Source: an uncultured virus (IMG/VR IMGVR_UViG_3300031733_000001)
Lineage: Duplodnaviria; Heunggongvirae; Uroviricota; Caudoviricetes
Virus record (IMG/VR): IMGVR_UViG_3300031733_000001
Direction: 5' to 3' (one strand)
Length of the DNA stretch: 64,000 nucleotides
The notes beneath the pieces are model-generated. The model saw nothing but the letters and a program-made list of their open reading frames with translations. It did no database searches and was not told the origin of the DNA. The translations under genes and the position numbers were made by a program. Shown here piece after piece: positions 1-64,000 of the stretch. Each line of letters begins with the position of its first letter. The stretch's first letter is position 1.

Positions 1-1
1 T

Positions 2-802
2 GACCTGGCCGGGTCCAACGTCATGCCCAACCAGTCCACCAAGGAGGACGAGGACACGAAGGCGCAGGAGAAGACCGCCGCCTTCCAGCCCTACGTGGAT
101 GTCACCGGCATGGAGCCACCCCCGAGGATCGAGAAGCGGGCCGGCGAGCGGTTCTGCCTGGTGAAGGAGGGCCGTGGGCAGTACCCGATCGACACCTACG
201 GGGAGGTGATGGAGGCGCAGCAGTGGTTCAACGACTACGGCGACACCCTCCACCCGGAGGACCGACGGGAGTTCTGCACCAAGCTGGCCTCCCGGGCTGA
301 CGAGATCGGCCTCTCGGTCATCGATCGGATTCGGAAGTATGCCGGCGCCAACTACGCCCCGGACGGTGAGATCAAGGTCGGTGTTTCCACCAGGATGCAG
401 TTCTGGGCGGACGACGCGCCGGAGCGGGACATGCTCCAGGGCCTGATGGACAAGTACGCCGAGATCTCTCCCGACGTTTTCTGTCAGGCGCTTCGCGAGT
501 TCGATGAGGCCACAGGCCTCGATCACTACTGGGACACCGGGATCTACGATCCCTACTACACCACCTTCGGCTTCGAGAAGACGGCCGAGTGGACCTTCGA
601 GCACATGAGCGACCGAATCACGGAAGAGCGGTTGCGTCATGTGGTCCACGCCAGCTATCCTGCGATCGTCGAGAAGTTCGGGGAGGAGCTGGCGGACTCG
701 CTGAAGAAGAACCCGACAACGATTTTCGATTCCCTCCCGCTGGATGCCAAGCGTATCATCATGCGGATGGCGAACGATCCACAACTAACCTTCCGTCACT
801 AG
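2..802 (+). CDS. hypothetical head-region protein (probably 5'-truncated by the window edge)
   Basis: Frame is open from base 2. Carries K-x-A motifs (QEKTAA, FEKTAE) shared with other head-block proteins. Confidence 0.6.
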   Translation, partial: DLAGSNVMPNQSTKEDEDTKAQEKTAAFQPYVDVTGMEPPPRIEKRAGERFCLVKEGRGQYPIDTYGEVMEAQQWFNDYGDTLHPEDRREFCTKLASRADEIGLSVIDRIRKYAGANYAPDGEIKVGVSTRMQFWADDAPERDMLQGLMDKYAEISPDVFCQALREFDEATGLDHYWDTGIYDPYYTTFGFEKTAEWTFEHMSDRITEERLRHVVHASYPAIVEKFGEELADSLKKNPTTIFDSLPLDAKRIIMRMANDPQLTFRH

Positions 803-811
803 GAGAGGATC

Positions 812-1567
812 ATGGCAAGAGAGAGCAAAGCATTTGGCAGCCAGCGCGGCCAGAAGGAGCACCTGACCAAGGGCAAGGGCGGCGTGGCCGGCGAGGTGGA
901 GGACCTCCGCAACGATGTGGAGGAGGGCTTCCAGAACTTCGAGGCCCGCATCGGTTATCCCGAGCTGGACCTGCACGACCAGTCGGTCAGCGACGTCGTG
1001 GCCGCCGGCGGTGACATCGTCCTCGTTGGCCGCGAGCTGTTGCAGGGCCAGACGTTCGACAAGATCAACATCACCGAGGGCACGGTCGACCTGCTGATCG
1101 AGATGTTGAAGCCCGGCAAGTCAAACGTCAGGGTGGTGTTCACGACTGGGGCGGGCGGTCTGGTCATCGACCTCACCAATGACCTCCTGACCATCGAGCT
1201 GCCGGCGGCGGGTCAGGACACCGTGGACAACATCGCCACGGCCATCAACGCCGACGGCGCCGATACCGAGGGCATCATCCGTGCCAGCATGGTGGCTGGC
1301 ACCGGCAACAACATCACCCAGGCAGGTCAGGGTACGGCCGAGATCCCTCTGGCTGGGGGAGACGGCGACTACGACTACAACAAGGTCATGGTCGGTGGTC
1401 TCGAGGCTCTGCCCGCCAACGAGACGGGGACGACCAGCGTGGCGAAGTGGACCAACACCTCGCTCAAGGTCACGACGCAGGCCGTGGGTGCCGCCGCCGA
1501 CCACGTGCAGATCACCGTGATGTCGGATGGGAAGAGGACGCAGGCTCTGACTGCAGTGCTCGCGTAG
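812..1567 (+). CDS. putative virion structural protein
   Basis: SD GGAG/GAGG upstream; G/T/A/V-rich beta-type composition; TVDNIATAINA resembles sheath-type insertion domains. Confidence 0.5.
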   Translation: MARESKAFGSQRGQKEHLTKGKGGVAGEVEDLRNDVEEGFQNFEARIGYPELDLHDQSVSDVVAAGGDIVLVGRELLQGQTFDKINITEGTVDLLIEMLKPGKSNVRVVFTTGAGGLVIDLTNDLLTIELPAAGQDTVDNIATAINADGADTEGIIRASMVAGTGNNITQAGQGTAEIPLAGGDGDYDYNKVMVGGLEALPANETGTTSVAKWTNTSLKVTTQAVGAAADHVQITVMSDGKRTQALTAVLA

Positions 1568-1573
1568 TAGGGT

Positions 1574-2443
1574 GTGCCCACCCATGAGGAACAGCTGCTG
1601 GCCATCCTGGAGAAGGTTGGCCAGCCGGAGGAGATCTCCGCGGAGGTCCCCTCTGTCCTGGATGCCGACGCTCCAGAGGGCCCACATCTAGAGACGTCGG
1701 GCCCGTCGGAGGACCCGAACGACATCCCGGAGGACCTGGAAGGTCCGGACCAGGTTCTTGCGCCCATCACACGCAAGAACCTGTTCGTCCACCACGACAC
1801 CCACCCAGTGATCTTCGACCTTGCCCTGCTGGCGGCCTACCAGACCGACTGGTTCGAGTGGGAGCCGGTGACGTTGTGGAAGGAGATCATGGAGGACTTC
1901 CGGGTCCCGTCCATCAGCGACCACGCCAAGGCCAAGATCCAGGCCATCAAGACCCTCCATATCAACGAGTGGTTCTTCACGAAGTGGGAGGTCTTCTGCT
2001 GGATCACCCAGGCCCTGAACAACAACCTGCCGGACTTCCAGGTGATCCAGAAGCCCTCCCTGGCCCAGCTGCTCAATGCGGTGGACATCGCCACGATGGT
2101 GCGGAAGGACGTGGAGTTCTCACTGGAGACGCAGGACTGGGTGGCTGCGGCGGTGGTGGAGGAGGGGGTGTTCTACGCTCCCAAGCCCATCGAGTTCTGC
2201 CAAGACGAGATCGTAGAGCTGCTGGGGGAGCTGCAGGTCCCCAACTTCGGTCAGGTCATCGAGGCGGTGCGAGATCGCCTCCGTGAGATCATGAGCATCT
2301 CTTCGGAGGCGTGGGCCGCATCACCGGAGCCGATCCTTCAAGAGACGCAGGTGGACATCCAGGTAGCCAAACTGAAAGTGGCATGCGATTATCTAGCTTT
2401 GCGGCGGCGGCAGTTGAAGGAACAGCTGAGGCTCCTGAAATGA
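1574..2443 (+). CDS. hypothetical protein
   Basis: 289-aa ORF, GTG start, genome-typical codon usage, translationally coupled to the next gene. Confidence 0.6.
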   Translation: MPTHEEQLLAILEKVGQPEEISAEVPSVLDADAPEGPHLETSGPSEDPNDIPEDLEGPDQVLAPITRKNLFVHHDTHPVIFDLALLAAYQTDWFEWEPVTLWKEIMEDFRVPSISDHAKAKIQAIKTLHINEWFFTKWEVFCWITQALNNNLPDFQVIQKPSLAQLLNAVDIATMVRKDVEFSLETQDWVAAAVVEEGVFYAPKPIEFCQDEIVELLGELQVPNFGQVIEAVRDRLREIMSISSEAWAASPEPILQETQVDIQVAKLKVACDYLALRRRQLKEQLRLLK

Positions 2444-3357
2444 GACACATCACCCCGCAGCACATGATCGGTTTCACCGATGAGCTAACCAAGGAAGCCG
2501 GTATCACCGACTACTTGAAGCGGGCACGTGGTTTCCTTCAGAAGAACCAACCTCTGGCTCGGGGGATCGGGTGGGCCGGCAAAGAGCTGAAGGGTCAGTA
2601 CGGGCGCCAGATGCTGTTGGGGTCTGGTCTTGGTGCGGCTGGCGGAGCAGCGGTGGCAGATCCCGACGAGGAAGGTGGGCGGCTGCGGGGTGCTCTGAAG
2701 GGGGCGCTCCTCGGCGGCGGTATCGCCGGTGGCCGCATCCTGGCGACCAAGGCAGGCCGTGAGGCAGCCAAGAAGGGCACCAGCCACTTCCTCCAGCGCC
2801 AGCGGTACGGGCTGACGGGCCGTGGTCTGGGGGACACGCCGACGGCGCAGCTGTCCAAGGCTAGGGAGATCGGACTGGTGGGCAAGGCGACGGAGGGCAT
2901 GTCCCCCAAGGCCCTCAAGCGTCTCGCCGCTGAGGAGCACGCCTTCGGCAAGGGCTACATGTCCGTGCCGGGCGTAGCCCACGCCATGATGTCCAAGGAC
3001 GCCCCAGATCTACTCCGCAGTGCATGGCAACGGAGCGGGATGTTGGGCAAGGGCTTCGCCGGCCTCGGCGCCTACCAGGGAATCAAAGGCTTCGCCGAGA
3101 AGCCGGAGGAGGGTGGTCCCGGCCGGCTCGAGAAGGGCATGCGTGGGCTGGGCAGCACGGTCGGTTGGCTGGTCGCTCCCGGCGGGTTGCTGGCTGGCCA
3201 TCTCGTGGGCGAGGGCCTCGGCAAGGTGACCGGCACGGTCGGCAAGGGCGGCGACATCGCTGCCCAGGTGATCAAGCAGCGGAGGGCACAGCAGGCTGCC
3301 CAACGTGCCCCCCAAGCCGGTGCGTACGGTCAGAATCCTTGGTCTCGTGGAGGGTAA
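2440..3357 (+). CDS. basic glycine-zipper protein with N-terminal FTDELTKEA motif (putative internal virion protein)
   Basis: ATG at 2440 overlaps the upstream TGA; several GxxxG hydrophobic stretches (GSGLGAAGGAA, GALLGGGIAGG, GGLLAGHLVG). Confidence 0.6.
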   Translation: MRHITPQHMIGFTDELTKEAGITDYLKRARGFLQKNQPLARGIGWAGKELKGQYGRQMLLGSGLGAAGGAAVADPDEEGGRLRGALKGALLGGGIAGGRILATKAGREAAKKGTSHFLQRQRYGLTGRGLGDTPTAQLSKAREIGLVGKATEGMSPKALKRLAAEEHAFGKGYMSVPGVAHAMMSKDAPDLLRSAWQRSGMLGKGFAGLGAYQGIKGFAEKPEEGGPGRLEKGMRGLGSTVGWLVAPGGLLAGHLVGEGLGKVTGTVGKGGDIAAQVIKQRRAQQAAQRAPQAGAYGQNPWSRGG

Positions 3358-3360
3358 CCC

Positions 3361-5397
3361 TTGGCACTCGGTAGCACTGGCAGCCAGACTGCTCTGAGGT
3401 TCAGCCGCACCCGCGGCCGCATGGGTGGGTCTGCCGACTATGGGCTGCAATACCCGAGCCCGTTCTTCGACATCGCCCATACGTACCTCCCTGCCACCGT
3501 GAAGATGATGTTCCGGTGGTGCCGGTACTACTTCCTAGTCAACCCGTTGATCAACGCCGTCGTCTTCAAGATGTCGGAGTATCCGGTCACCGACATCCTC
3601 TTCGACACGGAGCGCCCGGAGCTGAAGAAGATGTGGAGCGGCTTCCTCCTGGAGCAGCTCCGCTACCGTGCGTTCCAGATCGAGGTCGGGCTGGACTACC
3701 ACACCTACGGCAACGCCCTGGTGTCGGTCTTCTACCCGTTCGTGAAGTACTTGGAGTGCAACAACTGCAAGCACCGGGTGCCGGCGCGGGACGCGAAGTA
3801 CAGGTTCCAGAGCTTCAAGTTCCATACGATCTGCCCCAAGTGTGGCCACCACGGGCCGGCCAAGGCAGTTGACCACTACGTGAAGGCCCCGAAGGGGATC
3901 AGGCTCCTCCGTTGGAATCCGGAGGACGTGGACATCAGGTACAACGACCTGACCGGGGAGTACGAGTACTACTACACGATCCCCACGCGCCTGAAGAACG
4001 ACATCATCATCGGGAAGAAGTCTACCGTCGAGACCGTGCCCCAGCTCTTCATCGATGCGTTGAGGCTAAAGAAAGCGGTGGTCTTCTCCCGCGACAACAT
4101 CTACCACTTCAAGCGTCCGACGTTGGCCGGCAAGGACAGGGGGTGGGGTACCCCCATGATCCTGCCGGTGCTGAAGGACACCTTCTACCTTCAGGTCTTG
4201 AGGAAAGCCCAGGAGGCTATCGCACTGGAACACATCGTTCCCTTGCGCATTCTCTTTCCGCAGGCCGGTTCTGCCACGTCCGATCCATACACCTCGGTGA
4301 ACCTCCAAGACTGGAGGGATCAGGTTGCAGGTGAGATACGGCGTTGGCGGTCCGACAACAACTACATCCCGATCATGCCGCTGCCGGTCGGACACCAGAG
4401 CATCGGTGGTGACGGGCGGGCCCTCCTGCTGTCGCAGGAGATTCGGGTGTGGTCCGAACAGATCGTGGCCGGCATGGGTATCCCAGTGGAGCTCGTGTTC
4501 GGTGGTCTGAGCTACTCCGGTAGCAACGTGAGCCTGCGGATGTTGGAGAACACCTTCCTGGGCTATCTTCAGGACCATCTGTCGATGCTGAAGTGGGTCA
4601 TCTCTCGGACCTCTGCGTACCTGGGGTGGTCCCCTGTCAAGGCCAGGTTCAAGCCGTTCAAGATGGCGGACGACCTACAGCGGAAGGCCTACCTCTTCCA
4701 GATGAACCAGGCTGGCAAGCTCTCCGACGAATCTCTCCTGGCGGATGCGGACTACGACTCCTCCAAGGAGGACGAGATCATGAACCGGGAGGCTGCGCGC
4801 CGTGCGGAGAGCACGAAGAAGCAGCAGCTGCTCCAGGCGGAGATGCAGGGCGAGGCCCAGATGGTCCAGATGAAGTGGCAGATGAAGCTCCAGGCACAGC
4901 AGATGAAGGCTGAGGCGGCCGTGCAGAACGAGATCGCCAAGGACCAGGCTGCGTTCCAGGGAGCCCAGCAGTCACAGATGATGCAGGAGCAGATGGCTGC
5001 CCAGTCTGGGCAGCCGCCTCCGCCGCCGAACCCGGAGATGGCACCGTACCCACGCCAGCCCCAACTGATTCAGCCTCCCCCACCGGAGGTGCAGTCTCCG
5101 CTATCGATGCGCTCTGTCAATCAGATCCCCCCACATACCAGAGGGGAAGACCTGGCCGGGCGCACCAGCGTGGACCTGCTCCTGCTCGGCCGACAGATCG
5201 CCGACCGGATCTCCATGCTGGATTCTGTTCAGCGTCCGCGCGCCCTGGCCGAGCTCAGGGCGAGGCAGCCCGCGCTCTATGATGTCGTCTTGGGGCTAAT
5301 GGTGAGCGGAGGGCCCACCAGATCGGCAGCCGCAGCCGCGAGGCCTCTGCCTGAGCAGAAGCCCGCGCGGCGCGGCCCCGAGGCACAATTGATGTGA
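3361..5397 (+). CDS. portal protein with Zn-ribbon insertion and Q/P-rich tail
   Basis: Portal-like segments NPLINAVV..MSEYPV, LDYHTYGNAL, IYHFKR...GWGTPMI; 678 aa; located in the morphogenesis block; CNNC...CPKC insertion. Confidence 0.75.
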   Translation: MALGSTGSQTALRFSRTRGRMGGSADYGLQYPSPFFDIAHTYLPATVKMMFRWCRYYFLVNPLINAVVFKMSEYPVTDILFDTERPELKKMWSGFLLEQLRYRAFQIEVGLDYHTYGNALVSVFYPFVKYLECNNCKHRVPARDAKYRFQSFKFHTICPKCGHHGPAKAVDHYVKAPKGIRLLRWNPEDVDIRYNDLTGEYEYYYTIPTRLKNDIIIGKKSTVETVPQLFIDALRLKKAVVFSRDNIYHFKRPTLAGKDRGWGTPMILPVLKDTFYLQVLRKAQEAIALEHIVPLRILFPQAGSATSDPYTSVNLQDWRDQVAGEIRRWRSDNNYIPIMPLPVGHQSIGGDGRALLLSQEIRVWSEQIVAGMGIPVELVFGGLSYSGSNVSLRMLENTFLGYLQDHLSMLKWVISRTSAYLGWSPVKARFKPFKMADDLQRKAYLFQMNQAGKLSDESLLADADYDSSKEDEIMNREAARRAESTKKQQLLQAEMQGEAQMVQMKWQMKLQAQQMKAEAAVQNEIAKDQAAFQGAQQSQMMQEQMAAQSGQPPPPPNPEMAPYPRQPQLIQPPPPEVQSPLSMRSVNQIPPHTRGEDLAGRTSVDLLLLGRQIADRISMLDSVQRPRALAELRARQPALYDVVLGLMVSGGPTRSAAAAARPLPEQKPARRGPEAQLM

Positions 5398-5877
5398 TCA
5401 GCACTCCTCGGCCAACTTGGCTTCTTCCCACTCCTCCTGCCGACGAAGAGTTTCATCTTCCCCCTCCTCCAATAGTTCACGACACGCTTCTTGGAGACGT
5501 ACGTGGCTCCTAGCCATGGACCGGAAGTCACGCAGCGTGGTGTAGAACCTATGGAACGCCGCAGCTTCCCGATCTTCCCCTTCGGCCGCGATGGACGGTT
5601 TGATGTAGAGCTTCTGTTTGAGACGGAGTGCTTCTATCTCTGGATGCCAGAAGCATAGGTATTCGTTAACAGATTGAGGGTTCTTCCTCTCCCCATCGGG
5701 ATTGACGGCCACCAGCTTCAGGGATGTGTGGTCGTCCGGGTCGTGGGTGGCGAACTGCATGAGGAAGGCGTTGACCTCCTCCTGCACCTCGACGTGACAG
5801 AGCCGGTCGAAGTCGACTCGAGTGCGTAATCCGCGATGAGGGTCCGGTACAGCATTCTTCAGCGGACCCTTGTGCAT
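5398..5877 (-). CDS. hypothetical protein
   Basis: ATG at 5877 with GGAG upstream; stop abuts the portal stop. Confidence 0.5.
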   Translation of the reverse strand: MHKGPLKNAVPDPHRGLRTRVDFDRLCHVEVQEEVNAFLMQFATHDPDDHTSLKLVAVNPDGERKNPQSVNEYLCFWHPEIEALRLKQKLYIKPSIAAEGEDREAAAFHRFYTTLRDFRSMARSHVRLQEACRELLEEGEDETLRRQEEWEEAKLAEEC

Positions 5878-5888
5878 GTTGATCTCCC

Positions 5889-6371
5889 TTATACCCCAGC
5901 TAGGCTGCCTAGTAGGAGTTCTCCTTCGTCTTCGTACCCTTCGCCCAGCTCTTGCATGAGACAGGTGGGGCACACGATGGCCACGTTCCGTGGATCATCT
6001 TCGGGCACGAAGATCCCGGACTCGAAATCCGCCGATCCGATCTGCAGGCGGAATGCCCAGCGCCGCAAGGAGTGGAGGAACTCCTTGCAGCACAGATCGC
6101 AAGCGAGAGGTGAGTTGGAGCCCCACTCTCGCTGGCGGACTCGATCGATGAAGCAGTCGGCATGAAACAGGCGAATGGTAGCTTCCTCCATGGCGACTAT
6201 GTCCTGTTCGTTCGAGTGGTCGGGAACGAACTTGACAAAGGTCGGATCCTTCTTCATGGGCTCCATGCTTCCGGATTCGACCAGCACCAGCTCCCGATCG
6301 AGACCGAGCTCTTCTCCACAGAGAGCACAGATCTCGCCGGGGTCTACGTTGAAACAGCCATTCTGGTGCAT
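5889..6371 (-). CDS. double Zn-finger hypothetical protein
   Basis: GGAGG SD before ATG 6371; CALC, HADC, CDLC and CPTC pairs. Confidence 0.6.
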   Translation of the reverse strand: MHQNGCFNVDPGEICALCGEELGLDRELVLVESGSMEPMKKDPTFVKFVPDHSNEQDIVAMEEATIRLFHADCFIDRVRQREWGSNSPLACDLCCKEFLHSLRRWAFRLQIGSADFESGIFVPEDDPRNVAIVCPTCLMQELGEGYEDEGELLLGSLAGV

Positions 6372-6512
6372 GACTAACCTCCGTTGCTGGGATGTGCATA
6401 GCACTACCCCCGATCATCCGTCCTCAGAGGTCCCGCTCGATGTCTCGCAGGGCCTCGGCAGCTTCTTCACAGAAGGCAGCCACGAACGAGAGGACGAAGA
6501 TCGAAAACAGCA

Positions 6513-6647
6513 CTACCCGTCATCCCCATCATCGGAGTCGTTGGAGTCCTGGTCGTCCTGGTCGTCCGACTCTCCGTTGACCTGATCATCGATCAGGTCT
6601 TGGAACTCCTCCAGGGTAGACTCCTCCGGCTCAGTTGGATCGGACAT
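6513..6647 (-). CDS. 44-aa very acidic peptide (not in ORF track)
   Basis: AAAGGAG SD 6 nt before ATG 6647; MSDPTEPEESTLEEFQDLIDDQVNGESDDQDDQDSNDSDDGDDG; TAG at 6513-6515. Confidence 0.55.
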   Translation of the reverse strand: MSDPTEPEESTLEEFQDLIDDQVNGESDDQDDQDSNDSDDGDDG

Positions 6648-6789
6648 TCGCATCTCCTTTGTTTGGGGGAACACTTTCGTTCCCTGTTCTCATACACTGT
6701 CCTTATAACCAACACGCGGCGGTTCTTTCGTTGCCACAACACCAGTTGATCTGGTAGCTTAGGCATGACGTACATACGGAGATGGCCCA

Positions 6790-9700
6790 ATGGCGCGTCT
6801 TTCACCGGAAGAGGGTTTTGAGATCCTCAAGGACCGGGTAGGCAAGACAGTCGAAGGGCTCTTCCCGATCGTAGGGAAGAAGCAGACCCTCGAACTGAAA
6901 GATGTTCAGATCAAAGACGACCTGAGCATCGATGACATCCGGTCCCAAAAGAAAGCGAAGACCCACAGCCGCACCTGGGCTGTGCCCGTCGAGGCTCGAG
7001 TCCGCTTGAGGGATAACACGACTGGGAAGGTAGTGGACGAGCAGAAGGTTCGTCTCCTCAACCTCCCCAAGACGACCCGCCGCTACACCCAGATCGTGGA
7101 TGGCCAGGAGTATCAGATTGACAACCAGTGGCGCCTGAAGTCCGGGGTCTATGCCAGGGTCAAGGACAACGGCGAGCTGGAGTCCTCTTTCAACCTGGCC
7201 AAGGGCCGCGGCTTCAGTGTGGACTTCGATCCGAAGAGCCGCCAATTCACCATGGGCTACGGCACATCCAACATTCCCCTCCAACCCATCCTGCGGGAGA
7301 TGGGGATGCCGCAGGAGGAGATCGAGAAGAGGTGGGGCAAGCCCATCGCTGGTGCCAACGAGAAGAGCCACGAGCAGGCGGTCATGAAGTTCTACAAGGC
7401 CTCCACCGGCAAGAAGGCGGAGAGCCTGGACCAGGCACGTGAGCACCTGCACGCCACCTTCGCGGAGACCGAGCTGCGCCCGGACACCACCAAGATCACG
7501 CTGGGCAAGGGCTACAAGAAGGTCAGTGGGCCGGCCCTCATGGATGCGGCCACCAAGCTGCTGCAGGTCTCCCAGGGCAAGGCGGAACCAGATGCTCGTG
7601 ACGCGCTGATGTTCAAGGAGCTGCACGCCACCGAGGACTTCTTCTCCGAGCGGATCCAGAAGGGCTCCAGCGACATCATGCGCCGGATCCAGAACACGCT
7701 GGACAAGAAGAAGAACGTCCGCGACATCGTGGGCCCGGACATCTTCAACCGCCCGATCAGGACGATGTACACCAAGAACTCACTGGCGAACGTCCCGGAA
7801 CAGACCAACCCCTTGGAGATGATCTCAGGTCAGATGAAGACCACGATCACGGGGGAGGGCGGCATCAAGAGCGCCCACGGGATCACCGAGGACGCCAAGC
7901 TGGTGGACCCGTCCCACCTCGGATACTTGGATCCTATCCACACGCCGGAGGGCCAGACCACTGGCGTGACGTTGCGCCTACCGATCGGTGTGAGGAAGCA
8001 GGGGCATGACGTCACGATCAAGATGTACAACGTCAAGACCGGCAGGCTCGAGGATGTCAATCCCGAGAAGGCGATGAACGCCAACGTGATCTTGCCGGAT
8101 CAAGTGAGGTGGGAGAAGGGCAAGCCAGTACCGGTAGGTAAGAAGGTCCGGATGAGCACGGTGGGCAACGAGATCACAGAGGGCGCCATGAAGGATGCCC
8201 AGTACGTGATGAAAGACCCGATCCAGATGTTCTCCATGGCCTCCAACATGGTACCCTTCCTGGCTGCCGATCACCCCAACCGCAGCACGATGGCCGGTCG
8301 GCACATGGAGCAGGCCATCTCCCTGAAAGATCGACAGGCACCGCTGGTCCAGAGCCTGGCCGGGACCAAGACTTTCGACCAGGTGATGGGGAGCTATGCC
8401 GGGCATACCGCTCCCGTGGATGGGGAGGTGGTGCAGGTGAAGAAGGACTCCATCGTGGTCAAGGGCGCTGATGGCAAGAAGTACGAGCGGCAGATCTACG
8501 ATCACTTCCCACTGAATGCGGACAAGGGGTTCCTCCACTCCGAGCCTACAGTGAAGAAGGGGGACAGGGTGAAGAAGGGCCAGTCCATCGCTGACACCAA
8601 CTTCACCAAGGGTGGGACGCTGGCCCTGGGAACGAACCTGCGCGTCGGCTACATGCCCTACAAGGGCTACAACTTCGAGGATGGTGTGGTCATCAGCGAG
8701 AGCGCGGCTCAGCGCATGGCCTCGGAGCACATGCACCGGAAGACGCTGTCCCTGGACAAGGACCACATCCAGAGCAAGGCGAAGTTCCAAGCCTATGTTC
8801 CGGAAGCCATGACCAAGAACCAGGCCAGTAAGTTAGACGATGATGGGGTAGTGAAGCCGGGACAGCAGATCATGCCGGGTGACACCCTCATCGCCGCGCT
8901 CAAGAAGAGGACCGAGCGGGCGGAGGATAGGGAGCTGGCCAAGATCCACAAGTCTCTGGTCAAGCCCTTCCAGGACAGCAGTGTGAAGTGGGAGGCCGAT
9001 CATCCAGGTGTAGTCACTGAGGTGGTGAAGCGGGGCAGGCAGACGGCCGTGCACGTCAAGACGCTCGAGCCGATGGAGATCGGGGACAAGCTGGCTGGTA
9101 GACATGGGAACAAGGGCATCGTCACCAAGATCATCCCGGATGACGAGATGCCCAAGACCAAGGACGGCAAGAAGCTTGAGGTCTTGATGAACCCCACCGG
9201 TGTGCCCGGCCGGGTCAACCTGGGGCAGACTCTGGAGACGGCCGCCGGGAAGATCGCCGAGAAGACCGGCAAGCCCTACATCGTCAAGAACTTCCAGCCC
9301 AACGAGGACCTCCACGCCAAGGTGTCCGCCGACCTGAAGAAACATGGGATCAAAGACAAAGAGGAGGTGTTCGATCCCGTGTCTGGTCGGAAGTTGGGAG
9401 ATGTTCTGGTCGGTCCTCAGCATATCATCAAGCTGAAGCACCAGGTCGAGAAGAAGATGGTGGCCCGCGCTGGAGGACCCGGCTACGCCTACGACCGGAA
9501 CATGGTCCCAAAGGGTGGCGGCCCACACGGTGCTCAGGCTTTGGGCACCCTGGGTCTCTATTCCATGCTGGCCCATGGGGCTACTCACAACCTGCGGGAG
9601 ATGCAGACGCTCAAGAGTGATGCCGCCCAGAACGACGAGTTCTGGTCTGCCCTGCAGGCTGGTGAGGCTCTTCCCGCACCCAGGCCGACGTTCGCCTACA

Positions 9701-12700
9701 ACAAGTTCACCTCCTACCTGAAGGCCTTGGGGGTGAACGCGAAGAAGGACGGCAACAACCTCCAGCTCGTACCCTTCACCGACAAGCAGGTGGAGGAGAT
9801 GAGCAACGGTGCCATCAAGGACGGCGGCAAGATGGTGCGTGCCAAAGACCTGAAGGCAGAGAATGGTGGCTTGTTCGACCCCAAGGTGACGGGCGGCGTC
9901 GAGGGGACGAAGTGGAGCCACATGAAGCTCCCCGAGCCGTTCCCCAACCCACTGTTCGAGAAGTCTATCCAGTCTCTGACCGGCATCACCGGCAAGCAGT
10001 TCGGCGACATCATCGCTGGGAAGAGTGCGTACGATCCCAAGACTGGTGGCTTCACGACCAACACGGAGAAGGGTCTCACTGGTGGTAAGGCGTTCGACGC
10101 CATGCTTGGGAAGATCGACGTGGACAAGGAGCTGGCCAGCGCGAAGAAGGCTCTGGCCTCTCCTGGCCTGAAGGGCAACCGCCTGGACCGGGCCAACAAG
10201 AAGGTGAAGTACCTGTCCGCGCTGAAGAACGCGGGGCTGACGGCCAAGGACGCCTACATGATGAAGAACGTCCCGGTGCTACCGCCCTCGATGCGTCCGG
10301 TGTCCCAGCTCCCGAACGGAGATCTGAACTTCGACGACCTCAATGGCATGTACAAGGGCATCGCCCTGTCGGCCGGGAGGTTGAATAACATGTCACCCCT
10401 GCTGCCGGACGAGGAGAAGAACGAGGTCCGGTCGGAGATCTACGACGGACTGAGGTCTCTCACTGGCCTGGGTGGTCATGCCAACCGGGAGTTCCGCGGG
10501 ATCCTGGACATCCTGGGTGGGAAGCGTCCGGAGAAGGTGCAGGGCCGCGGCACCGGAAAGAAAGTTGGTCAGCCCAAGACAGGGTTCTTCCAGAGCAAGT
10601 TGGTCCAGCGGAAGCAGGACCTCTCGATGAGGTCCACCATCATCCCGGAGCCGGCGTTGGGCCTGGATGAGGTGGGCCTGCCCCGCAAGGCTGCGCTCGA
10701 GCTCTACAAGCCGTTCGTCGTTCGCGAATTGCGGAACCTCACAGGTGTCTCCCCGCTGGAGGCTCAGAAGCAGATCAGCGAGGGCGGACAGATGGTGAAC
10801 AAGGCGCTCGAGCGGGTGGTGGAGCAACGCCCTGTTCTCCTGAAGCGCGATCCCGTGCTACACAAGTATGGGATCCAGTCCTTCAAGCCGCGTATCGTGA
10901 GTGGCAAGGCCGTACAGATCCACCCGTTGGTGACCTCCGGCTTCAACGCTGATTTCGACGGCGACACCATGGCTGCCTTCGTCCCGGTAGGCAACGAGGC
11001 CGTGGAGGAGGCGAAGAAGATGGCCCCCTCTCGCAACCTCTTCAATCCGGCTACCGGGAGCCTGATGTATGCTCCCACGCTGGAGACGCAGCTCGGTCTC
11101 TATGGTCTGACTCGTCCGGGCGCCAAGACCAGCAAGAGCTTCAAGACCATGCAGGAGGTGGAGTCGGCTGTCCGGAAGGGGCAGGTGAACTTGAACGATC
11201 AGATCAAGGTCGGTGGTTTGTCCAATACCACTGGCAAGTTCATGATCGCCGGAGCCCTGCCATCGGAGATGCGGAAGAACTTCCTCCAGAGGTCGGGTCC
11301 GCTGGACAAGAAAGGACAACAGCAACTCTTGACCGACTTGGCCAAGAATCACCGCAACGATTACGGCGAGGTGGTCAACAAGCTGAAGGACTTGGGGAAC
11401 AAGTGGTCCACCGAAACAGCGTTCAGTCTTGGCCTGGATGACATCAAGCCGGACAAGGCTCTCCGACAGCAGGTGTTGGCCAAGGCCGATCGGCAGGTGG
11501 CGGCGCTCCAGGGGACCAGGGAGCAGAGGGACGCCAAAGCTGTTCAGATCTACGCCAAGGCGACGGACGAGCTGCATGCCAAGATGAATGCGACGGACGA
11601 GCGGAAGAGCAATCTGCTGGTCATGAACAACGCTGGCATCAAGCCGGGCACCGATCAGCTTAGGCAGATTCGCTTGGCTCCGATGCTCATCTCCAATGCC
11701 AAGGGGGAGACGATCCCTACCCCGGTCAAGAAGTCCTACTCCGAGGGGCTTGACCTGGCGGACTACTGGACGTCCATGAGCGGTGCTCGCAAGGGCATCA
11801 TCCAGAAGGTCCAGCAGGTCCAGGAGCCTGGGTACATCTCCAAGATGGTGATGAATTCGGTGATGGACAACTCCATCATCGATGACGACTGTGGTACGGA
11901 CAAGGGCATCGCTCTGTCGATCGATGAGAAGGACGTGCTAGATCGCTATCTGGCAGCGGACACCAAGGTTGGGAGGAAGATCTTCAAGGCGGGCACGCTG
12001 GTGACTCCCGAGGTTCGGACTTCCCTGCGCAACAACAAGGTGGGTCGGGTACTGGTGCGTTCGCCGCTCCGCTGCCAGCACGGGCCTGGTCTGTGCAAGA
12101 AGTGCTTCGGCCTGACGGAGGACGGCAAGCCCCCGGAGAAGGGGCTGAACGTCGGTGTGCTGGCCGGCCAGGCCCTGGGCGAGAGGTCTGCTCAGCTGGC
12201 GATGAAGGCGTTCCACACGGGCGGCACGGCGGCCAGCAAGGAGGAGATCGTCGACGAGTTCGGCAGGCTGAAGAATCTCCTCCTGTTCCCGAAGACGTTG
12301 CGTGGTGCTGCTACCCTCAGTACAGTGAGCGGAAAGGTGGACAAGGTCCAGAAGGATCCAGCCGGTGGACACAACGTCTTCATCGGGGGCAAGCGGCACT
12401 ATGTCCCACAGAATCGTGGGGTCCCAACGATAGCTGGGCGCCAGCTCCGCAGGGGTATGGAGGTGAAGAAGGGGGCGGCCATCTCTGGCGGTCCCGTGAA
12501 CCCACACGAGATGCTGCCCCTGACGGGGGTGGAGCCGGTGCAGGGGTACATCACCGGAGAGTTGCACAAGATCTACTCCCCGCACGGTATCCGTCGACGG
12601 AACTCCGAGGTGGTGGTCAAGGCCTTGACGAACCTCACCAAGGTGGAAGATCCTGGTGATCACAAGGATTTCATCCGGGGAGACTTCGCACCGACCTCTC

Positions 12701-12954
12701 ATGTTGCTAATCTGAACCGGAAGGGCAATGGGAAGAGGCCGATCGTGCATCGGCCGGTTCTGAAGGGAGTCAACATGCTGCCGCTGGACATGCAGGAGGA
12801 CTGGATCGCCCGCATGAACCACCAGCGGATCGGGCAGACGGTGATCGACGCTGCCCAGCAGGGATTTACTACCAAGCTGCACGGCAAACACCCAATCCCA
12901 CCCGTGGTGTACGGGGCGGAGATAGGTCGGGGCGCCAAGCCCGGGGAGTACTGA
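6790..12954 (+). CDS. rpoBC: DNA-directed RNA polymerase, fused beta + beta' subunits
   Basis: Beta motifs GYNFEDG, GDKLAGRHGNKG, NPTGVPGRVNLGQ and LREMQTLKSD, followed in frame by beta' motifs GLFDP, VPVLPP..RP, KRDPVLH, catalytic NADFDGD (10945-10965), bridge helix SGARKG and trigger loop QLAMKAFHTGG. Confidence 0.95.
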   Translation: MARLSPEEGFEILKDRVGKTVEGLFPIVGKKQTLELKDVQIKDDLSIDDIRSQKKAKTHSRTWAVPVEARVRLRDNTTGKVVDEQKVRLLNLPKTTRRYTQIVDGQEYQIDNQWRLKSGVYARVKDNGELESSFNLAKGRGFSVDFDPKSRQFTMGYGTSNIPLQPILREMGMPQEEIEKRWGKPIAGANEKSHEQAVMKFYKASTGKKAESLDQAREHLHATFAETELRPDTTKITLGKGYKKVSGPALMDAATKLLQVSQGKAEPDARDALMFKELHATEDFFSERIQKGSSDIMRRIQNTLDKKKNVRDIVGPDIFNRPIRTMYTKNSLANVPEQTNPLEMISGQMKTTITGEGGIKSAHGITEDAKLVDPSHLGYLDPIHTPEGQTTGVTLRLPIGVRKQGHDVTIKMYNVKTGRLEDVNPEKAMNANVILPDQVRWEKGKPVPVGKKVRMSTVGNEITEGAMKDAQYVMKDPIQMFSMASNMVPFLAADHPNRSTMAGRHMEQAISLKDRQAPLVQSLAGTKTFDQVMGSYAGHTAPVDGEVVQVKKDSIVVKGADGKKYERQIYDHFPLNADKGFLHSEPTVKKGDRVKKGQSIADTNFTKGGTLALGTNLRVGYMPYKGYNFEDGVVISESAAQRMASEHMHRKTLSLDKDHIQSKAKFQAYVPEAMTKNQASKLDDDGVVKPGQQIMPGDTLIAALKKRTERAEDRELAKIHKSLVKPFQDSSVKWEADHPGVVTEVVKRGRQTAVHVKTLEPMEIGDKLAGRHGNKGIVTKIIPDDEMPKTKDGKKLEVLMNPTGVPGRVNLGQTLETAAGKIAEKTGKPYIVKNFQPNEDLHAKVSADLKKHGIKDKEEVFDPVSGRKLGDVLVGPQHIIKLKHQVEKKMVARAGGPGYAYDRNMVPKGGGPHGAQALGTLGLYSMLAHGATHNLREMQTLKSDAAQNDEFWSALQAGEALPAPRPTFAYNKFTSYLKALGVNAKKDGNNLQLVPFTDKQVEEMSNGAIKDGGKMVRAKDLKAENGGLFDPKVTGGVEGTKWSHMKLPEPFPNPLFEKSIQSLTGITGKQFGDIIAGKSAYDPKTGGFTTNTEKGLTGGKAFDAMLGKIDVDKELASAKKALASPGLKGNRLDRANKKVKYLSALKNAGLTAKDAYMMKNVPVLPPSMRPVSQLPNGDLNFDDLNGMYKGIALSAGRLNNMSPLLPDEEKNEVRSEIYDGLRSLTGLGGHANREFRGILDILGGKRPEKVQGRGTGKKVGQPKTGFFQSKLVQRKQDLSMRSTIIPEPALGLDEVGLPRKAALELYKPFVVRELRNLTGVSPLEAQKQISEGGQMVNKALERVVEQRPVLLKRDPVLHKYGIQSFKPRIVSGKAVQIHPLVTSGFNADFDGDTMAAFVPVGNEAVEEAKKMAPSRNLFNPATGSLMYAPTLETQLGLYGLTRPGAKTSKSFKTMQEVESAVRKGQVNLNDQIKVGGLSNTTGKFMIAGALPSEMRKNFLQRSGPLDKKGQQQLLTDLAKNHRNDYGEVVNKLKDLGNKWSTETAFSLGLDDIKPDKALRQQVLAKADRQVAALQGTREQRDAKAVQIYAKATDELHAKMNATDERKSNLLVMNNAGIKPGTDQLRQIRLAPMLISNAKGETIPTPVKKSYSEGLDLADYWTSMSGARKGIIQKVQQVQEPGYISKMVMNSVMDNSIIDDDCGTDKGIALSIDEKDVLDRYLAADTKVGRKIFKAGTLVTPEVRTSLRNNKVGRVLVRSPLRCQHGPGLCKKCFGLTEDGKPPEKGLNVGVLAGQALGERSAQLAMKAFHTGGTAASKEEIVDEFGRLKNLLLFPKTLRGAATLSTVSGKVDKVQKDPAGGHNVFIGGKRHYVPQNRGVPTIAGRQLRRGMEVKKGAAISGGPVNPHEMLPLTGVEPVQGYITGELHKIYSPHGIRRRNSEVVVKALTNLTKVEDPGDHKDFIRGDFAPTSHVANLNRKGNGKRPIVHRPVLKGVNMLPLDMQEDWIARMNHQRIGQTVIDAAQQGFTTKLHGKHPIPPVVYGAEIGRGAKPGEY

Positions 12955-12955
12955 C

Positions 12956-13276
12956 ATGAACGAGCAGATAATGCGGGCCTTCGCCGATGAGATGGAGACC
13001 ATCCAGAAGGAAGCTGGCATCGGCAGCTTTCTGGCCAGTGGTTTCAAGGGCCTGGGGACCGTGGGCAAGAGGTCTCTTAGCCAACACGGCGATATCCTCA
13101 AGAAGCTGTGGGCCCGCGGGCAGCGTGGTGGGGGCGGTACATGGGGCAGCATCAAGCAGATCGCCAAGTCCCCCTACGGCCGCATGGGTGCGGCCGCCGG
13201 TCTGACCGGGCTGGCCGGGTACGGTGCCTACAAGGCGACCCTCGGCAGAGATCGACGCAGGCAGCAGCAGTACTAG
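12956..13276 (+). CDS. small basic glycine-rich protein with FADEMETIQKEA leader
   Basis: Acidic leader ending in KEA, then a basic body and the hydrophobic segment GAAAGLTGLAGYGAYKA. Confidence 0.6.
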   Translation: MNEQIMRAFADEMETIQKEAGIGSFLASGFKGLGTVGKRSLSQHGDILKKLWARGQRGGGGTWGSIKQIAKSPYGRMGAAAGLTGLAGYGAYKATLGRDRRRQQQY

Positions 13277-14554
13277 ATGTTCCAGAACTCCCCATCAGAT
13301 GGGCCCGGCAACAAGCCGGCCATCATCGAGACGGGCGTCATCGCCAACGTCAACGTCCGCAATCTCACCGCCGACTGGGTATCGCAGTACAGCGGCAAGC
13401 AGATCCCCGACCTCCAGATCATGACGCCCTACCTGCACTTCAACAACGGGGAGGGCTTCACCTGCATCCCGGAGGTGGGTGCCATCTGCACGATGTGCAT
13501 GCCCTCGGACGGAGATCCACCGTTCATCATGGGATTCCTCTGCGGCCCGGAGATGGAGGGCGCCGACGTCGACAAGTACCTGGAGGATAAGCTCAAGGAC
13601 CCTGGTGTGGAGACGGAGGAAGATCTGCCGGCCAGCAATACCAGCAACGCCGGCGGGTCTACTGCTGTCTCCACCAACCCCACAGACGCCAGCTTCCGGG
13701 GTGGTCGTCCCATCCTCAACCCGGGGGACATGCTCTGGCAGGGGAGGGATGAGAACTTCGTGGTGCTCAAGCGCGGTGGTGTGCTGCAGCTGGGCTCCAC
13801 CCAGATCTGCCAGCGAGCCTACATCCCACTGCTCAACTACATCCGTGACTTCTGCGAGAACTACGAGCTCAACACCGCGGCCGGCACCCTGAGCTGGCAG
13901 GTGCTTAGGGATGAGAACAACCCCTCCGGCGACGCCCCCACGGAGCTGCACCTCATCGCCAGGGAACATGCCCAGGACAAGAAGGCCTCGGTCAAGGTGA
14001 GCGTCGGAAGCCTGGAGGACGCAACCAAGCCTCCCGGTGGGGACACCACCTTCATCGAGGTGACGATCGCCCCGGAGAAGATCGACGCGGACAGTGGGAG
14101 CGTGTCTGGCAAGCCCAAGTATGTGATCCGCCTGGACAAAGAGGGCAACACCTACCGGATGCAGGGCGGCGACTGCACAGAGGAGATCGACGGCGATCAC
14201 ACGCTGACAATCAAGGGCAAACAGACGGTCAAGGTGACGGGGGCGCAGGAAGTCACAGCCCTGAGCCAGAAGACTGTCCTCACGGCAACCCATGAGATCC
14301 AGGGGGCGATAAGCAGGGAGACCTGGACCGGGCCGAAGAGTATCACCGCGGCTCTGCTGAAGTTGGGGAGCGAAGCTGCTTCCGAGCCAGCGGTTCTTGG
14401 ACTAAAATTGGTGGCGTGGCTGGCGTCACACACGCACCTGGTCAAGGCGCTACCTGATCCCGCACCGGGTCCGCCGTCCTTGCCCACTCTGCCGCCTGTG
14501 ACAGCGGCCCAGACGAAGGACCTGGTCAGCAAGACAGTTCTTGTGAATCAGTAG
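13277..14554 (+). CDS. baseplate central spike (gpV/gp5-like)
   Basis: N-terminal OB-like region with IPEVGAIC and PFIMGF; beta-repeat C-terminal half; terminal HxH (SHTH) metal-binding tip motif typical of contractile-tail spikes. Confidence 0.65.
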   Translation: MFQNSPSDGPGNKPAIIETGVIANVNVRNLTADWVSQYSGKQIPDLQIMTPYLHFNNGEGFTCIPEVGAICTMCMPSDGDPPFIMGFLCGPEMEGADVDKYLEDKLKDPGVETEEDLPASNTSNAGGSTAVSTNPTDASFRGGRPILNPGDMLWQGRDENFVVLKRGGVLQLGSTQICQRAYIPLLNYIRDFCENYELNTAAGTLSWQVLRDENNPSGDAPTELHLIAREHAQDKKASVKVSVGSLEDATKPPGGDTTFIEVTIAPEKIDADSGSVSGKPKYVIRLDKEGNTYRMQGGDCTEEIDGDHTLTIKGKQTVKVTGAQEVTALSQKTVLTATHEIQGAISRETWTGPKSITAALLKLGSEAASEPAVLGLKLVAWLASHTHLVKALPDPAPGPPSLPTLPPVTAAQTKDLVSKTVLVNQ

Positions 14555-14563
14555 GAGAGACCC

Positions 14564-16579
14564 ATGGACCTCTTTCTCGATAAGAATCTGACGTTTGAGA
14601 AGCTCGGACTAGAGGCTCGGATGTCGGAGGACCCGAACACCTGGCCCCAGCAGATCTTGGACCAGCTCTACCGGCAGGCGCCCTACACCAGCGACTACAT
14701 GCCGAAGGTGGTGCTGGACGACATCGACCCCGACCGCCGGTACGCCCGGGGCAGGGTTGATCTGATCAACAAGCTGGCTATCAACCCCCGGGACGATGCC
14801 ACCCCGGCGGAGATGAAGGGGTCTGATAAGGTGATCGTCCCGGTGATCATCAAGGACGGGAAGCTGTCCCCGCTCGACCTGCTGATGCACAACGGCCAGG
14901 CGGAGCCCTTGACCGAGACCAGGCTGCGCGCCGCCCTCTTCCGCCCCAACCTCTTCGAGGCGATCCGGAAGACGCCGGGGGACATGAGCATGATCGACCA
15001 GCTCTACCCACCCCACCGGCAGTACGGTGGTGCACGCGGCCCACTCATCGCGGACGCCGGCGCGCAGGGCTCCGGCATGACCAGGACCTCGGCAGCCAAG
15101 CCCGAGTTCCTGATCGACGCCATCATGCCCACGATCAAGAAGGCGCATGTGGCAGAGATGACGGCCCAGCTCAACCGGGACCCGTCTCTCCGCACAGCCA
15201 TCTTCAGCAATCCCGCGACCTTCAACGTGATGGCCAAGCTGGCCCAGGTCGAGGCGGCCAGGGTCCACCCCCAGACCTACCTGGAGAAGATCGCCAGCAG
15301 CATCAAGCCAACGGTCATCCAGGTCCAGAAGATCGACGGGGGTTTCAGGATCAAGACCGCCAACGAGAACGCCCTCATCCCGGACTCCACAGATGTGGAC
15401 CGGCCGGCGGCGGTCGGCGCCCTGGGTGGGGACCTGGTGTCCAAGGTGGAGTCGGATGGCACCACCACGATCACCACCCAGACGGCAGCCAAGGACACCC
15501 TGGAGGACCTGACCATCACGGTGGTCACCGAGTTCGGTCTCTACAAGGTCCGGACCGCAGGCGACAACCGGGAGCTGGTGGGCTGGGTCTTCCCCAGGGT
15601 GATGGATTTCTCAGGTGAGGTCCTGCCGATGGCGGTCTTCTCCAACGGCAGCGAGTCCGCGCAGCAGGAGAACATCGCTGGTGTCCCACTCGCCAGGCAG
15701 ACCGATGTGCTGGACGCGGAGCCGATGGGAGAGGGCTGCTTCTACCATGCCACCCCGCAGGGCGCCGTGGCCTTCATCCCGGTCACCATCAAGTCCCAGG
15801 CGGAGACGCCGCAGGGCAAGTCCTACATCGCCGAGACACATCTCGGCGAGTCTCTCGACATCGTGAAGGTGGAGGGGCTCAAGACTGCCTCGCCGATCGG
15901 CCCGGGCCGGGTGGGCATCCCCATGGAGTGTGGCTGGCTGCCGCTCGAGAACATGGTGGACCTGGCATCCAGTCCGGACGAGTTCACCAAGACGGCAGAG
16001 GCGATGGCCCTGAGCACCAACGCAGTGCGCGTCATCACGGACGGCCAGTGCTTCAGCTTCGAGGGGAAGGAGATCGACAAGCTGGCTGGTGTGATGGAGA
16101 CCCAGTTCCTCCCGCTGGACGACGCGGTGTTCCTGGCCACCATCCTGGGGCAGGAGCCGGAGATGGTGAAGACGGCCCTCGCCAACCTCCGCCGCAAGGG
16201 CAGGTACGAGACCTGGTTCCGAGCGCGGGAGGTGCATCCCTTCAAGGACAAGTACGCGGCGGCCAAGAAAGTGGCTGCCGAGAAGCTGGGTGCGTTGCCC
16301 GACCTCCGGGCGGACCTGCTGAAGGAGGCGGCGCCGCTCGAGGACCCGACGGCAGTGGACAAGATCCTCAGCCTGGGAGTCCTCAACCCGGAGAACATCT
16401 CGATCTTCGCCAGCTACGCGCCGGAGTTCGAGGACGTGATCAAGAAGCTGTCCGAGCTGCTCCTGTTCAGCCGCTTGGGCATGAGTTCGGTGGAACAGGG
16501 GGCGATCCAGAAGTCGCTCGTCCACCTGGACAAGGTGGTGGAGGGGCTGAAAACTCTGGGTACCGTCCCGCAGGCGTAA
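14564..16579 (+). CDS. hypothetical head/core protein
   Basis: 671 aa, AGGAG SD, many K-x-A motifs (MAKLA, LEKIA, FTKTA, IDKLA, LLKEA). Confidence 0.6.
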   Translation: MDLFLDKNLTFEKLGLEARMSEDPNTWPQQILDQLYRQAPYTSDYMPKVVLDDIDPDRRYARGRVDLINKLAINPRDDATPAEMKGSDKVIVPVIIKDGKLSPLDLLMHNGQAEPLTETRLRAALFRPNLFEAIRKTPGDMSMIDQLYPPHRQYGGARGPLIADAGAQGSGMTRTSAAKPEFLIDAIMPTIKKAHVAEMTAQLNRDPSLRTAIFSNPATFNVMAKLAQVEAARVHPQTYLEKIASSIKPTVIQVQKIDGGFRIKTANENALIPDSTDVDRPAAVGALGGDLVSKVESDGTTTITTQTAAKDTLEDLTITVVTEFGLYKVRTAGDNRELVGWVFPRVMDFSGEVLPMAVFSNGSESAQQENIAGVPLARQTDVLDAEPMGEGCFYHATPQGAVAFIPVTIKSQAETPQGKSYIAETHLGESLDIVKVEGLKTASPIGPGRVGIPMECGWLPLENMVDLASSPDEFTKTAEAMALSTNAVRVITDGQCFSFEGKEIDKLAGVMETQFLPLDDAVFLATILGQEPEMVKTALANLRRKGRYETWFRAREVHPFKDKYAAAKKVAAEKLGALPDLRADLLKEAAPLEDPTAVDKILSLGVLNPENISIFASYAPEFEDVIKKLSELLLFSRLGMSSVEQGAIQKSLVHLDKVVEGLKTLGTVPQA

Positions 16580-16582
16580 CGG

Positions 16583-17473
16583 ATGGTCACTCGAAGCCCA
16601 GCCGAGAACTTCATCAAGTTCCTGCTCTCGCAGCAGGAGCATGAGACCAACACCATCCTCCGGATGCTGGAGGATTTCGGGTTGGAGGGGCTGAGCTCCA
16701 ACTACATCGACCGTCTGAAGCTCAAGATGGAGCCGTTCCCAGATCCATGGGACCCGGTGAACGATCCCGAGACGAAGGCGTACCTGAAGCGCCACGGAAT
16801 CCACGATCTGTGGTACCCGAATGCGCATGTGAAGGAGGCCTACTCGATCTTGTCTACTCCTCAGCTGCGTGCTGACGTGGAGCAGCTCTTGCTGTCGCCG
16901 CTGAGGATCGAAGAGGTGGTGAAGCGGCTCAACGACCACCATGGGATCCAGCTCACGGTGGAGGGTGTGGCTGCCTTCGGTCACTACTTCTGGAACAAGG
17001 TGCTCCTACCCATGCACGACTGGGTGGAGCTGATGGAGGACCGCCCCTACATCAACAACCACACCGCCGTGCTCCGGGTCAGCCCGGACGTGGCGCAGAC
17101 CCTCGTCCCCTGGGTCATGGGGTATGCCGGTCCACCGAAGTCGCTCAACACGGGCACGGTGGCCAGGCGCATGAGGGACATCGCGTTCCTGAAGGTTCTG
17201 GAGATCGAGCGCAATCCAGCTACGCTGGCGCACTCGAAGATGATGAAGAACTACATGGACGTGATCAAGGCCGCAGAGTCCGAGATGCGCCAGTCCGATG
17301 TGGCGCTGAAGGATGTGCTGCAGGCGTTCGAGAAGTTCCGCCTGCGCAAAGATGACGTACCGATCCCCTCCATCGAGGAGGTAGCAGGCCCCAACTACAG
17401 CCACTCTGGGGAGGGGACCGACCGCACTGGGGCGTTCGCCGACTACGAAGTGGAGGATATGGAAGATGGCTGA
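16583..17473 (+). CDS. hypothetical protein (terminase small subunit candidate by position only)
   Basis: 296-aa helical-looking ORF upstream of TerL; no diagnostic motif. Confidence 0.45.
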   Translation: MVTRSPAENFIKFLLSQQEHETNTILRMLEDFGLEGLSSNYIDRLKLKMEPFPDPWDPVNDPETKAYLKRHGIHDLWYPNAHVKEAYSILSTPQLRADVEQLLLSPLRIEEVVKRLNDHHGIQLTVEGVAAFGHYFWNKVLLPMHDWVELMEDRPYINNHTAVLRVSPDVAQTLVPWVMGYAGPPKSLNTGTVARRMRDIAFLKVLEIERNPATLAHSKMMKNYMDVIKAAESEMRQSDVALKDVLQAFEKFRLRKDDVPIPSIEEVAGPNYSHSGEGTDRTGAFADYEVEDMEDG

Positions 17474-17987
17474 GACAGAGCAGAAGCCTTTCTGGATGGA
17501 CGAAGAGGAGTGGGAGAAGCGGTACCCCAAGATGCCGCAGGAGAACATCGCCGAGCAGGTGGTGAACGCTGTGCCCGAGCTGCACCCGGTGGAGAAGGGT
17601 GAGGTGGTCGGGGCCTACACCACCAAGGACGGCCTGTTGATCTACCACTTCTACAAGCGGGACCGGAAGAAGATCTACGACGAGGCTCACGCCGAGATGG
17701 ATCGGATCCGTGACGAGGAGCCGCCGGCGGAAGTATCCAGGCTGCAGCAGGCCGTGGCCACCGGAGCCAACGTCGACCTGGACGCCCACCCCTGGTGGCC
17801 GGAGATGTCCCAGGTCTTGGACGAGGTCTTCACCGAGCACTTCAAGCACCGCCCGAAGAAGATCACCTTCTACCCCGAGCCCGACGCTTGGTCGGTCATC
17901 ATGCCCGAGCCGGATGGCCCGGTGTCGATGGGCAAGTCCCAGCTCGAGGCCCCATTCGCAGCGGTCGCCCTCAAGGTTGGGGGCTAA
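17466..17987 (+). CDS. hypothetical protein
   Basis: 173-aa ORF overlapping the upstream stop; followed by the GGCCGGC-gtt-GCCGGCC hairpin. Confidence 0.55.
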   Translation: MAETEQKPFWMDEEEWEKRYPKMPQENIAEQVVNAVPELHPVEKGEVVGAYTTKDGLLIYHFYKRDRKKIYDEAHAEMDRIRDEEPPAEVSRLQQAVATGANVDLDAHPWWPEMSQVLDEVFTEHFKHRPKKITFYPEPDAWSVIMPEPDGPVSMGKSQLEAPFAAVALKVGG

Positions 17988-18243
17988 GAAGGGGCCGGCG
18001 TTGCCGGCCACTTACCAAACTACTCCAAGTTGAGTTGGTGCCAGCGTACCGCACGAACTCCAGGCTATTGCCCACGGACTCGCAGCTCTCAACAAGGGGT
18101 AGTTTGATGTGCCGGTCGGGGCCAAACAGTCGTTGCTCCGGGGGGATTGCTGGCGATAGGACCACCCGATGAAAGGGTACATCGCAGTCCTAACTATTAC
18201 TCTTATACCTGTGCTCCCGAGACTCTTGCGGTAGACTGAGATC

Positions 18244-20070
18244 ATGGCGACGATCAATTTGGCAGAAGCGGAGGTCCTCAGATCGGCTAAGGTGATCCCT
18301 CTGCTCTACTCCCTGGATGGGGAGATCAAGGAGCCCTGGTTCGACTACGACGACGAGGGCAATCCACAGGACTTCGGGATCGATTTGGAGCCGCCGGACC
18401 CCACTCCGGACGACCTGCTGGATGTCGAGGCCGACACGTTCATCTACGACGTGTCCCCCTCATCGTTCGCCGAGACTGCGATCCGTGTGCCGGAGGCAGG
18501 CCAGGTCTCAGACTTCAGCTTCGAGGGCCGCGAGTACCTCCGCCGCATCTATGACACCACTGCGGACAAGGTCCTGCTCAAGTGCGGCCGCCAGGTGGAG
18601 AAGTCCACGACCCTCGGCAACAGGCTGCTCTGCTACTCGGCACTGACCAACAACTTCCGCTCCCTGTTCGTCGCCCCCTCGGCCGAGCAGGCCAAGGTCT
18701 TCTCGACAGATCGCATCAAGGACGTGGTGGAAGCGTCGCCGTTGATGAAGGCGTACACCACGACCAAGATCTCACAGGCTGTCTTCTTCAAGAAGTTCAT
18801 CAACTTCTCGCAGATCCGTCTCCGCTACGCCTACCTCACGGCCGACCGTGTCCGTGGTATCCCGGCGGACTTGATCTGCATCGATGAGATCCAGGACATC
18901 CTCATCGACAACATCCCGATCATCGAGCAGTGCGCCTTCCACTCCAAGTACAAGCTGTTCGTCTACTCCGGCACGCCGAAGTCGATGGACAACACGCTCG
19001 AGCACTACTGGTCGGAGTTCTCCACCCAGAATGAGTGGATCGTCCCCTGTGAGAGGCACGGCACGCCCAAGGATCCCAGCTCCTGGCACTGGAACATCTT
19101 GGGCGAGAAGAACATCGGTGAGAAGGGTTTGATCTGCGACAAGTGTGGGGAGCCCATCGACGCTACCCACCCCATGGCTCAGTGGGCGTCGATGAATCCG
19201 ATCACTGAGGACAACAAGGACAAGGTCACCTTCGAGAGCTACCGCATCCCACAGATCATGGTGCAGTGGGTGGACTGGGACGAGATCTTGGCCGCTCAGG
19301 AGCAGTACCCACGTGCCCAGTTCATGAACGAGAAGCTGGGGCTCTCCTATGATTCTGGCGTGCGTCCCATCACCAAGGGTCAGCTCAAGGCATGCTGCAA
19401 GCCAAGCATCAGGTTGGGGGACATCGAGCACTTCAAGCGCCTGGCCTCTGGGCGTCAGATCTTCGCCGGCCTGGACTGGGGTACGGGCGAGAACACCTAC
19501 ACGGTTATCTCCTTCGGGGGCTACTTCGGGACCGGGAACTTCTCCATCTTCTGGATCCACCGTTTTACTGGGCCAGACCTGGAGCCCGAGCGGCAGCTGG
19601 ATCTCATCACCCAGATGATCGCGCAGCTCAACGTCCAGCTCGTAGGGGTGGACTATGGCGGGGGTTTCTATCCCAACGATACTCTGCTCCGGCGGTTCGG
19701 ACCCAGCAAGATCATGAAGTACCAGTACAACCCCAGGCAAAAGAAGAAGGTGTACTGGGAGCCGAATCTCCTCCGCCACATGGTCCACCGCTCCGAGGTG
19801 ATGAGCGATATCTTCAACGCCATGAAGCGGAAGCTGATAGATCTACCGAACTGGGAGGACTTCCGGGAGCCTCACGGCACTGACATCCTCAACATCTTCG
19901 CCGAGTACAACGAGCGGTTGAGGATGATTGAGTACAAGAAGGCGCCAGGCAAGACGGACGACGCCTTCCATTCGATCCTCTACTGCATCTTGGTCTCCAT
20001 GATTATGCGGCCAAGGCCCGACATCCTGACCCCGATGAAGGACACCGGAGTGCCGCCGTCTCACGGGTAA
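18244..20070 (+). CDS. terL: terminase large subunit (lambda GpA-like family)
   Basis: Walker A-like KCGRQVEKST, Walker B LICIDE, coupling motif SGTP, Zn-ribbon CERH..CDKC, nuclease motifs AGLDWG and DDAFHS. Confidence 0.9.
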   Translation: MATINLAEAEVLRSAKVIPLLYSLDGEIKEPWFDYDDEGNPQDFGIDLEPPDPTPDDLLDVEADTFIYDVSPSSFAETAIRVPEAGQVSDFSFEGREYLRRIYDTTADKVLLKCGRQVEKSTTLGNRLLCYSALTNNFRSLFVAPSAEQAKVFSTDRIKDVVEASPLMKAYTTTKISQAVFFKKFINFSQIRLRYAYLTADRVRGIPADLICIDEIQDILIDNIPIIEQCAFHSKYKLFVYSGTPKSMDNTLEHYWSEFSTQNEWIVPCERHGTPKDPSSWHWNILGEKNIGEKGLICDKCGEPIDATHPMAQWASMNPITEDNKDKVTFESYRIPQIMVQWVDWDEILAAQEQYPRAQFMNEKLGLSYDSGVRPITKGQLKACCKPSIRLGDIEHFKRLASGRQIFAGLDWGTGENTYTVISFGGYFGTGNFSIFWIHRFTGPDLEPERQLDLITQMIAQLNVQLVGVDYGGGFYPNDTLLRRFGPSKIMKYQYNPRQKKKVYWEPNLLRHMVHRSEVMSDIFNAMKRKLIDLPNWEDFREPHGTDILNIFAEYNERLRMIEYKKAPGKTDDAFHSILYCILVSMIMRPRPDILTPMKDTGVPPSHG

Positions 20071-20071
20071 A

Positions 20072-20098
20072 GAAGAGGAGTCACGTGCGCTCCTCTTC
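20072..20098. terminator. hairpin after terL
   Basis: GAAGAGGAG-9 nt-CTCCTCTTC inverted repeat directly after the stop, between convergent units. Confidence 0.45.
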
Positions 20099-20280
20099 GC
20101 CGTTTGGCGCGACCCTTCACCGGCTTGACTCCTCACCGGAACGAGGTGGCTATCCCCCGCGCCCCTTATGAATCCACGTCACCCCCGAGGCCAGGAGGGA
20201 CGCTTCCGACTAGATCATTGTTCTGTAGAACCTCCTTTCGCTATGGAGTCTCTGGAGGAACGGCGCGGCCCCCGGTTTCC

Positions 20281-20706
20281 CTAGGCGGCGCGGCTCCGAT
20301 ACCAGTCCACTCCCAGGTAGATCGCGAGGCCGATCGCGGCGCCCTGGTACAGCAGGCCCATGGCGCCCTGAACCTTGTTCTGCCAGCCTTTCGAGCGGAG
20401 ATGCTCGATGTTGTGCCAGCCGGTGATGCTGGAGAAGAACCCCGGCGTGGGGACGAGACCGTGCTTGCGGAGCAGGTCATCCTTCTTCTCCGCGGGCATG
20501 GCCTGGAAGCTCCGGAAGATCAGCTCCTCGGTGATCTCGGTCTTCTCGTACCCCAGGTCCTTCAACATCTCGGCCTGGGCGTCCTTGAGCTTCTCCAGCA
20601 TGCTGGGGAGCTGTTTGGCCATTTCCTGGCCGAGTGCCACGGCGATCTTCGCCTCGTCCACCGCACTCTCGACCTCCGCCTTCTCGGCGGTCGCTGCCTT
20701 GCCCAT
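20281..20706 (-). CDS. hypothetical protein with C-terminal membrane anchor
   Basis: AAGGAGG SD; C-terminal hydrophobic segment GLLYQGAAIGLAIYLGV. Confidence 0.6.
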   Translation of the reverse strand: MGKAATAEKAEVESAVDEAKIAVALGQEMAKQLPSMLEKLKDAQAEMLKDLGYEKTEITEELIFRSFQAMPAEKKDDLLRKHGLVPTPGFFSSITGWHNIEHLRSKGWQNKVQGAMGLLYQGAAIGLAIYLGVDWYRSRAA

Positions 20707-20810
20707 GGAAACCTCCTTTTTGGGCGTTGTTGATCAGATCGTGCGAGGGGAAAGAATTACTTCTTCCGCCTCACTAGCCTTATCTCTAGGAATATCAGCG
20801 ATTTGCAGTT

Positions 20811-21338
20811 TTAGAGGTAGGCAGACAGATCATCGCCATTCAGGAGGGTTTTTGCCTTGGGTGGCACGGTGTCCGGGTACTTCTTGATCATCATGATGGC
20901 TACGTCACGTAGGTTCTTCCTCGAACGCTCGAGGAAGGCGTAGAGATGTTGCATGCCCACGTCTGTGGGCATGTCCCGGTGCTGTCGGAGGCCGGTCATC
21001 ATCCTGACGCAGAGGTGGTAGAACGGTTCCCACGTGTGTTCGTAGTCCACGATGAGCTGCAGGCGGGCACACTCGTATTCGGAGAGCTGGGCGAAGAGGT
21101 CAGCCCACTGCTCCACAATCTCCGGCGGGTACTGTTTTGATTTTAGCCCTAGCAGCTGGACGGCATCCTGGTAGTATTTCAGGAGCTTCTCATCGGGAGC
21201 CGATCGGAGGGCGGACAAGTCAAGGCCGTTGATCCTCAGCAAGAACCGGACTTGCCCCTCAAGAGACGAGAGTCTGGCTTCCAACAGTCTGAGATCTTCT
21301 TCAGCCACTTCCCACCCTAGATCAGGTCGTGGTACCAA
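20811..21338 (-). CDS. hypothetical protein
   Basis: 175-aa ORF with protein-like composition; start codon uncertain. Confidence 0.5.
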   Translation of the reverse strand: MVPRPDLGWEVAEEDLRLLEARLSSLEGQVRFLLRINGLDLSALRSAPDEKLLKYYQDAVQLLGLKSKQYPPEIVEQWADLFAQLSEYECARLQLIVDYEHTWEPFYHLCVRMMTGLRQHRDMPTDVGMQHLYAFLERSRKNLRDVAIMMIKKYPDTVPPKAKTLLNGDDLSAYL

Positions 21339-21379
21339 TAGTAGTGGACCGGAGGCTGGTGCTCAAGTAGTGACGATTG

Positions 21380-21409
21380 TTGACACTGCAGGAAGCGCGC
21401 CTCTATGAT
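21380..21409 (+). promoter_or_regulatory. sigma70-like promoter for the head operon
   Basis: TTGACA-18 nt-TATGAT, 18 nt upstream of ATG 21428. Confidence 0.55.
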
Positions 21410-21427
21410 TGAGCGAAAGGTGACAGC

Positions 21428-22345
21428 ATGAGCGATCAGCCAGGTGCAATCCCGCTCGGTCTTGCCCAGCAGAAGGCCGCGAAGAACGTCGATCCCGAGC
21501 AGCTCGAGGCCATGGGCAAGAGAGCTGCAGCCCTCTACTCCTCCCAGGGTACTCAACTCAGCGATGCGGTCGTGGAGATCGTGAAGGAGGCACGCCTCGC
21601 ACCGGAGCAGGTGAAGAGGGTGTGCGAGTTCGCGAACACCAATGCCTACCTGAGCGAGTTCGAGAAGGCGGGGGAGGTTCGGAACGTCACGTTCGCGGGG
21701 GGTCCGGCGAGCCCGGCGAAGGTGCTGCAAGATCTGAACGATGGGTCCTCACCCGCCGTCCACCAGGTCAAGACCGCGGCCTACCTCCCTCCCAGCGGCC
21801 ACTACAAGACGGCCGGTGCCAGCGATTCGATCCTGGCCGAGGCGTTCGGCGCCGGGATGGAGAAGACCGCAGAAGCGGTTCCGCATCATGCCCGGCATCA
21901 GCCTAGCGAGGAGCTGGCAGATCTACGGTCGCGGCTGGAAGGCGTACACGAGCACTACATGAGCAAGCTCTCCTCCTCCGAGATCTTCCTCAACGACATC
22001 AAGAACGACCTCTGCGAGGCCGGGGCCTCGCAGGTGATGGACGGCTCGACCCTGGGGGATGTCGTGCGTGCCTGGTCGAGCTTCGGCGACACCAGGATGG
22101 TGAAGGAGGCTACCCAGCTGCTCCGAGATCACCTCCGGCAGCGGAGGATCATGGGCAAGGAGCAGATGGACGAGTCCCTGTCCAAGACCGCGAGCGCCGG
22201 CGTGGTCCCGAACCCTGCGCACCCGGTCATCGATCGCTTCCTGATCTTCACCAAGGTCGCCCACGAACACCGGAAGCTGGAGCACTCCATCCGCATCGTT
22301 GACGAGCAGCTCAACGAGGTCAACGGGAAGCTGGGGGTCCGATGA
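21428..22345 (+). CDS. putative prohead core protein
   Basis: First gene of the head operon; VKTAA, YKTAG, MEKTAE, LSKTAS and FTKVA motifs. Confidence 0.55.
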   Translation: MSDQPGAIPLGLAQQKAAKNVDPEQLEAMGKRAAALYSSQGTQLSDAVVEIVKEARLAPEQVKRVCEFANTNAYLSEFEKAGEVRNVTFAGGPASPAKVLQDLNDGSSPAVHQVKTAAYLPPSGHYKTAGASDSILAEAFGAGMEKTAEAVPHHARHQPSEELADLRSRLEGVHEHYMSKLSSSEIFLNDIKNDLCEAGASQVMDGSTLGDVVRAWSSFGDTRMVKEATQLLRDHLRQRRIMGKEQMDESLSKTASAGVVPNPAHPVIDRFLIFTKVAHEHRKLEHSIRIVDEQLNEVNGKLGVR

Positions 22346-22641
22346 TCGAGCTCGCCTCTGCGTTCTATCTACTCCGACAGGATCTGGAGAAGCACGGCGG
22401 TGTCCTGGGCACAGCCGGGGACATCGTGCGGTCCATCGATCGGGCCGGCAAAGGGGCCGCCGAGTTCATGGCCAGCCGTGGGCACAAGAACCTGGCCCTG
22501 GCCGCCAGGGTCGCCCCGCATCTGGCGGTGGCCTACGGGGCGAAGAAGGGCTGGGAGTCCGAGCCTGTCCAGCGGGCTCGGATGAAGTATCACGTCTGGA
22601 AACAGCGCCGGGCGATGAAGAAGGCGCAGCGAGGGTACTGA
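22342..22641 (+). CDS. small basic protein (DLEKHG leader)
   Basis: ATGA-coupled on both sides; basic amphipathic body. Confidence 0.55.
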   Translation: MIELASAFYLLRQDLEKHGGVLGTAGDIVRSIDRAGKGAAEFMASRGHKNLALAARVAPHLAVAYGAKKGWESEPVQRARMKYHVWKQRRAMKKAQRGY

Positions 22642-23132
22642 TGAGCAATCCAGTCGACGAGTTCCTGAAGGAGGCGGGCTGGCTCGACGCCATGGGCAGA
22701 GCCGTCAAGGAGGCTCTGCCTGGAGCCATCGCGTCCGCTGGTATCTCCGCGATGGGTGTCGCCGCCAGCAAGGGCATCGGCATGGTCAAGGAGCGGTTCA
22801 CCAGGGTGCGGGACTACTCCAACATGTTGAAGGCGAATCCCATGCTGCGGGACCACGACGCCAGCTCGGTCCAGATGGTCTACAACTCGCTGAGGAAGAC
22901 CGCACCCTCTCTGGCGGCAGACCCACTCATCGCCGGGTCGTACGTCCGGAACACGCTGGAGATGTCGCCGGAGTCTGGTCCGGCCGTCCCTCTCCAGTCC
23001 GCCAAGCTGCTGGCCGAGACCCAGAGGAACATCACCCAGGGCAAGGCTGGCAGGGGTCCCATCTCCGAGGCATTCCGGCCGACCAAGGTCGATACCTTCC
23101 GACCGGACAGTGAGAATCCCTTCAAGCTATGA
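22641..23132 (+). CDS. small protein with VDEFLKEA leader and hydrophobic segment
   Basis: ATG at 22641 overlaps the upstream TGA; segment GAIASAGISAMGVAA. Confidence 0.6.
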   Translation: MSNPVDEFLKEAGWLDAMGRAVKEALPGAIASAGISAMGVAASKGIGMVKERFTRVRDYSNMLKANPMLRDHDASSVQMVYNSLRKTAPSLAADPLIAGSYVRNTLEMSPESGPAVPLQSAKLLAETQRNITQGKAGRGPISEAFRPTKVDTFRPDSENPFKL

Positions 23133-25123
23133 TCGTCAAGGTATGCCAGTTCAAAGCCCGACGTGAGCAGGGCGAACGCCTGGTGGAGATCTTCCAGCCG
23201 GGTGAGATGGAGAAGGCCGCCGAGTTCTTCTCCATGGGCAAGACAGCAGCGCCCATGCTCCCGCAGGTCCAGGCATACCTCGACAAGCTGAAGCCCGATT
23301 CCCAAAGGATCTACGTCCTCGTCAACGCCCTGGGAGCTGGTGAGTTCTGGGGCTCGAACATCAACGGGGACTACTTCCCGGAAGCTTCTTTGATCCACAA
23401 GGGTCCGGTCTACGGATACGAGACCTTCTACGGAGCCTTCCCCTACAAGCACCACGTCAACAAGGACCCAAGCAAGGCCTTCGGCAAGGTCGAGCTGGCT
23501 GCCTGGAACGACGCCATGAAGCGCGTCGAGCTGGTGGTCATGATCGACCGCAAGCGGGCAGAGATGTTCGGGGCCACCGACGTGTGCGACAAGCTGGACC
23601 ACGGCCTGTTTCCCGACGTGAGCATGGGCTGCAAGGTCCCCTATGACCTCTGCTCCAAGTGCCTGGACTGGAAGAAGTACCGACAGGCCCAGGCCACTTT
23701 CGACCCGAGCCGGCATCGGTCGGTAGGCGTCGCAGTCCTGGAGTTCCACAAGAAGAACCCCATCCGTGGGCTCTCCGTCACCCGGAACGACTACTGCGAG
23801 CATCTCAAGGGTATGCTCAACAAGATCCTGGCGGACGGGACGAAGATCTACGCGATCAACGACTACCCCAGGTTCTTCGACATCTCTTTTGTTTTCATCG
23901 GTGCTGACAAGACCGCAAAGGTCATGGCAAAGTTGGCTATGGCGCATACTGGGGGTCGAAAATATGTCACGATCCCCTCCTGGTTGGTGGCGGAAGAGAT
24001 GGGCTACGAGCAGCCGAGCACAGAGAAGTCGTTCGAGAAGGCAGCAGCAGTGCCCAGCTTGTGGAGCACCAGCCACCCCGGCCGGAAGAAAGTCCGCGAG
24101 GTTTGGAGCGAGCTGCTCACCGGCAAGAGGATCGCCAGCCTCCACAGCGGGTCTCAGGGGAAGGAGAAGCGGTCGGCCATCGACATCGTGCGCGATCGGC
24201 TCCGGGAGAAAAAGGCTTCCCAGCGCAAGGGCGCGGAGATTATAAAGGATGTCAAGCCGTCTCAGTTTGGCAGCAAGGCCGTGCCCCTGGAAGACAACAG
24301 ACCAGATTTGCCGGATGAAGTCCTCGATCAACTGGGCAAGGGTGACCTCAGCGAGGCACTCTCCACGCCCACGACGATGGGGATGATCCTCAAGCCCCGC
24401 GAGTTCCAGAGGATCACCATCATCCGGCTCGGCAAGAAACCACTGGCAGACCAGCTCGATCGAGATGGGGAGGTGATCCCTCCCACGGACGAGTCTGACA
24501 CCTCGATCCCCCTGGGATCGGGGCACTTCAGTTCCATGCTGAAGCGTCTCCTCTTGCCGATGATGGAAGACCGTAGCATGCTGGAGCCCATCGCAAGACG
24601 TAGGGTGGTCCGCATCACGATCTGTGGGGCGCCAAAGGCTGATGACGGGGAGGGGAAAGAAGCTGAAGAAACCCCCTTCCTACAGAAGATCTCGGCAGCT
24701 TATAATGGCTACCTAGATCGGATCGGAGATTGTCTAGTAGATGCAGGAGCCATTGTGGATGCGGATCCTGATCTGTGGGAAACAGTCCACAGATCAGGAC
24801 TTGCGGACGGCTTTGAAAAGACCGCTGCTGGGGTCAACCCAGCTGTGGTCCTAGGCGCAGTAGGCGGAGCCTTCGCGCTGAGTCGTTGGGCGGCGCACCA
24901 ACAGAGACGAGCGATGATGGGAGCACGAGGACCAACAGGGGCGTTGATAAACCTGGCGGCCGAGAATCCCAAAACGCTCATGGTGATGGCTGGGATGGGC
25001 GCTCTTCATCAACAAGGATCTCAGATTCCCAGGCGGCTCGTCCGCGGTGTCGTGGACGCAGTCAAAGGTGGTGGGGCATCCCTGAAAGAAGGACTGAAAC
25101 AAGGGGTTGGCCAACTGCTTTAG
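23129..25123 (+). CDS. prohead (capsid maturation) protease
   Basis: NINGDYF, candidate catalytic His in YKHHVNKD, candidate catalytic Ser in DVSMGC followed by CxxC, and FFDISFV..GAD; lies upstream of the scaffold and capsid genes as expected for HK97/herpes-fold maturation proteases. Confidence 0.75.
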   Translation: MIVKVCQFKARREQGERLVEIFQPGEMEKAAEFFSMGKTAAPMLPQVQAYLDKLKPDSQRIYVLVNALGAGEFWGSNINGDYFPEASLIHKGPVYGYETFYGAFPYKHHVNKDPSKAFGKVELAAWNDAMKRVELVVMIDRKRAEMFGATDVCDKLDHGLFPDVSMGCKVPYDLCSKCLDWKKYRQAQATFDPSRHRSVGVAVLEFHKKNPIRGLSVTRNDYCEHLKGMLNKILADGTKIYAINDYPRFFDISFVFIGADKTAKVMAKLAMAHTGGRKYVTIPSWLVAEEMGYEQPSTEKSFEKAAAVPSLWSTSHPGRKKVREVWSELLTGKRIASLHSGSQGKEKRSAIDIVRDRLREKKASQRKGAEIIKDVKPSQFGSKAVPLEDNRPDLPDEVLDQLGKGDLSEALSTPTTMGMILKPREFQRITIIRLGKKPLADQLDRDGEVIPPTDESDTSIPLGSGHFSSMLKRLLLPMMEDRSMLEPIARRRVVRITICGAPKADDGEGKEAEETPFLQKISAAYNGYLDRIGDCLVDAGAIVDADPDLWETVHRSGLADGFEKTAAGVNPAVVLGAVGGAFALSRWAAHQQRRAMMGARGPTGALINLAAENPKTLMVMAGMGALHQQGSQIPRRLVRGVVDAVKGGGASLKEGLKQGVGQLL

Positions 25124-25212
25124 CTTCGGTGGACGTTAGGGGCTTTGACACCTCAAGGATGCGATCACCTGGCTGAGAGGAAACCGAACTAAACCGAAGA
25201 AGGAGAGACATC

Positions 25213-26052
25213 ATGGACAAGCAGCTCGCTGCAATCTACGGGACCGGCCAGGTCGAGTACGAGGAGGACGATCTGGAGAAGACCGCCGCCGCGGAGCTTC
25301 TGGTGAAGCTGGCCGAGGAGGAGGGTGTCGACCTCTCCCAGTTCTCCGATGAGGACGTGGAGGGCATGATCAACGAGCTCTACAGCGGGGACGGCATCGA
25401 GCACACCGCCGAAGCCGAGGAGGAGCTGGACGAGGAGGGTCAGGAGAAGTTCGCCGAGGCGGACTTCCTGGGGCGTGTCATGGCCCACTCCATGGTCCAG
25501 GAGCTCAACAACATCGAGAAGGAAGCCGCCGAGGAGATGGGTCCGCAGATCAGCAAGGCCCGCCTGGGCTACCGCAGGGCCAAGGGGGCGGTCCAGCGCG
25601 GCGCCAGCGCGGCTGGCAAGGCTACCGGCGTCAGCCAGATGATCGAGGGCCTGAAGGATGTCCGCAAGGCCAAGGGGATGCAGGCGGCCGAGACCGCCGC
25701 AGGCCACGCCAAGCGCAGCCTCAAGGCCTTCCCCAGCGGCAAGGCGGGCGTCGAGGCCCTGAAGGGTGGGGCGAAGCGGTTCGGCAAGCGGGTGGGGATC
25801 CCCCTGGCCCTCGCCGGCGGCGGGTACGCGGCCTACAGGGCCCTGAAGGGCAAGAAGAAGGAGAAGAACGCGTCGGCGCTCGAGAAGCTGGCCGAGGCCA
25901 GGGCCTACGAGATGCTGATGGAGTCCGGGTACCTCGAGATCCCAGAGGGCTACGAGCAGGAGAAGCTCGCGGGCCAGCTGGGGTACGAGGTGGACAACCT
26001 CGCGCTCCAGATGCTGGAAGCCGCCGGTTGGCCGGTGGAGTGGAACGAGTAG
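25213..26052 (+). CDS. scaffold/core-like protein with internal basic cargo segment
   Basis: AAGGAG SD; acidic termini, basic centre, at least 6 K-x-A motifs. Confidence 0.6.
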   Translation: MDKQLAAIYGTGQVEYEEDDLEKTAAAELLVKLAEEEGVDLSQFSDEDVEGMINELYSGDGIEHTAEAEEELDEEGQEKFAEADFLGRVMAHSMVQELNNIEKEAAEEMGPQISKARLGYRRAKGAVQRGASAAGKATGVSQMIEGLKDVRKAKGMQAAETAAGHAKRSLKAFPSGKAGVEALKGGAKRFGKRVGIPLALAGGGYAAYRALKGKKKEKNASALEKLAEARAYEMLMESGYLEIPEGYEQEKLAGQLGYEVDNLALQMLEAAGWPVEWNE

Positions 26053-26082
26053 GAGTAGCCAGCCGCTACCTCGAGGAATGAG

Positions 26083-26394
26083 TTGCTTGGGATCAACATG
26101 ACGGCGTTTTTCGAAGAGCTTGAGAAGATCGGGGCGCAGTCTCGGTCTTCGGAGAGCGTGTGGACCTCGAAGACCACGCAGGCCCCGAGGTCCAAGCTCC
26201 CCGGTCGTCAAGCTCCGAAGGCGCCGACAGCCCCCGGCGACATGGGCCCCAAGGTGATCCGGCCGGCTCCCCAGTTCGGCAAGCGGCAAAACTACTCGCA
26301 ACCTAATGTGGAGACGCCCCCCGCCACCAACCCTGCGCAGGCGGTGGATGCTCGACATCAACCGCCACCCAACGTAGTGTTTGGGGTGCGTTAA
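26083..26394 (+). CDS. small Pro-rich protein with FFEELEKIG leader
   Basis: Shared leader motif; start either TTG 26083 or ATG 26098. Confidence 0.55.
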   Translation: MLGINMTAFFEELEKIGAQSRSSESVWTSKTTQAPRSKLPGRQAPKAPTAPGDMGPKVIRPAPQFGKRQNYSQPNVETPPATNPAQAVDARHQPPPNVVFGVR

Positions 26395-26408
26395 CAAGGA
26401 GGACCAGA

Positions 26409-27509
26409 ATGCACTTCACGCTTCAGGATATGGTCCGGCAGGTAGCCGCCGAAGCCGATATGCGGGAGAAGCTCGCTCAGGCAGAGGAGGAGACCAAGTC
26501 GGAAGAGGCGAAGAAGAAGGAAAAGAAGGCTCCTCCGGCACAGGCCTCCAACGGCAACGAGAGCACAGCTCCGGAGCGCAACGAGGAGGGAGTCGATCAG
26601 GAGAAGGTCTCTTCCGTGTACGTCGAGAAGTTGGCGTCCGCGGTGGAGTATCTCAACGTCCACTTCCTCGAGAAGGAGGCTGTCGGCAAGCCGGAGCCGC
26701 CTCTGTCGCACAAGCCACCCACCACCACCGTCGGTTCGGGCATCGGCGCCACCGCCATGCCCAACACGATCGACGCTCCCACCCCGGGGACGCAGAACAC
26801 GGAGACCGGCCAGGCGACCCCGCAGCAGCAGGCGCCGCTGAACCCGGGCCCCGATCCCAAGTCCCCCGGCCAGACCAATCCCGCCACCGCCCTGGAGACC
26901 ACCATCCAGGATCCTCCGGGCGGATCGGAGGACTGGACGAACAAGGACGTCCAGAAGCAGGCGCAGGTCCAGCGTGTCCTCGGCATCATGAAGCGCGCCG
27001 AGAACGCTCTGAACCCGGCGACCAACTCCGCGGGCCGCGAGCCCCTGGAGAACCCCAACGCCTCCCAGGCGGAGGAGGGCGTGCCCTCTCAGCCGGGCGA
27101 GGTGAGCAAGCAGGAGACGATGGTCGGCAGCAACCAGTCGGCCATCGACTACACCAAGCAGCAGGCGAAGGCCGTACCCAAGGCACGGATGGGTGAGGTT
27201 CTCGACGAACCAGCTCAGAAGAAGAGCACGGATCCGGTTCTTCACAACGTCCTCGACGCAACCTCTCAGGCCGGCGTGAAGCTGTCGTCGGTCGAGAAGC
27301 GGGCGGCGGCGAGGGCCTGGCTCCGCAAGATCGCGGAGGAGGGGGCCGCGCCCAACGCGACCCCCGAGCAGAAGGAGAAGGCCTCCAAGCTGCAGGAGGT
27401 CATGAAGGCCAAGGCCGAGGAGAAGAAGAACGGGGACACCTCCGAGTCCAAGGACGAGGAGGAGGAGAAGACCTCGGGCTTCAGCATGCCGCTCTCGGGC
27501 GGGTACTAG
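26409..27509 (+). CDS. putative scaffolding protein
   Basis: AAGGAGG SD; low-complexity, charged and Pro-rich; many K-x-A motifs; between protease and capsid genes. Confidence 0.55.
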   Translation: MHFTLQDMVRQVAAEADMREKLAQAEEETKSEEAKKKEKKAPPAQASNGNESTAPERNEEGVDQEKVSSVYVEKLASAVEYLNVHFLEKEAVGKPEPPLSHKPPTTTVGSGIGATAMPNTIDAPTPGTQNTETGQATPQQQAPLNPGPDPKSPGQTNPATALETTIQDPPGGSEDWTNKDVQKQAQVQRVLGIMKRAENALNPATNSAGREPLENPNASQAEEGVPSQPGEVSKQETMVGSNQSAIDYTKQQAKAVPKARMGEVLDEPAQKKSTDPVLHNVLDATSQAGVKLSSVEKRAAARAWLRKIAEEGAAPNATPEQKEKASKLQEVMKAKAEEKKNGDTSESKDEEEEKTSGFSMPLSGGY

Positions 27510-27518
27510 GAGGACACC

Positions 27519-27905
27519 ATGAGCCAAGAGAAGATCAGCGCAGCGAAGGCAGCTCAGGTCTACTCGGCGGTGCCTGGTGTACTCCGGGCACTCGTCACCG
27601 AGCGGGATGAGCTTCTCGAGAAGAACGCCGAGCTCTCCCAGCAGCTGGGAGAGCGAAACCACCGCGACCGGATCGAGAAGATCGCTCGCACCATGGAGAA
27701 GAAGGGGATCGACACCGATACCCCCTTCGAGGACAAGGTGGAGCGTATCGAGAAGGCCGCGGAGGCGGGCAAGTCGCTCGATGTCATCGAAGAGGCCATC
27801 GAGATGACCGCGCCCAACGGCGAGATCGCGAAGCTGGCGGAGGACGTCTCCGGAAACGGGGCCGACCAGCTGACCGCCTATCTCCTGGGTGACCTCTCCG
27901 AGTAG
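27519..27905 (+). CDS. coiled-coil scaffold-like protein
   Basis: AGGAGG SD; heptad pattern; IEKIA, IEKAA and IAKLA motifs. Confidence 0.55.
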   Translation: MSQEKISAAKAAQVYSAVPGVLRALVTERDELLEKNAELSQQLGERNHRDRIEKIARTMEKKGIDTDTPFEDKVERIEKAAEAGKSLDVIEEAIEMTAPNGEIAKLAEDVSGNGADQLTAYLLGDLSE

Positions 27906-27953
27906 AGGGGCCGCTCCGAGTTGCAGCGGACGAAGAACTGAAGGAGGAATCCG

Positions 27954-28403
27954 ATGAACGTCAACTTCGAGCTGGTGACCGAGGTCCAGTCTCTGCTCCG
28001 GCGGGACTTCCCCGTGGCAGACCGAGATCTCGTGAACCCAAACAACGCCAACCCGCTGATGGACGGCGAGTTCATGGCGCTCGACACCAGCTACAAGCTG
28101 GTGCGCGCCACGTCCCTGGGCTTCGGCCTCGCGCTCTTCGTGGAGCGGGGCCGGATGGACGTCCAGGCCATCGGCAAGGCCACGGTCCTGTTCGGCGGGA
28201 CCTACGAGGCGGACACCCGCGTGTTCACCACCACCGGCATCACGGCGGTCGGCCAGAAGCTGGAGATCAGCGACGCGGTCACGGTGGACACGCTGACCAA
28301 GTCCGGGCTCAAGATCTTCACCACCGGCGAGGTGGTGGGGTTCGTGACCCGGCTCCCGGCCAACAACGGCGGGCGGCTTCGTTTCATCCAGACCCTGGTG
28401 TAG
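27954..28403 (+). CDS. putative capsid decoration/cement protein
   Basis: 149-aa beta-rich ORF immediately upstream of the major capsid gene, strong SD and strongly biased codons. Confidence 0.55.
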   Translation: MNVNFELVTEVQSLLRRDFPVADRDLVNPNNANPLMDGEFMALDTSYKLVRATSLGFGLALFVERGRMDVQAIGKATVLFGGTYEADTRVFTTTGITAVGQKLEISDAVTVDTLTKSGLKIFTTGEVVGFVTRLPANNGGRLRFIQTLV

Positions 28404-28454
28404 TTCCGGCCTGTCCGGAGAGACCCAGGACCAAGCTGGGAAGGAGATAACAAG

Positions 28455-29576
28455 ATGAGCGTACCAGCAAGAGTTCTGAACGATCTCTTCACCCACAAGG
28501 TCGGAACGGCCGAGGGGAAGGAGAAGATCGCGGAGTACGCCGGCACCTACATCCGGGACCGTCTGCGTGAGGTGGCCTACAGCCGTAAGGTCATCCCGCC
28601 CCAGATGGTCACCCGGGCGGACTGCCAGCGTTCCGTCAACCACGACACCCTGGTGAAGATCGTGGACGTCGAGCCCAAGAGCCGCGCCATGGCCATCACC
28701 TTCCGCGGTCAGCCGACCGCCCGGTTCATCCGCGCCCCGCGGGCCGAGGTCCCCTTCTACACGATCTCCTCGGAGAAGTTCGAGAAGACCGAGCAGGAGC
28801 TCCTCGCCTACGAGATGCCGGTGACCAAGATCATCGAGGACAACTCGGTGAAGGACATCCAGGAGATCGAGGACCGCGAGTTCACGATCCACATCGAGGC
28901 CGCCGTGCAGGCGCTCCAGGCCGAGGCGAACGGTGGCGCTGTCACCACGCTGAACGCCAGCGCCATCACCGCCGGCACCGTGGTCGAGTTCTCGGTCCGC
29001 AAGGGCGCCCTGGCCCGCGCCGCCGCGGCGGACGACGCTACCGTCCTGCCGATCCAGCGGCCCGACCTGGTCAACCTCTTCAAGATGCTGGACGGGAATC
29101 GCCTGCGGGCGGAGCTCATCCTCATCACCGAGGTCGACTGGGACGACATCCTGCAGTGGACGGTGGAGGACTTCGGCGACAAGCTGCAGTCCGAGACCAC
29201 CACCGACGGGTACAAGTACAACCTGCTCCTGGGCAGGCAGTACGTCCGCACCATCAAGACCGACATCCTGCGGCCCGGCAACGTGTACTGCTTCACCAAG
29301 CCGGACTTCTTCGGTCGCTTCTACATCCTGAACAACACGAAGTTCTACATCGACAAGATCGCGAACCTGATCACGTGGCAGTCCTGGGAGGACATCGCCA
29401 TGTCGGTCATCAACATCGCGTCGGTGCGGAAGCTCGAGCTGTACTCGGGGGACGCGACCGCGAACGACGCCGACGGCATCCTCTCCTCGGTCATCCCCGT
29501 GGACGAGGAGGACCTCGGCGCCGAGAACAACCGCGTGGACTCCGGTCTGGTGTACCCGGGGGTCGAGACCTACTAG
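28455..29576 (+). CDS. major capsid protein
   Basis: 373 aa, extreme C/G-ending codon bias, position after protease/scaffold/decoration, followed by a strong terminator; IRDRLRE..YSRKVIPP N-terminal pattern. Confidence 0.75.
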   Translation: MSVPARVLNDLFTHKVGTAEGKEKIAEYAGTYIRDRLREVAYSRKVIPPQMVTRADCQRSVNHDTLVKIVDVEPKSRAMAITFRGQPTARFIRAPRAEVPFYTISSEKFEKTEQELLAYEMPVTKIIEDNSVKDIQEIEDREFTIHIEAAVQALQAEANGGAVTTLNASAITAGTVVEFSVRKGALARAAAADDATVLPIQRPDLVNLFKMLDGNRLRAELILITEVDWDDILQWTVEDFGDKLQSETTTDGYKYNLLLGRQYVRTIKTDILRPGNVYCFTKPDFFGRFYILNNTKFYIDKIANLITWQSWEDIAMSVINIASVRKLELYSGDATANDADGILSSVIPVDEEDLGAENNRVDSGLVYPGVETY

Positions 29577-29619
29577 TAGGCCTCACCTGACCCACAGGGT
29601 ACTACCTAGTCGGGTGACC

Positions 29620-29657
29620 AAGGCGCCGGCGCTCGTGTGGGCGTCGGCGCCTTTTTT
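29620..29657 (+). terminator. rho-independent terminator after the capsid gene
   Basis: AAGGCGCCGGCGCTC-gtgt-GGGCGTCGGCGCCTT stem followed by a T run. Confidence 0.8.
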
Positions 29658-29670
29658 CTAGGAGGTTTCG

Positions 29671-30252
29671 ATGGACACGAAGGTCTACTACGTCGAGAAC
29701 ACGGTCCGCCGTGAGGGCACCCGTCTTCACCGGGCCAAGTCTGCCACCCGCCACAGGTTCAAGGTCTTCGTCGCCGGACAGCGTGTGCTGCGCAGCAAGA
29801 AGGTCGCCTTGAACGAGTCGCTGTTCGCGCAGGAGAAGAAGAACCTGCTCGACATGTGCCTCGCCGGCATGGTGGCGATCTACACCCCGGACGGGATCAA
29901 GGTCACGACCGCCCACACGGGCGAGTTCATCCTCACCAAGCCGAACGGCGCGGTGAAGGTGCTCGCGCAGGGGGAGATGCCGAGCTGCTTCGGCGGGACG
30001 GCCGTCCCCACGCCCTCGAAGGACGTGAAGATGGAGGTCGTGAAGGAGGTCATCACCTCGGCCAGCGAGGAGGAAGAGGTCGATGATCTCACCTCCCTTC
30101 CAGGCATCGGTGCCGGCCGCGCTCGCAAGCTGGAGGCCGCCGGGATCGACAGCTTCGCCGCTGTGGTGGGGCTGGGGGTCGAGGGCCTGATGGAGGTCCT
30201 GGGTGTCACCGAGGAGATGGCGCAGGAGGTCATCGACGCCGCCAAGGAGTAG
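29671..30252 (+). CDS. protein with C-terminal helix-hairpin-helix domain
   Basis: DDLTSLPGIGAGRARKLEAAGI resembles the RadA N-terminal / NusA C-terminal HhH domain. Confidence 0.7.
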   Translation: MDTKVYYVENTVRREGTRLHRAKSATRHRFKVFVAGQRVLRSKKVALNESLFAQEKKNLLDMCLAGMVAIYTPDGIKVTTAHTGEFILTKPNGAVKVLAQGEMPSCFGGTAVPTPSKDVKMEVVKEVITSASEEEEVDDLTSLPGIGAGRARKLEAAGIDSFAAVVGLGVEGLMEVLGVTEEMAQEVIDAAKE

Positions 30253-30255
30253 ACG

Positions 30256-30699
30256 ATGCCAAAGGTATGGAACCTGACGAAGAAGGGCGTCCCTCTGCTC
30301 CGCTGGAGGGTGCTGCCCGACAACCGGGTGTTGGACCCCCAGGGCCGCATCCATGATCAGCTGCCTGACGATGTCGGGTACAGCGCACAGGCCAAGCGGC
30401 TCTGCGAGCTGGGTGTCCTGAACATCGAGGGTGTCAGCTGGTTCCCCGAGCCGGAGAAGGCGAAGAAGGCCCCACCGGCCCCGGAAGATCCCGGCATGCC
30501 GGAGATGTCCAGGGTCGATGACCTGACCGAGCTGGTGCACATCGGCAAGGGCCGCGCCAAGAAGCTGGAGGCGGTCGGGGTGGTCACCTTCGCCGACGTG
30601 GTGGAGATGGGCGTCCGAGATCTGGATCGTCTGCTCGAGATCACCCGGGACATGGCCGAGGAGATCGTGGCCGATGCCGAGGGCAAGGTGGAGCCATGA
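30256..30699 (+). CDS. second HhH-domain protein (domain paralog of upstream gene)
   Basis: DDLTELVHIGKGRAKKLEAVGV aligns with the upstream HhH domain. Confidence 0.7.
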   Translation: MPKVWNLTKKGVPLLRWRVLPDNRVLDPQGRIHDQLPDDVGYSAQAKRLCELGVLNIEGVSWFPEPEKAKKAPPAPEDPGMPEMSRVDDLTELVHIGKGRAKKLEAVGVVTFADVVEMGVRDLDRLLEITRDMAEEIVADAEGKVEP

Positions 30700-30920
30700 A
30701 CCCGGTCCAACTGGCTGCCATGCACGACGAGCTGGAGAAGATCGGCGGCGGCATCGTCCGCAAGATGCTGCTGACCAACATCGCTCCGGGTGCCGGGCCA
30801 CTGCGCAAGCGGCTGGCCCAGGGGCTCCGGAACGTGGGTCAGACGGCGCGCAGCGAGGTGGCGCGTGAGGGCGGCGGCGCAAAGGGTGTTGCGAAAGCAC
30901 GCATGACTCCGTGGGGGTAG
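30696..30920 (+). CDS. small basic protein with MHDELEKIG leader
   Basis: Shared leader motif; ATGA coupling. Confidence 0.55.
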   Translation: MNPVQLAAMHDELEKIGGGIVRKMLLTNIAPGAGPLRKRLAQGLRNVGQTARSEVAREGGGAKGVAKARMTPWG

Positions 30921-30921
30921 G

Positions 30922-31434
30922 ATGGCTGAGCTGCAAGGACTAGAGGGCATCCCTGGAGTGAGCGAGACGTTCAACTCGTTCATCCAGACGGTGCGCCTCT
31001 TCATGCGCGATCATCCCCAGCTCAACCGGCTGGTGAAGGGTGAGGAGTCATCCGATCGGATGATAGCGTGGGCGATCAAGGATTTCCTGAGCGATTTCGC
31101 CGGGTCTCCCCCGCCGTTGGGGTACTATACCCTCGAGCAGCTCTTCGAGATGCACTACCAGTCGTTCGCTCTGCGTGGCACGACAGTGGCCCTACTCCAG
31201 TCGGTGGGGATCTTGCAGACCCGGAACCACCTCCAGTTCTCGGATGGGGGGATCAGCGTTGGTGTGTCGGACAAGACGCCGATGTTGATGCAGTGGATCA
31301 GGGACTTCCAGAACAAGTACGAGCAGGAGAAGATGCAGAGGAAGGTCTCGCTCAACATCTCCCAGATGTTCGGGGTGTTCAGCGGGTCCCACTCAGAGCT
31401 ATTCTTCATAAACGGCTGGTACGGGATCTACTAG
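30922..31434 (+). CDS. putative neck/head-tail adaptor
   Basis: 170 aa downstream of the capsid gene; QFSDGGISV beta-hairpin-like motif seen in adaptor proteins. Confidence 0.5.
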   Translation: MAELQGLEGIPGVSETFNSFIQTVRLFMRDHPQLNRLVKGEESSDRMIAWAIKDFLSDFAGSPPPLGYYTLEQLFEMHYQSFALRGTTVALLQSVGILQTRNHLQFSDGGISVGVSDKTPMLMQWIRDFQNKYEQEKMQRKVSLNISQMFGVFSGSHSELFFINGWYGIY

Positions 31435-31443
31435 GAGGCTGAG

Positions 31444-31899
31444 ATGCCATACATCGTCAAGCAGTTCGACACGGCCGAAGAGATGGTCGACTACCTGAAC
31501 GACGTCGTTCAGGGGAAGGCCTTGCCGACCGTGATCCCCGGCCTCCACGGCCTGACGCTTCAGGTCAACCCGAACGGAACGCTCAGGACGGTGACGTTCT
31601 CCGACCCCGACGGGTCAGGTCTGTCGCCGACGGAGGTGATCGCGCAGATGGAGGCGGTGAACGCCGACATGGTGGGGATCGCAGCGTTCCGGTCGTACCG
31701 GCCTACCACTCCACCGAAGTACAAGCTGACCTTCCACCAGCCCAACGACATCGTGGACAAGGACGGGACGGCGAACTCCATCTTCGGCCTGCCCACGGCG
31801 GCCGACGCCACGGTGGGGGCCAACGAGGTGCCCGCTGCAGATGTCATCGCGATCACCACGGATGAGGGTGGTAACAAGTACACCGTGGTTCATCAGTAA
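31444..31899 (+). CDS. structural protein homologous to the sheath insertion domain
   Basis: GLHGLTLQV..NG...VTFSDP and GTANSIFG match sheath GLDGLVLKV..NNG...ITFSDP and GDANSVLG. Confidence 0.6.
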   Translation: MPYIVKQFDTAEEMVDYLNDVVQGKALPTVIPGLHGLTLQVNPNGTLRTVTFSDPDGSGLSPTEVIAQMEAVNADMVGIAAFRSYRPTTPPKYKLTFHQPNDIVDKDGTANSIFGLPTAADATVGANEVPAADVIAITTDEGGNKYTVVHQ

Positions 31900-31910
31900 G
31901 GAGTCTCCCG

Positions 31911-33740
31911 ATGAGTGACGACAGGCTCTACGAAATCCTGACGGAGGGCGAGGATCGGGAGATCCCCTGGCACAAGGCTGCCGAGCACTTCGTCATGCTG
32001 AAGATCGCGTCCGGCGGCGTGCTCCAGGAGGAGCTCGACGAGCTGGACGTGCTGAGGAAGGCCGCCGAGTTCGAGAAGTTGGGTCAGGCCAGGTCCGAAC
32101 CCATCTCGATCTCCGGGGAGGAGCTGGCCAAGGCGAAGAAGCAGGGCATCCTCTCTGCCATCCGCGGTGGCGTGCGTGGAGATCTCGCTCGCTCTTCCAT
32201 GATCCGCCGCAAGCGTGGGGAGCGCGTCGGCAAGGCGGTGGGCACCGGTGCCGGTGCTGCTATCGGCGCTCTGCTGTCCAAGAAGCACCGGGCAGCCGGT
32301 GCCGGCATCGGCGCTCTCCTGGGCTACACCGGAGGCAAGGCCGCCGGTGAGGAGGCCGACCGTGCCCGGATCCGCAAGGCCTACAAGGCCAAGCCGGCAG
32401 CGATGGAGAAGCAGTCGGACTTCGAGGAGATGGGCAAGGAAGGTGCATCCAAGGAGGAGCAGCGCAGCAGGGCGCGGCATCTGGCGGGTGGTGCCGCCAT
32501 CGGCGCCGGCGCCGGAGCCGGGATCGGAGCTGCCGTCCACGAGAGACGCATCCGTGCGGCTGCCAAGGGCCTGCAGGATACGGCCCGGGACAAGAAGACC
32601 CAGGATGCCCTGAAGGCCGCGCTCCCGCCGCCGAAGGGTGGGTTCAAGAAGCCCACCATGGCCTTGAAGGAGTACATGGTCACGGCCCGCAGGAACCTCG
32701 GTCCCACCAAGACCAAGGCGCTACAGGCTGCCCTGGTCGGCCTGGGCGTGGGCGCCCTGGGCGGTGCTGCCGTCCACAAGATCCGGAAGAAGATGAAGGA
32801 GAAGAGGGCCGGTCTGATGCGGCCCGATCAGCCCACGGCCAGAGAACTGGTACAGGGCCGTGGTCCGGTGGCGAGGGAAGCCAGGGCGCGTCTACGGGAG
32901 AAGATGCGCGCTGAATGTCCAGTGGGCAAGAAGATCGACGAGGAGATGGCGAAGAAGGAGGAGCTCGCCAAGGCCGCCGCGATTCGCTTCAGGGCACTGC
33001 GCAAGCTCGCCCAGGACGAGGTCCCCCCGATCCCGGTGGAGGGTGGTGTGGAACCATCGATCGCCGAGGATTCGCCGCAGGGCCCCACCGGCAACCCGAT
33101 GGAGGACTTCCTGAAGGCGCAGCAGGCGATCAACGAGGCCGAGTTCTTCAAGCAGAAGGCGGATGAGGCTGCGGCGGTGGCCGGACAGGCCCAGGAGACC
33201 AACAAGATGCTGGAGGATCAGCTCCAGCAGCAGATGCAGCTCCAGCAGCAGCAGGACGAGCAGCGGGCCATGCAGGACGAGGCCACGCAGCAGCAGTCCC
33301 AGATGGCCCAGCAGCAGGCGGAGATGGCTTCCCAGGACGCCATGGCCGCCCGTGAGCAGTCTCTGGCGGCGCAGCAGCAGAACATCGGGATGCGCCAGGC
33401 CATCACCAACTATCGGCAGGCCCTGATGGACCTGATCGCGCAAGATCCCACCCAGGCGATGGCGCCACCGATGGCGCCGGAGGGTCCGATGCCGGGCGCT
33501 CCTCCGCCTGGACCTCCTGGACCGCCTCCCCCGGAGGCTGGCGGTCCCCCGCCCGGCGAGCCGCCTCCCGAGGGTGGTCCACCTCCGGGTGGGCCTCCTC
33601 CTGGTGGTCCCCCACCGGGTGGACCACCTCCGGGAGCAGCTGGTCTGCCTCCTGGCGGGCCTCCCCCTGGACCTCCGCCTGGCGGGCCTCCTGCGGGACC
33701 CCCGCCTGGACCCCCACCCGGCGGACCGCCGGCAGCGTAA
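31911..33740 (+). CDS. large glycine-zipper / Q-rich / polyproline protein (putative internal virion protein)
   Basis: Several GxGAxIG zippers, K-x-A motifs, a Q-rich coiled coil and C-terminal (GGPPP)n repeats. Confidence 0.65.
   Translation: MSDDRLYEILTEGEDREIPWHKAAEHFVMLKIASGGVLQEELDELDVLRKAAEFEKLGQARSEPISISGEELAKAKKQGILSAIRGGVRGDLARSSMIRRKRGERVGKAVGTGAGAAIGALLSKKHRAAGAGIGALLGYTGGKAAGEEADRARIRKAYKAKPAAMEKQSDFEEMGKEGASKEEQRSRARHLAGGAAIGAGAGAGIGAAVHERRIRAAAKGLQDTARDKKTQDALKAALPPPKGGFKKPTMALKEYMVTARRNLGPTKTKALQAALVGLGVGALGGAAVHKIRKKMKEKRAGLMRPDQPTARELVQGRGPVAREARARLREKMRAECPVGKKIDEEMAKKEELAKAAAIRFRALRKLAQDEVPPIPVEGGVEPSIAEDSPQGPTGNPMEDFLKAQQAINEAEFFKQKADEAAAVAGQAQETNKMLEDQLQQQMQLQQQQDEQRAMQDEATQQQSQMAQQQAEMASQDAMAAREQSLAAQQQNIGMRQAITNYRQALMDLIAQDPTQAMAPPMAPEGPMPGAPPPGPPGPPPPEAGGPPPGEPPPEGGPPPGGPPPGGPPPGGPPPGAAGLPPGGPPPGPPPGGPPAGPPPGPPPGGPPAA
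33480..33731 (+). repeat. degenerate GGPPP-coding repeat
   Basis: More than ten G/P-PPP units with diversified synonymous codons. Confidence 0.7.
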
Positions 33741-33750
33741 GGAGTGAGAG

Positions 33751-34491
33751 ATGGACGACTTTCTGACCAAGATGTACGAGGACGAGATGGAGAAGACCTC
33801 CGCTGCCGAGCTGGACAACTTCATGGGCAGCTTGTCGGTGGAGGAGCTCGAGGGCCTTCTGGGGCTAGACAGCGTGGACTTCACCAAGGTGGCCGTCGCT
33901 GGCCCGGTCGAGCCCCCGATGCCGGACTCGCTCCCCGGGAACGAGCTGGACGCGCAGATGAAGACGGTGGAGGAGATCGCGGCCAAGAGCCGGACCGACA
34001 CGCCGCCGACGCGCCAGCAAGAGGCCGAGCCCACGGCCGTGAGCCACCAGGGTCCCGGCAAGGTACCGACGACCAAGGAGGCCATAGCGTGGGCCGATCA
34101 CATCGGTCGCATCTTCGCCAAGCAGGCCGCAGCAACCCCTGACTGGTACGATCGCCAGGTCCAGGCGACCCAGGCCGCACAGGAGAGCATCCAGTCCATG
34201 AAGACGGCGGCGGTGAAGGCCAAGATCGCCCAGCGTGCTCTGCGTGCGACGTCCGGTGCTCCTCCCCACGTCAAGCAGGCCGCGGCCAAGGTGGCTGCCC
34301 TGCAGATCACCGCGGCGTGCAAGAAGATGAGCCAGTACGGTGAGGAAGAGGGGATGGAGAAGGAGGACGAATTCACCACCCCCATGGCCAAGGCCAAGGC
34401 CAAGGCGATGGCCGGTGCCATGAAGGCCGGCAAGGGCGCTCCCGGTCGCTCCCGCAAGAAGCTCGTCTCGGCGATGGGGAAGACGATCTAA
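33751..34491 (+). CDS. hypothetical head protein (YEDEMEKTS leader)
   Basis: AAGGAG SD; K-x-A motifs; Ala-rich basic C-terminal half. Confidence 0.55.
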   Translation: MDDFLTKMYEDEMEKTSAAELDNFMGSLSVEELEGLLGLDSVDFTKVAVAGPVEPPMPDSLPGNELDAQMKTVEEIAAKSRTDTPPTRQQEAEPTAVSHQGPGKVPTTKEAIAWADHIGRIFAKQAAATPDWYDRQVQATQAAQESIQSMKTAAVKAKIAQRALRATSGAPPHVKQAAAKVAALQITAACKKMSQYGEEEGMEKEDEFTTPMAKAKAKAMAGAMKAGKGAPGRSRKKLVSAMGKTI

Positions 34492-34498
34492 TCCCAAG

Positions 34499-35410
34499 AT
34501 GGCGGACCTGGCGTTCAAGAACCTGTTGGTGCGTTCCTTCTCCTTGGACTTCCTCGAGGTCCTCTGGGAGATCGAGGACACGTCCCTCGACCCGCACGAC
34601 TACAGCTTCTACGTCTACCGGAGCGAGTCTCCGATGGGACCGTGGGATCTGATGGCCGGGCCGTTCGAGGACCGCTACAGGTTCGTGGACAACAGGGTGA
34701 ACCTCCTGCACCGCTGGCGGCAGCTCTACTACAAGATCAACAGCGTGGAGAAGGCGGACACCACCAACGTGGTGGAGAGCGCGGCCTTCACCTTCCACGC
34801 CGAGCCGGACCTGATCGCCATCGAGATCCAACGGCTCGAGCGCCTGGTCTGGGAGGAGTTCGCAGGCCGGCGCTGCTTCATCTTCCCGGCGAGGACGTTC
34901 GGTCAGCGGTGCGGCAACTGCTACGACGGCCCGGACAAGGGCAAGGGATTCACCTCTCAGCGTCGGCGGTCGCACTGCCTCACCTGCTTCGACACCGGCT
35001 TCGCCCGTGGGTACTTCGATCCCATCGAGATCTTCATCCAGATCGACCCGAGTCCGAAGTCGGTTCAGGCGATTCCCATCACGGAGCGTCAGCAGGTGGA
35101 CACCACGGCGCGCTTGCCGAACTTCCCACTGCTGAAGCCGCGGGATATAATTGTCGAAACTGAGAACAGGAGGTGGAGGGTAGTCAAGGTTTCTACCACG
35201 GAGCGGCTACGCAGTGTTGTCCACCAGGAGCTGGTGCTTCACGAGATCATCAAGGGTGACATCGAATTCCAGCTTCCCATACGGATAGAAGATCTGCGAG
35301 ACTTTGAGCCAAGTCCTGGAAGGAACTTCACCAACCCGCAGAACCTGGAAGGGTTTGAATCAGAGGCGATCAAACATGCTTTCGCGGTCTATGGGTACGG
35401 AAATGATTAG
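34499..35410 (+). CDS. putative head-closure/neck protein with Zn ribbon
   Basis: CGNC...CLTCFDTGF..GY; RDIIVE..NRRWRV resembles head-closure folds; located before the sheath gene. Confidence 0.5.
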   Translation: MADLAFKNLLVRSFSLDFLEVLWEIEDTSLDPHDYSFYVYRSESPMGPWDLMAGPFEDRYRFVDNRVNLLHRWRQLYYKINSVEKADTTNVVESAAFTFHAEPDLIAIEIQRLERLVWEEFAGRRCFIFPARTFGQRCGNCYDGPDKGKGFTSQRRRSHCLTCFDTGFARGYFDPIEIFIQIDPSPKSVQAIPITERQQVDTTARLPNFPLLKPRDIIVETENRRWRVVKVSTTERLRSVVHQELVLHEIIKGDIEFQLPIRIEDLRDFEPSPGRNFTNPQNLEGFESEAIKHAFAVYGYGND

Positions 35411-35744
35411 CCTTCCAGCCTTCTACGACGAACTGGAGAAGATCGCCGAGGAGAAAGAGCGGTGGATCACCAAGGAGAAGCTCAAACGGCACCTCAAGAC
35501 CCTGGCAACGGTTGGGGCAGGTGCCGGGCTCGGCTACGGTACGGGCAAGCTGGTTCGCCGGTACGTCCGAGGGCCGGGTATGAAGCATCTCCGGAAGTTG
35601 AGCCCCAAGTGGCAGGAGCGAGTGAAGAAGTACAGCCCCGCAGCGGCGACGATCGTCGGCGGGGCAGGCGTGTTGGCCGCGTCGAAGTTGCGCAGGAAGG
35701 CCGACAAGTACGTAGAGAAGGGCGATGAGCGAAACGCCAAGTAG
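35403..35744 (+). CDS. small basic two-hydrophobic-segment protein with FYDELEKIA leader
   Basis: ATG at 35403; segments VGAGAGLGYGTG and IVGGAGVLAA. Confidence 0.6.
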   Translation: MISLPAFYDELEKIAEEKERWITKEKLKRHLKTLATVGAGAGLGYGTGKLVRRYVRGPGMKHLRKLSPKWQERVKKYSPAAATIVGGAGVLAASKLRRKADKYVEKGDERNAK

Positions 35745-36597
35745 CACAGTCCACGCCGCAGAGGAGCTTGAGTCGAGCTGGCTCAACGATCCCCTGAACT
35801 ACCTGGTGAAGGGCTTCATCGCTTTCCTCCAGACGATCTGGGAGGAAGCACCGAGGGGGTGCTTCCACTGGGCGGCGGCCATCGAGGAGACCGAGCTGGT
35901 GATCACCGAAGAGAACCCGGTGAACCTCGAGGCCACCGAGCAGCGGCCGGCTATCTCCGTCGTCCTCGGCCCGGCACGCTTCAATGGTTCATCTCTTGAC
36001 GACTTGGTGAATGTGGATCTCACCAACGCGAAGGAGATCCACACAGATCTGATCCCTGGCACGATGACGCTCAACTGCCTCTCCCGTGTCCGGCAGGAGT
36101 GCAGGTTCCTGGGCTGGCAGAGCGCCAGAACCATCTGGAATCTCCGGAAGATCTTCATCAAAGAGACGCACATTCACGAGGTCGGAAGGAACATCACGAT
36201 CGGGGCGGTGACTCCGGCAGGTCAGCTCGTTCAGGGAGACACAGAGGGCGAGTGGCACAACGTGCCCGTCTCCGTGCCGTTCTTCCTGCAGTGGACTGAC
36301 TCGGTCACTCCACTGAAAGAGGACTGGAACCGCCGTCCTATCTACACTCTGCAGCACATGTCTGTGCGGCTGCGGACACGGATGGGCCTGGCACAACCGA
36401 ACCTGACACACACGCAGGACCGCGACCCCTCGATGCTGTGGGGAGAGGCAGCGGGACAGACCCAGGCCAGCCAGAAGGCTGCCAGATCCAACGTCCTTCG
36501 GCCTCCGCGAATCCGGGGTCGGGTGATCAACACTGCAACCCCAACGGGGCCGGGATCCAGTTCGGTTCCGATTGTGGACGAGCACAAAGTCGATTAG
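35725..36597 (+). CDS. putative tail completion/terminator protein
   Basis: Position immediately before the sheath gene; RPAISV motif. Confidence 0.45.
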   Translation: MSETPSSTVHAAEELESSWLNDPLNYLVKGFIAFLQTIWEEAPRGCFHWAAAIEETELVITEENPVNLEATEQRPAISVVLGPARFNGSSLDDLVNVDLTNAKEIHTDLIPGTMTLNCLSRVRQECRFLGWQSARTIWNLRKIFIKETHIHEVGRNITIGAVTPAGQLVQGDTEGEWHNVPVSVPFFLQWTDSVTPLKEDWNRRPIYTLQHMSVRLRTRMGLAQPNLTHTQDRDPSMLWGEAAGQTQASQKAARSNVLRPPRIRGRVINTATPTGPGSSSVPIVDEHKVD

Positions 36598-36612
36598 TGA
36601 AGGAGGCCCGCA

Positions 36613-39600
36613 ATGGCTACTGAACTGCTTCAACCTGGCGTTTCCGTAATCCAGGAGTTCCGGACGGTGAGCCCGACCATCGTGACTCCCACGCTGGTCC
36701 CCTGCGCCGTTGCGCCGGCCTTCCAGGTGCTGGAGGCTCTGGAACAGGACGCCACAGGCAACAACGTGCTGAACACGGATGCGCTGGCCTCGGTGCCCGC
36801 CATCCTGATGGCGGCCAACCCCGGTGACTACGCCGGGCTCGACGGTCTGGTTCTGAAGGTGAGCGTCAACAACGGCGCGGAGCAGGAGATCACCTTCAGC
36901 GACCCGACGGCGTTGAACCTGAGTGCGTCTCAGGTGAAGGACCAGATCAACGCGGCGAGCCCTTCGGGCTTCGGGGCCTACGTGGTGACGAGCGGCTCGA
37001 GCAGCTACGTCCAGCTCCGGTCCACGGGCAAGGGCGACGGCCAGTTCCTGAAGGTGCTGGGCGGAGACGCCAACTCGGTCCTCGGGTTCAACGACAACTA
37101 CGAGTCCGAGGGCGTGTCCAGCTACAGCCAGGACAAGGTCTTCGTGGAGCAGGACAACTTCCCCGACCCGCGCGGGATCATCGACGAGCTGGACGTGGAC
37201 GAGTCCAGCATCCGGTGCTTCCTGAGCTCGAGCGGGGCGAACCTGAAAGAGTTCCTGCGGGACAGCACGTTCCTGCGGAAGCACAAGGGCGCGACCTACA
37301 CCGGCGGGACCGTCACCTACGGCTCGTTCAACACCACGAAGTTCGCCTTCAAGTACCAGAAGGGTGGTGCGACCCACGAGTTCACCTTCGCTACCGAGCC
37401 GGGCGACATCGCCACGCTGGTCAGCGACATGAACACGCTGATCGCCGCGCTGTCCGGTCTCACCTTCACTGTGAACGGTTCGGTGATCGACGCCGAGTCG
37501 GACTACGGCTACTTCGAGGTGGTGACGCCTTCGGCCAGCTCGGCCCACAGCAACATGGGCTGGACGGATGGGGCCAAGGCCTACACGATGGAGCCGGTGG
37601 ACGACGGCGACGGCGACACCAAGACGCCGTTCGTGGTGGTGGACCAGGACAACTTCAACGCCGCGGCCGACGAGGCGGTGAAGACGGGCACGGTGGACAT
37701 CACCACCGAGCAGCAGATCCACAACCTCACCTTCGAGGTGGCCGTCGACGGCGCTCACATGCAGGAGGTCACCTTCGATGGTGGCCCGATCGTGGGGCCC
37801 AACATCTTCGTGGTCGGCAACACCCTGACCGGCTCGGTGTTCGGCTTCAGCGTCAACGGCGTGGACAAGACGGTGACCTTCGCCGGTGGTGACCCGATCT
37901 CCATCGCGTCGGCCATCTCCCAGATCAACGCCGCGGCCGGGACCACGGTCTGCTACGAGTCGAACGCGTCCGGCGTGGCGACCACGGGCGGCGGGTATCT
38001 CGCCTTCCAGGTGGGTGGGGCGACCCCCATCGCCGGCGGCGAGATCTACCTGGACTACTCCGTGGCCACGGGCACGGCCTGGGCGGACCTGGGCTTCACG
38101 GGCACCTCGGATGTCTACCAGACCCTGTCGCTCGCCGAGATCGTGTCGCAGATCAACGACACCATGGGTGCGGGTGTGGCGGACAGCACGACCGTGGCCA
38201 ACCGGGTGACGCTCAACTCCAGCACCAAGGGTGCGGAGTCGAAGATCGAGATCGGCAACGGGACGGCCAACACGCTCCTCGGCTTCACGGCTGGGGACGT
38301 GGAGAACGGCACTCCGTTCGCTCCGGCGGTCGGGGATGCGGTCTACGGCGAGGGGACCCTCATCGGCTACGTCGCCGTGGTGCGGCCGGGTGGGTACAAC
38401 AACCGCCTGAAGCTGGACCGGGAGATCTCCACCAGCGCCGGGTACGTCTCGATGTACATCCAGGCCGTGGGGATCCCCAGCACGCTGCCGGCCACCAGGC
38501 CCACCCCGGACCTGGTCGTGGACGCGGCGGGGGCCGTGAACCTGAAGCACGACTTCCTGCGGGACACCGAGGGCAACCCCATCGCCGCCTCGGCCTCCCT
38601 GATCATCATGTACACCGCCCTCCGGCTGGACGTGACGCCGGCGGCGGACGATCCCGGGCTGCTGAACCTCGATGACACGGACGACCTCGAGGATGCCCTG
38701 GCGCCCATCAACACCGACAACCCGCTGGGCCTGATGCTGTACTTCATGCTCATCAACGCCCCGGGCGTGGTGGTCACCGGCATCGGCGTGGACGCCGTGA
38801 GCGCGCTCAACCCGGACGGGACTCCGACGGCCTACTCCAAGGCCCTGTCCTTCCTGGAGAGCGAGGAGGTCTACGCGCTGGCGCCGGCCTCGCAGGACCC
38901 GGTGGTCCATCAGCTGTTCATGACCCACGTGGATGCGCAGTCCGACCCGGACGCCAAGGGCGAGCGGATCGTCTTCATCAACCCGGAGATGCCGGGGGAG
39001 GCGGTGCCAGACCTGGTGACCAGCGGCACGGACGGCGACTCGACGGCGGTCAGCAACGAGTTCGACACCAAGCTGGCGACCCTGGCGGCGGACCTGCTGG
39101 CGGCGGGTGTGGACCCCACGGGGACACTCGACGCGGAAGACGGGGTGTACCTGGACATCGCCTCGGACGCCTACCGGTACAACATCTCGGCCATCAGCGG
39201 CACCAAGGTGACCATCCGGGTGGCCTTCGCTCCGGGGGAGAACGATGACGACTTCTTCGCCGAGTCGAACCTCCCCACCAACCTGATCTCCGAGTCCTTC
39301 ACCATCTACGTGCGGGGCGAGGCCGCGGTCGACTCCAACGGCGACCCGGACTACACCGAGATCGCCCAGGCGTACCAGGACCTGGGGCAGCTCTACCAGA
39401 ACCGGCGTGTGATCATGGTGGCCCCGGAGCTGGTCGGCGCGACCATCGAGAGCACCGAGCAGCAGATCAAGGGCTACTACCTCTGCGCGGCCATCGCCGG
39501 CATGGTGGGTCAGTTGGCGCCCCAGCAGGGCTTCACCAACTACCCCATCACCGGCTTCACTCGGGTCAAGGGCTCGAACGATGTGTTCAACCAGACCCAG

Positions 39601-39990
39601 ATGAACGTCGGGGCGGCCGGCGGTACCTACTGGGTCATCCAGGAGGTGGCCGGTGGTCCTCTGACCTGCCGGCACCAGCTCACCACGGATCTCACGAGCA
39701 TCGAGACCCGCGAGCTGTCGATCACCAAGGTGGTGGACTTCACCGCGAAGTTCATGAGGGCCGGCCTTCGGAACTTCATCGGCAAGTTCAACATCACCCA
39801 GCCGTTCCTCGACACCCTCAGCACGGTCGTGCAGGGCCAGCTGTCCTTCCTGACCGAGTCGGGTGTCATCATCGGCGGTGACCTGAACAACATCGTGCAG
39901 GACACCTCGGCCCCGGACACGGTCCTCATCGACGTGACCCTGGACGTGCCGTACCCCTGCAACTACATCCGGCTCACCCTCGTCATCTGA
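36613..39990 (+). CDS. contractile tail sheath protein (large, with insertion domains)
   Basis: N-terminal QPGVSVIQE; C-terminal RHQLTT, ELSITKVVDF and PYPCNYIRLTL; 1125 aa; followed by the tube gene. Confidence 0.85.
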   Translation: MATELLQPGVSVIQEFRTVSPTIVTPTLVPCAVAPAFQVLEALEQDATGNNVLNTDALASVPAILMAANPGDYAGLDGLVLKVSVNNGAEQEITFSDPTALNLSASQVKDQINAASPSGFGAYVVTSGSSSYVQLRSTGKGDGQFLKVLGGDANSVLGFNDNYESEGVSSYSQDKVFVEQDNFPDPRGIIDELDVDESSIRCFLSSSGANLKEFLRDSTFLRKHKGATYTGGTVTYGSFNTTKFAFKYQKGGATHEFTFATEPGDIATLVSDMNTLIAALSGLTFTVNGSVIDAESDYGYFEVVTPSASSAHSNMGWTDGAKAYTMEPVDDGDGDTKTPFVVVDQDNFNAAADEAVKTGTVDITTEQQIHNLTFEVAVDGAHMQEVTFDGGPIVGPNIFVVGNTLTGSVFGFSVNGVDKTVTFAGGDPISIASAISQINAAAGTTVCYESNASGVATTGGGYLAFQVGGATPIAGGEIYLDYSVATGTAWADLGFTGTSDVYQTLSLAEIVSQINDTMGAGVADSTTVANRVTLNSSTKGAESKIEIGNGTANTLLGFTAGDVENGTPFAPAVGDAVYGEGTLIGYVAVVRPGGYNNRLKLDREISTSAGYVSMYIQAVGIPSTLPATRPTPDLVVDAAGAVNLKHDFLRDTEGNPIAASASLIIMYTALRLDVTPAADDPGLLNLDDTDDLEDALAPINTDNPLGLMLYFMLINAPGVVVTGIGVDAVSALNPDGTPTAYSKALSFLESEEVYALAPASQDPVVHQLFMTHVDAQSDPDAKGERIVFINPEMPGEAVPDLVTSGTDGDSTAVSNEFDTKLATLAADLLAAGVDPTGTLDAEDGVYLDIASDAYRYNISAISGTKVTIRVAFAPGENDDDFFAESNLPTNLISESFTIYVRGEAAVDSNGDPDYTEIAQAYQDLGQLYQNRRVIMVAPELVGATIESTEQQIKGYYLCAAIAGMVGQLAPQQGFTNYPITGFTRVKGSNDVFNQTQMNVGAAGGTYWVIQEVAGGPLTCRHQLTTDLTSIETRELSITKVVDFTAKFMRAGLRNFIGKFNITQPFLDTLSTVVQGQLSFLTESGVIIGGDLNNIVQDTSAPDTVLIDVTLDVPYPCNYIRLTLVI

Positions 39991-40049
39991 TGATGGCGGG
40001 TGTACCATGTTCTGTGATGGCCTGCGGGCCGCGCGGATAGGAGGCAGTC

Positions 40050-40775
40050 ATGGCAACCTTCAGTGAATGGAGCCCGTACGAGAAGTTCGTACAGGCCGGC
40101 ATGGTCGACGGTCAGTTCCTCAACGCTGGCTTCACCTGCCTGGCGGCCGGGCCTCCTCGTCTGGCGAACATCGGCGGCAGCACGGCCGTCGCTGGTGCGC
40201 TGTCCGCAGGGGCTGGTGCCGATCAGATGGTGATGCCCATCGGGGTGATCCAGAACGTCAACCTGAGCCACAACCGGACGTTCAACAGGATCTTCGAGGT
40301 GGGCTCCGAGCGGTCGTTCTTCATCAGCGGCCGCACCATCGGGCAGCTCTCGATCGCCCGCATCCTCTACCACGGGCCCAGCTTGCTCCGCATGCTGTAC
40401 GCCTACTACGAGGATGCGATCCCGCCCACGCTCGTCAGCGCGGTGTTCCCCAACGCGGGGATCGCCACGGTGGCCAACCCCCACGACGTCATCATCCCTC
40501 CGGGGTACGAGAACCTGTTCCTCAACCTGGCCTCCGACCTGTTCAACCAGCCGGTCGGTCTGCTGCTCTACGTGCGGGACAGCAACATGGACACCTACGG
40601 CGCCGTCTACATGGAGAGCTGCTACGTGCCGAACCACACCTGGGCCACGGACGCCCAGGGCGTGATCGTGCAGGAGTCGGCGGCGATCCAGTTCGAGCGG
40701 GCCGTTCCGGTGGCCGTCACCGCCCTGTCTCTCATCGCCGGGGCATCCGGGAGCGCGCTGGGCATCGGTGGCTAG
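40050..40775 (+). CDS. tail tube protein
   Basis: Directly after the sheath; IGVIQNV..S.NR...RIFEVGS and final IQFER patterns. Confidence 0.7.
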   Translation: MATFSEWSPYEKFVQAGMVDGQFLNAGFTCLAAGPPRLANIGGSTAVAGALSAGAGADQMVMPIGVIQNVNLSHNRTFNRIFEVGSERSFFISGRTIGQLSIARILYHGPSLLRMLYAYYEDAIPPTLVSAVFPNAGIATVANPHDVIIPPGYENLFLNLASDLFNQPVGLLLYVRDSNMDTYGAVYMESCYVPNHTWATDAQGVIVQESAAIQFERAVPVAVTALSLIAGASGSALGIGG

Positions 40776-41876
40776 GTGGCACACCTGATCCCACAGGACG
40801 AGTTCCTCGTCAAGCTGTCGTCCCTGCGGGAAGCTGATCTGTTGGGGCGGCAGTTGGCGATGGGGCGTGCAGTCACCGAGCTGGCCAAGATCGCCGGTGC
40901 GGCTTTCGCCCAGGTCGACGAGCCGGAGATGGAGAAGATCGCCGCCGGCATGGAGAAGGTGGCCTGGGACATGGTGCAGCAGGGCGAACTCAGCCCTGAG
41001 CAGTTCCAGTTCCTCAAGGAGGCGGGGATCTTCAGCTCCATCGGCCGGTTCATCTCCAAGAGGGCGCCGAAGCTCGACATCGCCGCCGGCAAAGTCAGGA
41101 GTCGGCTACGGAGCTTCGGTCAGAGGTTCAAGCGACAGCCACGGGTAGCTCCCAGCGTGCCACAGCAGGCCGCGCGGCCGGCACCCACTACCACAGGACC
41201 CCGGGTCCGCAGGAAGGGCAAGGTTCAACCGGCTCAGCAGCGTCAGCAGGGCGCTGTGATGACGGAGAGAGGGGACATCAGGGCCGCGCCGGCCAGCGGG
41301 GGGCCCACGGTGGAGCATGTTCAGCGGCGGCCGGGCTACAAGCCATCCAAGCCACAAGCTACACCCACAGGCTATACCTCTGGGGCCGCTCCGACTGGTG
41401 CGGGACGGCCCGCCACGGCACCGAGATCTGCGCCGCCGGCCGGTGCCGAGCAGGTTGGGGGAGCGGGTGGCCCCTACCGTCGTTCTGGTAGGGTGAAGGA
41501 GGCTCCCAAAGAGCAGCCCAAGTCATCCACGCAGCGATCTCAGGAGATGGCTGACCAGGCAGCAACCAAGCAACGGACCACCCAGCAGCAGACCGCTCAG
41601 CAAACAGGTCAGCAGCCTCAACAGGGTTGGTGGCAGCGCCTGACCGGTGGTGGTCAGCCGAAGAAGCCCAGCTACGGCCTCGGTCGACTGGCACTCTACG
41701 GTGGCCTGGGCCTGGGAGCCTACGGCCTCTACAAGGGCGTCGGCTGGGGAGCAAGGCAACTCGAGCAGGCGAGCACAACTCCCATGGCCTACGGAGGGGG
41801 ATGGAGTCCGGTGCCGTACGGGTATGGTCACACGCCCTACGGTCCCGGCATGCCCACCATGGGCCCGGGAGCATAG
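40776..41876 (+). CDS. K-x-A motif protein with basic disordered body and C-terminal hydrophobic segment
   Basis: LAKIA, MEKIA, MEKVA and FLKEA cluster in the N-terminus; LALYGGLGLGAYGLYKG near the C-terminus. Confidence 0.6.
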   Translation: MAHLIPQDEFLVKLSSLREADLLGRQLAMGRAVTELAKIAGAAFAQVDEPEMEKIAAGMEKVAWDMVQQGELSPEQFQFLKEAGIFSSIGRFISKRAPKLDIAAGKVRSRLRSFGQRFKRQPRVAPSVPQQAARPAPTTTGPRVRRKGKVQPAQQRQQGAVMTERGDIRAAPASGGPTVEHVQRRPGYKPSKPQATPTGYTSGAAPTGAGRPATAPRSAPPAGAEQVGGAGGPYRRSGRVKEAPKEQPKSSTQRSQEMADQAATKQRTTQQQTAQQTGQQPQQGWWQRLTGGGQPKKPSYGLGRLALYGGLGLGAYGLYKGVGWGARQLEQASTTPMAYGGGWSPVPYGYGHTPYGPGMPTMGPGA

Positions 41877-41955
41877 ATACTCTGTGACTGGGTCCTCCAC
41901 GATGTCTCAGCCACCGTGAAGGGGTCCTTCACGTTTCCAGTTGCAGAGCTTGCAT

Positions 41956-41996
41956 CCCCGATCAGGGATTCGGCCCCCTGATCGGGGGTCTTTTTC
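41956..41996 (+). terminator. rho-independent terminator ending the structural block
   Basis: CCCCGATCAGGG-8 nt-CCCTGATCGGGG followed by TCTTTTT, at the +/- strand switch. Confidence 0.8.
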
Positions 41997-41997
41997 T

Positions 41998-42495
41998 CTA
42001 CTGTTCCCCTTCAGGATGATCTGGTGAGAGTGGCCAGTCGCGCTTCGCTACCGGTGGCTGGTACTCCTCCTCGAAGTTCTCCATCTCTGCCTGGGTGTGG
42101 ACACCCGGTGGCCGATAGATCGGCGTCGGCAGTGTAGCAGGCGGCTTGCCACGTGGGTCCTTTAGCGTGGCCATCTGTTCCGCTATCCCATCGAGAATAC
42201 GACGGTCTTCGTTGTTTGCGGGACGGAGGTCTGACTCGCCAGCCAAGATCTTCAGGGCCAGAGCCTGCTGCTCTGGAGTCCAGTACTCAGGAGGTCCATC
42301 CGCTACGTCAGCAAGGAGTCCCGGCTCGGCGCCGAACAGTTCCTCGAACTGCGTGGGGGGTAAAGAAGAGCGCGATGGCTCTTCTGGTAGGGGGAACGCC
42401 TTCGGTGCGAAGGCGTTGAGGTAGGCATCCGTCTTCCCAAACATCGGGCAGTCGGTGTTGTCGTGCTGTCCGCCGCAGAACACACAGTTAGTCAT
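41998..42495 (-). CDS. hypothetical protein with N-terminal Zn knuckle
   Basis: CVFCGGQH....C (CCHC-like). Confidence 0.5.
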   Translation of the reverse strand: MTNCVFCGGQHDNTDCPMFGKTDAYLNAFAPKAFPLPEEPSRSSLPPTQFEELFGAEPGLLADVADGPPEYWTPEQQALALKILAGESDLRPANNEDRRILDGIAEQMATLKDPRGKPPATLPTPIYRPPGVHTQAEMENFEEEYQPPVAKRDWPLSPDHPEGEQ

Positions 42496-42700
42496 CGGGG
42501 TCGATCAGCAGTCCCATACTGCGCTTCTCATAGTACGCCGTGATGAGGGCACGTACAATATCAGACGGGTATGGAACGCCCATCCTCTTGGCCTCACGCT
42601 CGAGGAAGGCGAGCATATCAGGAGGGACGTAGATGCTTAGTCTCCGCTTGATATCCTCCTGAGCTTCTTCCGGTGCCGGTCTATGAGTCCTGCGGGGCAT
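42488..42700 (-). CDS. ribbon-helix-helix DNA-binding protein
   Basis: RRLSIYVPPDMLAFLEREAKRMG...SDIVRALI (CopG/Arc pattern). Confidence 0.65.
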   Translation of the reverse strand: MPRRTHRPAPEEAQEDIKRRLSIYVPPDMLAFLEREAKRMGVPYPSDIVRALITAYYEKRSMGLLIDPDD

Positions 42701-45278
42701 CGAGAGTGGAGACCCTACGGCCAGTGGGCACACCGTCACAGTGCAGCTCGAAGCAGTCGAGGCAGATCTCCCACTGACCCTCGTCCAGATCCAGCTCAGC
42801 CATCATGTGGTTGGGTACGTCCTGCAGGCGGACATGAATCCCGTCCTTGCAGGAGTGCAGAGGGTGGTTCTCCGGAGCGAAGGGATCGAACGGACGGGGG
42901 CACATGCAGCCCGTCTTGTCGCACTTCTTGCAATACCCGGCCTTGTAGATCTTGGCCTTGTTGGCCAGTTTCCGCGCGTCCTCCTGAGCCTTGTGGATCC
43001 GCTCCTGGCGCTCCTTCTCCTTCTGGGGCGCCAGGCGCTTCTGCTCCTCGATGAACCGCTTGGTGTCCGGGGACCAGGCCCGGGCAGACTTCTCGGAGAA
43101 CGTGGGCTCGTCGGTCCCCAAGATCTCCCTGCAGGCCTGCTCGAGTAGCTTCTGCTCACCCAGGAGCAGGACGTCAGACGACCGCTTGACCCGGTCCTCC
43201 ACCAGCTCCACCACCCTCGTGGCCGCTACCTTGAACTTGGCAGCGGTCTTCTGCGCGAAGTTGATGATGAACTGCTTCGCCCGCTCCAGGGTCAGCTCCA
43301 CCGACTCCACCGACACCTGGAAGTAGTCCTTGGCGTGCGATCCACACGCCATCAGCTCGATCTCCCGGTTCTTCCGCTCTGTACAGGGGTGACCCACGGA
43401 CAGGACGACGGAGGTGAGGGGGCCGTGCTTGAGGGGCTTGTTGATGTCCTGGGGGGTCCGATCGGACCCCCGCTTCGTGCCGAAGCTCATGGCCATGGCC
43501 ACCTGGTGGATAGCCTGCACGGCGTGCTTGAACGTGTGGCTAGTGACCTTCACCCGCTCCGTGCTCTCCCGCAGGCAGGTCAACACCTGCTGAGCACCAG
43601 CCAGATCGCCACTGCCCAGGGTGAGCTCGGCCGCCACGGCGTGGCAGAACTCCTCGATGAGCGCCTCGGTCGCGTAGGTGTCGTCCACGTGCTCCCAGGG
43701 CATCTGGGAGGTCTTGATGGTCTGGCCCTTGCGGTCCTTGGCCCGCAGCTGCAGGACGTCCTCGCCGTTCTTCTTGTAGTTGCGCCGCTCCACGCACACC
43801 CTGAACAGCTCACGCTCGGGCTTGATGCCCAAGAACTCCTGCACGATCTTGGAGTCCTTCAGCACCCTGTCCAGCATGATGTCGTCCACGGCGTGGATGG
43901 GGTCGATGGCGCCGATGGTCCGGACCATCCGCTTGGCCACCACGCCCGCGTTCTTGGTCCCCAGCGCCTCCAGTAGAGACCGTGTCATCGTGAAGAAGTT
44001 GCAGCCGACGGCTCTGGCTGCAGGCTCGATGAAGTCGTGGAAGATGTGCCCACCGGAGATCTTGGTCTTGTGGAACCGCTTCCCCATCAGCGGCTGCCAG
44101 CGCCACCCGTAGAAGACGCCGAACTGGAGGCGGCTCTGCTGCTCACCGTTCACTATGCTCACCACCACCTTCCACTGCTTGGGCCACTCCTCCTTCACCT
44201 CGTTGATGGTCCTGGTGGCATCACAGTGGGGGTAGTTGCTGCAGCCGTAGAACTCGTGCCCCTCCATGAGTCCCCGACCGGCCTCATGGAGCACCATGGG
44301 GGCGTCGCAGCGAGGGCAGTAGACCTTCTCGGGAAGGTCCCCCTCGTCGTCATCGCTGGCGTAGAGGCCTGCCAGTTGATCAATGTTCATTTCGGCCTCC
44401 TTCTGGTGCAGCAGCGCCTCCACACGCTGCTGCGCCCGGTATAGTGTGTACTGCTCCCGAGACAGCTCCTTCACCTCGATCAGCTTGGGGGCGTTCTCGG
44501 ACGTGGCGAGCCAGTTCAGCCTCTCCGAGATCCCCTCCAATACCCACCTGATCTTCTCGATCGGCGAGTGCTCATCCAGCTTGGGGATCTTCATGGGTCC
44601 TGGCTCGTCCCCCGGGTCCAGGGGTTGGCAGAGGTACTCGTTGGCGAACCTCTGCTCGTCGACCTGGGAGACGTGGTGGGGATCTCCCTGGTAGGTCTTG
44701 ATGTACTGGTCGGTCATTGCCTTGATGCGCTGGGCAGTCTTGTTCATGACCTGCATCGGCTCCCTCTCCAGATCTGCCTTGGTGGTGGGCGGGCTCTGCC
44801 CTGGCGGCAAGAACTTCATGTCCTCGAGGATGAATACGTCCCCGTTGGCGTCCGGCTCACCGCTCCTCTTGACGACACCCATCACCAGGACGGTCCTACC
44901 GTCATCACCGAAGTCGATGCCTACGATCCTGTCGCCCTCCTCTGGCACTTGATACACGGCGTCGTCGTGGGTGTGCATCATCGGCATCGGGATGAGGGTG
45001 CGGCCCTGCGGTGACTCGAGCTTGAATCCCTGCTCCGCCATGCGCTGGGCCACGATCCTCAGCTCGAGCTGGGCGAAGTCGGTGTTGATGATCGGGGTGT
45101 CCTTCGGCTCGTAGCCAGCCTCGCAGAGCGGACACTTGGTCTCGGGCACCTTGCAGCCCATCGAGACGTCCTTGAGGCTGCCGTCGAAGATGTGACTTGG
45201 GAACTGGGGCGGGTCCACCCAGATGTCGTTGAAGCTCAGCTTTCCAGGGACCCACCTCTTTGTCTTACTCTCGGCCAT
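42681..45278 (-). CDS. 865-aa mosaic protein (enzyme-motif array, topoisomerase-type Zn finger, unknown C-terminus)
   Basis: AAGGAGG SD; see findings; CPRCDAPMVL...FYGCSNYPHC matches the TopA C4 Zn finger. Confidence 0.7.
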   Translation of the reverse strand: MAESKTKRWVPGKLSFNDIWVDPPQFPSHIFDGSLKDVSMGCKVPETKCPLCEAGYEPKDTPIINTDFAQLELRIVAQRMAEQGFKLESPQGRTLIPMPMMHTHDDAVYQVPEEGDRIVGIDFGDDGRTVLVMGVVKRSGEPDANGDVFILEDMKFLPPGQSPPTTKADLEREPMQVMNKTAQRIKAMTDQYIKTYQGDPHHVSQVDEQRFANEYLCQPLDPGDEPGPMKIPKLDEHSPIEKIRWVLEGISERLNWLATSENAPKLIEVKELSREQYTLYRAQQRVEALLHQKEAEMNIDQLAGLYASDDDEGDLPEKVYCPRCDAPMVLHEAGRGLMEGHEFYGCSNYPHCDATRTINEVKEEWPKQWKVVVSIVNGEQQSRLQFGVFYGWRWQPLMGKRFHKTKISGGHIFHDFIEPAARAVGCNFFTMTRSLLEALGTKNAGVVAKRMVRTIGAIDPIHAVDDIMLDRVLKDSKIVQEFLGIKPERELFRVCVERRNYKKNGEDVLQLRAKDRKGQTIKTSQMPWEHVDDTYATEALIEEFCHAVAAELTLGSGDLAGAQQVLTCLRESTERVKVTSHTFKHAVQAIHQVAMAMSFGTKRGSDRTPQDINKPLKHGPLTSVVLSVGHPCTERKNREIELMACGSHAKDYFQVSVESVELTLERAKQFIINFAQKTAAKFKVAATRVVELVEDRVKRSSDVLLLGEQKLLEQACREILGTDEPTFSEKSARAWSPDTKRFIEEQKRLAPQKEKERQERIHKAQEDARKLANKAKIYKAGYCKKCDKTGCMCPRPFDPFAPENHPLHSCKDGIHVRLQDVPNHMMAELDLDEGQWEICLDCFELHCDGVPTGRRVSTLDAPQDS

Positions 45279-45573
45279 GTGTGAGGTCCTCCTTCATCAT
45301 CTTAGTAGCTGCCTCCAGAGTCATCAACTCCCCTCTGTAGCGTGCTCGGTAGCGTCTGTCGTCCTTGATGATCTGGGCCCTTCGGCCGTGCCCGGTCTTG
45401 ATGTAGGTGACCCGTAGCTCGGGCATCGGGCGGGACCGTACCCCGGGAGGGAACTTCGACCCCAGCCAACCACGCATCGTTGGGCCTGGGTTTGACACCA
45501 GCCAGTCCACGATCTCGTCTGTGATCGGATCGACGGTCACAGCCTCGATCCTCCATGGTGATGTACTAGTCAT
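45265..45573 (-). CDS. hypothetical protein
   Basis: GGAGG SD before ATG 45573; coupled to its neighbours. Confidence 0.5.
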   Translation of the reverse strand: MTSTSPWRIEAVTVDPITDEIVDWLVSNPGPTMRGWLGSKFPPGVRSRPMPELRVTYIKTGHGRRAQIIKDDRRYRARYRGELMTLEAATKMMKEDLTHGRE

Positions 45574-46142
45574 GCATCCTCCGGTCCTCTGGCCGTTCGC
45601 GGTGGCCCGCACGGCCTGGGGTAGTCGTTCATGAAGATGCCAACGGGCTCCCCACCCTCCTCCTCATGGATGACCAGCGGCATGAACTCCCTGGGGTACT
45701 GCTCATGCTTGGCCGGCCTATAGAGTCGGTAGTGGGGGTCATCGATGAACGTCTCCACTGCGTCGAAGTTGTGGACACCGTACTGGATCCGCATGGTCTT
45801 GCGGTAGGTGTAGATGATCTGATCGTGGTCCAGATCATCCTGGTTCGGATCTGCTTCTTCCACCTTGGCGAGCTTGCCGGCGGGGTCGAGCAGCACGTTC
45901 CTCCACCCCTCCTTCTGCAGGCGTTCGCGGGCGGTCTGGAACTCCTGCTGCTTCTGGTTGTCGAGGAGCTTGTTGAACCTGGAGCACTCGAGATCTACCA
46001 GGTGGATGGGCCACTCCATGAGCCAGCCGTGGTTGGTGACCACGACATGATCGTTGTAGAGCATTGCGTAGGGGTTACCCTTGGTAGTCGGCTCCAGTAT
46101 CTTGCGCAAGGCCAAGATCGACTTGTTGTCCAGTGGGTTCAT
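45570..46142 (-). CDS. hypothetical protein
   Basis: GGAGG SD before ATG 46142. Confidence 0.5.
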   Translation of the reverse strand: MNPLDNKSILALRKILEPTTKGNPYAMLYNDHVVVTNHGWLMEWPIHLVDLECSRFNKLLDNQKQQEFQTARERLQKEGWRNVLLDPAGKLAKVEEADPNQDDLDHDQIIYTYRKTMRIQYGVHNFDAVETFIDDPHYRLYRPAKHEQYPREFMPLVIHEEEGGEPVGIFMNDYPRPCGPPRTARGPEDA

Positions 46143-46336
46143 GTGTGCCTCCAGTCCTTCGGAAGGAAGCCGCCCTTCAACAGCCACTCGTCTAGGTTGG
46201 TGAAGCACTCCGCCAGCTCTTCGCCGGCGGTGTCGGTCGTGGTGGTTTCGTGATGCTGCCGTTTTGCATCAGCCCGCTCGATCAGGTGTCTAGCCAGGCG
46301 ACGGCACATCCTCAGAGTCTCATCAGGGTCCATCAA
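46139..46336 (-). CDS. hypothetical protein
   Basis: AGGAGG SD; LDEWLLKGGFLP..W motif typical of small phage proteins. Confidence 0.55.
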   Translation of the reverse strand: MMDPDETLRMCRRLARHLIERADAKRQHHETTTTDTAGEELAECFTNLDEWLLKGGFLPKDWRHT

Positions 46337-46559
46337 CCTCCTTCTCTTTCTGTTCCTCTTCCCAGCTGACCCACTGGGTCATGATCTCCACGTCGTGCAC
46401 GTCCCACTCTACGTCCGTGAACTGCGCCGGCGGACTCGTGAGAAGTGCCTTGAAAAGGGTTGCGATCTGTCGCCTGCAGGGTAGCTGCCCCCCAGGCTTG
46501 GTCACAACCCGTAGTTGGGCCGTGACTGTGTAATTACCACTTTGTACTTCTTCTGACAT
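46323..46559 (-). CDS. hypothetical protein
   Basis: AGGAGG SD before ATG 46559; preceded by GGCATAAG. Confidence 0.5.
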   Translation of the reverse strand: MSEEVQSGNYTVTAQLRVVTKPGGQLPCRRQIATLFKALLTSPPAQFTDVEWDVHDVEIMTQWVSWEEEQKEKEVDGP

Positions 46560-46658
46560 AAAGCCTCCTACAGGCGTGTTTTCTTGCGCCTTAGTTACTT
46601 TACCCTTATGCCGTATTTTTGGCTTGACTTGAGTGCTGTATTCTATACCATGATCAGC

Positions 46659-47072
46659 ATGCCAAAGACAGTGATCATCCTGAGAGGGCTCCCCGGGAGC
46701 GGGAAGAGCAGCATCTGTGATCTGCTCGATCCCCACCACCTGGTCTCGATGGACCTGTTCTGGACCAAGGACGGGAGCGCGTACAACTTCGACTACGGCA
46801 AGCTGAAGGAGGCCATCGACTGGACACATCAGCAGTTCATCGAGGCCCTCGAGGCCGACTATCCCGAGGCCAGCCCCCTGGTCGTGGTCGACAACGTCAG
46901 CTACATGAAGATGCACTACGAGTTCTTCTTCGAGGAGGCGCGCAAGCGTGGCTGTAGGGTCCATGTGCTACATGTGGAGCGGCCCCTCGAGGAGTGCATC
47001 GTCAGCACCAAGCACAGCGTGCCCGCGGACAAGATCCGTCAGATGCACAGCAAGTGGGAGCCCCTGATCTAG
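46659..47072 (+). CDS. P-loop kinase (AAA_33 / polynucleotide-kinase-like)
   Basis: IILRGLPGSGKS Walker A, VVVDN and HSVPADKI..M; upstream TTGACT-16-TACCAT suggests a leaderless start at 46659. Confidence 0.75.
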   Translation: MPKTVIILRGLPGSGKSSICDLLDPHHLVSMDLFWTKDGSAYNFDYGKLKEAIDWTHQQFIEALEADYPEASPLVVVDNVSYMKMHYEFFFEEARKRGCRVHVLHVERPLEECIVSTKHSVPADKIRQMHSKWEPLI

Positions 47073-47079
47073 AAAGGAG

Positions 47080-47259
47080 ATGAGGAAAGTGTGGCTCACA
47101 CCTCAACAAGTCGCCGACCAGCTGCAGCTGAAGGTCCAAACCATCTACCGGCTCATCAAGTGCGGTGAGCTACCAGCCATCCGGATCCAACGCGCCTATC
47201 GCATCGACCCGGATGCCCTCCAATCCTATCTGGAATCCAAGCGGACGGAGAAGAACTGA
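47080..47259 (+). CDS. excisionase-like HTH (HTH_17) protein, not in ORF track
   Basis: MRKVWLTPQQVADQLQLKVQTIYRLIKCGELPAIRIQRAYRIDPDALQSYL matches the family pattern. Confidence 0.75.
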   Translation: MRKVWLTPQQVADQLQLKVQTIYRLIKCGELPAIRIQRAYRIDPDALQSYLESKRTEKN

Positions 47260-47372
47260 TGCACTGGTGGGGTGACTTTCCGATCGGCACAACGCTCATC
47301 CTCTTTGGAATCGTCGCGGTCGTGTCGGTCGGCAGTCACTTCATCGGCCGTTGGTGGGACGGCCGCAAATGA
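47259..47372 (+). CDS. 37-aa single-TM peptide, not in ORF track
   Basis: TGATG/ATGA coupling on both sides; MHWWGDFPIGTTLILFGIVAVVSVGSHFIGRWWDGRK. Confidence 0.5.
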   Translation: MHWWGDFPIGTTLILFGIVAVVSVGSHFIGRWWDGRK

Positions 47373-47611
47373 TCAAGCGGCGACGCAGCCTCTCCATCAA
47401 GCATGGAGGGCGGGTAAAGAAGATCAACGGAGACAACGGCAAGATGAAGATCTTGAAGACCTACTGCCGGTTCTTCCAAACCAAGCCCTCCAAGTGCGGC
47501 ATGATCTGTGAGGGCTTCCTCGACTATCCCCCGTGCCCCGACTTCGAAACGTGTTGGGGCAAAAGAAAACTGTCTGTCTCCCGCACCGACAGTTCTCTTG
47601 TTCACGCCTGA
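47369..47611 (+). CDS. Cys-rich hypothetical protein
   Basis: Coupled ATG at 47369; five Cys. Confidence 0.45.
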   Translation: MIKRRRSLSIKHGGRVKKINGDNGKMKILKTYCRFFQTKPSKCGMICEGFLDYPPCPDFETCWGKRKLSVSRTDSSLVHA

Positions 47612-47692
47612 TCTCCCACGCCTTTATAGAGGTGCAACCCTCACTTCCAGCGCCGATCCCTCTCTCCAACCAGACCGCTAGCACTCCCTAAA

Positions 47693-47884
47693 CTACAGGG
47701 AGGCCAGGCGCGCCTGGACCTCAGAGATCTGCTCCTCCAGGCGAGCAGCCTGGTCGAGCAGTCCCTCCGCCCAATGGGTCTCCCCATCGACGGCCAGCAC
47801 CCACTCGAAACGAGACCAGGTCTCGTCGAGCTGTGTCTGGAGGTCCTCCAGCCGAGCCGACAGAACGAACTGTTGCTTGGTCAT
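47693..47884 (-). CDS. small coiled-coil protein
   Basis: AGGAG SD before ATG 47884. Confidence 0.5.
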   Translation of the reverse strand: MTKQQFVLSARLEDLQTQLDETWSRFEWVLAVDGETHWAEGLLDQAARLEEQISEVQARLASL

Positions 47885-48078
47885 GGAATCTCCTAGGAAA
47901 TTCACCGGCTTAGCAGACCGGCTAGGTTCACCCGCCCAAAGGACAGATGTACTTCTTTCCCATCAAAATAGTTATATACACAAAATCATTATGTTTTTCA
48001 CTTTGGACAGGTTTAATCACAGGAACGCATGTTCAGGAGTAAGGAAGGACCCTACGGGTCCTGGTGGCCCGGCCGGGC

Positions 48079-48303
48079 CTAGTTGGTGGGAGCCGTGAGG
48101 CGCTCTAGGAGCGCCCGTGCGGCCTCGGCCTCTCTAGATATCTCGGAGATCCTGGGCAGCATTTCGGCGGCCTCTCTGGCCGCCTCCTTTGCCCTGGCGG
48201 GCTCTCTGAGCGCGAGCCGCCGTAGCTCATCGTTGCGGCGGAAGAGCGTCTGCAGCTCGCAGGTCAAGATCTTGATGTGCTCTGACAGCTGGTCAGTGTC
48301 CAT
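48079..48303 (-). CDS. small coiled-coil protein
   Basis: ATG 48303 follows the upstream stop. Confidence 0.45.
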   Translation of the reverse strand: MDTDQLSEHIKILTCELQTLFRRNDELRRLALREPARAKEAAREAAEMLPRISEISREAEAARALLERLTAPTN

Positions 48304-48304
48304 G

Positions 48305-48877
48305 TCAGTCAGAGACGACACAGTGCCCCGACCAGAAGTCGAAGGATTCTTTGGCTTTGGCACGGATTTCGTCCGAGCCCCAGACCATGGCCTCCTTGTT
48401 GCCGCCGGCAAGGTTGGCCACGAGCCGCCAAGGGGTCAGCGGCTCCATCTTCACGTGGCTGGCCAGGATGGCCACGATGACGTGGGTGCAGCTCATCTCC
48501 TCGATCCTGCGGGCCTCCCCCTCGTCGTTCTCCGCCTCCCTGCAGTCGGTGATGTACGCCTCCTTCGTGTAGACGATGGCAGCCAAAGTGACTGGCCGGA
48601 GAGCATGCCGGCGCTTGAGGAAGGGAACCACCCGCTCACGGTGGGCCCTCAGGACATAGTCGCTGGTGTCCAGGGTGCGCTTCCCTACCCCACCAGCCAC
48701 GTAGGGGATGGCCTCGTCCAGGAAGATGAGGTGCTGCCCCTGAGCGCGGTCGTGGGTAGTGTCGTGTGCCTCGACCGCCTTGGCCAAGACGCCGAGAAAG
48801 CCCTCCGGCTCGACCACCTTGGTGCCGATGGTCTGAGCCTGGAAGGCTGAGCACACTTTGCTGATCGCAAACTTCAT
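48305..48877 (-). CDS. hypothetical protein (DUF3228-like)
   Basis: AAGGAGG SD; YVLRAHRE...FLKR, IVYT.EAY and PLTPWRLVANLAGGN recalled as DUF3228-like. Confidence 0.5.
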   Translation of the reverse strand: MKFAISKVCSAFQAQTIGTKVVEPEGFLGVLAKAVEAHDTTHDRAQGQHLIFLDEAIPYVAGGVGKRTLDTSDYVLRAHRERVVPFLKRRHALRPVTLAAIVYTKEAYITDCREAENDEGEARRIEEMSCTHVIVAILASHVKMEPLTPWRLVANLAGGNKEAMVWGSDEIRAKAKESFDFWSGHCVVSD

Positions 48878-48904
48878 TCAAGCCTCCTTTTCTGGTTCAG
48901 GGTT

Positions 48905-48912
48905 CTTATACC
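48905..48912 (-). promoter_or_regulatory. GGTATAAG candidate phage promoter
   Basis: 28 nt upstream of ATG 48877; one of about 12 copies (see findings). Confidence 0.6.
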
Positions 48913-48927
48913 TGATCAAGGAGGTCT

Positions 48928-49140
48928 TTAGTCGCGTTTCCTCCTCCGCTTCTTGTGGTTGCCGTTGCCGCGGCCATTCCCCTTGGCCTCCTTCTCCGCC
49001 TTCTTCTTGGCGCGGCAGGGCTTGCACCGCTTGGGAGGGGAGAAGTCGTTGCCGAACTTCTCCTGGAAGAACTTCTGCTCGCCCTCGGTGAAGGTGAACT
49101 CGTCGCCGCAGTCGACGCACTTGATCTGCTCGTCAGGCAT
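48928..49140 (-). CDS. zinc-ribbon protein (zf-trcl-like)
   Basis: CVDCGDEFTFTEGEQKFF.EK....PKRCKPCR is the characteristic pattern. Confidence 0.75.
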   Translation of the reverse strand: MPDEQIKCVDCGDEFTFTEGEQKFFQEKFGNDFSPPKRCKPCRAKKKAEKEAKGNGRGNGNHKKRRRKRD

Positions 49141-49375
49141 CTCTCTTCTTCTCCTCGACCACTACCGTCACAGGTGTGGAGTACTTGTGGGCCATGTCGA
49201 CCATGGCACGGTGAAGCTCAGATATGATCATGGGCAGCAGCTCGACGGAGACAGCTTTCGCCACAGCGTCGAGCTTGGCGTTGTTGATGAGTGGCCCTCC
49301 TATCCTCCCCATGCCCAGGTACTTGTGGAGGATGGCGCGGGTGGATTCGTACAGCGCATCGACGATGTGGAACAT
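49133..49375 (-). CDS. hypothetical protein
   Basis: Coupled start ATG 49375. Confidence 0.45.
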   Translation of the reverse strand: MFHIVDALYESTRAILHKYLGMGRIGGPLINNAKLDAVAKAVSVELLPMIISELHRAMVDMAHKYSTPVTVVVEEKKRDA

Positions 49376-49740
49376 CAGACCAGACCCTTCTGCTCCGCGA
49401 TCCACTGGGTCATGATGATCGTGCCCTCGTCTCCTTTCCCGGAGTCGGGGGTGACGTCGCCGCCGTGTCGGATCTGACTGAGGGGGATCCAGTACTCGTC
49501 TCCTTCGATCTCGCACAGCAGTGCCTTGTTGGTGGCTTGCTTCACGAACGCCTCGGCCTCATACGTTTCGTCGTCCACCTTTCCTCCTTTCTTCACTGGC
49601 GTCGGCTTGGGCGCCAGTGGGGAATCGGGGGAGATGGGCCTGCCGTTCTTGATCAGCCCCTCCTCCCACAGTTCATCGAATTTGCGCTCCATCGCCTCCT
49701 CGTACCCATCGTCAGAACGGAATGTCATCGTCTTCCTCAT
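49375..49740 (-). CDS. hypothetical protein
   Basis: T.KALL....G.E.WIP.SQI motif common in small phage proteins. Confidence 0.5.
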   Translation of the reverse strand: MRKTMTFRSDDGYEEAMERKFDELWEEGLIKNGRPISPDSPLAPKPTPVKKGGKVDDETYEAEAFVKQATNKALLCEIEGDEYWIPLSQIRHGGDVTPDSGKGDEGTIIMTQWIAEQKGLV

Positions 49741-49954
49741 CGTACTGTGGTGCTACTTTACCTTGCGGATCTTCGACCGGGTAGAGGCTGAGGTAGTGGT
49801 CGTGACAGTCACGGTGACTGATGACTGCCCCTGGGCTGAGCTTGATCGAGATCCACCCTTGGGCGTTTTGCCAGCCGACCCCGACTTTCGTTTTGCTCTT
49901 CGTGTTGCCTTTTTCCGCGAGGACGAGGCGGTGCGTTGGGAGCGAACCTGCCAC
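49712..49954 (-). CDS. small beta-rich protein ending in an SSB-type DDDIPF tail
   Basis: AAAGGAG SD with GTG 49954; KVGVGW...G.ISIKL core; C-terminus DEEDDDIPF. Confidence 0.6.
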   Translation of the reverse strand: MAGSLPTHRLVLAEKGNTKSKTKVGVGWQNAQGWISIKLSPGAVISHRDCHDHYLSLYPVEDPQGKVAPQYDEEDDDIPF

Positions 49955-50340
49955 GTGTCTTCTCCTTTCTCCAGAAAGTGATTCCACCGTCGGAGGAACT
50001 CGTCCCACTTGGGTGAAACCCGGTAGAGCTGCTGGTGGGCCGTATCCTTGTCGGTGTAGGACCAGTTGGTCTTGCCGTTCACGCGCATGTCATGGTTGGC
50101 CTCGGGCAGCCCCTTCGAGTAGCCCTGCTTCTCGTAGATCTTCTTCTTGTTCCAGAGGTGGTACACCTTCTCGATGTACCCCTCGTTGTACAGCATGGTG
50201 AGGATGCGGGAGACCGTGCCGTAGGGGATGTTGATCATCAAGGCCAATCCCAGACGATCGAAGTGGCTCATCATGTGGACGTGCCTGATCACAGCCCTGA
50301 AGTTTGCCGATGCGCTAAGTCGGAGTGGTGTCGCGCCCAT
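49753..50340 (-). CDS. winged-HTH protein
   Basis: LALMINIPYGTVSRILTMLYNEGYIEK; start ATG 50340; the C-terminal tail overlaps the next gene. Confidence 0.55.
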   Translation of the reverse strand: MGATPLRLSASANFRAVIRHVHMMSHFDRLGLALMINIPYGTVSRILTMLYNEGYIEKVYHLWNKKKIYEKQGYSKGLPEANHDMRVNGKTNWSYTDKDTAHQQLYRVSPKWDEFLRRWNHFLEKGEDTWQVRSQRTASSSRKKATRRAKRKSGSAGKTPKGGSRSSSAQGQSSVTVTVTTTTSASTRSKIRKVK

Positions 50341-50605
50341 GTCTTGTTGCCTCCTTGCCCTCCTCGTAGGCCTGTTCTGCAAGATCGAAGCAGGTGTCGC
50401 ACTCACCTGCCTTGTGCCCGTGTGGGCACCTCTGTGCGGTGTAGATGTGCTCGCCGCTGTCGAGGTACAGGGCGAACTCCTTGTCGAACTTGGGGTCTTT
50501 GCCTCGGACGAAGGATTGGAGGGCACGGAAGGAGAAGCTGTTGGAGCCTCCTCTCTTCCAGCCCATCAGGCCTTCTATCCTTGCCCTGATGATGTCTTCG
50601 GTCAT
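50315..50605 (-). CDS. hypothetical protein with CPHG..C..C motif
   Basis: AAGGAGG upstream; GGTATAAG at 50647-50654. Confidence 0.5.
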   Translation of the reverse strand: MTEDIIRARIEGLMGWKRGGSNSFSFRALQSFVRGKDPKFDKEFALYLDSGEHIYTAQRCPHGHKAGECDTCFDLAEQAYEEGKEATRHGRDTTPT

Positions 50606-50646
50606 TGGGTGTGGGCTACCTCCTTCCCTTGATCACTAGTGAAACT

Positions 50647-50654
50647 CTTATACC
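50647..50654 (-). promoter_or_regulatory. GGTATAAG candidate phage promoter
   Basis: Intergenic, 42 nt upstream of ATG 50605. Confidence 0.6.
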
Positions 50655-50710
50655 AGCGAAGGAGATCGTTTGTGGGGTAGAGAAATGCCGGATGGAGGGG
50701 TTGGCTCCGG

Positions 50711-51163
50711 CTACCGATTGGCGAGGGCGTTAGCGATGCGAGAGTAGAGCCACCAGCTGAAATGCCCGTCGTGCTTGGGATCCCAGCCGTCTTCTCTCGC
50801 CGAAGCGACGAGGTCTGCCCAGGCGTCTAGACTCGACACCTGCCTCACCCTTGCGGTGAAGTCGCAGACCCTTCGCATGAGGTCGTTGTTCTCGTCCTCG
50901 AGCTTGTCGCTCTTGGCCGGGTCCGTTGACTCATCCATCGCCGCATCCTCGCGGTAGAGGTAGTCCCCCCAGCTCATCGCCGGGAGGACCGGGGTGACCT
51001 CCACGGGGATGACGATCTCGATGTCCTGGTCCACGTCCAGGTCCACAAGACCGTAGTCATCCCCGCGGATGGGGCCGAGTCCATCCTGCAGTGCCCGGAC
51101 AAGCTTCCATCCCTTGACGGGCTGGCAGACTTCCCGGGCACTGCAGACGCACTGGTCACACAC
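50711..51163 (-). CDS. hypothetical protein
   Basis: AGGAGG SD with GTG start. Confidence 0.5.
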   Translation of the reverse strand: MCDQCVCSAREVCQPVKGWKLVRALQDGLGPIRGDDYGLVDLDVDQDIEIVIPVEVTPVLPAMSWGDYLYREDAAMDESTDPAKSDKLEDENNDLMRRVCDFTARVRQVSSLDAWADLVASAREDGWDPKHDGHFSWWLYSRIANALANR

Positions 51164-51710
51164 GTTCCACCTCCTTGAAGAAGCCCGCGACCTTCTTCCA
51201 GTTCACCGTGACCTGAGTCGTGAGGTGCGGGCTCACGAACTCAAAACGGGCAGTGTCGAGCCCGTCGTGTGGGTGGACGTCGAGAATGATCTCGGACTTG
51301 TAGGATAGCGCATCGGCCACGATCTTCTCCAGCGAGTGGAGAATGTCGTGGCGGTTGTCGTAGACACTCTGGAGGGAGATGAAGATGTTCGGCATCTCCT
51401 CCACCACATCCTCCATCTCCACCAGCAGGTCTGGTCCGACGGTGTGGATGTAGAGGTGAGGCACAAAGGCCCCATCCTTGTCCCGGTGGATGACGATGCT
51501 GAAGCTCACATCCAGATCTGCGTCGGGGATGTAGGTCTTCTCCATGTCGTTCGACCGGATGGTGATCTTCGGGATGTTGTTCTCCACCCCGTGATCTGCT
51601 CCGTAGTGGTAGCAGTGACCCGGCTTGGTCAGCTGCCTATCGAAGAGGTTGATCGTGTAGACGGCTTTGTGGCCGTCCGACTCCTGCAGCTGCCAGTTGT
51701 AAAGTGGCAT
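51156..51710 (-). CDS. hypothetical protein
   Basis: AAAGGAG SD before ATG 51710; GGGATAAG at 51762-51769. Confidence 0.55.
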   Translation of the reverse strand: MPLYNWQLQESDGHKAVYTINLFDRQLTKPGHCYHYGADHGVENNIPKITIRSNDMEKTYIPDADLDVSFSIVIHRDKDGAFVPHLYIHTVGPDLLVEMEDVVEEMPNIFISLQSVYDNRHDILHSLEKIVADALSYKSEIILDVHPHDGLDTARFEFVSPHLTTQVTVNWKKVAGFFKEVERV

Positions 51711-51967
51711 GCTCGCTCCTTTCCGGGGAGAAAGAGGACTCTCATTTCCATCCTCACAATACTTATCCCCCCTTCCAGGACGCTTTTTCGTCTGGTACCC
51801 TGGCAGTGTGAATGCGGTGCAGAAACTGGAGCAATTCAAGGCCTTGCGGGCCAGACAGAAGTGCCCGGTCTGTGGTAAGCTGATCGCACAGCACTGCATA
51901 CAGGGCTATCTTCGGTGCCAGAACGTGCTGGAGAACAACGTGCGGCTAGAATGCCGGAACGGAGGAG

Positions 51968-52252
51968 ATGATGGCCACGGGAATGGTCACGTTCAATGAA
52001 GACAAGGACGCTGACACCTACCAGGTCCTTTATGAGAGCGGCTCGAAGAGCGAGTATGCCAAGAAGCACCTGCTGGAGATCGTGATCGCCTCGGCAGCCA
52101 GCGCCGGTGTTCCGATCGCCGCCACGCTCAACGTCCCGGATGGTGTCCCCGCCGACATCGTGGACAGTGCCGACGAGTTCGAGTTCTCGATGCGTGACGA
52201 CAACCGCGGAGGCTACCACCGGTATCTCGGCGGCAGTGCGGTCGTGGACTAA
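51968..52252 (+). CDS. small acidic hypothetical protein
   Basis: GGAGG SD; followed by an AGAAGGGC-caa-GCCCTTCT hairpin between convergent genes. Confidence 0.5.
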   Translation: MMATGMVTFNEDKDADTYQVLYESGSKSEYAKKHLLEIVIASAASAGVPIAATLNVPDGVPADIVDSADEFEFSMRDDNRGGYHRYLGGSAVVD

Positions 52253-52269
52253 AGAAGGGCCAAGCCCTT

Positions 52270-52665
52270 CTAGAAGAGATTCTGCTGGCCGGTAGGCTCA
52301 ATCCACCTGAACAAGATCGGGGCGTGATCTGTGAAGGCAACTCTGCCCTCCATGCAGAGGTCCCAGAGCGCCGTTTCGATCTTCGTCCCGCCGAGTAGGT
52401 CTGCGGTCTTGTCCCACAGCTCCACTCCGATGCGGTTGAACGTGCGGGGCTCCCCGTCGCTCAGGTGGTTGATGATGATCCTCTTGATTCTGAGGATGTC
52501 CATCTTGGCTATGGTGTGGTGGGGCGCCATATCCGGCTGGCGCCCGTTGGGATGGGCTTCGCGTGGCATGCGCTCCGGATCGTCCTCGCCACGGATCATG
52601 ATAGTGTACTTCGCCATCGGGTGGGCATCGTAGTTGGGTCTACACTTCGTCCACCATTCCATCAC
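52270..52665 (-). CDS. hypothetical protein
   Basis: GGAGG SD; coupled to the upstream gene. Confidence 0.5.
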   Translation of the reverse strand: MMEWWTKCRPNYDAHPMAKYTIMIRGEDDPERMPREAHPNGRQPDMAPHHTIAKMDILRIKRIIINHLSDGEPRTFNRIGVELWDKTADLLGGTKIETALWDLCMEGRVAFTDHAPILFRWIEPTGQQNLF

Positions 52666-53312
52666 TCCTCCAGCTTGACGGAGAGTCCGACCTTCACCTC
52701 CTTCAGCTCCACCTTGAACACCTTGATGTCCCCAAGTGGGACACCCTCTTGGATCTTGGTGAGGATCTCTCCGTGCACCTCATGCTTGCCCAACCACTTC
52801 TCCTTGGTGCCATCGCCGTTCTTCCAGCGCATGAGCAGCTTGGAGGTGTCCTGGTGGATGGGCTCAGGTTCGGGCTCCTTCCTGGGAACAGTGGGCACCT
52901 GCTTCAATGCCTCCGCCCCCGGGACATCAGCCATGCTGCCCAGCCTCTGTCCGACGTTCCACTTATCGAACATGCTCTTGTCGAAGACGGTATGTACCAG
53001 GTACTTGTACTTCCCATCGGCTGCACCCTCCTCGATGAGAGCCCAAACCGGCTCCAGTCCCTCTCCGGCTACACGGATCACGAATTCCGTGTCCGGGTCT
53101 CCCTTGCTCTTCGTGTTGGGGTAAATCTGTTCACCACCTCGTAGAGCCACGCAGATCTCCCGCCGCAAGTCTTCTAGCGCCCTCTCCAGTGGGTAGGAGG
53201 GAGGCAAACCTGCACGCTCTTTGTACTGCCCAGCTGCGTGAGGCATCTTGATGAATATTCGATCTTCCAGTCCGGGTGGCCAGTATCGTCTACTCCGGCT
53301 CATTGCGTGCAT
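52662..53312 (-). CDS. hypothetical protein
   Basis: 216-aa ORF in the - strand operon; start could be 53303. Confidence 0.5.
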   Translation of the reverse strand: MHAMSRSRRYWPPGLEDRIFIKMPHAAGQYKERAGLPPSYPLERALEDLRREICVALRGGEQIYPNTKSKGDPDTEFVIRVAGEGLEPVWALIEEGAADGKYKYLVHTVFDKSMFDKWNVGQRLGSMADVPGAEALKQVPTVPRKEPEPEPIHQDTSKLLMRWKNGDGTKEKWLGKHEVHGEILTKIQEGVPLGDIKVFKVELKEVKVGLSVKLEE

Positions 53313-53556
53313 CCTCCTCGTTGTCCAGGAAAGCCCTCACGTCCTGGATGTTATTCTTGACCCCGACCAGCTCGGGGCGGCTGTCGGGACCTGGGTGCTC
53401 CAGGATGACATACGCCTGGTTCACCGGGCTCCACAACACCTCGAACCCCATGTCCCGAGCACGAACGATGACCCCTTCGGGTCCGCGCCCGGCCTCCTTG
53501 CAGGGACCACACAGAATGCCAAACGTCCCTCGACCACACACACGACACTTGGGCAT
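53290..53556 (-). CDS. Zn-ribbon hypothetical protein
   Basis: CRVC...CGPC; AAAGGAG SD. Confidence 0.55.
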   Translation of the reverse strand: MPKCRVCGRGTFGILCGPCKEAGRGPEGVIVRARDMGFEVLWSPVNQAYVILEHPGPDSRPELVGVKNNIQDVRAFLDNEEDARNEPE

Positions 53557-53585
53557 GAGCTACATCTCCTTTCTCCTGTATTGCT

Positions 53586-53593
53586 CTTATACC
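53586..53593 (-). promoter_or_regulatory. GGTATAAG candidate phage promoter
   Basis: Intergenic, 30 nt upstream of ATG 53556. Confidence 0.6.
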
Positions 53594-53630
53594 GTTGTTT
53601 GTGAGCTAAGGAATGGAGGTGATCAGCCTC

Positions 53631-54143
53631 CTAGTAGAGCGCGCAGGAGCTGTCGTCGTGTGGGTAGTGGCCCATCACGAGATCGCCCTTGCGGTTGATG
53701 ATCCCCGTGATCCAGCCGCCCCAGCGACTCTCACGGTGGAACATGATCTTCTCCCCGGTGGGGAGCGTGGCGATGAAGTCTCTGTACTCGTTGGCGTCTC
53801 GATTGGGCACGACCTTCGTGCCCTCCGGCAGCACGATGTCGCAGACGTGGGTCTTGCTGCGCCCATCGAACGCCTCCCAGAGGTCACCCTCCCCCTCGTA
53901 TCGGGCACCGATTCTGGTGAGGTAGGACTTCTCTCTGGTGTCGAACTCCATGCTCCACAGCTCGTTGTCACAGGGCTTGATCCACTCCAGGTTGCACCAG
54001 TAGAGGAACAGCTCTGTGTCATCACTGCTGCGGATCACGGATACTCCACGATCACAGGCGCCATCGAAGATGCCTGTTTCCGGTAGCAGCTCGTCCTCGA
54101 GCTTCCACCGGAGCTGCCGTGCCTTGATGTTCACAGGATCCAT
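53631..54143 (-). CDS. hypothetical protein
   Basis: AAAGGAG SD; GGCATAAG at 54165-54172. Confidence 0.55.
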   Translation of the reverse strand: MDPVNIKARQLRWKLEDELLPETGIFDGACDRGVSVIRSSDDTELFLYWCNLEWIKPCDNELWSMEFDTREKSYLTRIGARYEGEGDLWEAFDGRSKTHVCDIVLPEGTKVVPNRDANEYRDFIATLPTGEKIMFHRESRWGGWITGIINRKGDLVMGHYPHDDSSCALY

Positions 54144-54236
54144 AATGTCTCCTTTCCTACTATTCTTATGCCCCGAGGACCCTACGATTTTCGATCTTGA
54201 CAGCAGTGATCATCGCTGAGATGGTAGCAGCACAAC

Positions 54237-54710
54237 GTGGAGGATCAAATGATCACAGAGGCCGACATCAACAACTGGTTCGAGTACCACAAACCGAGTG
54301 AGAGTCAGCTCCCTCTCTACTCCAAGCTGCGGGAGGCAGCCAAGTCATTCGCCCAAGTGGTGATGGAATGCACGCCACCCAGCCCAGATCAGACCACCGC
54401 CATCCGCAAGATCCGCGAGGCGGTCATGACCGCCAACGCCGCCATCGCCTGTGACCAGCTGCGCATCGACATCGAGGAAGTCGCTGGCGTGGTCACCTTC
54501 AGGTCCTACTGGCGCACATCCGAGCAGGACAACATGATCGGCAAGTACGATCTCTCCAAGATGGAGATTATGGCGGTGGGCAACGTGCGGAAGCTGCTGC
54601 ACACCTTCGTGAAGCAGACGGTGGGCATCATCGACAACCACCAGGTGCGGGAGGAGCGTGTGTGGAAGGCGGTCGAGCAGGCGTGTCACTCCAAGAGCCT
54701 TTCCTGGTGA
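54237..54710 (+). CDS. putative Acb2/Tad1-like hairpin-domain protein with C-terminal extension
   Basis: F.YH.P...Q...Y..LR and PPSPDQTTAIRKIREAVMTANAAIA resemble the sponge-protein hairpin pattern (from memory). Confidence 0.5.
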   Translation: MEDQMITEADINNWFEYHKPSESQLPLYSKLREAAKSFAQVVMECTPPSPDQTTAIRKIREAVMTANAAIACDQLRIDIEEVAGVVTFRSYWRTSEQDNMIGKYDLSKMEIMAVGNVRKLLHTFVKQTVGIIDNHQVREERVWKAVEQACHSKSLSW

Positions 54711-54886
54711 GTAAGTACTACTACATGAGTCTCACGGACGATGAGCTGGAGGAGCGCAAGAAGTTGGAGGAGCGCCGTTCCGTCAGAGCTATCCGTCCAC
54801 AAGATCGAGCCATCGCCGCCAAGAACGTCGAGGCCATCATCGCAGAGCAGGCCAGGCGCTTCGAGGAGAAGCATGGGCTAAAGTAA
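54707..54886 (+). CDS. small charged protein
   Basis: GTGA coupling to the upstream gene. Confidence 0.4.
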   Translation: MSKYYYMSLTDDELEERKKLEERRSVRAIRPQDRAIAAKNVEAIIAEQARRFEEKHGLK

Positions 54887-54910
54887 GGGGACCAGGTGCA
54901 CCTGGTCCCC
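54887..54910. terminator. perfect 24-bp palindrome between convergent units
   Basis: GGGGACCAGGTGCACCTGGTCCCC directly after the TAA stop. Confidence 0.5.
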
Positions 54911-55032
54911 TACTCTCCCGCTCACCTCCTTGAGGGGTTGTCGGTTGGGGCGCTCATTCATAGGAGGTCGCCCAGGCTCCTCAGCCGATCCACTGGTGGG
55001 TTAGCCAGCCTCCTTGTTTTGGTCCAGGGTAC

Positions 55033-55329
55033 TTATACCTCGATCCTCCCTGTCCCTTCACACCTGGAGCAGCAACGGTCGCCCACGAAGCCACCCTTGC
55101 AGCTCTTGCACTTCACGTACTTCCTGGGTGGCTCCACGCGCACCTCGCGCTTCTCCCACGGCATGACGCACAACAGCTTGATGAACTCGACTTGATCTGG
55201 AGCCATGGACTTGGCGATCTTCTCAGCCTCCTCAGCCGTCTTGAAGGGGCCTGACCACCGGTCGGCGGCCCGGCCTTCGTTGAACCACCACCCGACCGGC
55301 ATACCCTGGATGATGTGGGGCTCACCCAT
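55033..55329 (-). CDS. protein with DnaJ-type CxxCxGxG Zn finger
   Basis: CKSCKGG...CSRCEGTG; ATG 55329. Confidence 0.55.
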   Translation of the reverse strand: MGEPHIIQGMPVGWWFNEGRAADRWSGPFKTAEEAEKIAKSMAPDQVEFIKLLCVMPWEKREVRVEPPRKYVKCKSCKGGFVGDRCCSRCEGTGRIEV

Positions 55330-57142
55330 CGACGATCGTCCTTTCGAGCTGAGGGAGCGTAGACAGCTTCTTGATGATTTGGTCAAGCAGCTCGCTGTCG
55401 ATCGCTGCCGCGGGCTCCGTCTCACCACGCATGGCACCGCGCACGCCGTTCAAGATAGACCACACCGCGTGGCGCTCCTTGTTGGAGAGCGTGGCGGCGT
55501 AGAGACGGTGCTCCTCGAACGCCTTGAAGGCCATCGGAGCCACGTCCTTGGCCAGCTCGTACATCTTGTTGGCGTACTGCCTGATCTCCCACTGGGCGTG
55601 GGGGTGGAGGCGCAGGCCGCAGAAGTGGAAGAAGTTGTGCAGATCGATCTTCCAGAACCACTCCGTGTAGGCAGCAAGCGGGAGGTTGAGCCGGGCGAGC
55701 TCGTTGGCCAGGCCAGTGTCGGCGAGCCAGGCGTAGTCGTCCCAGGCCACCCGCTGACCCTCCTCGAACCGCTTCTGGATCAACTCCTTCAGCTCGATCT
55801 CGAGGCCGCCCTCGGTGCCCTGCTTGTTGCTCTTGCCCTTGCCACCCATGCGCCCGTAGCCGGGCACGTAGCTCTCACTCGGGAGAAGGCGGTAGCGTCC
55901 GCTCATCTCGTTGAGCGAGGCCGTGCGGTGGCGCACCCACTGGCGGGCCACGAAGATGGGCATGCGCGCCCGAAACACCAGCTCCACCTGCTCGAATGGG
56001 CTCGTGTTCCCACAGACGAAGGCGAACTTGTCCGCTCCGCCACGCACCATCAGCAGCCCAGTGGAGCTGGTAGCACAGTAGACCTTGCCCTTGTAGTACC
56101 TCTTGCTGAAGTACTCCTTCCTCGCCTCCAGAGACGTACGCTCACCGTGATAAGCGGTGGACCCAATCGATGTCCGGTGAGCGTCCGTCCCCAGCAGAGC
56201 GGAAAGCACCTCAAACAGATCGAGGAGCTTCTCAGAGGAACTGGAGAACTGCGTCTGCGGCCGGTCATCTTTCTCCGAACCATCCGAATTGATCAGGCCG
56301 TCGTACAGCCCGATGACCTCTCCGTGGTCCAGCAGATGGACAGTATCCAGAGGGAAGTTCTTGTCCTTCGCGCGGAGGGTGACGTCGATGTACCCCTTCA
56401 TCCATTCGGGGGTCCTGATGGTGAAGACGACCGCGTCCGAGTAGGTGGAAGATTGTCGTTCATCCCACTTCGCCTCCACCTTCTTGAGCAGATCCCTGAG
56501 ATAGACTTTCTTCCGCTCCTTCCGGATGTGGAAAGTGATCGTATTCAGGCTGCCGTAGCTCCCATCCCCCAGGTAGAAGCCGATGAACTGCATCTTCGGG
56601 TCAGTCTTCGTGTCAAACTGCACCCAGTGATAGCCCTTCAGAGGATCGAAGTGACCCCACTTCGACATGTTGTGCGCTCTGAAGATGTCGAACTCGGACT
56701 GTCCACGGGGCCTGAACCACATCCGATGGTCATCAGTCACGCAAAAGGACATCCTCTGGTTCTCGTAGGCAATCATCTCCTCATCCGCGTCGAATACCTC
56801 GAGCTGAAGCAGCTCACGTTTGAGGGTCCGGTTCTTCGGGTCTGGTACCAGGAAAACCTCCTCCCCCTCGCACTCGTCCCACTGCTTCCAGCCCTTGATC
56901 GTCAGGACCTGCATTGTGGGGTGGTAGCAATGGCGGTTGGCCATCATGTAGTTGATGATCCGCTTGATCCCCTTCTTGGTCTTCTTCTCCGCCTCGACCT
57001 CGTCGATGCTGGAAACCCAAGCCGCCTCGGCGATGCGCTGGTCCCCACCCATGTAGTCGACCAGGCAGACGAAGCCGTGATCAAGTACCTGGTGTTTGAC
57101 TCCCAGGTTGCTGTCAGCCCTCTTGTTGGTGGTGTGTCCCAT
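55322..57142 (-). CDS. thyX: flavin-dependent thymidylate synthase, intein-containing
   Basis: VLDHGFVCLVDYMG, RH|TSPFEQ, PIFVARQWVRHRTASLNEMSGRY and LRLHPHAQWEIR; AAGGAG SD before ATG 57142. Confidence 0.93.
   Translation of the reverse strand: MGHTTNKRADSNLGVKHQVLDHGFVCLVDYMGGDQRIAEAAWVSSIDEVEAEKKTKKGIKRIINYMMANRHCYHPTMQVLTIKGWKQWDECEGEEVFLVPDPKNRTLKRELLQLEVFDADEEMIAYENQRMSFCVTDDHRMWFRPRGQSEFDIFRAHNMSKWGHFDPLKGYHWVQFDTKTDPKMQFIGFYLGDGSYGSLNTITFHIRKERKKVYLRDLLKKVEAKWDERQSSTYSDAVVFTIRTPEWMKGYIDVTLRAKDKNFPLDTVHLLDHGEVIGLYDGLINSDGSEKDDRPQTQFSSSSEKLLDLFEVLSALLGTDAHRTSIGSTAYHGERTSLEARKEYFSKRYYKGKVYCATSSTGLLMVRGGADKFAFVCGNTSPFEQVELVFRARMPIFVARQWVRHRTASLNEMSGRYRLLPSESYVPGYGRMGGKGKSNKQGTEGGLEIELKELIQKRFEEGQRVAWDDYAWLADTGLANELARLNLPLAAYTEWFWKIDLHNFFHFCGLRLHPHAQWEIRQYANKMYELAKDVAPMAFKAFEEHRLYAATLSNKERHAVWSILNGVRGAMRGETEPAAAIDSELLDQIIKKLSTLPQLERTIVDG
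56006..56929 (-). mobile_element. intein with LAGLIDADG-type homing endonuclease (308 aa) in thyX
   Basis: Begins CYHPTMQVLTIKGWK; block B VTDDHRMW; endonuclease motifs IGFYLGDGS and GLINSDGS; ends VYC...VCGN followed by Thr. Removing it restores RHTSPFE. Confidence 0.9.
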
Positions 57143-57491
57143 ATAGCTTCTCCTTCTCGTCCAGGAACTGGTTTCTCGCTTCGTCCGTTCGTAGGAGGAT
57201 CCTGAGACCTTCTGTACAGGCGCCGTCCGGTTGTGCGCAGATCTCACAACCAGCCAGGTGGGAACGCCACTTCATGCCCCACCGATTCCACCTGCGGAAC
57301 TTGCGCAGATACGGGATCTTCCTCCCTCGCTTGAGGGCCTCTTTCAAGGTGGTGTCCCGGATGTTGCCCAGGATGAACACCTCTGGGTGGTCTCTCGCCG
57401 CATCCTTGCACGCTGGACAGGGGATGATGTCGCCAGTCGGCAAGACCTCCAGCTTGGTCACGCCGGCGTTGCAGATGTGTTCGTCCCCCAT
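57114..57491 (-). CDS. stand-alone SPASM/twitch-like Fe-S domain protein
   Basis: CNAG....EVLPTGDIIPCPAC...LGNIRDTTLKE; ATG overlaps the radical SAM stop. Confidence 0.65.
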   Translation of the reverse strand: MGDEHICNAGVTKLEVLPTGDIIPCPACKDAARDHPEVFILGNIRDTTLKEALKRGRKIPYLRKFRRWNRWGMKWRSHLAGCEICAQPDGACTEGLRILLRTDEARNQFLDEKEKLYGTHHQQEG

Positions 57492-58300
57492 CAGATGTCG
57501 AGTCCGGCTTCTGTGGGCACCTCGATGCCCACGATCTTCTTGATGCTCTCCTTCCACTTGACCAGGGAATGGTCCTTCAGCCGTCGATACAGCTCGTGGA
57601 TGGCGTCATCGTTCCAGGCCCCCTCGAGGAAGTTGGCGGCGTTGATGGCCGCCGGGGGAGCCTTGTTGATCTTCAACCTCGCCGCAGCATGGTTCATCTT
57701 CCCGATCCAGATGGCGTCGGTGATGTAGGGGTAGAAGGTGTCCACCGCCTGGATGGTGCTGGGGATGTCTGGGCAGAGCAGGGGCTCCATGCTCACGCTG
57801 GTCTTGAAGCCGGCGCGCTCGGCATAGACCAGACAGAAGATGCGCTCGGCGACCGTGGGAGCGAAGGGCTCCCACATACCCAGCACGCTGGGATCGATGC
57901 TGCCGATAGTGAACCGGAACAAGATCTGATCCTCATAGCCCTCCACCGCCCTGGTGAGCTGCTCGATCACCTCCGGGTGCGGCTTGGACACCACCAGCAC
58001 CCTGTTCCCCACCCTCAGCAGGCTCTGGAGCACGGCGATGGTGTACTTCATGTTGCCGGGCGTGAGATCGTGCTGGGTGGGGAACATCACGGTCCCCTCT
58101 CGCTTGCCGAACCGCTTGTGGATCTTGTCCGGAATGGGCTTATCGTTCGTCCAGTCCTCGGTGTCCTTGGTCTTGGTGCGGCCGGAGGCTGTGGCACGTG
58201 CGTAGCAGTACCAGCAGCCATTGGAGCAGCCGCTCATGCAGTTGACGGACGAGTGGGACCACTCCCTGGTCCCGCTCACCCCTTTCTTCGTCTCAGCCAT
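57491..58300 (-). CDS. radical SAM protein (DUF5131/SPL-like)
   Basis: GCSNGCWYCYA (CxxxCxxC) and SVSMEPLL; GGAGG SD before ATG 58300. Confidence 0.75.
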   Translation of the reverse strand: MAETKKGVSGTREWSHSSVNCMSGCSNGCWYCYARATASGRTKTKDTEDWTNDKPIPDKIHKRFGKREGTVMFPTQHDLTPGNMKYTIAVLQSLLRVGNRVLVVSKPHPEVIEQLTRAVEGYEDQILFRFTIGSIDPSVLGMWEPFAPTVAERIFCLVYAERAGFKTSVSMEPLLCPDIPSTIQAVDTFYPYITDAIWIGKMNHAAARLKINKAPPAAINAANFLEGAWNDDAIHELYRRLKDHSLVKWKESIKKIVGIEVPTEAGLDI

Positions 58301-58301
58301 T

Positions 58302-58592
58302 TCAGTCCTCCGGTAGTCTGTTGATGTGAACCCCCAAGCACTCGTGGACCATCGTGTCGAGATCACCGATGCATCTGCAGCCGTAGTCCTCCCTGATCTG
58401 CTCACACTCCTTGCAGTTCTTCACGGTGAACCATGATCCGTCGCACCGGCCCGTGTGGACATGATAGTGATCCCCCCTCTTGATGTCAGCCCCACACTCG
58501 TCGCACTTGTGGCCCTTGCGCGCCTTGCGGATCTTGGTCCTGTGGACGGTGATCGGCTCGAGATCTAGATCACAGGGGCAGCTAGCTTCCAT
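58302..58592 (-). CDS. Zn-finger hypothetical protein
   Basis: KARKGHKCDECG..I..G..Y...CKEC, a common small phage family pattern. Confidence 0.6.
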   Translation of the reverse strand: MEASCPCDLDLEPITVHRTKIRKARKGHKCDECGADIKRGDHYHVHTGRCDGSWFTVKNCKECEQIREDYGCRCIGDLDTMVHECLGVHINRLPED

Positions 58593-59334
58593 ATGGTGCC
58601 TCCGTGTACTTGTGGAGAGACTGTGGGTGCTGGTAGCGGTGCATGGAGTTGAGCCCCTTCAGGTCCTCCTCCGTCACACCATCCATGTCCGACAGGCCCA
58701 CCCACACCCATGCTTGAACGTACACACCGTCATCCGGGGGCTCCCCGACGCTGGGCATGGCGTTGTCGTCGATCTCGATGAAGCCCTCGTTCTGGTAGGT
58801 AGCGCGTGCGGCTTCGATCACACACTCCATCGTCTCCTTCTTAGTCACGGATGACCCTCACAGTCCCAACGGTGTTGCCGTTGATGTCGAGCAGTTTGTC
58901 GTCACTCTCCAGGGCCTCACAGATGCAACGCCCATCCCGCTCGAGCTGAGCATAGACCTTTCCCAGCGCGGTCGTTAAGATACGGGGTAGCTCGACCTCC
59001 AGATTGTCATGCAAAGCCGCATCGTCGCAGTTGATCTCGATCTTGATCTTCATTCGATGTCCTCCACTACAGCTGATGCTACATAGCGGTCGGTGATGCG
59101 TACAGTCTTCTTCCTGCTCAGAGAGCCTCTGAGCAGCTTCATCAGATCTGCGTCTTCCATCTCTTCCAGCATGCTCTGCGCCTGATCGCTGGTATCAATG
59201 GGGCCGATGTGAACTAGATAGTCGGTCTCGACCGTCTCGGTGATGGTCACACGCACAGGGCTGAGCACGTAGTCCTCCGCCCTCAGACCCCTTGCAGGGT
59301 CCAGCTCATTCGACGGAACGATCTTTGTCTTCAT
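58582..59334 (-). other. three small coupled hypothetical CDSs (58582-58848, 58841-59053, 59050-59334)
   Basis: Overlapping start/stop codons and SD motifs; no recognisable domain. Confidence 0.5.
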
Positions 59335-59435
59335 CCGCCTGCTCCTTTACCCGCCTCTTGTACTCGTCGCTCGTGCAGTACGGAACGGCGTCCTGGTGCG
59401 AAGCCCAGCAGTTGTCGCACGCCTTCTCGTCCCCC

Positions 59436-59846
59436 TCATGCGGGCAGGGCACGGGCCAGTTTTGATCCATCTCTCAAAGACTCCCTTCTGTACCAGCGTT
59501 CGACGCGCTCGTTGTCCATGCCGGAGTTGTAGGTCACTTCGATCACGTTGTTGTGCGGGAACATGGTGCGGAGATACTTGTCCACGGGGAGGGCCTCCTC
59601 CAGGTAGGCGTCGTGGACCAGCCCATCCATGAATAGGACGGCATGGCACCTCCACCCGACCACCTGGACGCATGAGGGGTGGAGATCACCCAGGTAGGGC
59701 ACGTCCATGTACATGATCTCCGCCCGTGCTTCCCTCTCGGGCCCGAGCCACTTCAGGATGTCGTCCACCAGCTCGAGACAGTAGCCATCGTAGTCTTCCA
59801 GATCCTCGCCCTTCTCTTCGAGAAACTTTCGGGCTAGGTTAACCAT
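59436..59846 (-). CDS. hypothetical protein (possible papain-like C...H...D triad)
   Basis: GYC, WRCHAV and VHD; AAAGGAG SD. Confidence 0.45.
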   Translation of the reverse strand: MVNLARKFLEEKGEDLEDYDGYCLELVDDILKWLGPEREARAEIMYMDVPYLGDLHPSCVQVVGWRCHAVLFMDGLVHDAYLEEALPVDKYLRTMFPHNNVIEVTYNSGMDNERVERWYRRESLRDGSKLARALPA

Positions 59847-59860
59847 TCTACGTCTCCTTT

Positions 59861-60487
59861 CTATGGATCAATCGGCAGATTCGGTTCGTAGAAGTAGGGG
59901 CTCCCCGGTAGTTTGGCCCTCCCACGCTTCAGGACTCCTGCGTCAGTCAAATAGTCAAGGATGCCCTTCAATTCATTGCGGCTGAGTCGTGCATTCCATG
60001 AAGCACGCATCTGATCTAATACCCCGTTGATCGTATGTCCCTCTCCTACGTACTCATAGATGACAGATTCTAATTCTCCTAGCCTGTACCCGTTCACAAT
60101 GAGTGTGCCCGACTCCAACAAGTGCGGAAATTCTTCCAGCAGACGATCAACAAAGACCAAGAACTCATTGGGATCAAGCACAGCTGCAGAAATGAACTTT
60201 AGATGGGTTCCCGAACTGGAAGTCAGCAACTCCAAGCTCTTGGATATCCTCGCTAGTTGTGTCCTGATGTCCGGTGCGGCTCTGTGAGAGCGTCTCACCT
60301 TGAGTTCTAGTGGTATTTCGACATCAATTTCTCGGCCCTCTAAGATCTTGATGATGTCTTGGCTCTTCATCCTCGAGACAGCCCGATTAGTGGGTCGGTC
60401 CTCGAGAGGACCGGTCTGGAGTATGAGCCATCGAAGCTCAAGCCGGGTGCAACCTTCCAGATATCCTCTCGTCAGCTTGCTACCCAT
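59861..60487 (-). CDS. lower-GC protein with C-terminal winged-helix-like region
   Basis: Visibly more A/T-rich codons; SRNELKGILDYLTDAGVLKR. Confidence 0.5.
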   Translation of the reverse strand: MGSKLTRGYLEGCTRLELRWLILQTGPLEDRPTNRAVSRMKSQDIIKILEGREIDVEIPLELKVRRSHRAAPDIRTQLARISKSLELLTSSSGTHLKFISAAVLDPNEFLVFVDRLLEEFPHLLESGTLIVNGYRLGELESVIYEYVGEGHTINGVLDQMRASWNARLSRNELKGILDYLTDAGVLKRGRAKLPGSPYFYEPNLPIDP

Positions 60488-60719
60488 CCCACACCTCTTG
60501 GATCGCCCTGTAGATGTGCCAGCCACGCTGGGTGAGGCGCAGGTTGGTCTTCCTCTTGCCGATGAACCCGGCCCGGTGCAGGCCCTCCAGGGCCTGGTTG
60601 AGGAAGCCGAACTTGATGTCAGGCAGACACTCCTCCAGGTCGGAGAAGTTCATGCGAGAGCCCTTGCCGTTGGTGTTACGCGCCACCACCAGCAGGATCT
60701 TGATCTGGTTAGGGGTCAT
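60480..60719 (-). CDS. small winged-HTH protein
   Basis: MTPNQIKIL...FSDL...LNQALEGLHRAGFI....LTQRG (MarR/HxlR-like). Confidence 0.6.
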   Translation of the reverse strand: MTPNQIKILLVVARNTNGKGSRMNFSDLEECLPDIKFGFLNQALEGLHRAGFIGKRKTNLRLTQRGWHIYRAIQEVWDG

Positions 60720-62401
60720 CGGTCCTCCGATCTTCCACGGCTGGGATCACGAAATGCTGCTTCAGATCTTCCAAGATGGCGTCCTCAGTCTCGCCCCAGA
60801 TGATGGTGAAGGACATCGGCAGGTGCGTGTCCTCTGGCCCCTTGAAGACAGGTCGGCCTTTCTTCAGCTCCTCGATGTTCTTGTTGGTCAGGCCGATGAC
60901 CAGGAGAGGGATCCCTCCTCTGCTAGTGGTATGTGCCAAGATCATGTTCACTCCTAGGGCAGATCTTCGAGGATGGCTCGGCGCTCCTCCTCGACTTTCT
61001 GCAGATCGATCTCGAAGTACTCGGCCAACAGCTGCTCGTGAGAGAAGTGCACAGGCATCAACTCACCGTTGCGTAGCCCGCAGACCATCTCCACGTCCCC
61101 CTCCTCGTCCCCCTCGAAGCGGGCCACCCGCTCGAGACAGCCGTCATCATGCTCGTGCTCTTCACAGAACACCCAGCCCTTCACCTCCCTGAGCCAGTCG
61201 ATGAATCGGCCGATCTCTTGGCTCTTGTCCTTAGCCTTGGCCATCTTCGCCAACTCGGGCAGCCCGTCGATGGTTGCCAGGCAGGCGGCACAGGTCACGT
61301 TGTCAGCGTTCCTGGTAGAGTCACCATCCTCGTAGTCCCTGCCGCAACCCAGTTTCTCGCTCTTGTAGGGATCCCACCAGTGCATCTTCCTACTCATCGT
61401 TCACCTCCCTTGCGATCACCTCGACGTTGCGGTGGATGAAGTTGTCCTCGTCGCGCATGAGCTGCGCAGAGAACATGGTTTCGCTGTAGTCCTCCGGCAG
61501 GGTGTACTCGTGGTCCTGCTCGATCAGCACGCCAGGTGCGAAACCCTCCTTGAACACCTTGTCGCAGTCCTTGAGCTTGAGGACCATCCGAATCGTCTTT
61601 TTGATCATCGGCTCTCCTTCACGTGTTGCCAACAGAGGTGCCTGGGACCGGTGGTGGCTTTGTGGATCACTTTCCCACAGGTGATACACTCCACGTGGTA
61701 ACGAATTCTCCCACTGTGGACTCCTCGCGCGGGTGTGGGCCACACCCGCAGAGCATGGCCTCTCAGACTGAACGTGACCTCATCTTCTGGCCCATCGTTT
61801 CCGTATACGTTCTTGGCGACTGGCCAGGGGATTCCCTCGAACTCGGCGGCCTTCACTGGTGAGGGAGTCTCTTGTTGCAGCAGGATGGCTGCTTGTCTGA
61901 GGCAATCCCTATCATGATTGCGGAACATCTGGTCCGCCTCGCTGGCGTACTTGCGCACCACTGCGATGATCTCTTTCCTGGTCTTCACTAGATCACCTTC
62001 ACTTTCTTGCCGTAGCTGGTGATCTCCAGCATGTTGCAGATGTTCCGTGGCTTGCCGTCGATGTAGGCCACTGCATCGTCTCCCACCACCATCTCTTCAC
62101 CCACCCCCATGAACGATACGATCTGCCCGTCCACATGGAACTTGCCGTCCGGGTCTTGATCGACACCGAAGGTACGGAGGACGTGCATCAGCTCGCTGTT
62201 GCTACCGATCCAGCCCATCTAGTCCTCCTCTCTGAGTCTGATCTTCTGGATGTAGCGGATACGCTCATCGAGTTCCCGCAGATTCTCGCACACGCAGTCC
62301 ATGCTACGTCCCCGCTCCTTCCACTCCACCAAGTAGCCTGTCCAACGTGTGACCTTGATCTGCGATCCCTCGGCCTTCTTCTTCAGACGCTTGAAACTCA
62401 T
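60709..62401 (-). other. six small coupled hypothetical CDSs (60709-60951, 60954-61397, 61390-61608, 61605-61988, 61988-62218, 62219-62401)
   Basis: Tightly packed - strand ORFs with SD motifs, several Cys/His-rich. Confidence 0.5.
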
Positions 62402-62922
62402 CAGTCCTCCACTATCACCAGGGGTTCGTCACCCGTGGCCTTGCCGTGGTCTATCCAACCGATGTCCACCCACTGCTTCTGCTCCCCATCGATTTCCACG
62501 GGCTGGGGCAGGTGGTCGACGTGGTCGGCGAAGTTCGGCAGGTTGCTGCGCCTGATCTGCAAGCGGCCGTCGAGGCGCAGCTCCATGCGCTTGCGGAGCC
62601 AGGGCTCCATCTCCTTGAGCAGCTTCTCGCTCCTCTCCTTTGCCCCGTTCGAGGCCCTCTCCGGTTTCCTCTTGGTGCGCTTCACGAGCTTGAGGGCCTC
62701 CCTGATGTGCTTGATGCGACTGGGGTGCAACAGCTTGCGAGTGCCCCTGTACTCGAGCTGTCGAGCGCGCTCTGGCCCCACCGGGGGGTCGAGACCTGCG
62801 CCCGCTTGCTTCAGAGTGCCCCCGCAGAGCCGACTGATAATCACAGCTCGTTCTCTAGGGCTGATGGTTGAGAGGGCCTGTCGCAGGCCCTCCAGCAGCT
62901 TCTTCGTATCGATGTCGATCAT
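62401..62922 (-). CDS. orphan sigma-70 region 4 domain protein
   Basis: LSTISPRERAVI..R...TLKQAG....VGPERARQLE.RG.RKLLHPSR closely follows RpoD region 4 (TRERIRQIE.KALRKLRHPSR); no region 2. Confidence 0.75.
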   Translation of the reverse strand: MIDIDTKKLLEGLRQALSTISPRERAVIISRLCGGTLKQAGAGLDPPVGPERARQLEYRGTRKLLHPSRIKHIREALKLVKRTKRKPERASNGAKERSEKLLKEMEPWLRKRMELRLDGRLQIRRSNLPNFADHVDHLPQPVEIDGEQKQWVDIGWIDHGKATGDEPLVIVED

Positions 62923-62931
62923 CGCTCGCTC

Positions 62932-63564
62932 CTACTGGATGTCGCTGCACTCACTGCAGCAGGGGCAGTGCTTGGGGATGGGGGTCGTGCAGCCGTAGAC
63001 CCCGCAGGGCTTCATGTCCAGCTTGTCCAAGATCTGCCCGATCTCGTGGATGTGGTCGTGGATGTCGTCGCTCTTGTAGTTCTTCTGGCAGATGGAGCAG
63101 GTACCGTGCGTGCCGTAGTCGTGAGGCTCGAATCCGGCCTTCTTGAGGCACTCCGTGCACACGTGCCCACTCCTGGCCGGTGGGATGTCCTGGTCACCCT
63201 GCTTACGCTTGCGCGGTGGACCCTCGAACTTGCGCTTGAGCTTCCGGTAGAGCTCGTATTCAGGATCTTTCATCTGTGCCAGCTTGATCTGGAGCCCCCT
63301 CCACTCCCTAGGCGTGAGCTTGTAGTAGCCGTGCAGCCACATCTCCACAGCCCTCACCGTCCTCGAGGCTCCTCTGTCCCCCGTCTGCTCACCGGCGTAG
63401 GCGGCGCTCTCGGCCGTCTTGGCCGCCTGCTTGAGCACGTGGTAGAGTAGCTCAGCCACGTCGCTGGGCAGCTCCTTCATCTTCTCGAACATCAGGTCCG
63501 CCACCTCGAGGGTGTTGCGGACCCACTGGATGTCCTCTTGGGACATCACCTCTTCGGGAATCAT
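62932..63564 (-). CDS. Cys/His-rich hypothetical protein
   Basis: AGGAGG SD before ATG 63564; CTEC, CSIC and further Cys clusters. Confidence 0.55.
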   Translation of the reverse strand: MIPEEVMSQEDIQWVRNTLEVADLMFEKMKELPSDVAELLYHVLKQAAKTAESAAYAGEQTGDRGASRTVRAVEMWLHGYYKLTPREWRGLQIKLAQMKDPEYELYRKLKRKFEGPPRKRKQGDQDIPPARSGHVCTECLKKAGFEPHDYGTHGTCSICQKNYKSDDIHDHIHEIGQILDKLDMKPCGVYGCTTPIPKHCPCCSECSDIQ

Positions 63565-63594
63565 CGTAAGCCTCCTGTTGATCATCTTGACTTC

Positions 63595-63602
63595 CTTATA
63601 CC
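63595..63602 (-). promoter_or_regulatory. GGTATAAG candidate phage promoter
   Basis: 31 nt upstream of ATG 63564, at the head of a long - strand operon. Confidence 0.6.
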
Positions 63603-63638
63603 CCAAGAGGCAAAGTTGTTCAGCCAAGGAGGGAGATC

Positions 63639-63839
63639 ATGGATGACGTGACCGAGGCCAAGTTCGAGCAGATCATAGTGGATGCGATCGTCAGGGCAGA
63701 GACCATCGACCCCGACATGCCCTTCACCGACTTCTTCCAGGGCCTGTGCGTGATGAAGCGCAAGCTGGATGAGCGGCTGGACGAGGCTCGGGCGGATGCT
63801 GGAGTAGAGCCCCCGGACTTCAGGGGGTTCACGTTCTAG
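63639..63839 (+). CDS. small acidic hypothetical protein
   Basis: GGAGGGAG SD; divergent from the - strand operon. Confidence 0.5.
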   Translation: MDDVTEAKFEQIIVDAIVRAETIDPDMPFTDFFQGLCVMKRKLDERLDEARADAGVEPPDFRGFTF

Positions 63840-64000
63840 GGCAAAAGAGAGCCCGAAGGCTCTCTGCCTCTCCAACCCCCAGCTCACTTCATCCGACGCC
63901 GGTGGTCCTGAACCATCTTGTAGTAGGTGGTCCAGATCTTCCCGGAGTCCGTCTTGAACGTGTCTGACGCTTTCTTGTTGCCTTCCTGTGTCACGTCATC

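Follow-up and report, generated by a model that had tools for sequence, protein, structure and literature searches.

A 64,000-nucleotide stretch of DNA from an uncultured virus (IMG/VR IMGVR_UViG_3300031733_000001), here called the window, contains a long open reading frame (ORF) that the initial annotation had taken for a minimised, alpha-independent beta-beta' RNA polymerase (RNAP), possibly packaged in the virion. This raises the question of how a bacterial-type RNAP made as a single chain would be assembled, how it would find its promoters, and whether it travels with the phage DNA. Judged from its sequence, the ORF product is a bacterial-type two-barrel RNAP that serves transcription in an uncultured tailed phage. 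The explanation that we favor, and hold to be probable if some way from assured, is that this one-chain phage enzyme would dispense with alpha, be driven by sigma, be made together with virion parts, and be packaged and injected. Its nearest named kin are the RNAP of Salmonella phage Arash (gp206 plus gp216, with sigma gp10; OQ632216; PMC10585845) and those of Vibrio phages D69, D148, and D181.

The ORF occupies a single frame from 6790 to 12954 on the plus strand and encodes one chain of 2,054 amino acids (226 kDa), in which the Pfam beta domains Rpb2_3 and Rpb2_6 are followed by the beta' domains Rpb1_1, Rpb1_2, Rpb1_3, and Rpb1_5. The Rpb2_6 match was strong (residues 575-897, E = 2.5e-63), that to Rpb1_1 weak. 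The beta module (6790..9738, plus strand; residues 1-983) ends in LKALGVN, and BLASTP matched E. coli RpoB residues 56-220, 420-931, and 1044-1336 to window residues 24-178, 245-745, and 739-983, respectively. At the junction, KFTSYLKALGVNAK (residues 972-985, nucleotides 9703-9744), alignment with bacterial beta' N termini, Arash, and D69 delimited a linker of about 5 residues (AKKDG; 9739..9753, plus strand), of which K986 and G988 are invariant across 18 family members. The beta' module, which begins at about residue 989 with NNLQLVPFTDKQ, covers residues 989-2054 and the stop codon (9754..12954, plus strand; Pfam Rpb1_1, _2, _3, and _5). It shares 29% identity with E. coli RpoC over 787 columns, and its top matches among solved structures were bacterial beta' chains (E = 2e-107); overall, the window RNAP is 25-29% identical to E. 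coli beta and beta'. The single chain and the nearly absent linker were thus both confirmed, with the junction residues located where they had first been placed.

The catalytic core is complete, with motifs that align to those of E. coli and are largely invariant in 18 family members. The GRHGNKG lysine motif of the beta barrel (residues 770-776), the bridge helix, and the trigger loop could all be aligned to E. coli, and the catalytic NADFDGD motif of the magnesium site (10945..10965, plus strand; residues 1386-1392) is invariant in 18 family members. The same holds for the four cysteines of the second zinc site (C1701, C1762, C1769, and C1772; 11890..12105, plus strand), which align with four E. 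coli cysteines that we take to be C814, C888, C895, and C898. The beta' zinc-binding domain, in contrast to these retained elements, is missing: a 32-column gap between G1039 and T1040 (9904..9909, plus strand) stands opposite E. coli residues 68-99, a segment of 32 residues with 4 cysteines that is kept in all six bacterial beta' proteins aligned. It is likewise deleted in the six family members aligned, in Arash gp206, and in D69_0261, and its loss is a clade-wide trait. The initial annotation had therefore read both the retained motifs and the absent N-terminal Cys4 domain correctly, while its term "minimised" stands for the zinc-binding domain but was overstated for the rest: the remaining size gap consists chiefly of the E. 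coli lineage-specific inserts SI1, SI2, and SI3, and the alignment revealed few absences among segments common to most bacteria. Both sigma-docking surfaces, the clamp helices in beta' and the flap-tip region in beta, keep their length, align to E. coli, and are largely invariant in 18 family members. In the rifampicin pocket, E. coli positions 513, 514, 516, 526, 529, 531, and 533, which are tied to resistance, correspond to N, V, E, G, K, T, and T, and because of these residues we predict that the window RNAP would be insensitive to rifampicin.

The genes around the ORF were in accordance with the earlier placement of the RNAP gene between portal and spike genes, and their order proved to be conserved among related loci. 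The upstream neighbor (3361..5397, plus strand) encodes a portal protein, identified by tblastn against Arash gp204 (32% identity, E = 1e-90) and its D69 homologue (34%) and by a weak PHROG portal match; of 93 related loci, 65 have a portal homologue on the 5' side of the RNAP gene and none has one on its 3' side. The RNAP gene itself is the first in a tightly packed row of six genes, with successive gaps 3' of it of 1, 0, 9, 3, and -8 nucleotides, and no terminator-like sites were found between the six. One nucleotide past its stop codon begins an ORF for a glycine-rich product of 106 amino acids (12956..13276, plus strand), with homologues in only five related loci. This is followed by the gene of a 425-amino-acid central tail spike of the gpV/VgrG type (13277..14554, plus strand), which follows the RNAP gene in 78 of 80 eligible loci. 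An AlphaFold2 model of the spike built on 39 sequences (pLDDT 76) had as top Foldseek matches the central spikes of contractile-injection systems, phages, and type VI secretion, VgrG, and gpV (E values of 2e-5 to 1e-3 and probabilities of 0.97-1.0, at TM scores of about 0.2). The row continues with a conserved protein of 671 amino acids (14564..16579, plus strand; in 77 loci a homologue follows the RNAP gene), whose model (pLDDT 75) gave no PDB match at E <= 0.001 and, as its sole clear BFVD match, an orthologue in an uncultured phage, and it ends with ORFs of 296 and 173 amino acids (16583..17987, plus strand; homologues in 66 and 25 loci). Beyond the row lies the gene for the terminase large subunit (18244..20070, plus strand; PHROG 675, E = 1e-56; Pfam GpA_ATPase; 31% identity to Arash gp1), which is likewise located 3' of the RNAP gene in 59 of 64 eligible loci. 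The conserved order is thus portal, RNAP, spike, 671-residue protein, 296-residue protein, and terminase.

A candidate promoter for the RNAP gene, TTGCCA-N18-TGgTAGCTT, was read from the sequence at 6731..6760 (plus strand). It matches five of six positions of the -35 hexamer and has an extended -10 element, as in the sigma-70 family, and it was not called by a simple sigma-70 scan. Many relatives have a TCTGGTAGnTT box 5' of the start codon of their RNAP gene, and elsewhere in the window this box does not recur above chance. Early expression by the host enzyme would also be compatible with this sigma-70-family-like candidate. An element of another kind, the CTTATAAC box at 6702..6709, reads as GTTATAAG on the minus strand, where it resembles a -10 element. 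This box is over-represented, with 8 copies in the window versus 0.19 expected, and its orientation is the same in 115 of 116 copies from the window and 80 loci. Its logo includes a purine 7 nucleotides past the hexamer on the minus strand, and minus-strand ORFs with ribosome-binding sites begin mostly 21-41 nucleotides from such boxes. The copy at 6702..6709, with an orientation that we infer, most likely drives the divergent small ORF at 6513-6674.

Packaging of the RNAP was suspected because its gene sits among head and tail genes. In virion mass spectrometry of Arash, gp206 was covered completely (100%, 128 peptides) by 3,516 spectra, the most of any protein and more than the major capsid protein; gp216 and sigma gp10 were likewise detected. 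Spectral counts also increase with the length of a protein. Among the 116 proteins of the preparation were ribonucleotide reductases, ligases, and helicases, and the authors themselves allow for carry-over; CsCl is unmentioned in their paper (PMC10585845). On the basis of its gene position and the Arash homologue, the window RNAP may be carried inside the virion, and packaging appears likely rather than certain because the Arash preparation is so rich in enzymes. According to the explanation that we favor, the RNAP would be co-produced with virion parts, because its gene heads a six-gene row that includes the central spike; copies would then be packaged in the head, reach the cell along with the DNA, and launch early transcription. 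Since each genome has a single RNAP gene, the later stages would presumably be served by this enzyme as well.

The alternative that survives best, although we consider it rather doubtful, is a non-virion polymerase deployed in the manner of T7. The host RNAP would transcribe the gene early and the phage enzyme would take over the middle and late genes, the place among virion genes being historical and the Arash virion signal carry-over. The element TTGCCA-N18-TGgTAGCTT before the gene does look like a sigma-70-family promoter, and the RNAP gene would need a promoter of its own, since a minus-strand cassette parts it from the portal gene. The many nonstructural enzymes in the Arash preparation are also in line with this alternative, as is the presence of one RNAP per genome rather than a virion and a non-virion enzyme as in phiKZ-like phages. 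However, the central spike and conserved virion-block genes follow directly after the RNAP gene, which points to coexpression, and the portal-RNAP-spike order is held down to 43-50% identity. Moreover, gp206 spectra exceeding those of the major capsid protein, together with the detection of sigma gp10, argue against simple carry-over.

Neither alpha nor omega had a Pfam family match among the 88 ORFs of the window. The same was true of five complete relatives (CheckV 100%), uncultured tailed phages with genomes of 177-193 kb, in which alpha (PF01000 and PF01193) and omega (PF01192) were each found in 0 of 5, against 14 of 14 in each control; every one of the five carries a single PF00562 RNAP locus. 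The initial claim that the window lacks alpha, omega, and a complete sigma gene was hence upheld across its 88 ORFs by Pfam. The absence of sigma, though, holds for the window and not beyond it, since relatives encode sigma-like proteins and Arash has sigma gp10. Sigma-like ORFs are present in four of the five complete relatives, with region 2 in two and region 4 in four, two of the latter above the cutoff. Within the 64-kb window, the sigma genes of two relatives had no match, and only a region-4-like protein was found. This 173-amino-acid protein (62401..62922, minus strand) has an N-terminal sigma region-4-like helix-turn-helix (PHROG 351, E = 6e-7; Pfam Sigma70_r4, E = 5e-4, under the cutoff; NCBIfam RpoD C-terminal region, E = 4e-6) and is a possible transcription factor rather than a full sigma.

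Alpha independence is consistent with the lack of alpha and omega genes in all five complete relatives. The chain would fold and work with no assembly platform supplied by the phage, its covalent link taking over the role that alpha plays in cells, and transcription would be initiated with phage sigma-like factors at phage promoters. Fusion alone does not prove alpha independence, because cellular rpoBC fusions, as in Helicobacter, still use alpha. A chain that depends on its host in this way, recruiting the host alpha dimer and perhaps omega or a host sigma, is nevertheless an unlikely reading. In its favor, the phage supplies neither alpha nor omega while the enzyme, at its level of identity to E. 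coli, is clearly bacterial in type, and the Arash search database comprised phage proteins only, so that host alpha or omega would have escaped notice. On the other hand, hosts as unrelated as Salmonella and Vibrio, and the five phyla with which fused relatives were binned, make a conserved fit to alpha less likely. At the clamp-helix positions 275, 281, and 293, which we take to be sigma-70 contacts in E. coli, the window RNAP differs in having S, N, and K, which fits a phage-specific sigma. Furthermore, the phiKZ- and AR9-type RNAPs are described as working without alpha and omega (PMC7598289).

The window RNAP has 2,426 homologues at E <= 1e-10, and among the best 120 of these, 79 are 2,039-2,078 amino acids long. 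Relatives are encoded by 288 of 299 IMG/VR candidate stretches, and these 288 contigs reveal a clade that is frequent in metagenomes from soils, wetlands, and aquatic habitats, with almost no cultured members. The source of the window is an uncultured soil phage, and its RNAP belongs to a large uncultured phage clade. In a careful IQ-TREE analysis of beta' (58 rows, 676 columns, with no mReC sequence among the rows), one branch with 100/99 support united the fused proteins with Arash, D69, and those beta' proteins that had been called separately; bacteria formed a group of their own, also at 100/99, with the Campylobacterales row inside it. The view of the protein as a bacterial-like single-chain phage enzyme held, and this phylogeny placed it outside any well-characterized phage RNAP clade, its nearest named kin, Arash and Vibrio D69, being barely studied. 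The junction, in which a stop or frameshift had been a concern, is crossed without a single difference by contigs from two other independent studies, and the frame stays open across it in 91 of 92 related loci; the ORF is uninterrupted here, and 72 of the 91 loci have a frame of 2,000 amino acids or more. An artefact, whether a bacterial rpoB-rpoC pair wrongly joined in sequencing or assembly or bacterial DNA binned with a phage, has as its sole support that certain relatives appear as separate beta' gene calls, and we rejected it as having a negligible probability in view of the independent contigs, the open frames, the phage genes on either side, the tree position outside bacteria, and the eight different starts of these separate calls (window residues 961-1132), which are what truncated calls would show.

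A stronger version of the favored explanation, in which a self-sufficient, sigma-dependent single chain with no need of alpha, omega, or any host factor is packed into the head, enters the cell with the DNA, and acts as the sole phage polymerase, running the whole transcription program from phage-specific promoters, is only a tentative proposal. The Arash data hint at a co-packaged own sigma, and the over-represented nATAAG class would be an example of phage-specific promoters. If this self-sufficient, packaged reading were true, a widespread clade would be wholly independent of host transcription, and a third route to host-independent early transcription would stand beside the single-subunit enzyme of N4 and the split enzymes of phiKZ. 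To our knowledge, all cellular bacterial-type RNAPs need an alpha-like assembly platform. If active alone, the chain would be the simplest known bacterial-type RNAP, consisting of one polypeptide plus a small sigma. Why alpha and omega are required, and whether they can be replaced by linking beta covalently to beta', would become questions open to direct test, and structural work and engineering would gain a compact, orthogonal system for transcription.

Among known systems, the cellular rpoBC fusions of Helicobacter and other Campylobacterales and of Wolbachia join beta and beta' in the same order as the window RNAP. Their zinc-binding domain is retained, and they work with alpha and omega. 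We rejected this class for the window RNAP, given its tree position outside bacteria and its scores far under the cutoffs for NF007172, the best NCBIfam match (535 versus 5,372 bits), and NF011417 (488 versus 4,632). The phiKZ/AR9-type RNAPs, as presented in PMC7598289 and PMC13282480, are phage encoded and beta/beta' related, lack alpha and omega, and have one RNAP set that is packed in the virion and injected. Each of them is, however, made up of 4-5 polypeptides, a genome encodes two sets but no sigma homologue, and their sequences have diverged much further, whereas the window RNAP is one chain from one gene per genome, has sigma-like ORFs in its relatives, and aligns readily to bacterial enzymes. 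Membership in that type was rejected on the grounds of the single chain, the one locus in five of five complete relatives, and the sigma-like ORFs. The crAss-like gp66 is described as a single chain of ~2,000 residues with two barrels that is packaged in the virion and ejected (10.1101/2020.03.07.982082), and its sequence similarity to cellular beta/beta' as not readily detectable (PMC7481178). The window RNAP, in contrast, matches cellular beta/beta' at E values of 1e-63 to 1e-107, and we rejected the gp66 type because of these strong Pfam, NCBIfam, and PDB matches.

The mReC group of Weinheimer and Aylward (2020) comprises uncultured tailed phages whose beta/beta' homologues are reported to branch apart from the cellular ones and whose capsid proteins match the T4-type PF07068 (PMC7481178). 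In the 89 of its 104 supplementary rows that were covered, the RNAP is always given as two separate proteins and never as a fusion (PMC7481178). The window phage differs in its fused RNAP and in a capsid ORF (28455..29576) with no Pfam match, a separation that is drawn from these descriptions, the tree having been built without mReC rows. The closest likeness is to Arash and D69, which share with the window RNAP the beta' clade (100/99), the fusion of beta to beta', the same 32-residue zinc-domain deletion, and a portal gene just upstream; they also have portal, terminase, major capsid, and tail genes in common with the window phage. Their identity to the window RNAP is, however, 31-34%, and the spike genes of Arash lie away from its RNAP gene. 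Moreover, their beta' is cut at a point corresponding to window residue ~1476-1480, yielding proteins of 1,525 and about 606 amino acids with genes between them, which in D148 and D181 include a homing endonuclease, whereas the chain encoded in the window is whole.

The RNAP gene (6790-12954, plus strand) is one uninterrupted ORF of 2,054 codons, with the Pfam beta domains Rpb2_3 and Rpb2_6 (residues 575-897, E = 2.5e-63) in its first half and the beta' domains Rpb1_1 (a weak match), Rpb1_2, Rpb1_3 and Rpb1_5 in its second; among solved structures, bacterial beta' chains match best (E = 2e-107). Aligned to RpoB of E. coli K-12, residues 24-178, 245-745 and 739-983 correspond to positions 56-220, 420-931 and 1044-1336 (25 to 28% identity), and residues 1098-1812 and 1841-2032 correspond to RpoC 181-939 (29% identity) and 1154-1346 of the same strain. 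The beta module terminates in ...LKALGVN, with KFTSYLKALGVNAK occupying residues 972-985 (nt 9703-9744), and homology to the bacterial beta' N terminus resumes about 5 residues further on, in agreement with the initial annotation, which had proposed a single beta-beta' chain with almost no linker. The same annotation had listed the NADFDGD motif, the bridge helix, the trigger loop and the second zinc site as retained, and the alignment to RpoC bears this out: NADFDGD (1386-1392), the FH-containing first helix of the trigger loop, the bridge helix and a complete second zinc site (Cys 1701, 1762, 1769 and 1772) are all present, and the motif, both helices and these cysteines are invariant among 18 family members.

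The beta-beta' fusion is not an artefact. Neither a stop codon nor a frameshift was found at the junction when contigs of public runs were placed on window positions 9000-10500; a 32.9-kb contig that is a possible source of the window DNA and shorter contigs of two other studies (X3, 9566-10167; X5, 9618-9832) all span it without a difference or indel. Among 92 related loci covering the junction region, a count in which a few loci are repeat entries from the same five records, 91 gave a single stop-free match through it; the open frame reaches at least 2,000 aa in 72 of these 91, and the remainder end at contig or locus edges. The 9000-10500 stretch is present in 12 runs from 11 studies, with no RNA run listed among the 12; all rows with a large share are rhizosphere metagenomes, and pieces at least 99% identical were placed from three studies besides the possible source.

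Six family members were aligned with the beta and beta' proteins of six bacteria (E. coli, Bacillota, Clostridiaceae, Bacteroidota, Planctomycetota/Phycisphaera and Saccharibacteria). Most of the long stretches that the phage enzyme lacks are inserts specific to E. coli (beta 229-345, 939-1049 and 1126-1179 and beta' 943-1124, E. coli numbering), which we take to be those labelled SI1, SI2 and SI3. Segments common to most bacteria and gone in the phage enzyme are beta 13-30 and approximately 220-228, the beta' zinc-binding domain, part of beta' 558-570 and the C-terminal tail; no family-specific insertion of at least 10 residues was seen in this comparison. Since the gaps are mostly E. coli-specific and few shared segments are absent, with the halves (about 985 and 1,066 aa) still shorter than the smallest sampled bacterial proteins (1,123 and 1,238 aa), the earlier description of the enzyme as "minimised" is true in a modest sense only. 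The proposed absence of the N-terminal beta' Cys4 zinc-binding domain was confirmed as a 32-residue gap, taking in four Cys, opposite E. coli 68-99, and the domain is also lost in Salmonella phage Arash gp206 and Vibrio phage D69_0261.

Both the clamp helices and the flap-tip region retain their length. At the E. coli clamp-helix positions that we presume to be sigma-70 contacts, 275 (S), 281 (N) and 293 (K) differ and 278, 295 and 297 are the same. E. coli rifampicin-pocket positions 513, 514, 516, 526, 529, 531 and 533 are N, V, E, G, K, T and T in the window RNAP; judging from these residues and from the resistance mutations tied to these positions, the enzyme is predicted to be insensitive to rifampicin.

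The location of the RNAP gene between portal and spike genes, noted from the window itself, is kept across related loci. Over 93 such loci having the RNAP gene, the portal lies upstream of it in 65 and never downstream, and the spike lies downstream in 78 of 80 eligible loci, as do a 671-aa protein (77 loci), a 296-aa protein (66 loci) and the terminase (59 of 64 eligible loci). In the window, the five ORFs next to the RNAP stop codon are spaced by 1, 0, 9, 3 and -8 nt, with no terminator-like site among them. The spike ORF (13277-14554), second of the five and modelled from 39 sequences (pLDDT 76), best matched central spikes of contractile injection systems, those of phages phi812, PhiTE, Mu, P2 and phi92 and T6SS VgrG (E = 2e-5 to 4e-3, probability 0.97 to 1.0); the low TM-scores are what modelling a trimeric protein as a monomer would be expected to give. 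The 671-aa protein (14564-16579) gave no usable ESM Atlas match and no PDB Foldseek match at E ≤ 0.001, only scattered weak, non-significant Foldseek rows to trypsin-like beta-barrel proteases (DegS, HtrA and 3C), and in BFVD it matched an orthologue only.

Genes common to the window and Arash comprise the portal (gp204, E = 1e-90), the terminase, gp220-222 and the major capsid protein, and gp233, gp234, gp236 and gp237 were matched as well. The counterpart of gp236 (36613-39990, plus strand) is a 1,125-aa protein, far longer than usual sheath proteins, whose last ∼200 residues also match tail sheath (PHROG 279, E = 2e-14). Just past the major capsid gene, an unusual position for such ORFs, two plus-strand ORFs (29671-30252 and 30256-30699) carry helix-hairpin-helix (HHH_5) DNA-binding motifs at their ends.

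In the Arash virion preparation, the RNAP protein Gp206 stood at the top of all proteins (100% coverage, 128 unique peptides, 3,516 spectra), its partner Gp216 gave 1,210 spectra and the sigma factor Gp10 was detected too (PMC10585845). The same study scores 116 proteins as virion, including ribonucleotide reductases, RNA ligases and helicases, matches spectra to a database of phage proteins only, makes no mention of CsCl and offers carry-over as the authors' own alternative (PMC10585845). On RNAP packaging these data are suggestive and not decisive. Taken together, the row of genes, the conservation of gene order and the Arash proteome are best explained, with moderate confidence, by an RNAP that would be produced alongside virion components and packaged for use in the following infection.

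The portal and RNAP genes are separated by a minus-strand cassette of small ORFs, and the RNAP gene therefore requires its own promoter. A candidate is TTGCCA-N18-TGgTAGCTT (6731-6760), whose -10-like box recurs in relatives; elsewhere in the window this box did not occur above chance, no box common to the regions upstream of the other plus-strand virion genes was seen, and a sigma-70 scan of 5300-18400 returned no sites. The main rival to production with virion components and packaging is a scheme like that of T7, with the phage polymerase made early by the host enzyme; we regard it as a real but lesser possibility.

A second motif, CTTATAMC, was at first read as the RNAP promoter, a reading dropped in favour of a minus-strand promoter. 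It occurs eight times in the window (5888, 6702, 18202, 48905, 50647, 53586, 55032 and 63595, plus strand as written) versus 0.19 expected, always in divergent intergenic regions, and 115 of 116 copies in the window and 80 related loci are oriented alike. The minus-strand reading is a -10-like nATAAG with a purine exactly 7 nt downstream and an A-rich patch where a -35 element would lie, and ORFs on that strand that have a ribosome-binding site begin mostly 21 to 41 nt from it; about half of the 101 sites in its logo are homologous RNAP-upstream regions. CTTATAMC/nATAAG is a candidate class of phage promoters, of inferred minus-strand orientation, that would serve small and possibly early genes.

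Outside the virion gene row, the first ORF of large size on the minus-strand arm (42681-45278; 865 aa) has a single match, a C4 zinc ribbon of topoisomerase type at residues 319-359. A 641-aa minus-strand ORF (55322-57247) has a ThyX thymidylate synthase domain in its C-terminal part (residues 413-571) and no family match over its first ∼400 residues. A 157-aa plus-strand ORF (54237-54710) with an Acb2/Tad1 hairpin domain (Pfam E = 2.5e-12; PHROG 1454) likely encodes an anti-CBASS/Thoeris signal sponge.

Profile searches over five complete relatives, with 14 controls, detected one RNAP locus in each by PF00562 (beta barrel; controls, 14/14), the match in one relative being interrupted, yet inside a single 2,391-aa frame. 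Neither the alpha profiles PF01000 and PF01193 nor the omega profile PF01192 matched any of the five (controls, 14/14 each). Sigma region 2 (PF04542; controls, 10/14) was found in two, as 192-aa ORFs, and sigma region 4 (PF04545; controls, 14/14) in four, two of them over the cut-off. The two 192-aa sigmas (L085 and L086) had no match in the window or the other complete relatives, and the sigmas are too divergent for mutual detection or any window match. Within the window, which covers about one-third of a genome of this kind, Pfam found no alpha or omega among 88 ORFs, and 62401-62922 (minus strand) encodes a region-4-like helix-turn-helix alone, without other sigma regions and with a weak match in one relative only; the window accordingly shows no alpha, omega or complete sigma gene, as had been noted initially. 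Almost certainly, the window RNAP is a bacterial-type polymerase that belongs to the phage itself, is made as one chain and has phage-encoded sigma-like partners but neither alpha nor omega from the phage. Whether it would depend on host alpha is another question, and such dependence seems rather unlikely.

A word-indexed search returned 2,426 homologous proteins at E ≤ 1e-10. Among the best 120 of these, on contigs of up to 188 kb, 79 measure 2,039 to 2,078 aa, 39 measure 2,251 to 3,591 aa and 2 are shorter; 30 of the 39 longer ones bear intein or homing-endonuclease Pfam domains. LAGLIDADG, intein or homing-endonuclease domains lie inside the chains of, e.g., homologues P0019, P0057 and P0121 (also in genome record G002), and none was found in the window RNAP. 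Relatives are encoded by 288 of 299 candidate IMG/VR stretches, and five IMG/VR records (177 to 193 kb) have a completeness rating of 100%, direct terminal repeats being present in one of them; the record nearest to the window phage is a fragment of 52.5 kb in which this RNAP is truncated at residue 255. Contigs of the fused clade, most of 162 to 204 kb, are also filed in MAGs of unrelated phyla (L095-L101; Desulfatibacillum, Anaerolineales, Leptolyngbyaceae, Deltaproteobacteria and Bacteroidales), most likely by binning error, and in such contigs a phage RNAP could pass for host marker genes.

In the phage collection searched, the only named phages matching most of the protein are Vibrio D69, D148 and D181 (31% identity) and Salmonella Arash (34%). 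In contrast to the whole window chain, all four encode beta and the first part of beta' as one ∼1,525-aa protein and the remainder of beta' (∼606 aa) in a separate gene further on. Since a homing endonuclease is among the genes between the two RNAP genes in D148 and D181, intein or homing-endonuclease elements may be what divided beta' in the lineage of Arash and D69.

For the phylogeny with cellular and phage RNAPs, two beta' blocks (window residues 1098-1475 and 1505-1812, with none from beta or from the C terminus of beta') were analyzed in IQ-TREE (LG+C20+F+G4 PMSF; 676 columns). The 58 rows, a hand-picked subset of the sequences fetched, comprised 22 fused proteins, 9 separately called beta' proteins, Arash, D69, 14 bacteria, 6 other phages and 5 metagenomic sequences. 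In the resulting tree, which is unrooted and has some long branches, every fused row, every separate beta' row, Arash and D69 fall on one side of a 100/99 branch, outside the bacteria, which themselves group together (100/99). A group of the phages Rhizobium TM30, Vibrio Va2, E. coli EP_H11 and Ralstonia RP13 (97/91) is sister to the bacteria, and Cobetia Carin-5 and Yersinia YerA41 phages are distant from both. Within the fused clade, Arash and D69 are placed at weakly supported forks (72/77 and 69/73). The separate beta' proteins are interspersed among the fused ones and begin at eight different sites (window residues 961-1132), only P0152 starting at the junction; because start sites vary in this way, most look like truncated gene calls, and we do not take the separate proteins as evidence of real splits.

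No description of the fused family was found in the literature searched, subscription journals lying outside its coverage. None of 89 supplementary rows, out of 104, for mReC, the RNAP-encoding Caudovirales of Weinheimer and Aylward, has a fused RNAP, and the window RNAP is not among these 89 (PMC7481178). The window RNAP differs from the phiKZ/AR9 type in being one chain, with one set per genome and sigma-like ORFs in relatives. It is set apart from cellular rpoBC fusions by scores far under the NCBIfam cut-offs and by its place outside the bacteria on the tree, and from crAss gp66 by aligning readily to cellular enzymes.

Follow-up and report, generated by a model that had tools for sequence, protein, structure and literature searches.

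An 865-residue open reading frame of an uncultured Caudoviricetes virus raises the question of why the first part of a single protein should be assembled from short peptides resembling active-site motifs of several core phage enzymes, an arrangement that the original prediction had read as a string of decoy epitopes for host immune sensors. The frame, P0001, occupies 42681..45278 on the minus strand of the 64,000-nucleotide stretch of DNA analysed here (the window), and both it and the quoted peptides were present in the sequence as described; its ATG start codon falls within the end of the upstream frame 45265-45612, and the virus record G001, which lies inside the window, contains an identical copy of the protein. 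The gene had been assigned to an early gene block, which is not borne out: it sits near the distal end of a leftward gene block and adjoins the convergence with the structural genes. PADLOC-DB 2.0 returned no family at E ≤ 0.01 for P0001 or for five of the six neighbours tested.

The motif cassettes lie in an N-terminal arm (residues 1–230, 44589..45278; all P0001 features are on the minus strand). AF2 and structure alignment placed behind it a long helical hairpin with a conserved LYR.RQ.VE motif (residues 239–305, 44364..44564), followed by a Top1/GRF-type C4 zinc ribbon (residues 319–360, 44199..44324). The ribbon belongs to Zn_ribbon_Top1 (PF01396), scoring 37.1 bits at residues 319–359 with a cut-off of 32; the same family was found in 6 of the 14 members of the P0001 family by Pfam scan, and the GRF fingers of NEIL3 matched the P0001 ribbon in Foldseek with a probability of 0.94. 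Domain X (residues 365–600, 43479..44186) was modelled by AF2 as two tandem beta-beta-beta-alpha modules with a mean pLDDT of 85.7. Neither domain X nor the full model matched any PDB structure at E ≤ 0.001 in Foldseek, and the best rows (E 8e-3 to 7e-2, TM 0.05–0.18) were ASKHA/Hsp70-type ATPases, Ppx/GppA and a region of HIV RT; as modelled, domain X has no clear known fold, its ASKHA/RNase-H-like likeness being one of topology only. Wide lists from VIA-align were dominated by the helical hairpin (Z up to 8.7 and 7.6), and an ESM Atlas search with residues 310–600 gave zinc-ribbon clusters and nothing else. A variable region follows (residues 601–725, 43104..43478), with pLDDT below 50 for almost all of residues 601–709; in relatives it carries PolA-like cassettes, either TGRF..KNIPY..PP..C.SDV or an NF..NYGAG motif B, which are degenerate in P0001. 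The long helix (residues 727–777) and the Cys-rich C-terminal domain (residues 781–865; together 42684..43103), defined by AF2 and by relatives, recur more widely in the family than any other part. The confidently modelled core of P0001 combines a zinc ribbon of the Top1 type with a new alpha/beta domain, coiled coils and a C terminus rich in Cys.

The structure prediction proposed along with the decoy idea gave the arm no confident fold, while the core folded confidently from the same shallow alignment: in one AF2 run with 14 sequences, block means of pLDDT were 26–42 over residues 1–180 and about 90 over residues 320–600. Values below 50 extended over residues 1–182, but they do not prove disorder, because the alignment is only 5–6 sequences deep in the arm; the composition is borderline (50% disorder-promoting residues). 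Local elements were nevertheless modelled within the arm, namely a helix at residues 68–81 (motif A) and strands at residues 120–123 and 131–134 (the GxDxG hairpin). No Pfam family matched the arm at E ≤ 10, and neither Pfam searches of P0001 and of the whole 14-member family nor a PDB profile search yielded a single known domain that would explain it, as the original prediction had anticipated. The first ~200 residues are probably not stably folded, and it is from these models that we infer a disordered arm.

Thirteen relatives, drawn from 1.84 billion representatives, were used together with P0001, giving a family of 14 members. The family is very rare, which is odd for a generally useful counter-defence. 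No close DNA or protein relative of P0001 was present among 50,697 phage records, and scans of viral_contigs and metagenome_contigs gave no usable loci of relatives. Word-indexed protein searches were swamped by the zinc ribbon, one returning P0001 itself and five topoisomerases and another 108 matches with P0013 as the only true relative.

One cassette is that which the original prediction had likened to a protease Ser motif. This S cassette (residues 33–52, 45123..45182), identified by BLASTP and shuffles, reproduces the Ser motif and the C-x6-C-x2-C pattern of P0007, a 664-residue protease-like/scaffold protein encoded on the plus strand (23129..25123), whose S, N and His sites lie at 23603-23662, 23336-23386 and 23441-23467 and which is the parent of both the S and the N cassettes. 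Residues 33–52 of P0001 and 159–178 of P0007 share 12 of 20 identities, including all nine residues of DVSMGCKVP, with the same Cys spacing (pairwise BLASTP E 7e-4). When the arm was compared with the other six-frame ORFs of the window of at least 80 residues (n = 377), P0007 ranked top (E 0.016; next best 2.5), and none of 500 shuffles reached the Smith-Waterman score in any of the four S cassettes, that of P0001 included. Within the P0007 family, the Cys that follows SMG and the third Cys are variable, and at both P0001 agrees with P0007 itself. The Ser codons differ (TCG in P0001, AGC in P0007), as had been pointed out, and the nine-residue match has 22 of 27 identical nucleotides, where independent codon choice predicts 22.1 ± 1.7. 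Because DNA identity equals this expectation, the match is held at the protein level by selection on the peptide, and recent copying or gene conversion is not indicated. Origins at the DNA level (recent copy, gene conversion or a recoded repair template) were accordingly rejected on this agreement and on protein identity that ends after nine residues.

P0001 is not a prohead serine protease of the HK97/T4 type, as it does not combine His and Ser motifs in one ~200-residue fold; all it has is a Ser-motif copy of 20 residues and an NGD block of 7, and P0007 carries the two the other way round. The protease label of P0007 itself comes from gene position, the invariant His and Ser, and faint ESM Atlas leads (Peptidase_S77/S78 clusters at 0.89–0.90, only a lead). 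Pfam, PHROGs and NCBIfam gave nothing towards a protease identity, and a profile of 16 P0007 relatives run against the PDB produced three matches at E ≤ 10, none of them a protease.

A second group of cassettes resembles family A DNA polymerases. The A cassette (residues 64–81, 45036..45089), defined by profiles and AF2, corresponds to motif A with its Asp strand and following helix, and this claim of the original prediction is now backed by three independent profiles. When 177,635 distinct PDB sequences were searched with a profile built from six arms, 45 matched at E ≤ 10, and 40 of these were family A polymerases; the best 35 were all of this family (best E 0.02), all aligned at motif A. 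Pfam DNA_pol_A was the second commonest family among the 14 members, matching three of them with E values of 0.0015–0.019, two at motif A and one at motif B. With a profile built from nine real PolAs, none of 1000 shuffles reached the score in six of eight members (1/1000 for P0011 and 11/1000 for P0010), and P0001 scored 8.9 bits, the best of the 377 other window ORFs scoring 2.9. Each of the six arms with motif A has its Asp, and five of those six also have the Asp of H.HD.

The two neighbouring pieces fared less evenly. The C cassette (residues 100–113, 44940..44981), an H.HD...VP segment that alignment and profiles liken to motif C, lies in the right place and is colinear with motif A in two profiles, but at sub-threshold scores (−1.6 and −2.3 bits), and its second carboxylate varies among members (D, C, V or H). 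The G cassette (residues 84–99, 44982..45029), GF.LE.P.GR..PMP in the alignment and weakly like GYVxTxxGRR of PolA, does fall between motifs A and C as expected from its suggested origin; the likeness is weak, reported by no profile, and restricted to P0001 and P0013. None of this amounts to a whole polymerase domain: P0001 had no match to PF00476 at E ≤ 10, relatives scored 14.3–18.0 bits over 33–57 residues each, far below the curated cut-off of 34.3, and a six-frame search of G001 for PF00476 gave no match while controls were positive in 10 of 14 genomes. Nor is the A-B-C order of a single palm/fingers domain kept, motifs A and C of P0001 lying about 25 residues apart with no B, and P0021 showing C, A, the zinc ribbon with domain X, and then B.

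Further along the arm, the R-N block (residues 116–149, 44832..44933) joins a GxDxG beta-hairpin like that of the TerL nuclease to an EP.xNGDxF segment like the protease N motif. All six aligned arms have it, and no other stretch of the arm is better conserved, although a higher single value was recorded for the short K/H block (residues 176–205, ..RIKA.TDQY...DPHHV, 44664..44753, conserved in five relatives). The hairpin had been attributed to the terminase RNase-H-like motif. The TerL of this phage has two G[LV]D[WY]G motifs (residues 403–422 and 465–486, 19450..19701, plus strand), and the best local alignment indeed always placed the R cassette on one or the other; 0–14 of 500 shuffles reached the score in six of seven family members, P0001 standing at 14. 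The likeness is confined to this ~20-residue hairpin rather than a whole nuclease domain, and Pfam scans of P0001 and of the whole 14-member family found no terminase family. The proposed NGDxF likeness to the protease does not stand on P0001 alone (344 of 500 shuffles reached it), although the segment is invariant in six of six aligned arms, and in P0021 it continues colinearly into the protease His motif (0/500 shuffles). The suggested kinship of RFANEYLC with TerL had to be given up, since this block is unconserved and relatives carry a portal-like block in its place. Blocks of P0011, P0017 and P0010 match residues 244–340 (4090..4380, plus strand) of the portal-like ORF 3361-5397; P0001 itself gave no significant match there (207/300 shuffles).

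Across the family, identity to P0001 is 60–70% in S, 44–74% in R-N and 40–60% in A, compared with 21–33% in domain X and about 15% in the linker at residues 150–175. S is missing in P0017 and P0021, and C in P0010; the order is R-E-C-N-H-A in P0021 and A-C-E-R-N in P0017, and further blocks, like PolA motif B, TGR..NIP or the portal, occur in relatives. The comparisons suggested at the outset thus came out in favour of the cassettes, with motif scores above shuffled controls and motifs conserved in homologs that gain, lose and reorder them while linkers diverge. The cassettes are real and above chance, better conserved than the folded core and shuffled among relatives; any one of them can be missing, and their conservation lies in the protein, not in the DNA. 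Chance resemblance or a compositional artefact picked by eye could account for RFANEYLC, for GFKLE..GR and for NGDVF of P0001 taken singly. For motif A and the S and R cassettes it was refuted by shuffle, background and search controls, and with 40 of 45 matches in an unbiased PDB search being polymerases, shuffles supporting the matches, a low real-ORF background and blocks conserved in relatives, it is extremely improbable as an account of the arm.

The cassettes also coincide with the insertion points of mobile elements. Among the best 120 P0007 relatives, 10 carry Hint/LAGLIDADG domains in precomputed Pfam annotation, and the eight of these that were read show four insertion points, three of which coincide exactly with the cassettes S, N and H; in the S motif, a P0007-family intein enters between DVSMG and CKVP. 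Similarly, in two Staphylococcus phages HNH-bearing intervening sequences split PolA at the sites of the TGR..NIP and motif B cassettes, and the terminase, portal and DNA polymerase I families are known to host inteins (PMC4760082). The coincidence fits a mobile-element origin, in which an intein or homing-endonuclease intron, with flanks of its host gene, entered tolerant linkers and was later lost, so that only extein junctions remain, leaving an arm that is without function in itself or is no more than a landing pad. The two low-confidence regions that hold the cassettes, and their varying number and order, would suit such footprints. However, the cassettes are two to three times better conserved than the folded core, unlike neutral scars, and their DNA is no closer to the parent gene than codon usage predicts. 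No remnant of Hint, Intein_splicing, LAGLIDADG or HNH domains was found in the 14 members by Pfam scan at E ≤ 10, and several PolA and portal pieces are colinear with their parents with deletions, which looks like trimmed larger fragments rather than separate junction scars. Moreover, the coincidence may only reflect a shared preference of inteins and cassettes for the most invariant motifs, and we regard footprints as an unlikely explanation.

Similarly unlikely, in our judgement, is a cryptic small fold, in which the strand and helix of motif A would pack with the hairpins of motif C and GxDxG as a minimal palm- or RNase-H-like sheet, possibly permuted; this fingerless sheet would bind metal, nucleotide or DNA ends beside the zinc ribbon, and the family would descend, in degenerate or strongly derived form, from the same stock as family A polymerases. 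In favour, the A, G and C cassettes follow one another as in PolA, in the way that loss of the fingers would leave them; the Asp, Glu and Arg of motif A and the His-Asp of motif C are retained, as are the Lys, Phe, Tyr and Gly of motif B in P0021 and P0060 (Pfam profile positions 206–259); and the motif A helix and the hairpin are the elements to which AF2 gave local secondary structure. Birnavirus RNA polymerases have a permuted palm, which the C-A-B order of P0021 recalls. Against such a fold stand the low pLDDT of the arm beside a core near 90, the lack of motif C in P0010 and its variable second carboxylate, the differing cassette order, the short, low-scoring Pfam matches, and the protease, TerL and portal pieces, which it leaves unexplained. 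The same selected, modular blocks could instead be mimics aimed at phage proteins, binding partners or assembly intermediates of the polymerase, protease, terminase or portal, either of the virus itself (timing, or recruitment to DNA by way of the zinc ribbon) or of competitors in the same cell, with which they would interfere in a dominant-negative manner. The nine-residue identity of the S cassette to the phage's own P0007, beyond the family consensus, speaks for this, but the copied segments are buried catalytic-core strands in their parents, not known interfaces, and the literature searched contained no precedent; we judge this reading quite improbable.

The reading we prefer, at a probability of roughly one in three, is that the arm is a multivalent display of invariant motifs competing for host factors that recognise them. 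Under selection, the arm would present, in linear form, those stretches of core phage proteins that tolerate mutation least (motifs of family A polymerases, three motifs of the phage's own head-protease-like protein and the TerL nuclease hairpin, with portal segments in relatives), tethered to a zinc-ribbon core of DNA-binding type. By molecular mimicry, the cassettes would occupy the binding pockets of factors reading those segments, and we infer both such binding and its partners, host pattern-recognition sensors of the Avs/STAND kind being the leading candidates; the cassettes would bind them without the whole fold needed for switch-on. A narrower version, of slightly lower probability, casts the arm as a polyvalent trigger mimic whose non-activating copies of polymerase, terminase nuclease, portal and head-protease segments block a panel of host pattern-recognition receptors that cannot be escaped by mutation. 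Against mimicry of this kind, a copied trigger might switch the sensor on rather than block it. To our knowledge, no case has been described of one chain copying several of its virus's own invariant catalytic motifs, and the literature searched contained none.

Published evidence on Avs points both ways for this display. Family A polymerases are sensed by Avs19 and the portal by Avs4 and Avs11 (PMC13581612), and the terminase by Avs1-3 (PMC13581612, PMC13601566). In EcAvs2, a TPR pocket accommodates 11 residues from the nuclease core of a partly unfolded terminase, a segment that is otherwise buried, and SeAvs3 reads immutable active-site residues (PMC13601566). On the other side, Avs sensors mainly read folded cores, and the head protease is absent from the list of Avs targets consulted (PMC13581612, PMC13601566). 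The EVADES preprint describes two anti-Avs proteins, a ligase (ORF55) and a DprA-like protein (ORF83), whose mechanisms are different.

If the cassettes are mimics, they would represent a new counter-defence principle, in which recognition of immutable features is answered by spare copies, and would directly list which linear segments of the polymerase, terminase, portal and protease are read by sensors or by other factors; were the trigger-mimic version true, the gain, loss and shuffling of cassettes would record the sensors met by each phage lineage. If they are intein or intron footprints kept by selection, mobile elements would seed new protein sequence. Either way, nature has provided in this family an experiment on catalytic motifs that persist without their folds, and the link to intein insertion points maps, independently, where the parent proteins are least mutable.

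Among known systems, P0001 shares with Top1/GRF-type proteins a true member domain at residues 319–360, but the rest of it is unrelated to topoisomerases, and many database matches arise through the ribbon only. Its family resembles family A polymerases in motif A with its helix (P0001, P0009, P0013 and P0017), motif B (P0021 and P0060), TGR..NIP (P0009, P0010 and P0011) and, weakly, motif C, with residues known to matter retained; it differs in that the cassettes are fragments of 15–60 residues with no thumb, and in P0001 no fingers, that their order is scrambled among members with other domains interposed, and that the region is not modelled as a fold. Cassettes occupy three of four insertion sites of the P0007 family and two PolA sites of Staphylococcus phages, as inteins and homing introns do, yet in the P0001 family the junction peptides stand alone, conserved as protein, without intein domains. 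Avs/STAND sensors recognise proteins that are also parents of cassettes (family A polymerase, portal and terminase); the sensors exploit immutable features, and EcAvs2 binds a buried 11-residue segment. P0001, however, is a phage protein and not a sensor, and the sensors mostly read folded cores. Viruses are known to mimic short linear motifs, and the DNA mimic Ocr is a mimic-type anti-defence protein. As in those cases, a disordered or simple scaffold would show a copy of a recognised feature and compete for its binder; unlike them, P0001 would copy the virus's own invariant catalytic motifs, several per chain.

The 865-aa ORF under study, P0001, occupies 42681-45278 on the minus strand of the window, a section of a large tailed phage. 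Plus-strand genes run up to ~41.9 kb and minus-strand genes from the window end to 41,998, which leaves only two genes of the leftward block beyond P0001. Annotated on the plus strand are a gene (6790-12954) for a fused RNA polymerase beta/beta', in which one 2054-aa ORF joins an Rpb2-domain beta-like and an Rpb1-domain beta'-like part of a fused multisubunit-type enzyme, TerL (18244-20070) and a sheath-like protein (36613-39990), a 1125-aa ORF with its tail-sheath PHROG match in the last 200 residues; an open 1339-aa ORF spans the sheath-like ORF on the opposite strand, as is typical of high G+C. The major head protein lies at 28455-29576. The minus strand includes ThyX and a radical-SAM-like gene; in the 641-aa ORF 55322-57247 (minus) the ThyX domain takes up only aa 413-571, and no family matches its 410 N-terminal residues. 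A 65-aa ORF (46139-46336, minus), two genes upstream of P0001, corresponds to PHROG 865, annotated HNH endonuclease (E 5e-18). A P-loop kinase-like ORF (AAA_18/KTI12; weak PADLOC match PDLC01900) at 46584-47072 (plus) falls within the minus-strand block and overlaps ORF 46323-46964 (minus); likely just one of these is real. The closest virus record, G001, holds an identical P0001 and is 29% complete at 52.5 kb by CheckV, and among cultured phages TerL is most closely related to that of Salmonella phage Arash (31% identity, 181 kb) and to those of Vibrio phages of ~187 kb; together these suggest a genome near 180 kb.

Pfam recognized only a Top1-type zinc ribbon in P0001 (aa 319-359, 37.1 bits against a cut-off of 32) and no family at E<=10 in its first 220 aa alone; PHROGs, NCBIfam and PADLOC gave no match, and 50,697 phage records held no relatives. 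Searched exhaustively with HMMER, 1.84 billion representatives yielded 327 proteins at E<=0.001, and the ribbon alone accounts for most of the 150 listed among them. We used 13 true relatives (P0008-P0014, P0016, P0017, P0021, P0024, P0035 and P0060), several of them fragments; in alignment A2 the N-terminal arm is covered by six of 14 sequences, P0001 and five relatives, and P0021 also has an arm. AlphaFold2 was given the 14-sequence alignment, which is shallow over the arm. As the original prediction expected, aa 1-182 modelled below pLDDT 50 (block means 26-42), with a motif A helix (aa 68-81) and a GxDxG hairpin as the only local elements, while aa 320-600 reached ~90; aa 601-709 were nearly all below 50. 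This difference between arm and core in a single run speaks against the arm being one stable domain; its composition is borderline for disorder. The folded core, domain X (aa 365-600), had a mean pLDDT of 85.7 when modelled alone and no convincing match in structure searches, and the zinc ribbon is similar to GRF fingers (probability 0.94).

Set against every other six-frame ORF of the window, the arm had one notable match, the 664-aa protease-like/scaffold protein P0007 (ORF 23129-25123; E 0.016, next 2.5). Residues 33-52 of P0001, the S cassette, share 12 of 20 residues, nine of them consecutive, and a C-x6-C-x2-C spacing with P0007 aa 159-178, and each of the family's four S cassettes, that of P0001 included, outscored 500/500 shuffles, which bears out the match to the Ser motif. 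The nine codons are identical at 22/27 positions where independent codon choice predicts 22.1 +/- 1.7, and the two Ser codons belong to different codon families; as originally proposed, then, the block is conserved at the protein level and was not copied recently as DNA. The same equality makes DNA-level roles of the cassettes unlikely. The claimed terminase RNase-H-type motif was borne out: R cassettes align best on either G[LV]D[WY]G motif of the window TerL (aa 403-422 or 465-486), with scores matched by 0-14/500 shuffles in six of seven members and 61/500 in P0010. The proposed protease likeness of NGDxF holds in placement, always within P0007 aa 75-113, and is significant in P0021 alone (0/500), where the alignment runs on into the P0007 His motif; four others gave 10-110/500 and P0001 itself 344/500. 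RFANEYLC, once read as a terminase segment, is not conserved in relatives. Blocks in P0011, P0017 and P0010 match the portal-like ORF 3361-5397 at aa 244-340 (0/300, 2/300 and 3/300 shuffles); P0009 is not significant there (114/300) and has a weak Pfam Phage_portal match (E 0.029), and P0001 shows no match to this ORF (207/300).

When all distinct PDB sequences were searched with a profile of six arms, 45 matched at E<=10, 40 of them family A polymerases, including Pol theta, Klenow and Bst Pol I; the best 35 were all polymerases. The polymerase matches all lie on motif A and its helix, with a sub-threshold second stretch on motif C. Pfam DNA_pol_A appeared below cut-off in 3/14 members (E 0.0015-0.019), P0009 and P0017 matching at motif A and P0021 at the motif B/O-helix region. 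A profile built from nine real polymerases found motif A at P0001 aa 56-84 (7.3 bits) and motif C at aa 98-114 (-2.3 bits). None of 1000 shuffles reached the whole-sequence score of P0001, P0013, P0009, P0017, P0021 or P0060 (1/1000 did for P0011, 11/1000 for P0010), and 2.9 bits was the best score among 377 other window ORFs, P0001 itself having 8.9. These searches uphold the likeness of DFAQLELRIVA to PolA motif A; motif C is correctly placed but sub-threshold in score, and GFKLE..GR (cassette G), common to P0001 and P0013 only, is a weak likeness suggested by colinearity with PolA.

Identity of relatives to P0001 is 60-70% in S, 44-74% in the R-N block, 40-60% in A and 48-67% in the zinc ribbon, against 21-33% in domain X and ~15% in the linker aa 150-175. 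As anticipated, cassettes are gained, lost and reordered: S is missing from P0017 and P0021, and C from P0010. The order in P0017 is PP..C.SDV, A, C, E (LDVETDG, which may be exonuclease-I-like), R, N; in P0021 it is R, E, C, N, H, PPPP and A with the zinc ribbon immediately after, and motif B and a QSGAA block lie downstream of domain X. In both, a PP-rich piece immediately precedes motif A, as in polymerases. The PP..C.SDV piece recurs in the second low-confidence region of P0009, P0010, P0011 and P0012, preceded by a TGRF piece in the first three. The data directly show a selected, modular display of peptide blocks.

The family of P0007 is large and unnamed, with 1718 proteins at E<=0.001 out of 4145 candidates, and 10 of the best 120 relatives carry intein domains. 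Eight of these ten defined four insertion points (slash), KHH/.NKD, DVSMG/CKVP, TRNDY/CEHL and GAGEFWG/SNINGDYF, three of which coincide exactly with the H, S and N cassettes; two relatives, P0294 and P0335, have two points occupied within a single protein. Sequences bearing HNH endonucleases split the polymerase gene of annotated Staphylococcus phages at two points, within TGRLASSNP/NLQNI and directly after ..NFGLAYGR; these correspond to the T/NIP and B cassettes. According to PMC4760082, inteins reside in strongly conserved motifs, and the proteins that carry them include terminases, portal proteins and DNA polymerase I. The cassettes are thus sites that selfish elements use because the host gene is not free to alter them: either they are the segments least open to change, in keeping with mimicry, or they originate from mobile-element traffic. 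P0009 has between S and A an extra stretch (aa 53-75) with CLAGG that looks like an intein start, in which no Hint domain was detected.

We consider it about one chance in three that the arm acts as a mimic or decoy, with Avs sensors as candidate partners. That the cassettes are mobile-element footprints would explain their coincidence with intein and HNH-interruption points and seems improbable to us; neutral footprints are unlikely in view of how the cassettes are conserved and of the lack of Hint remnants in the family. We are equally doubtful that the arm is a mini-fold; the dispensability of whole cassettes, motif C included, makes a catalytic mini-palm unlikely, and a small non-catalytic fold is possible.

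For the mimic or decoy, the accessible portions of the literature (including PMC11348598, PMC4760082, PMC13581612, PMC13601566 and 10.1101/2025.06.06.658234) describe neither a catalytic-motif-peptide protein nor a trigger-mimic anti-Avs protein; the anti-Avs proteins they name are a ligase and a DprA-like protein. Against this reading, PMC13581612 and PMC13601566, as far as their available text goes, stress folded-core recognition by Avs sensors and list no protease sensor. In its favour, Avs19 is reported to sense family A polymerases and Avs4 and Avs11 portal (PMC13581612), SeAvs3 to read immutable active-site residues, and EcAvs2 to hold 11 residues of the nuclease core, normally buried, of a terminase that is partly unfolded (PMC13601566), targets and recognition modes that would make a competitive, non-activating mimic conceivable.
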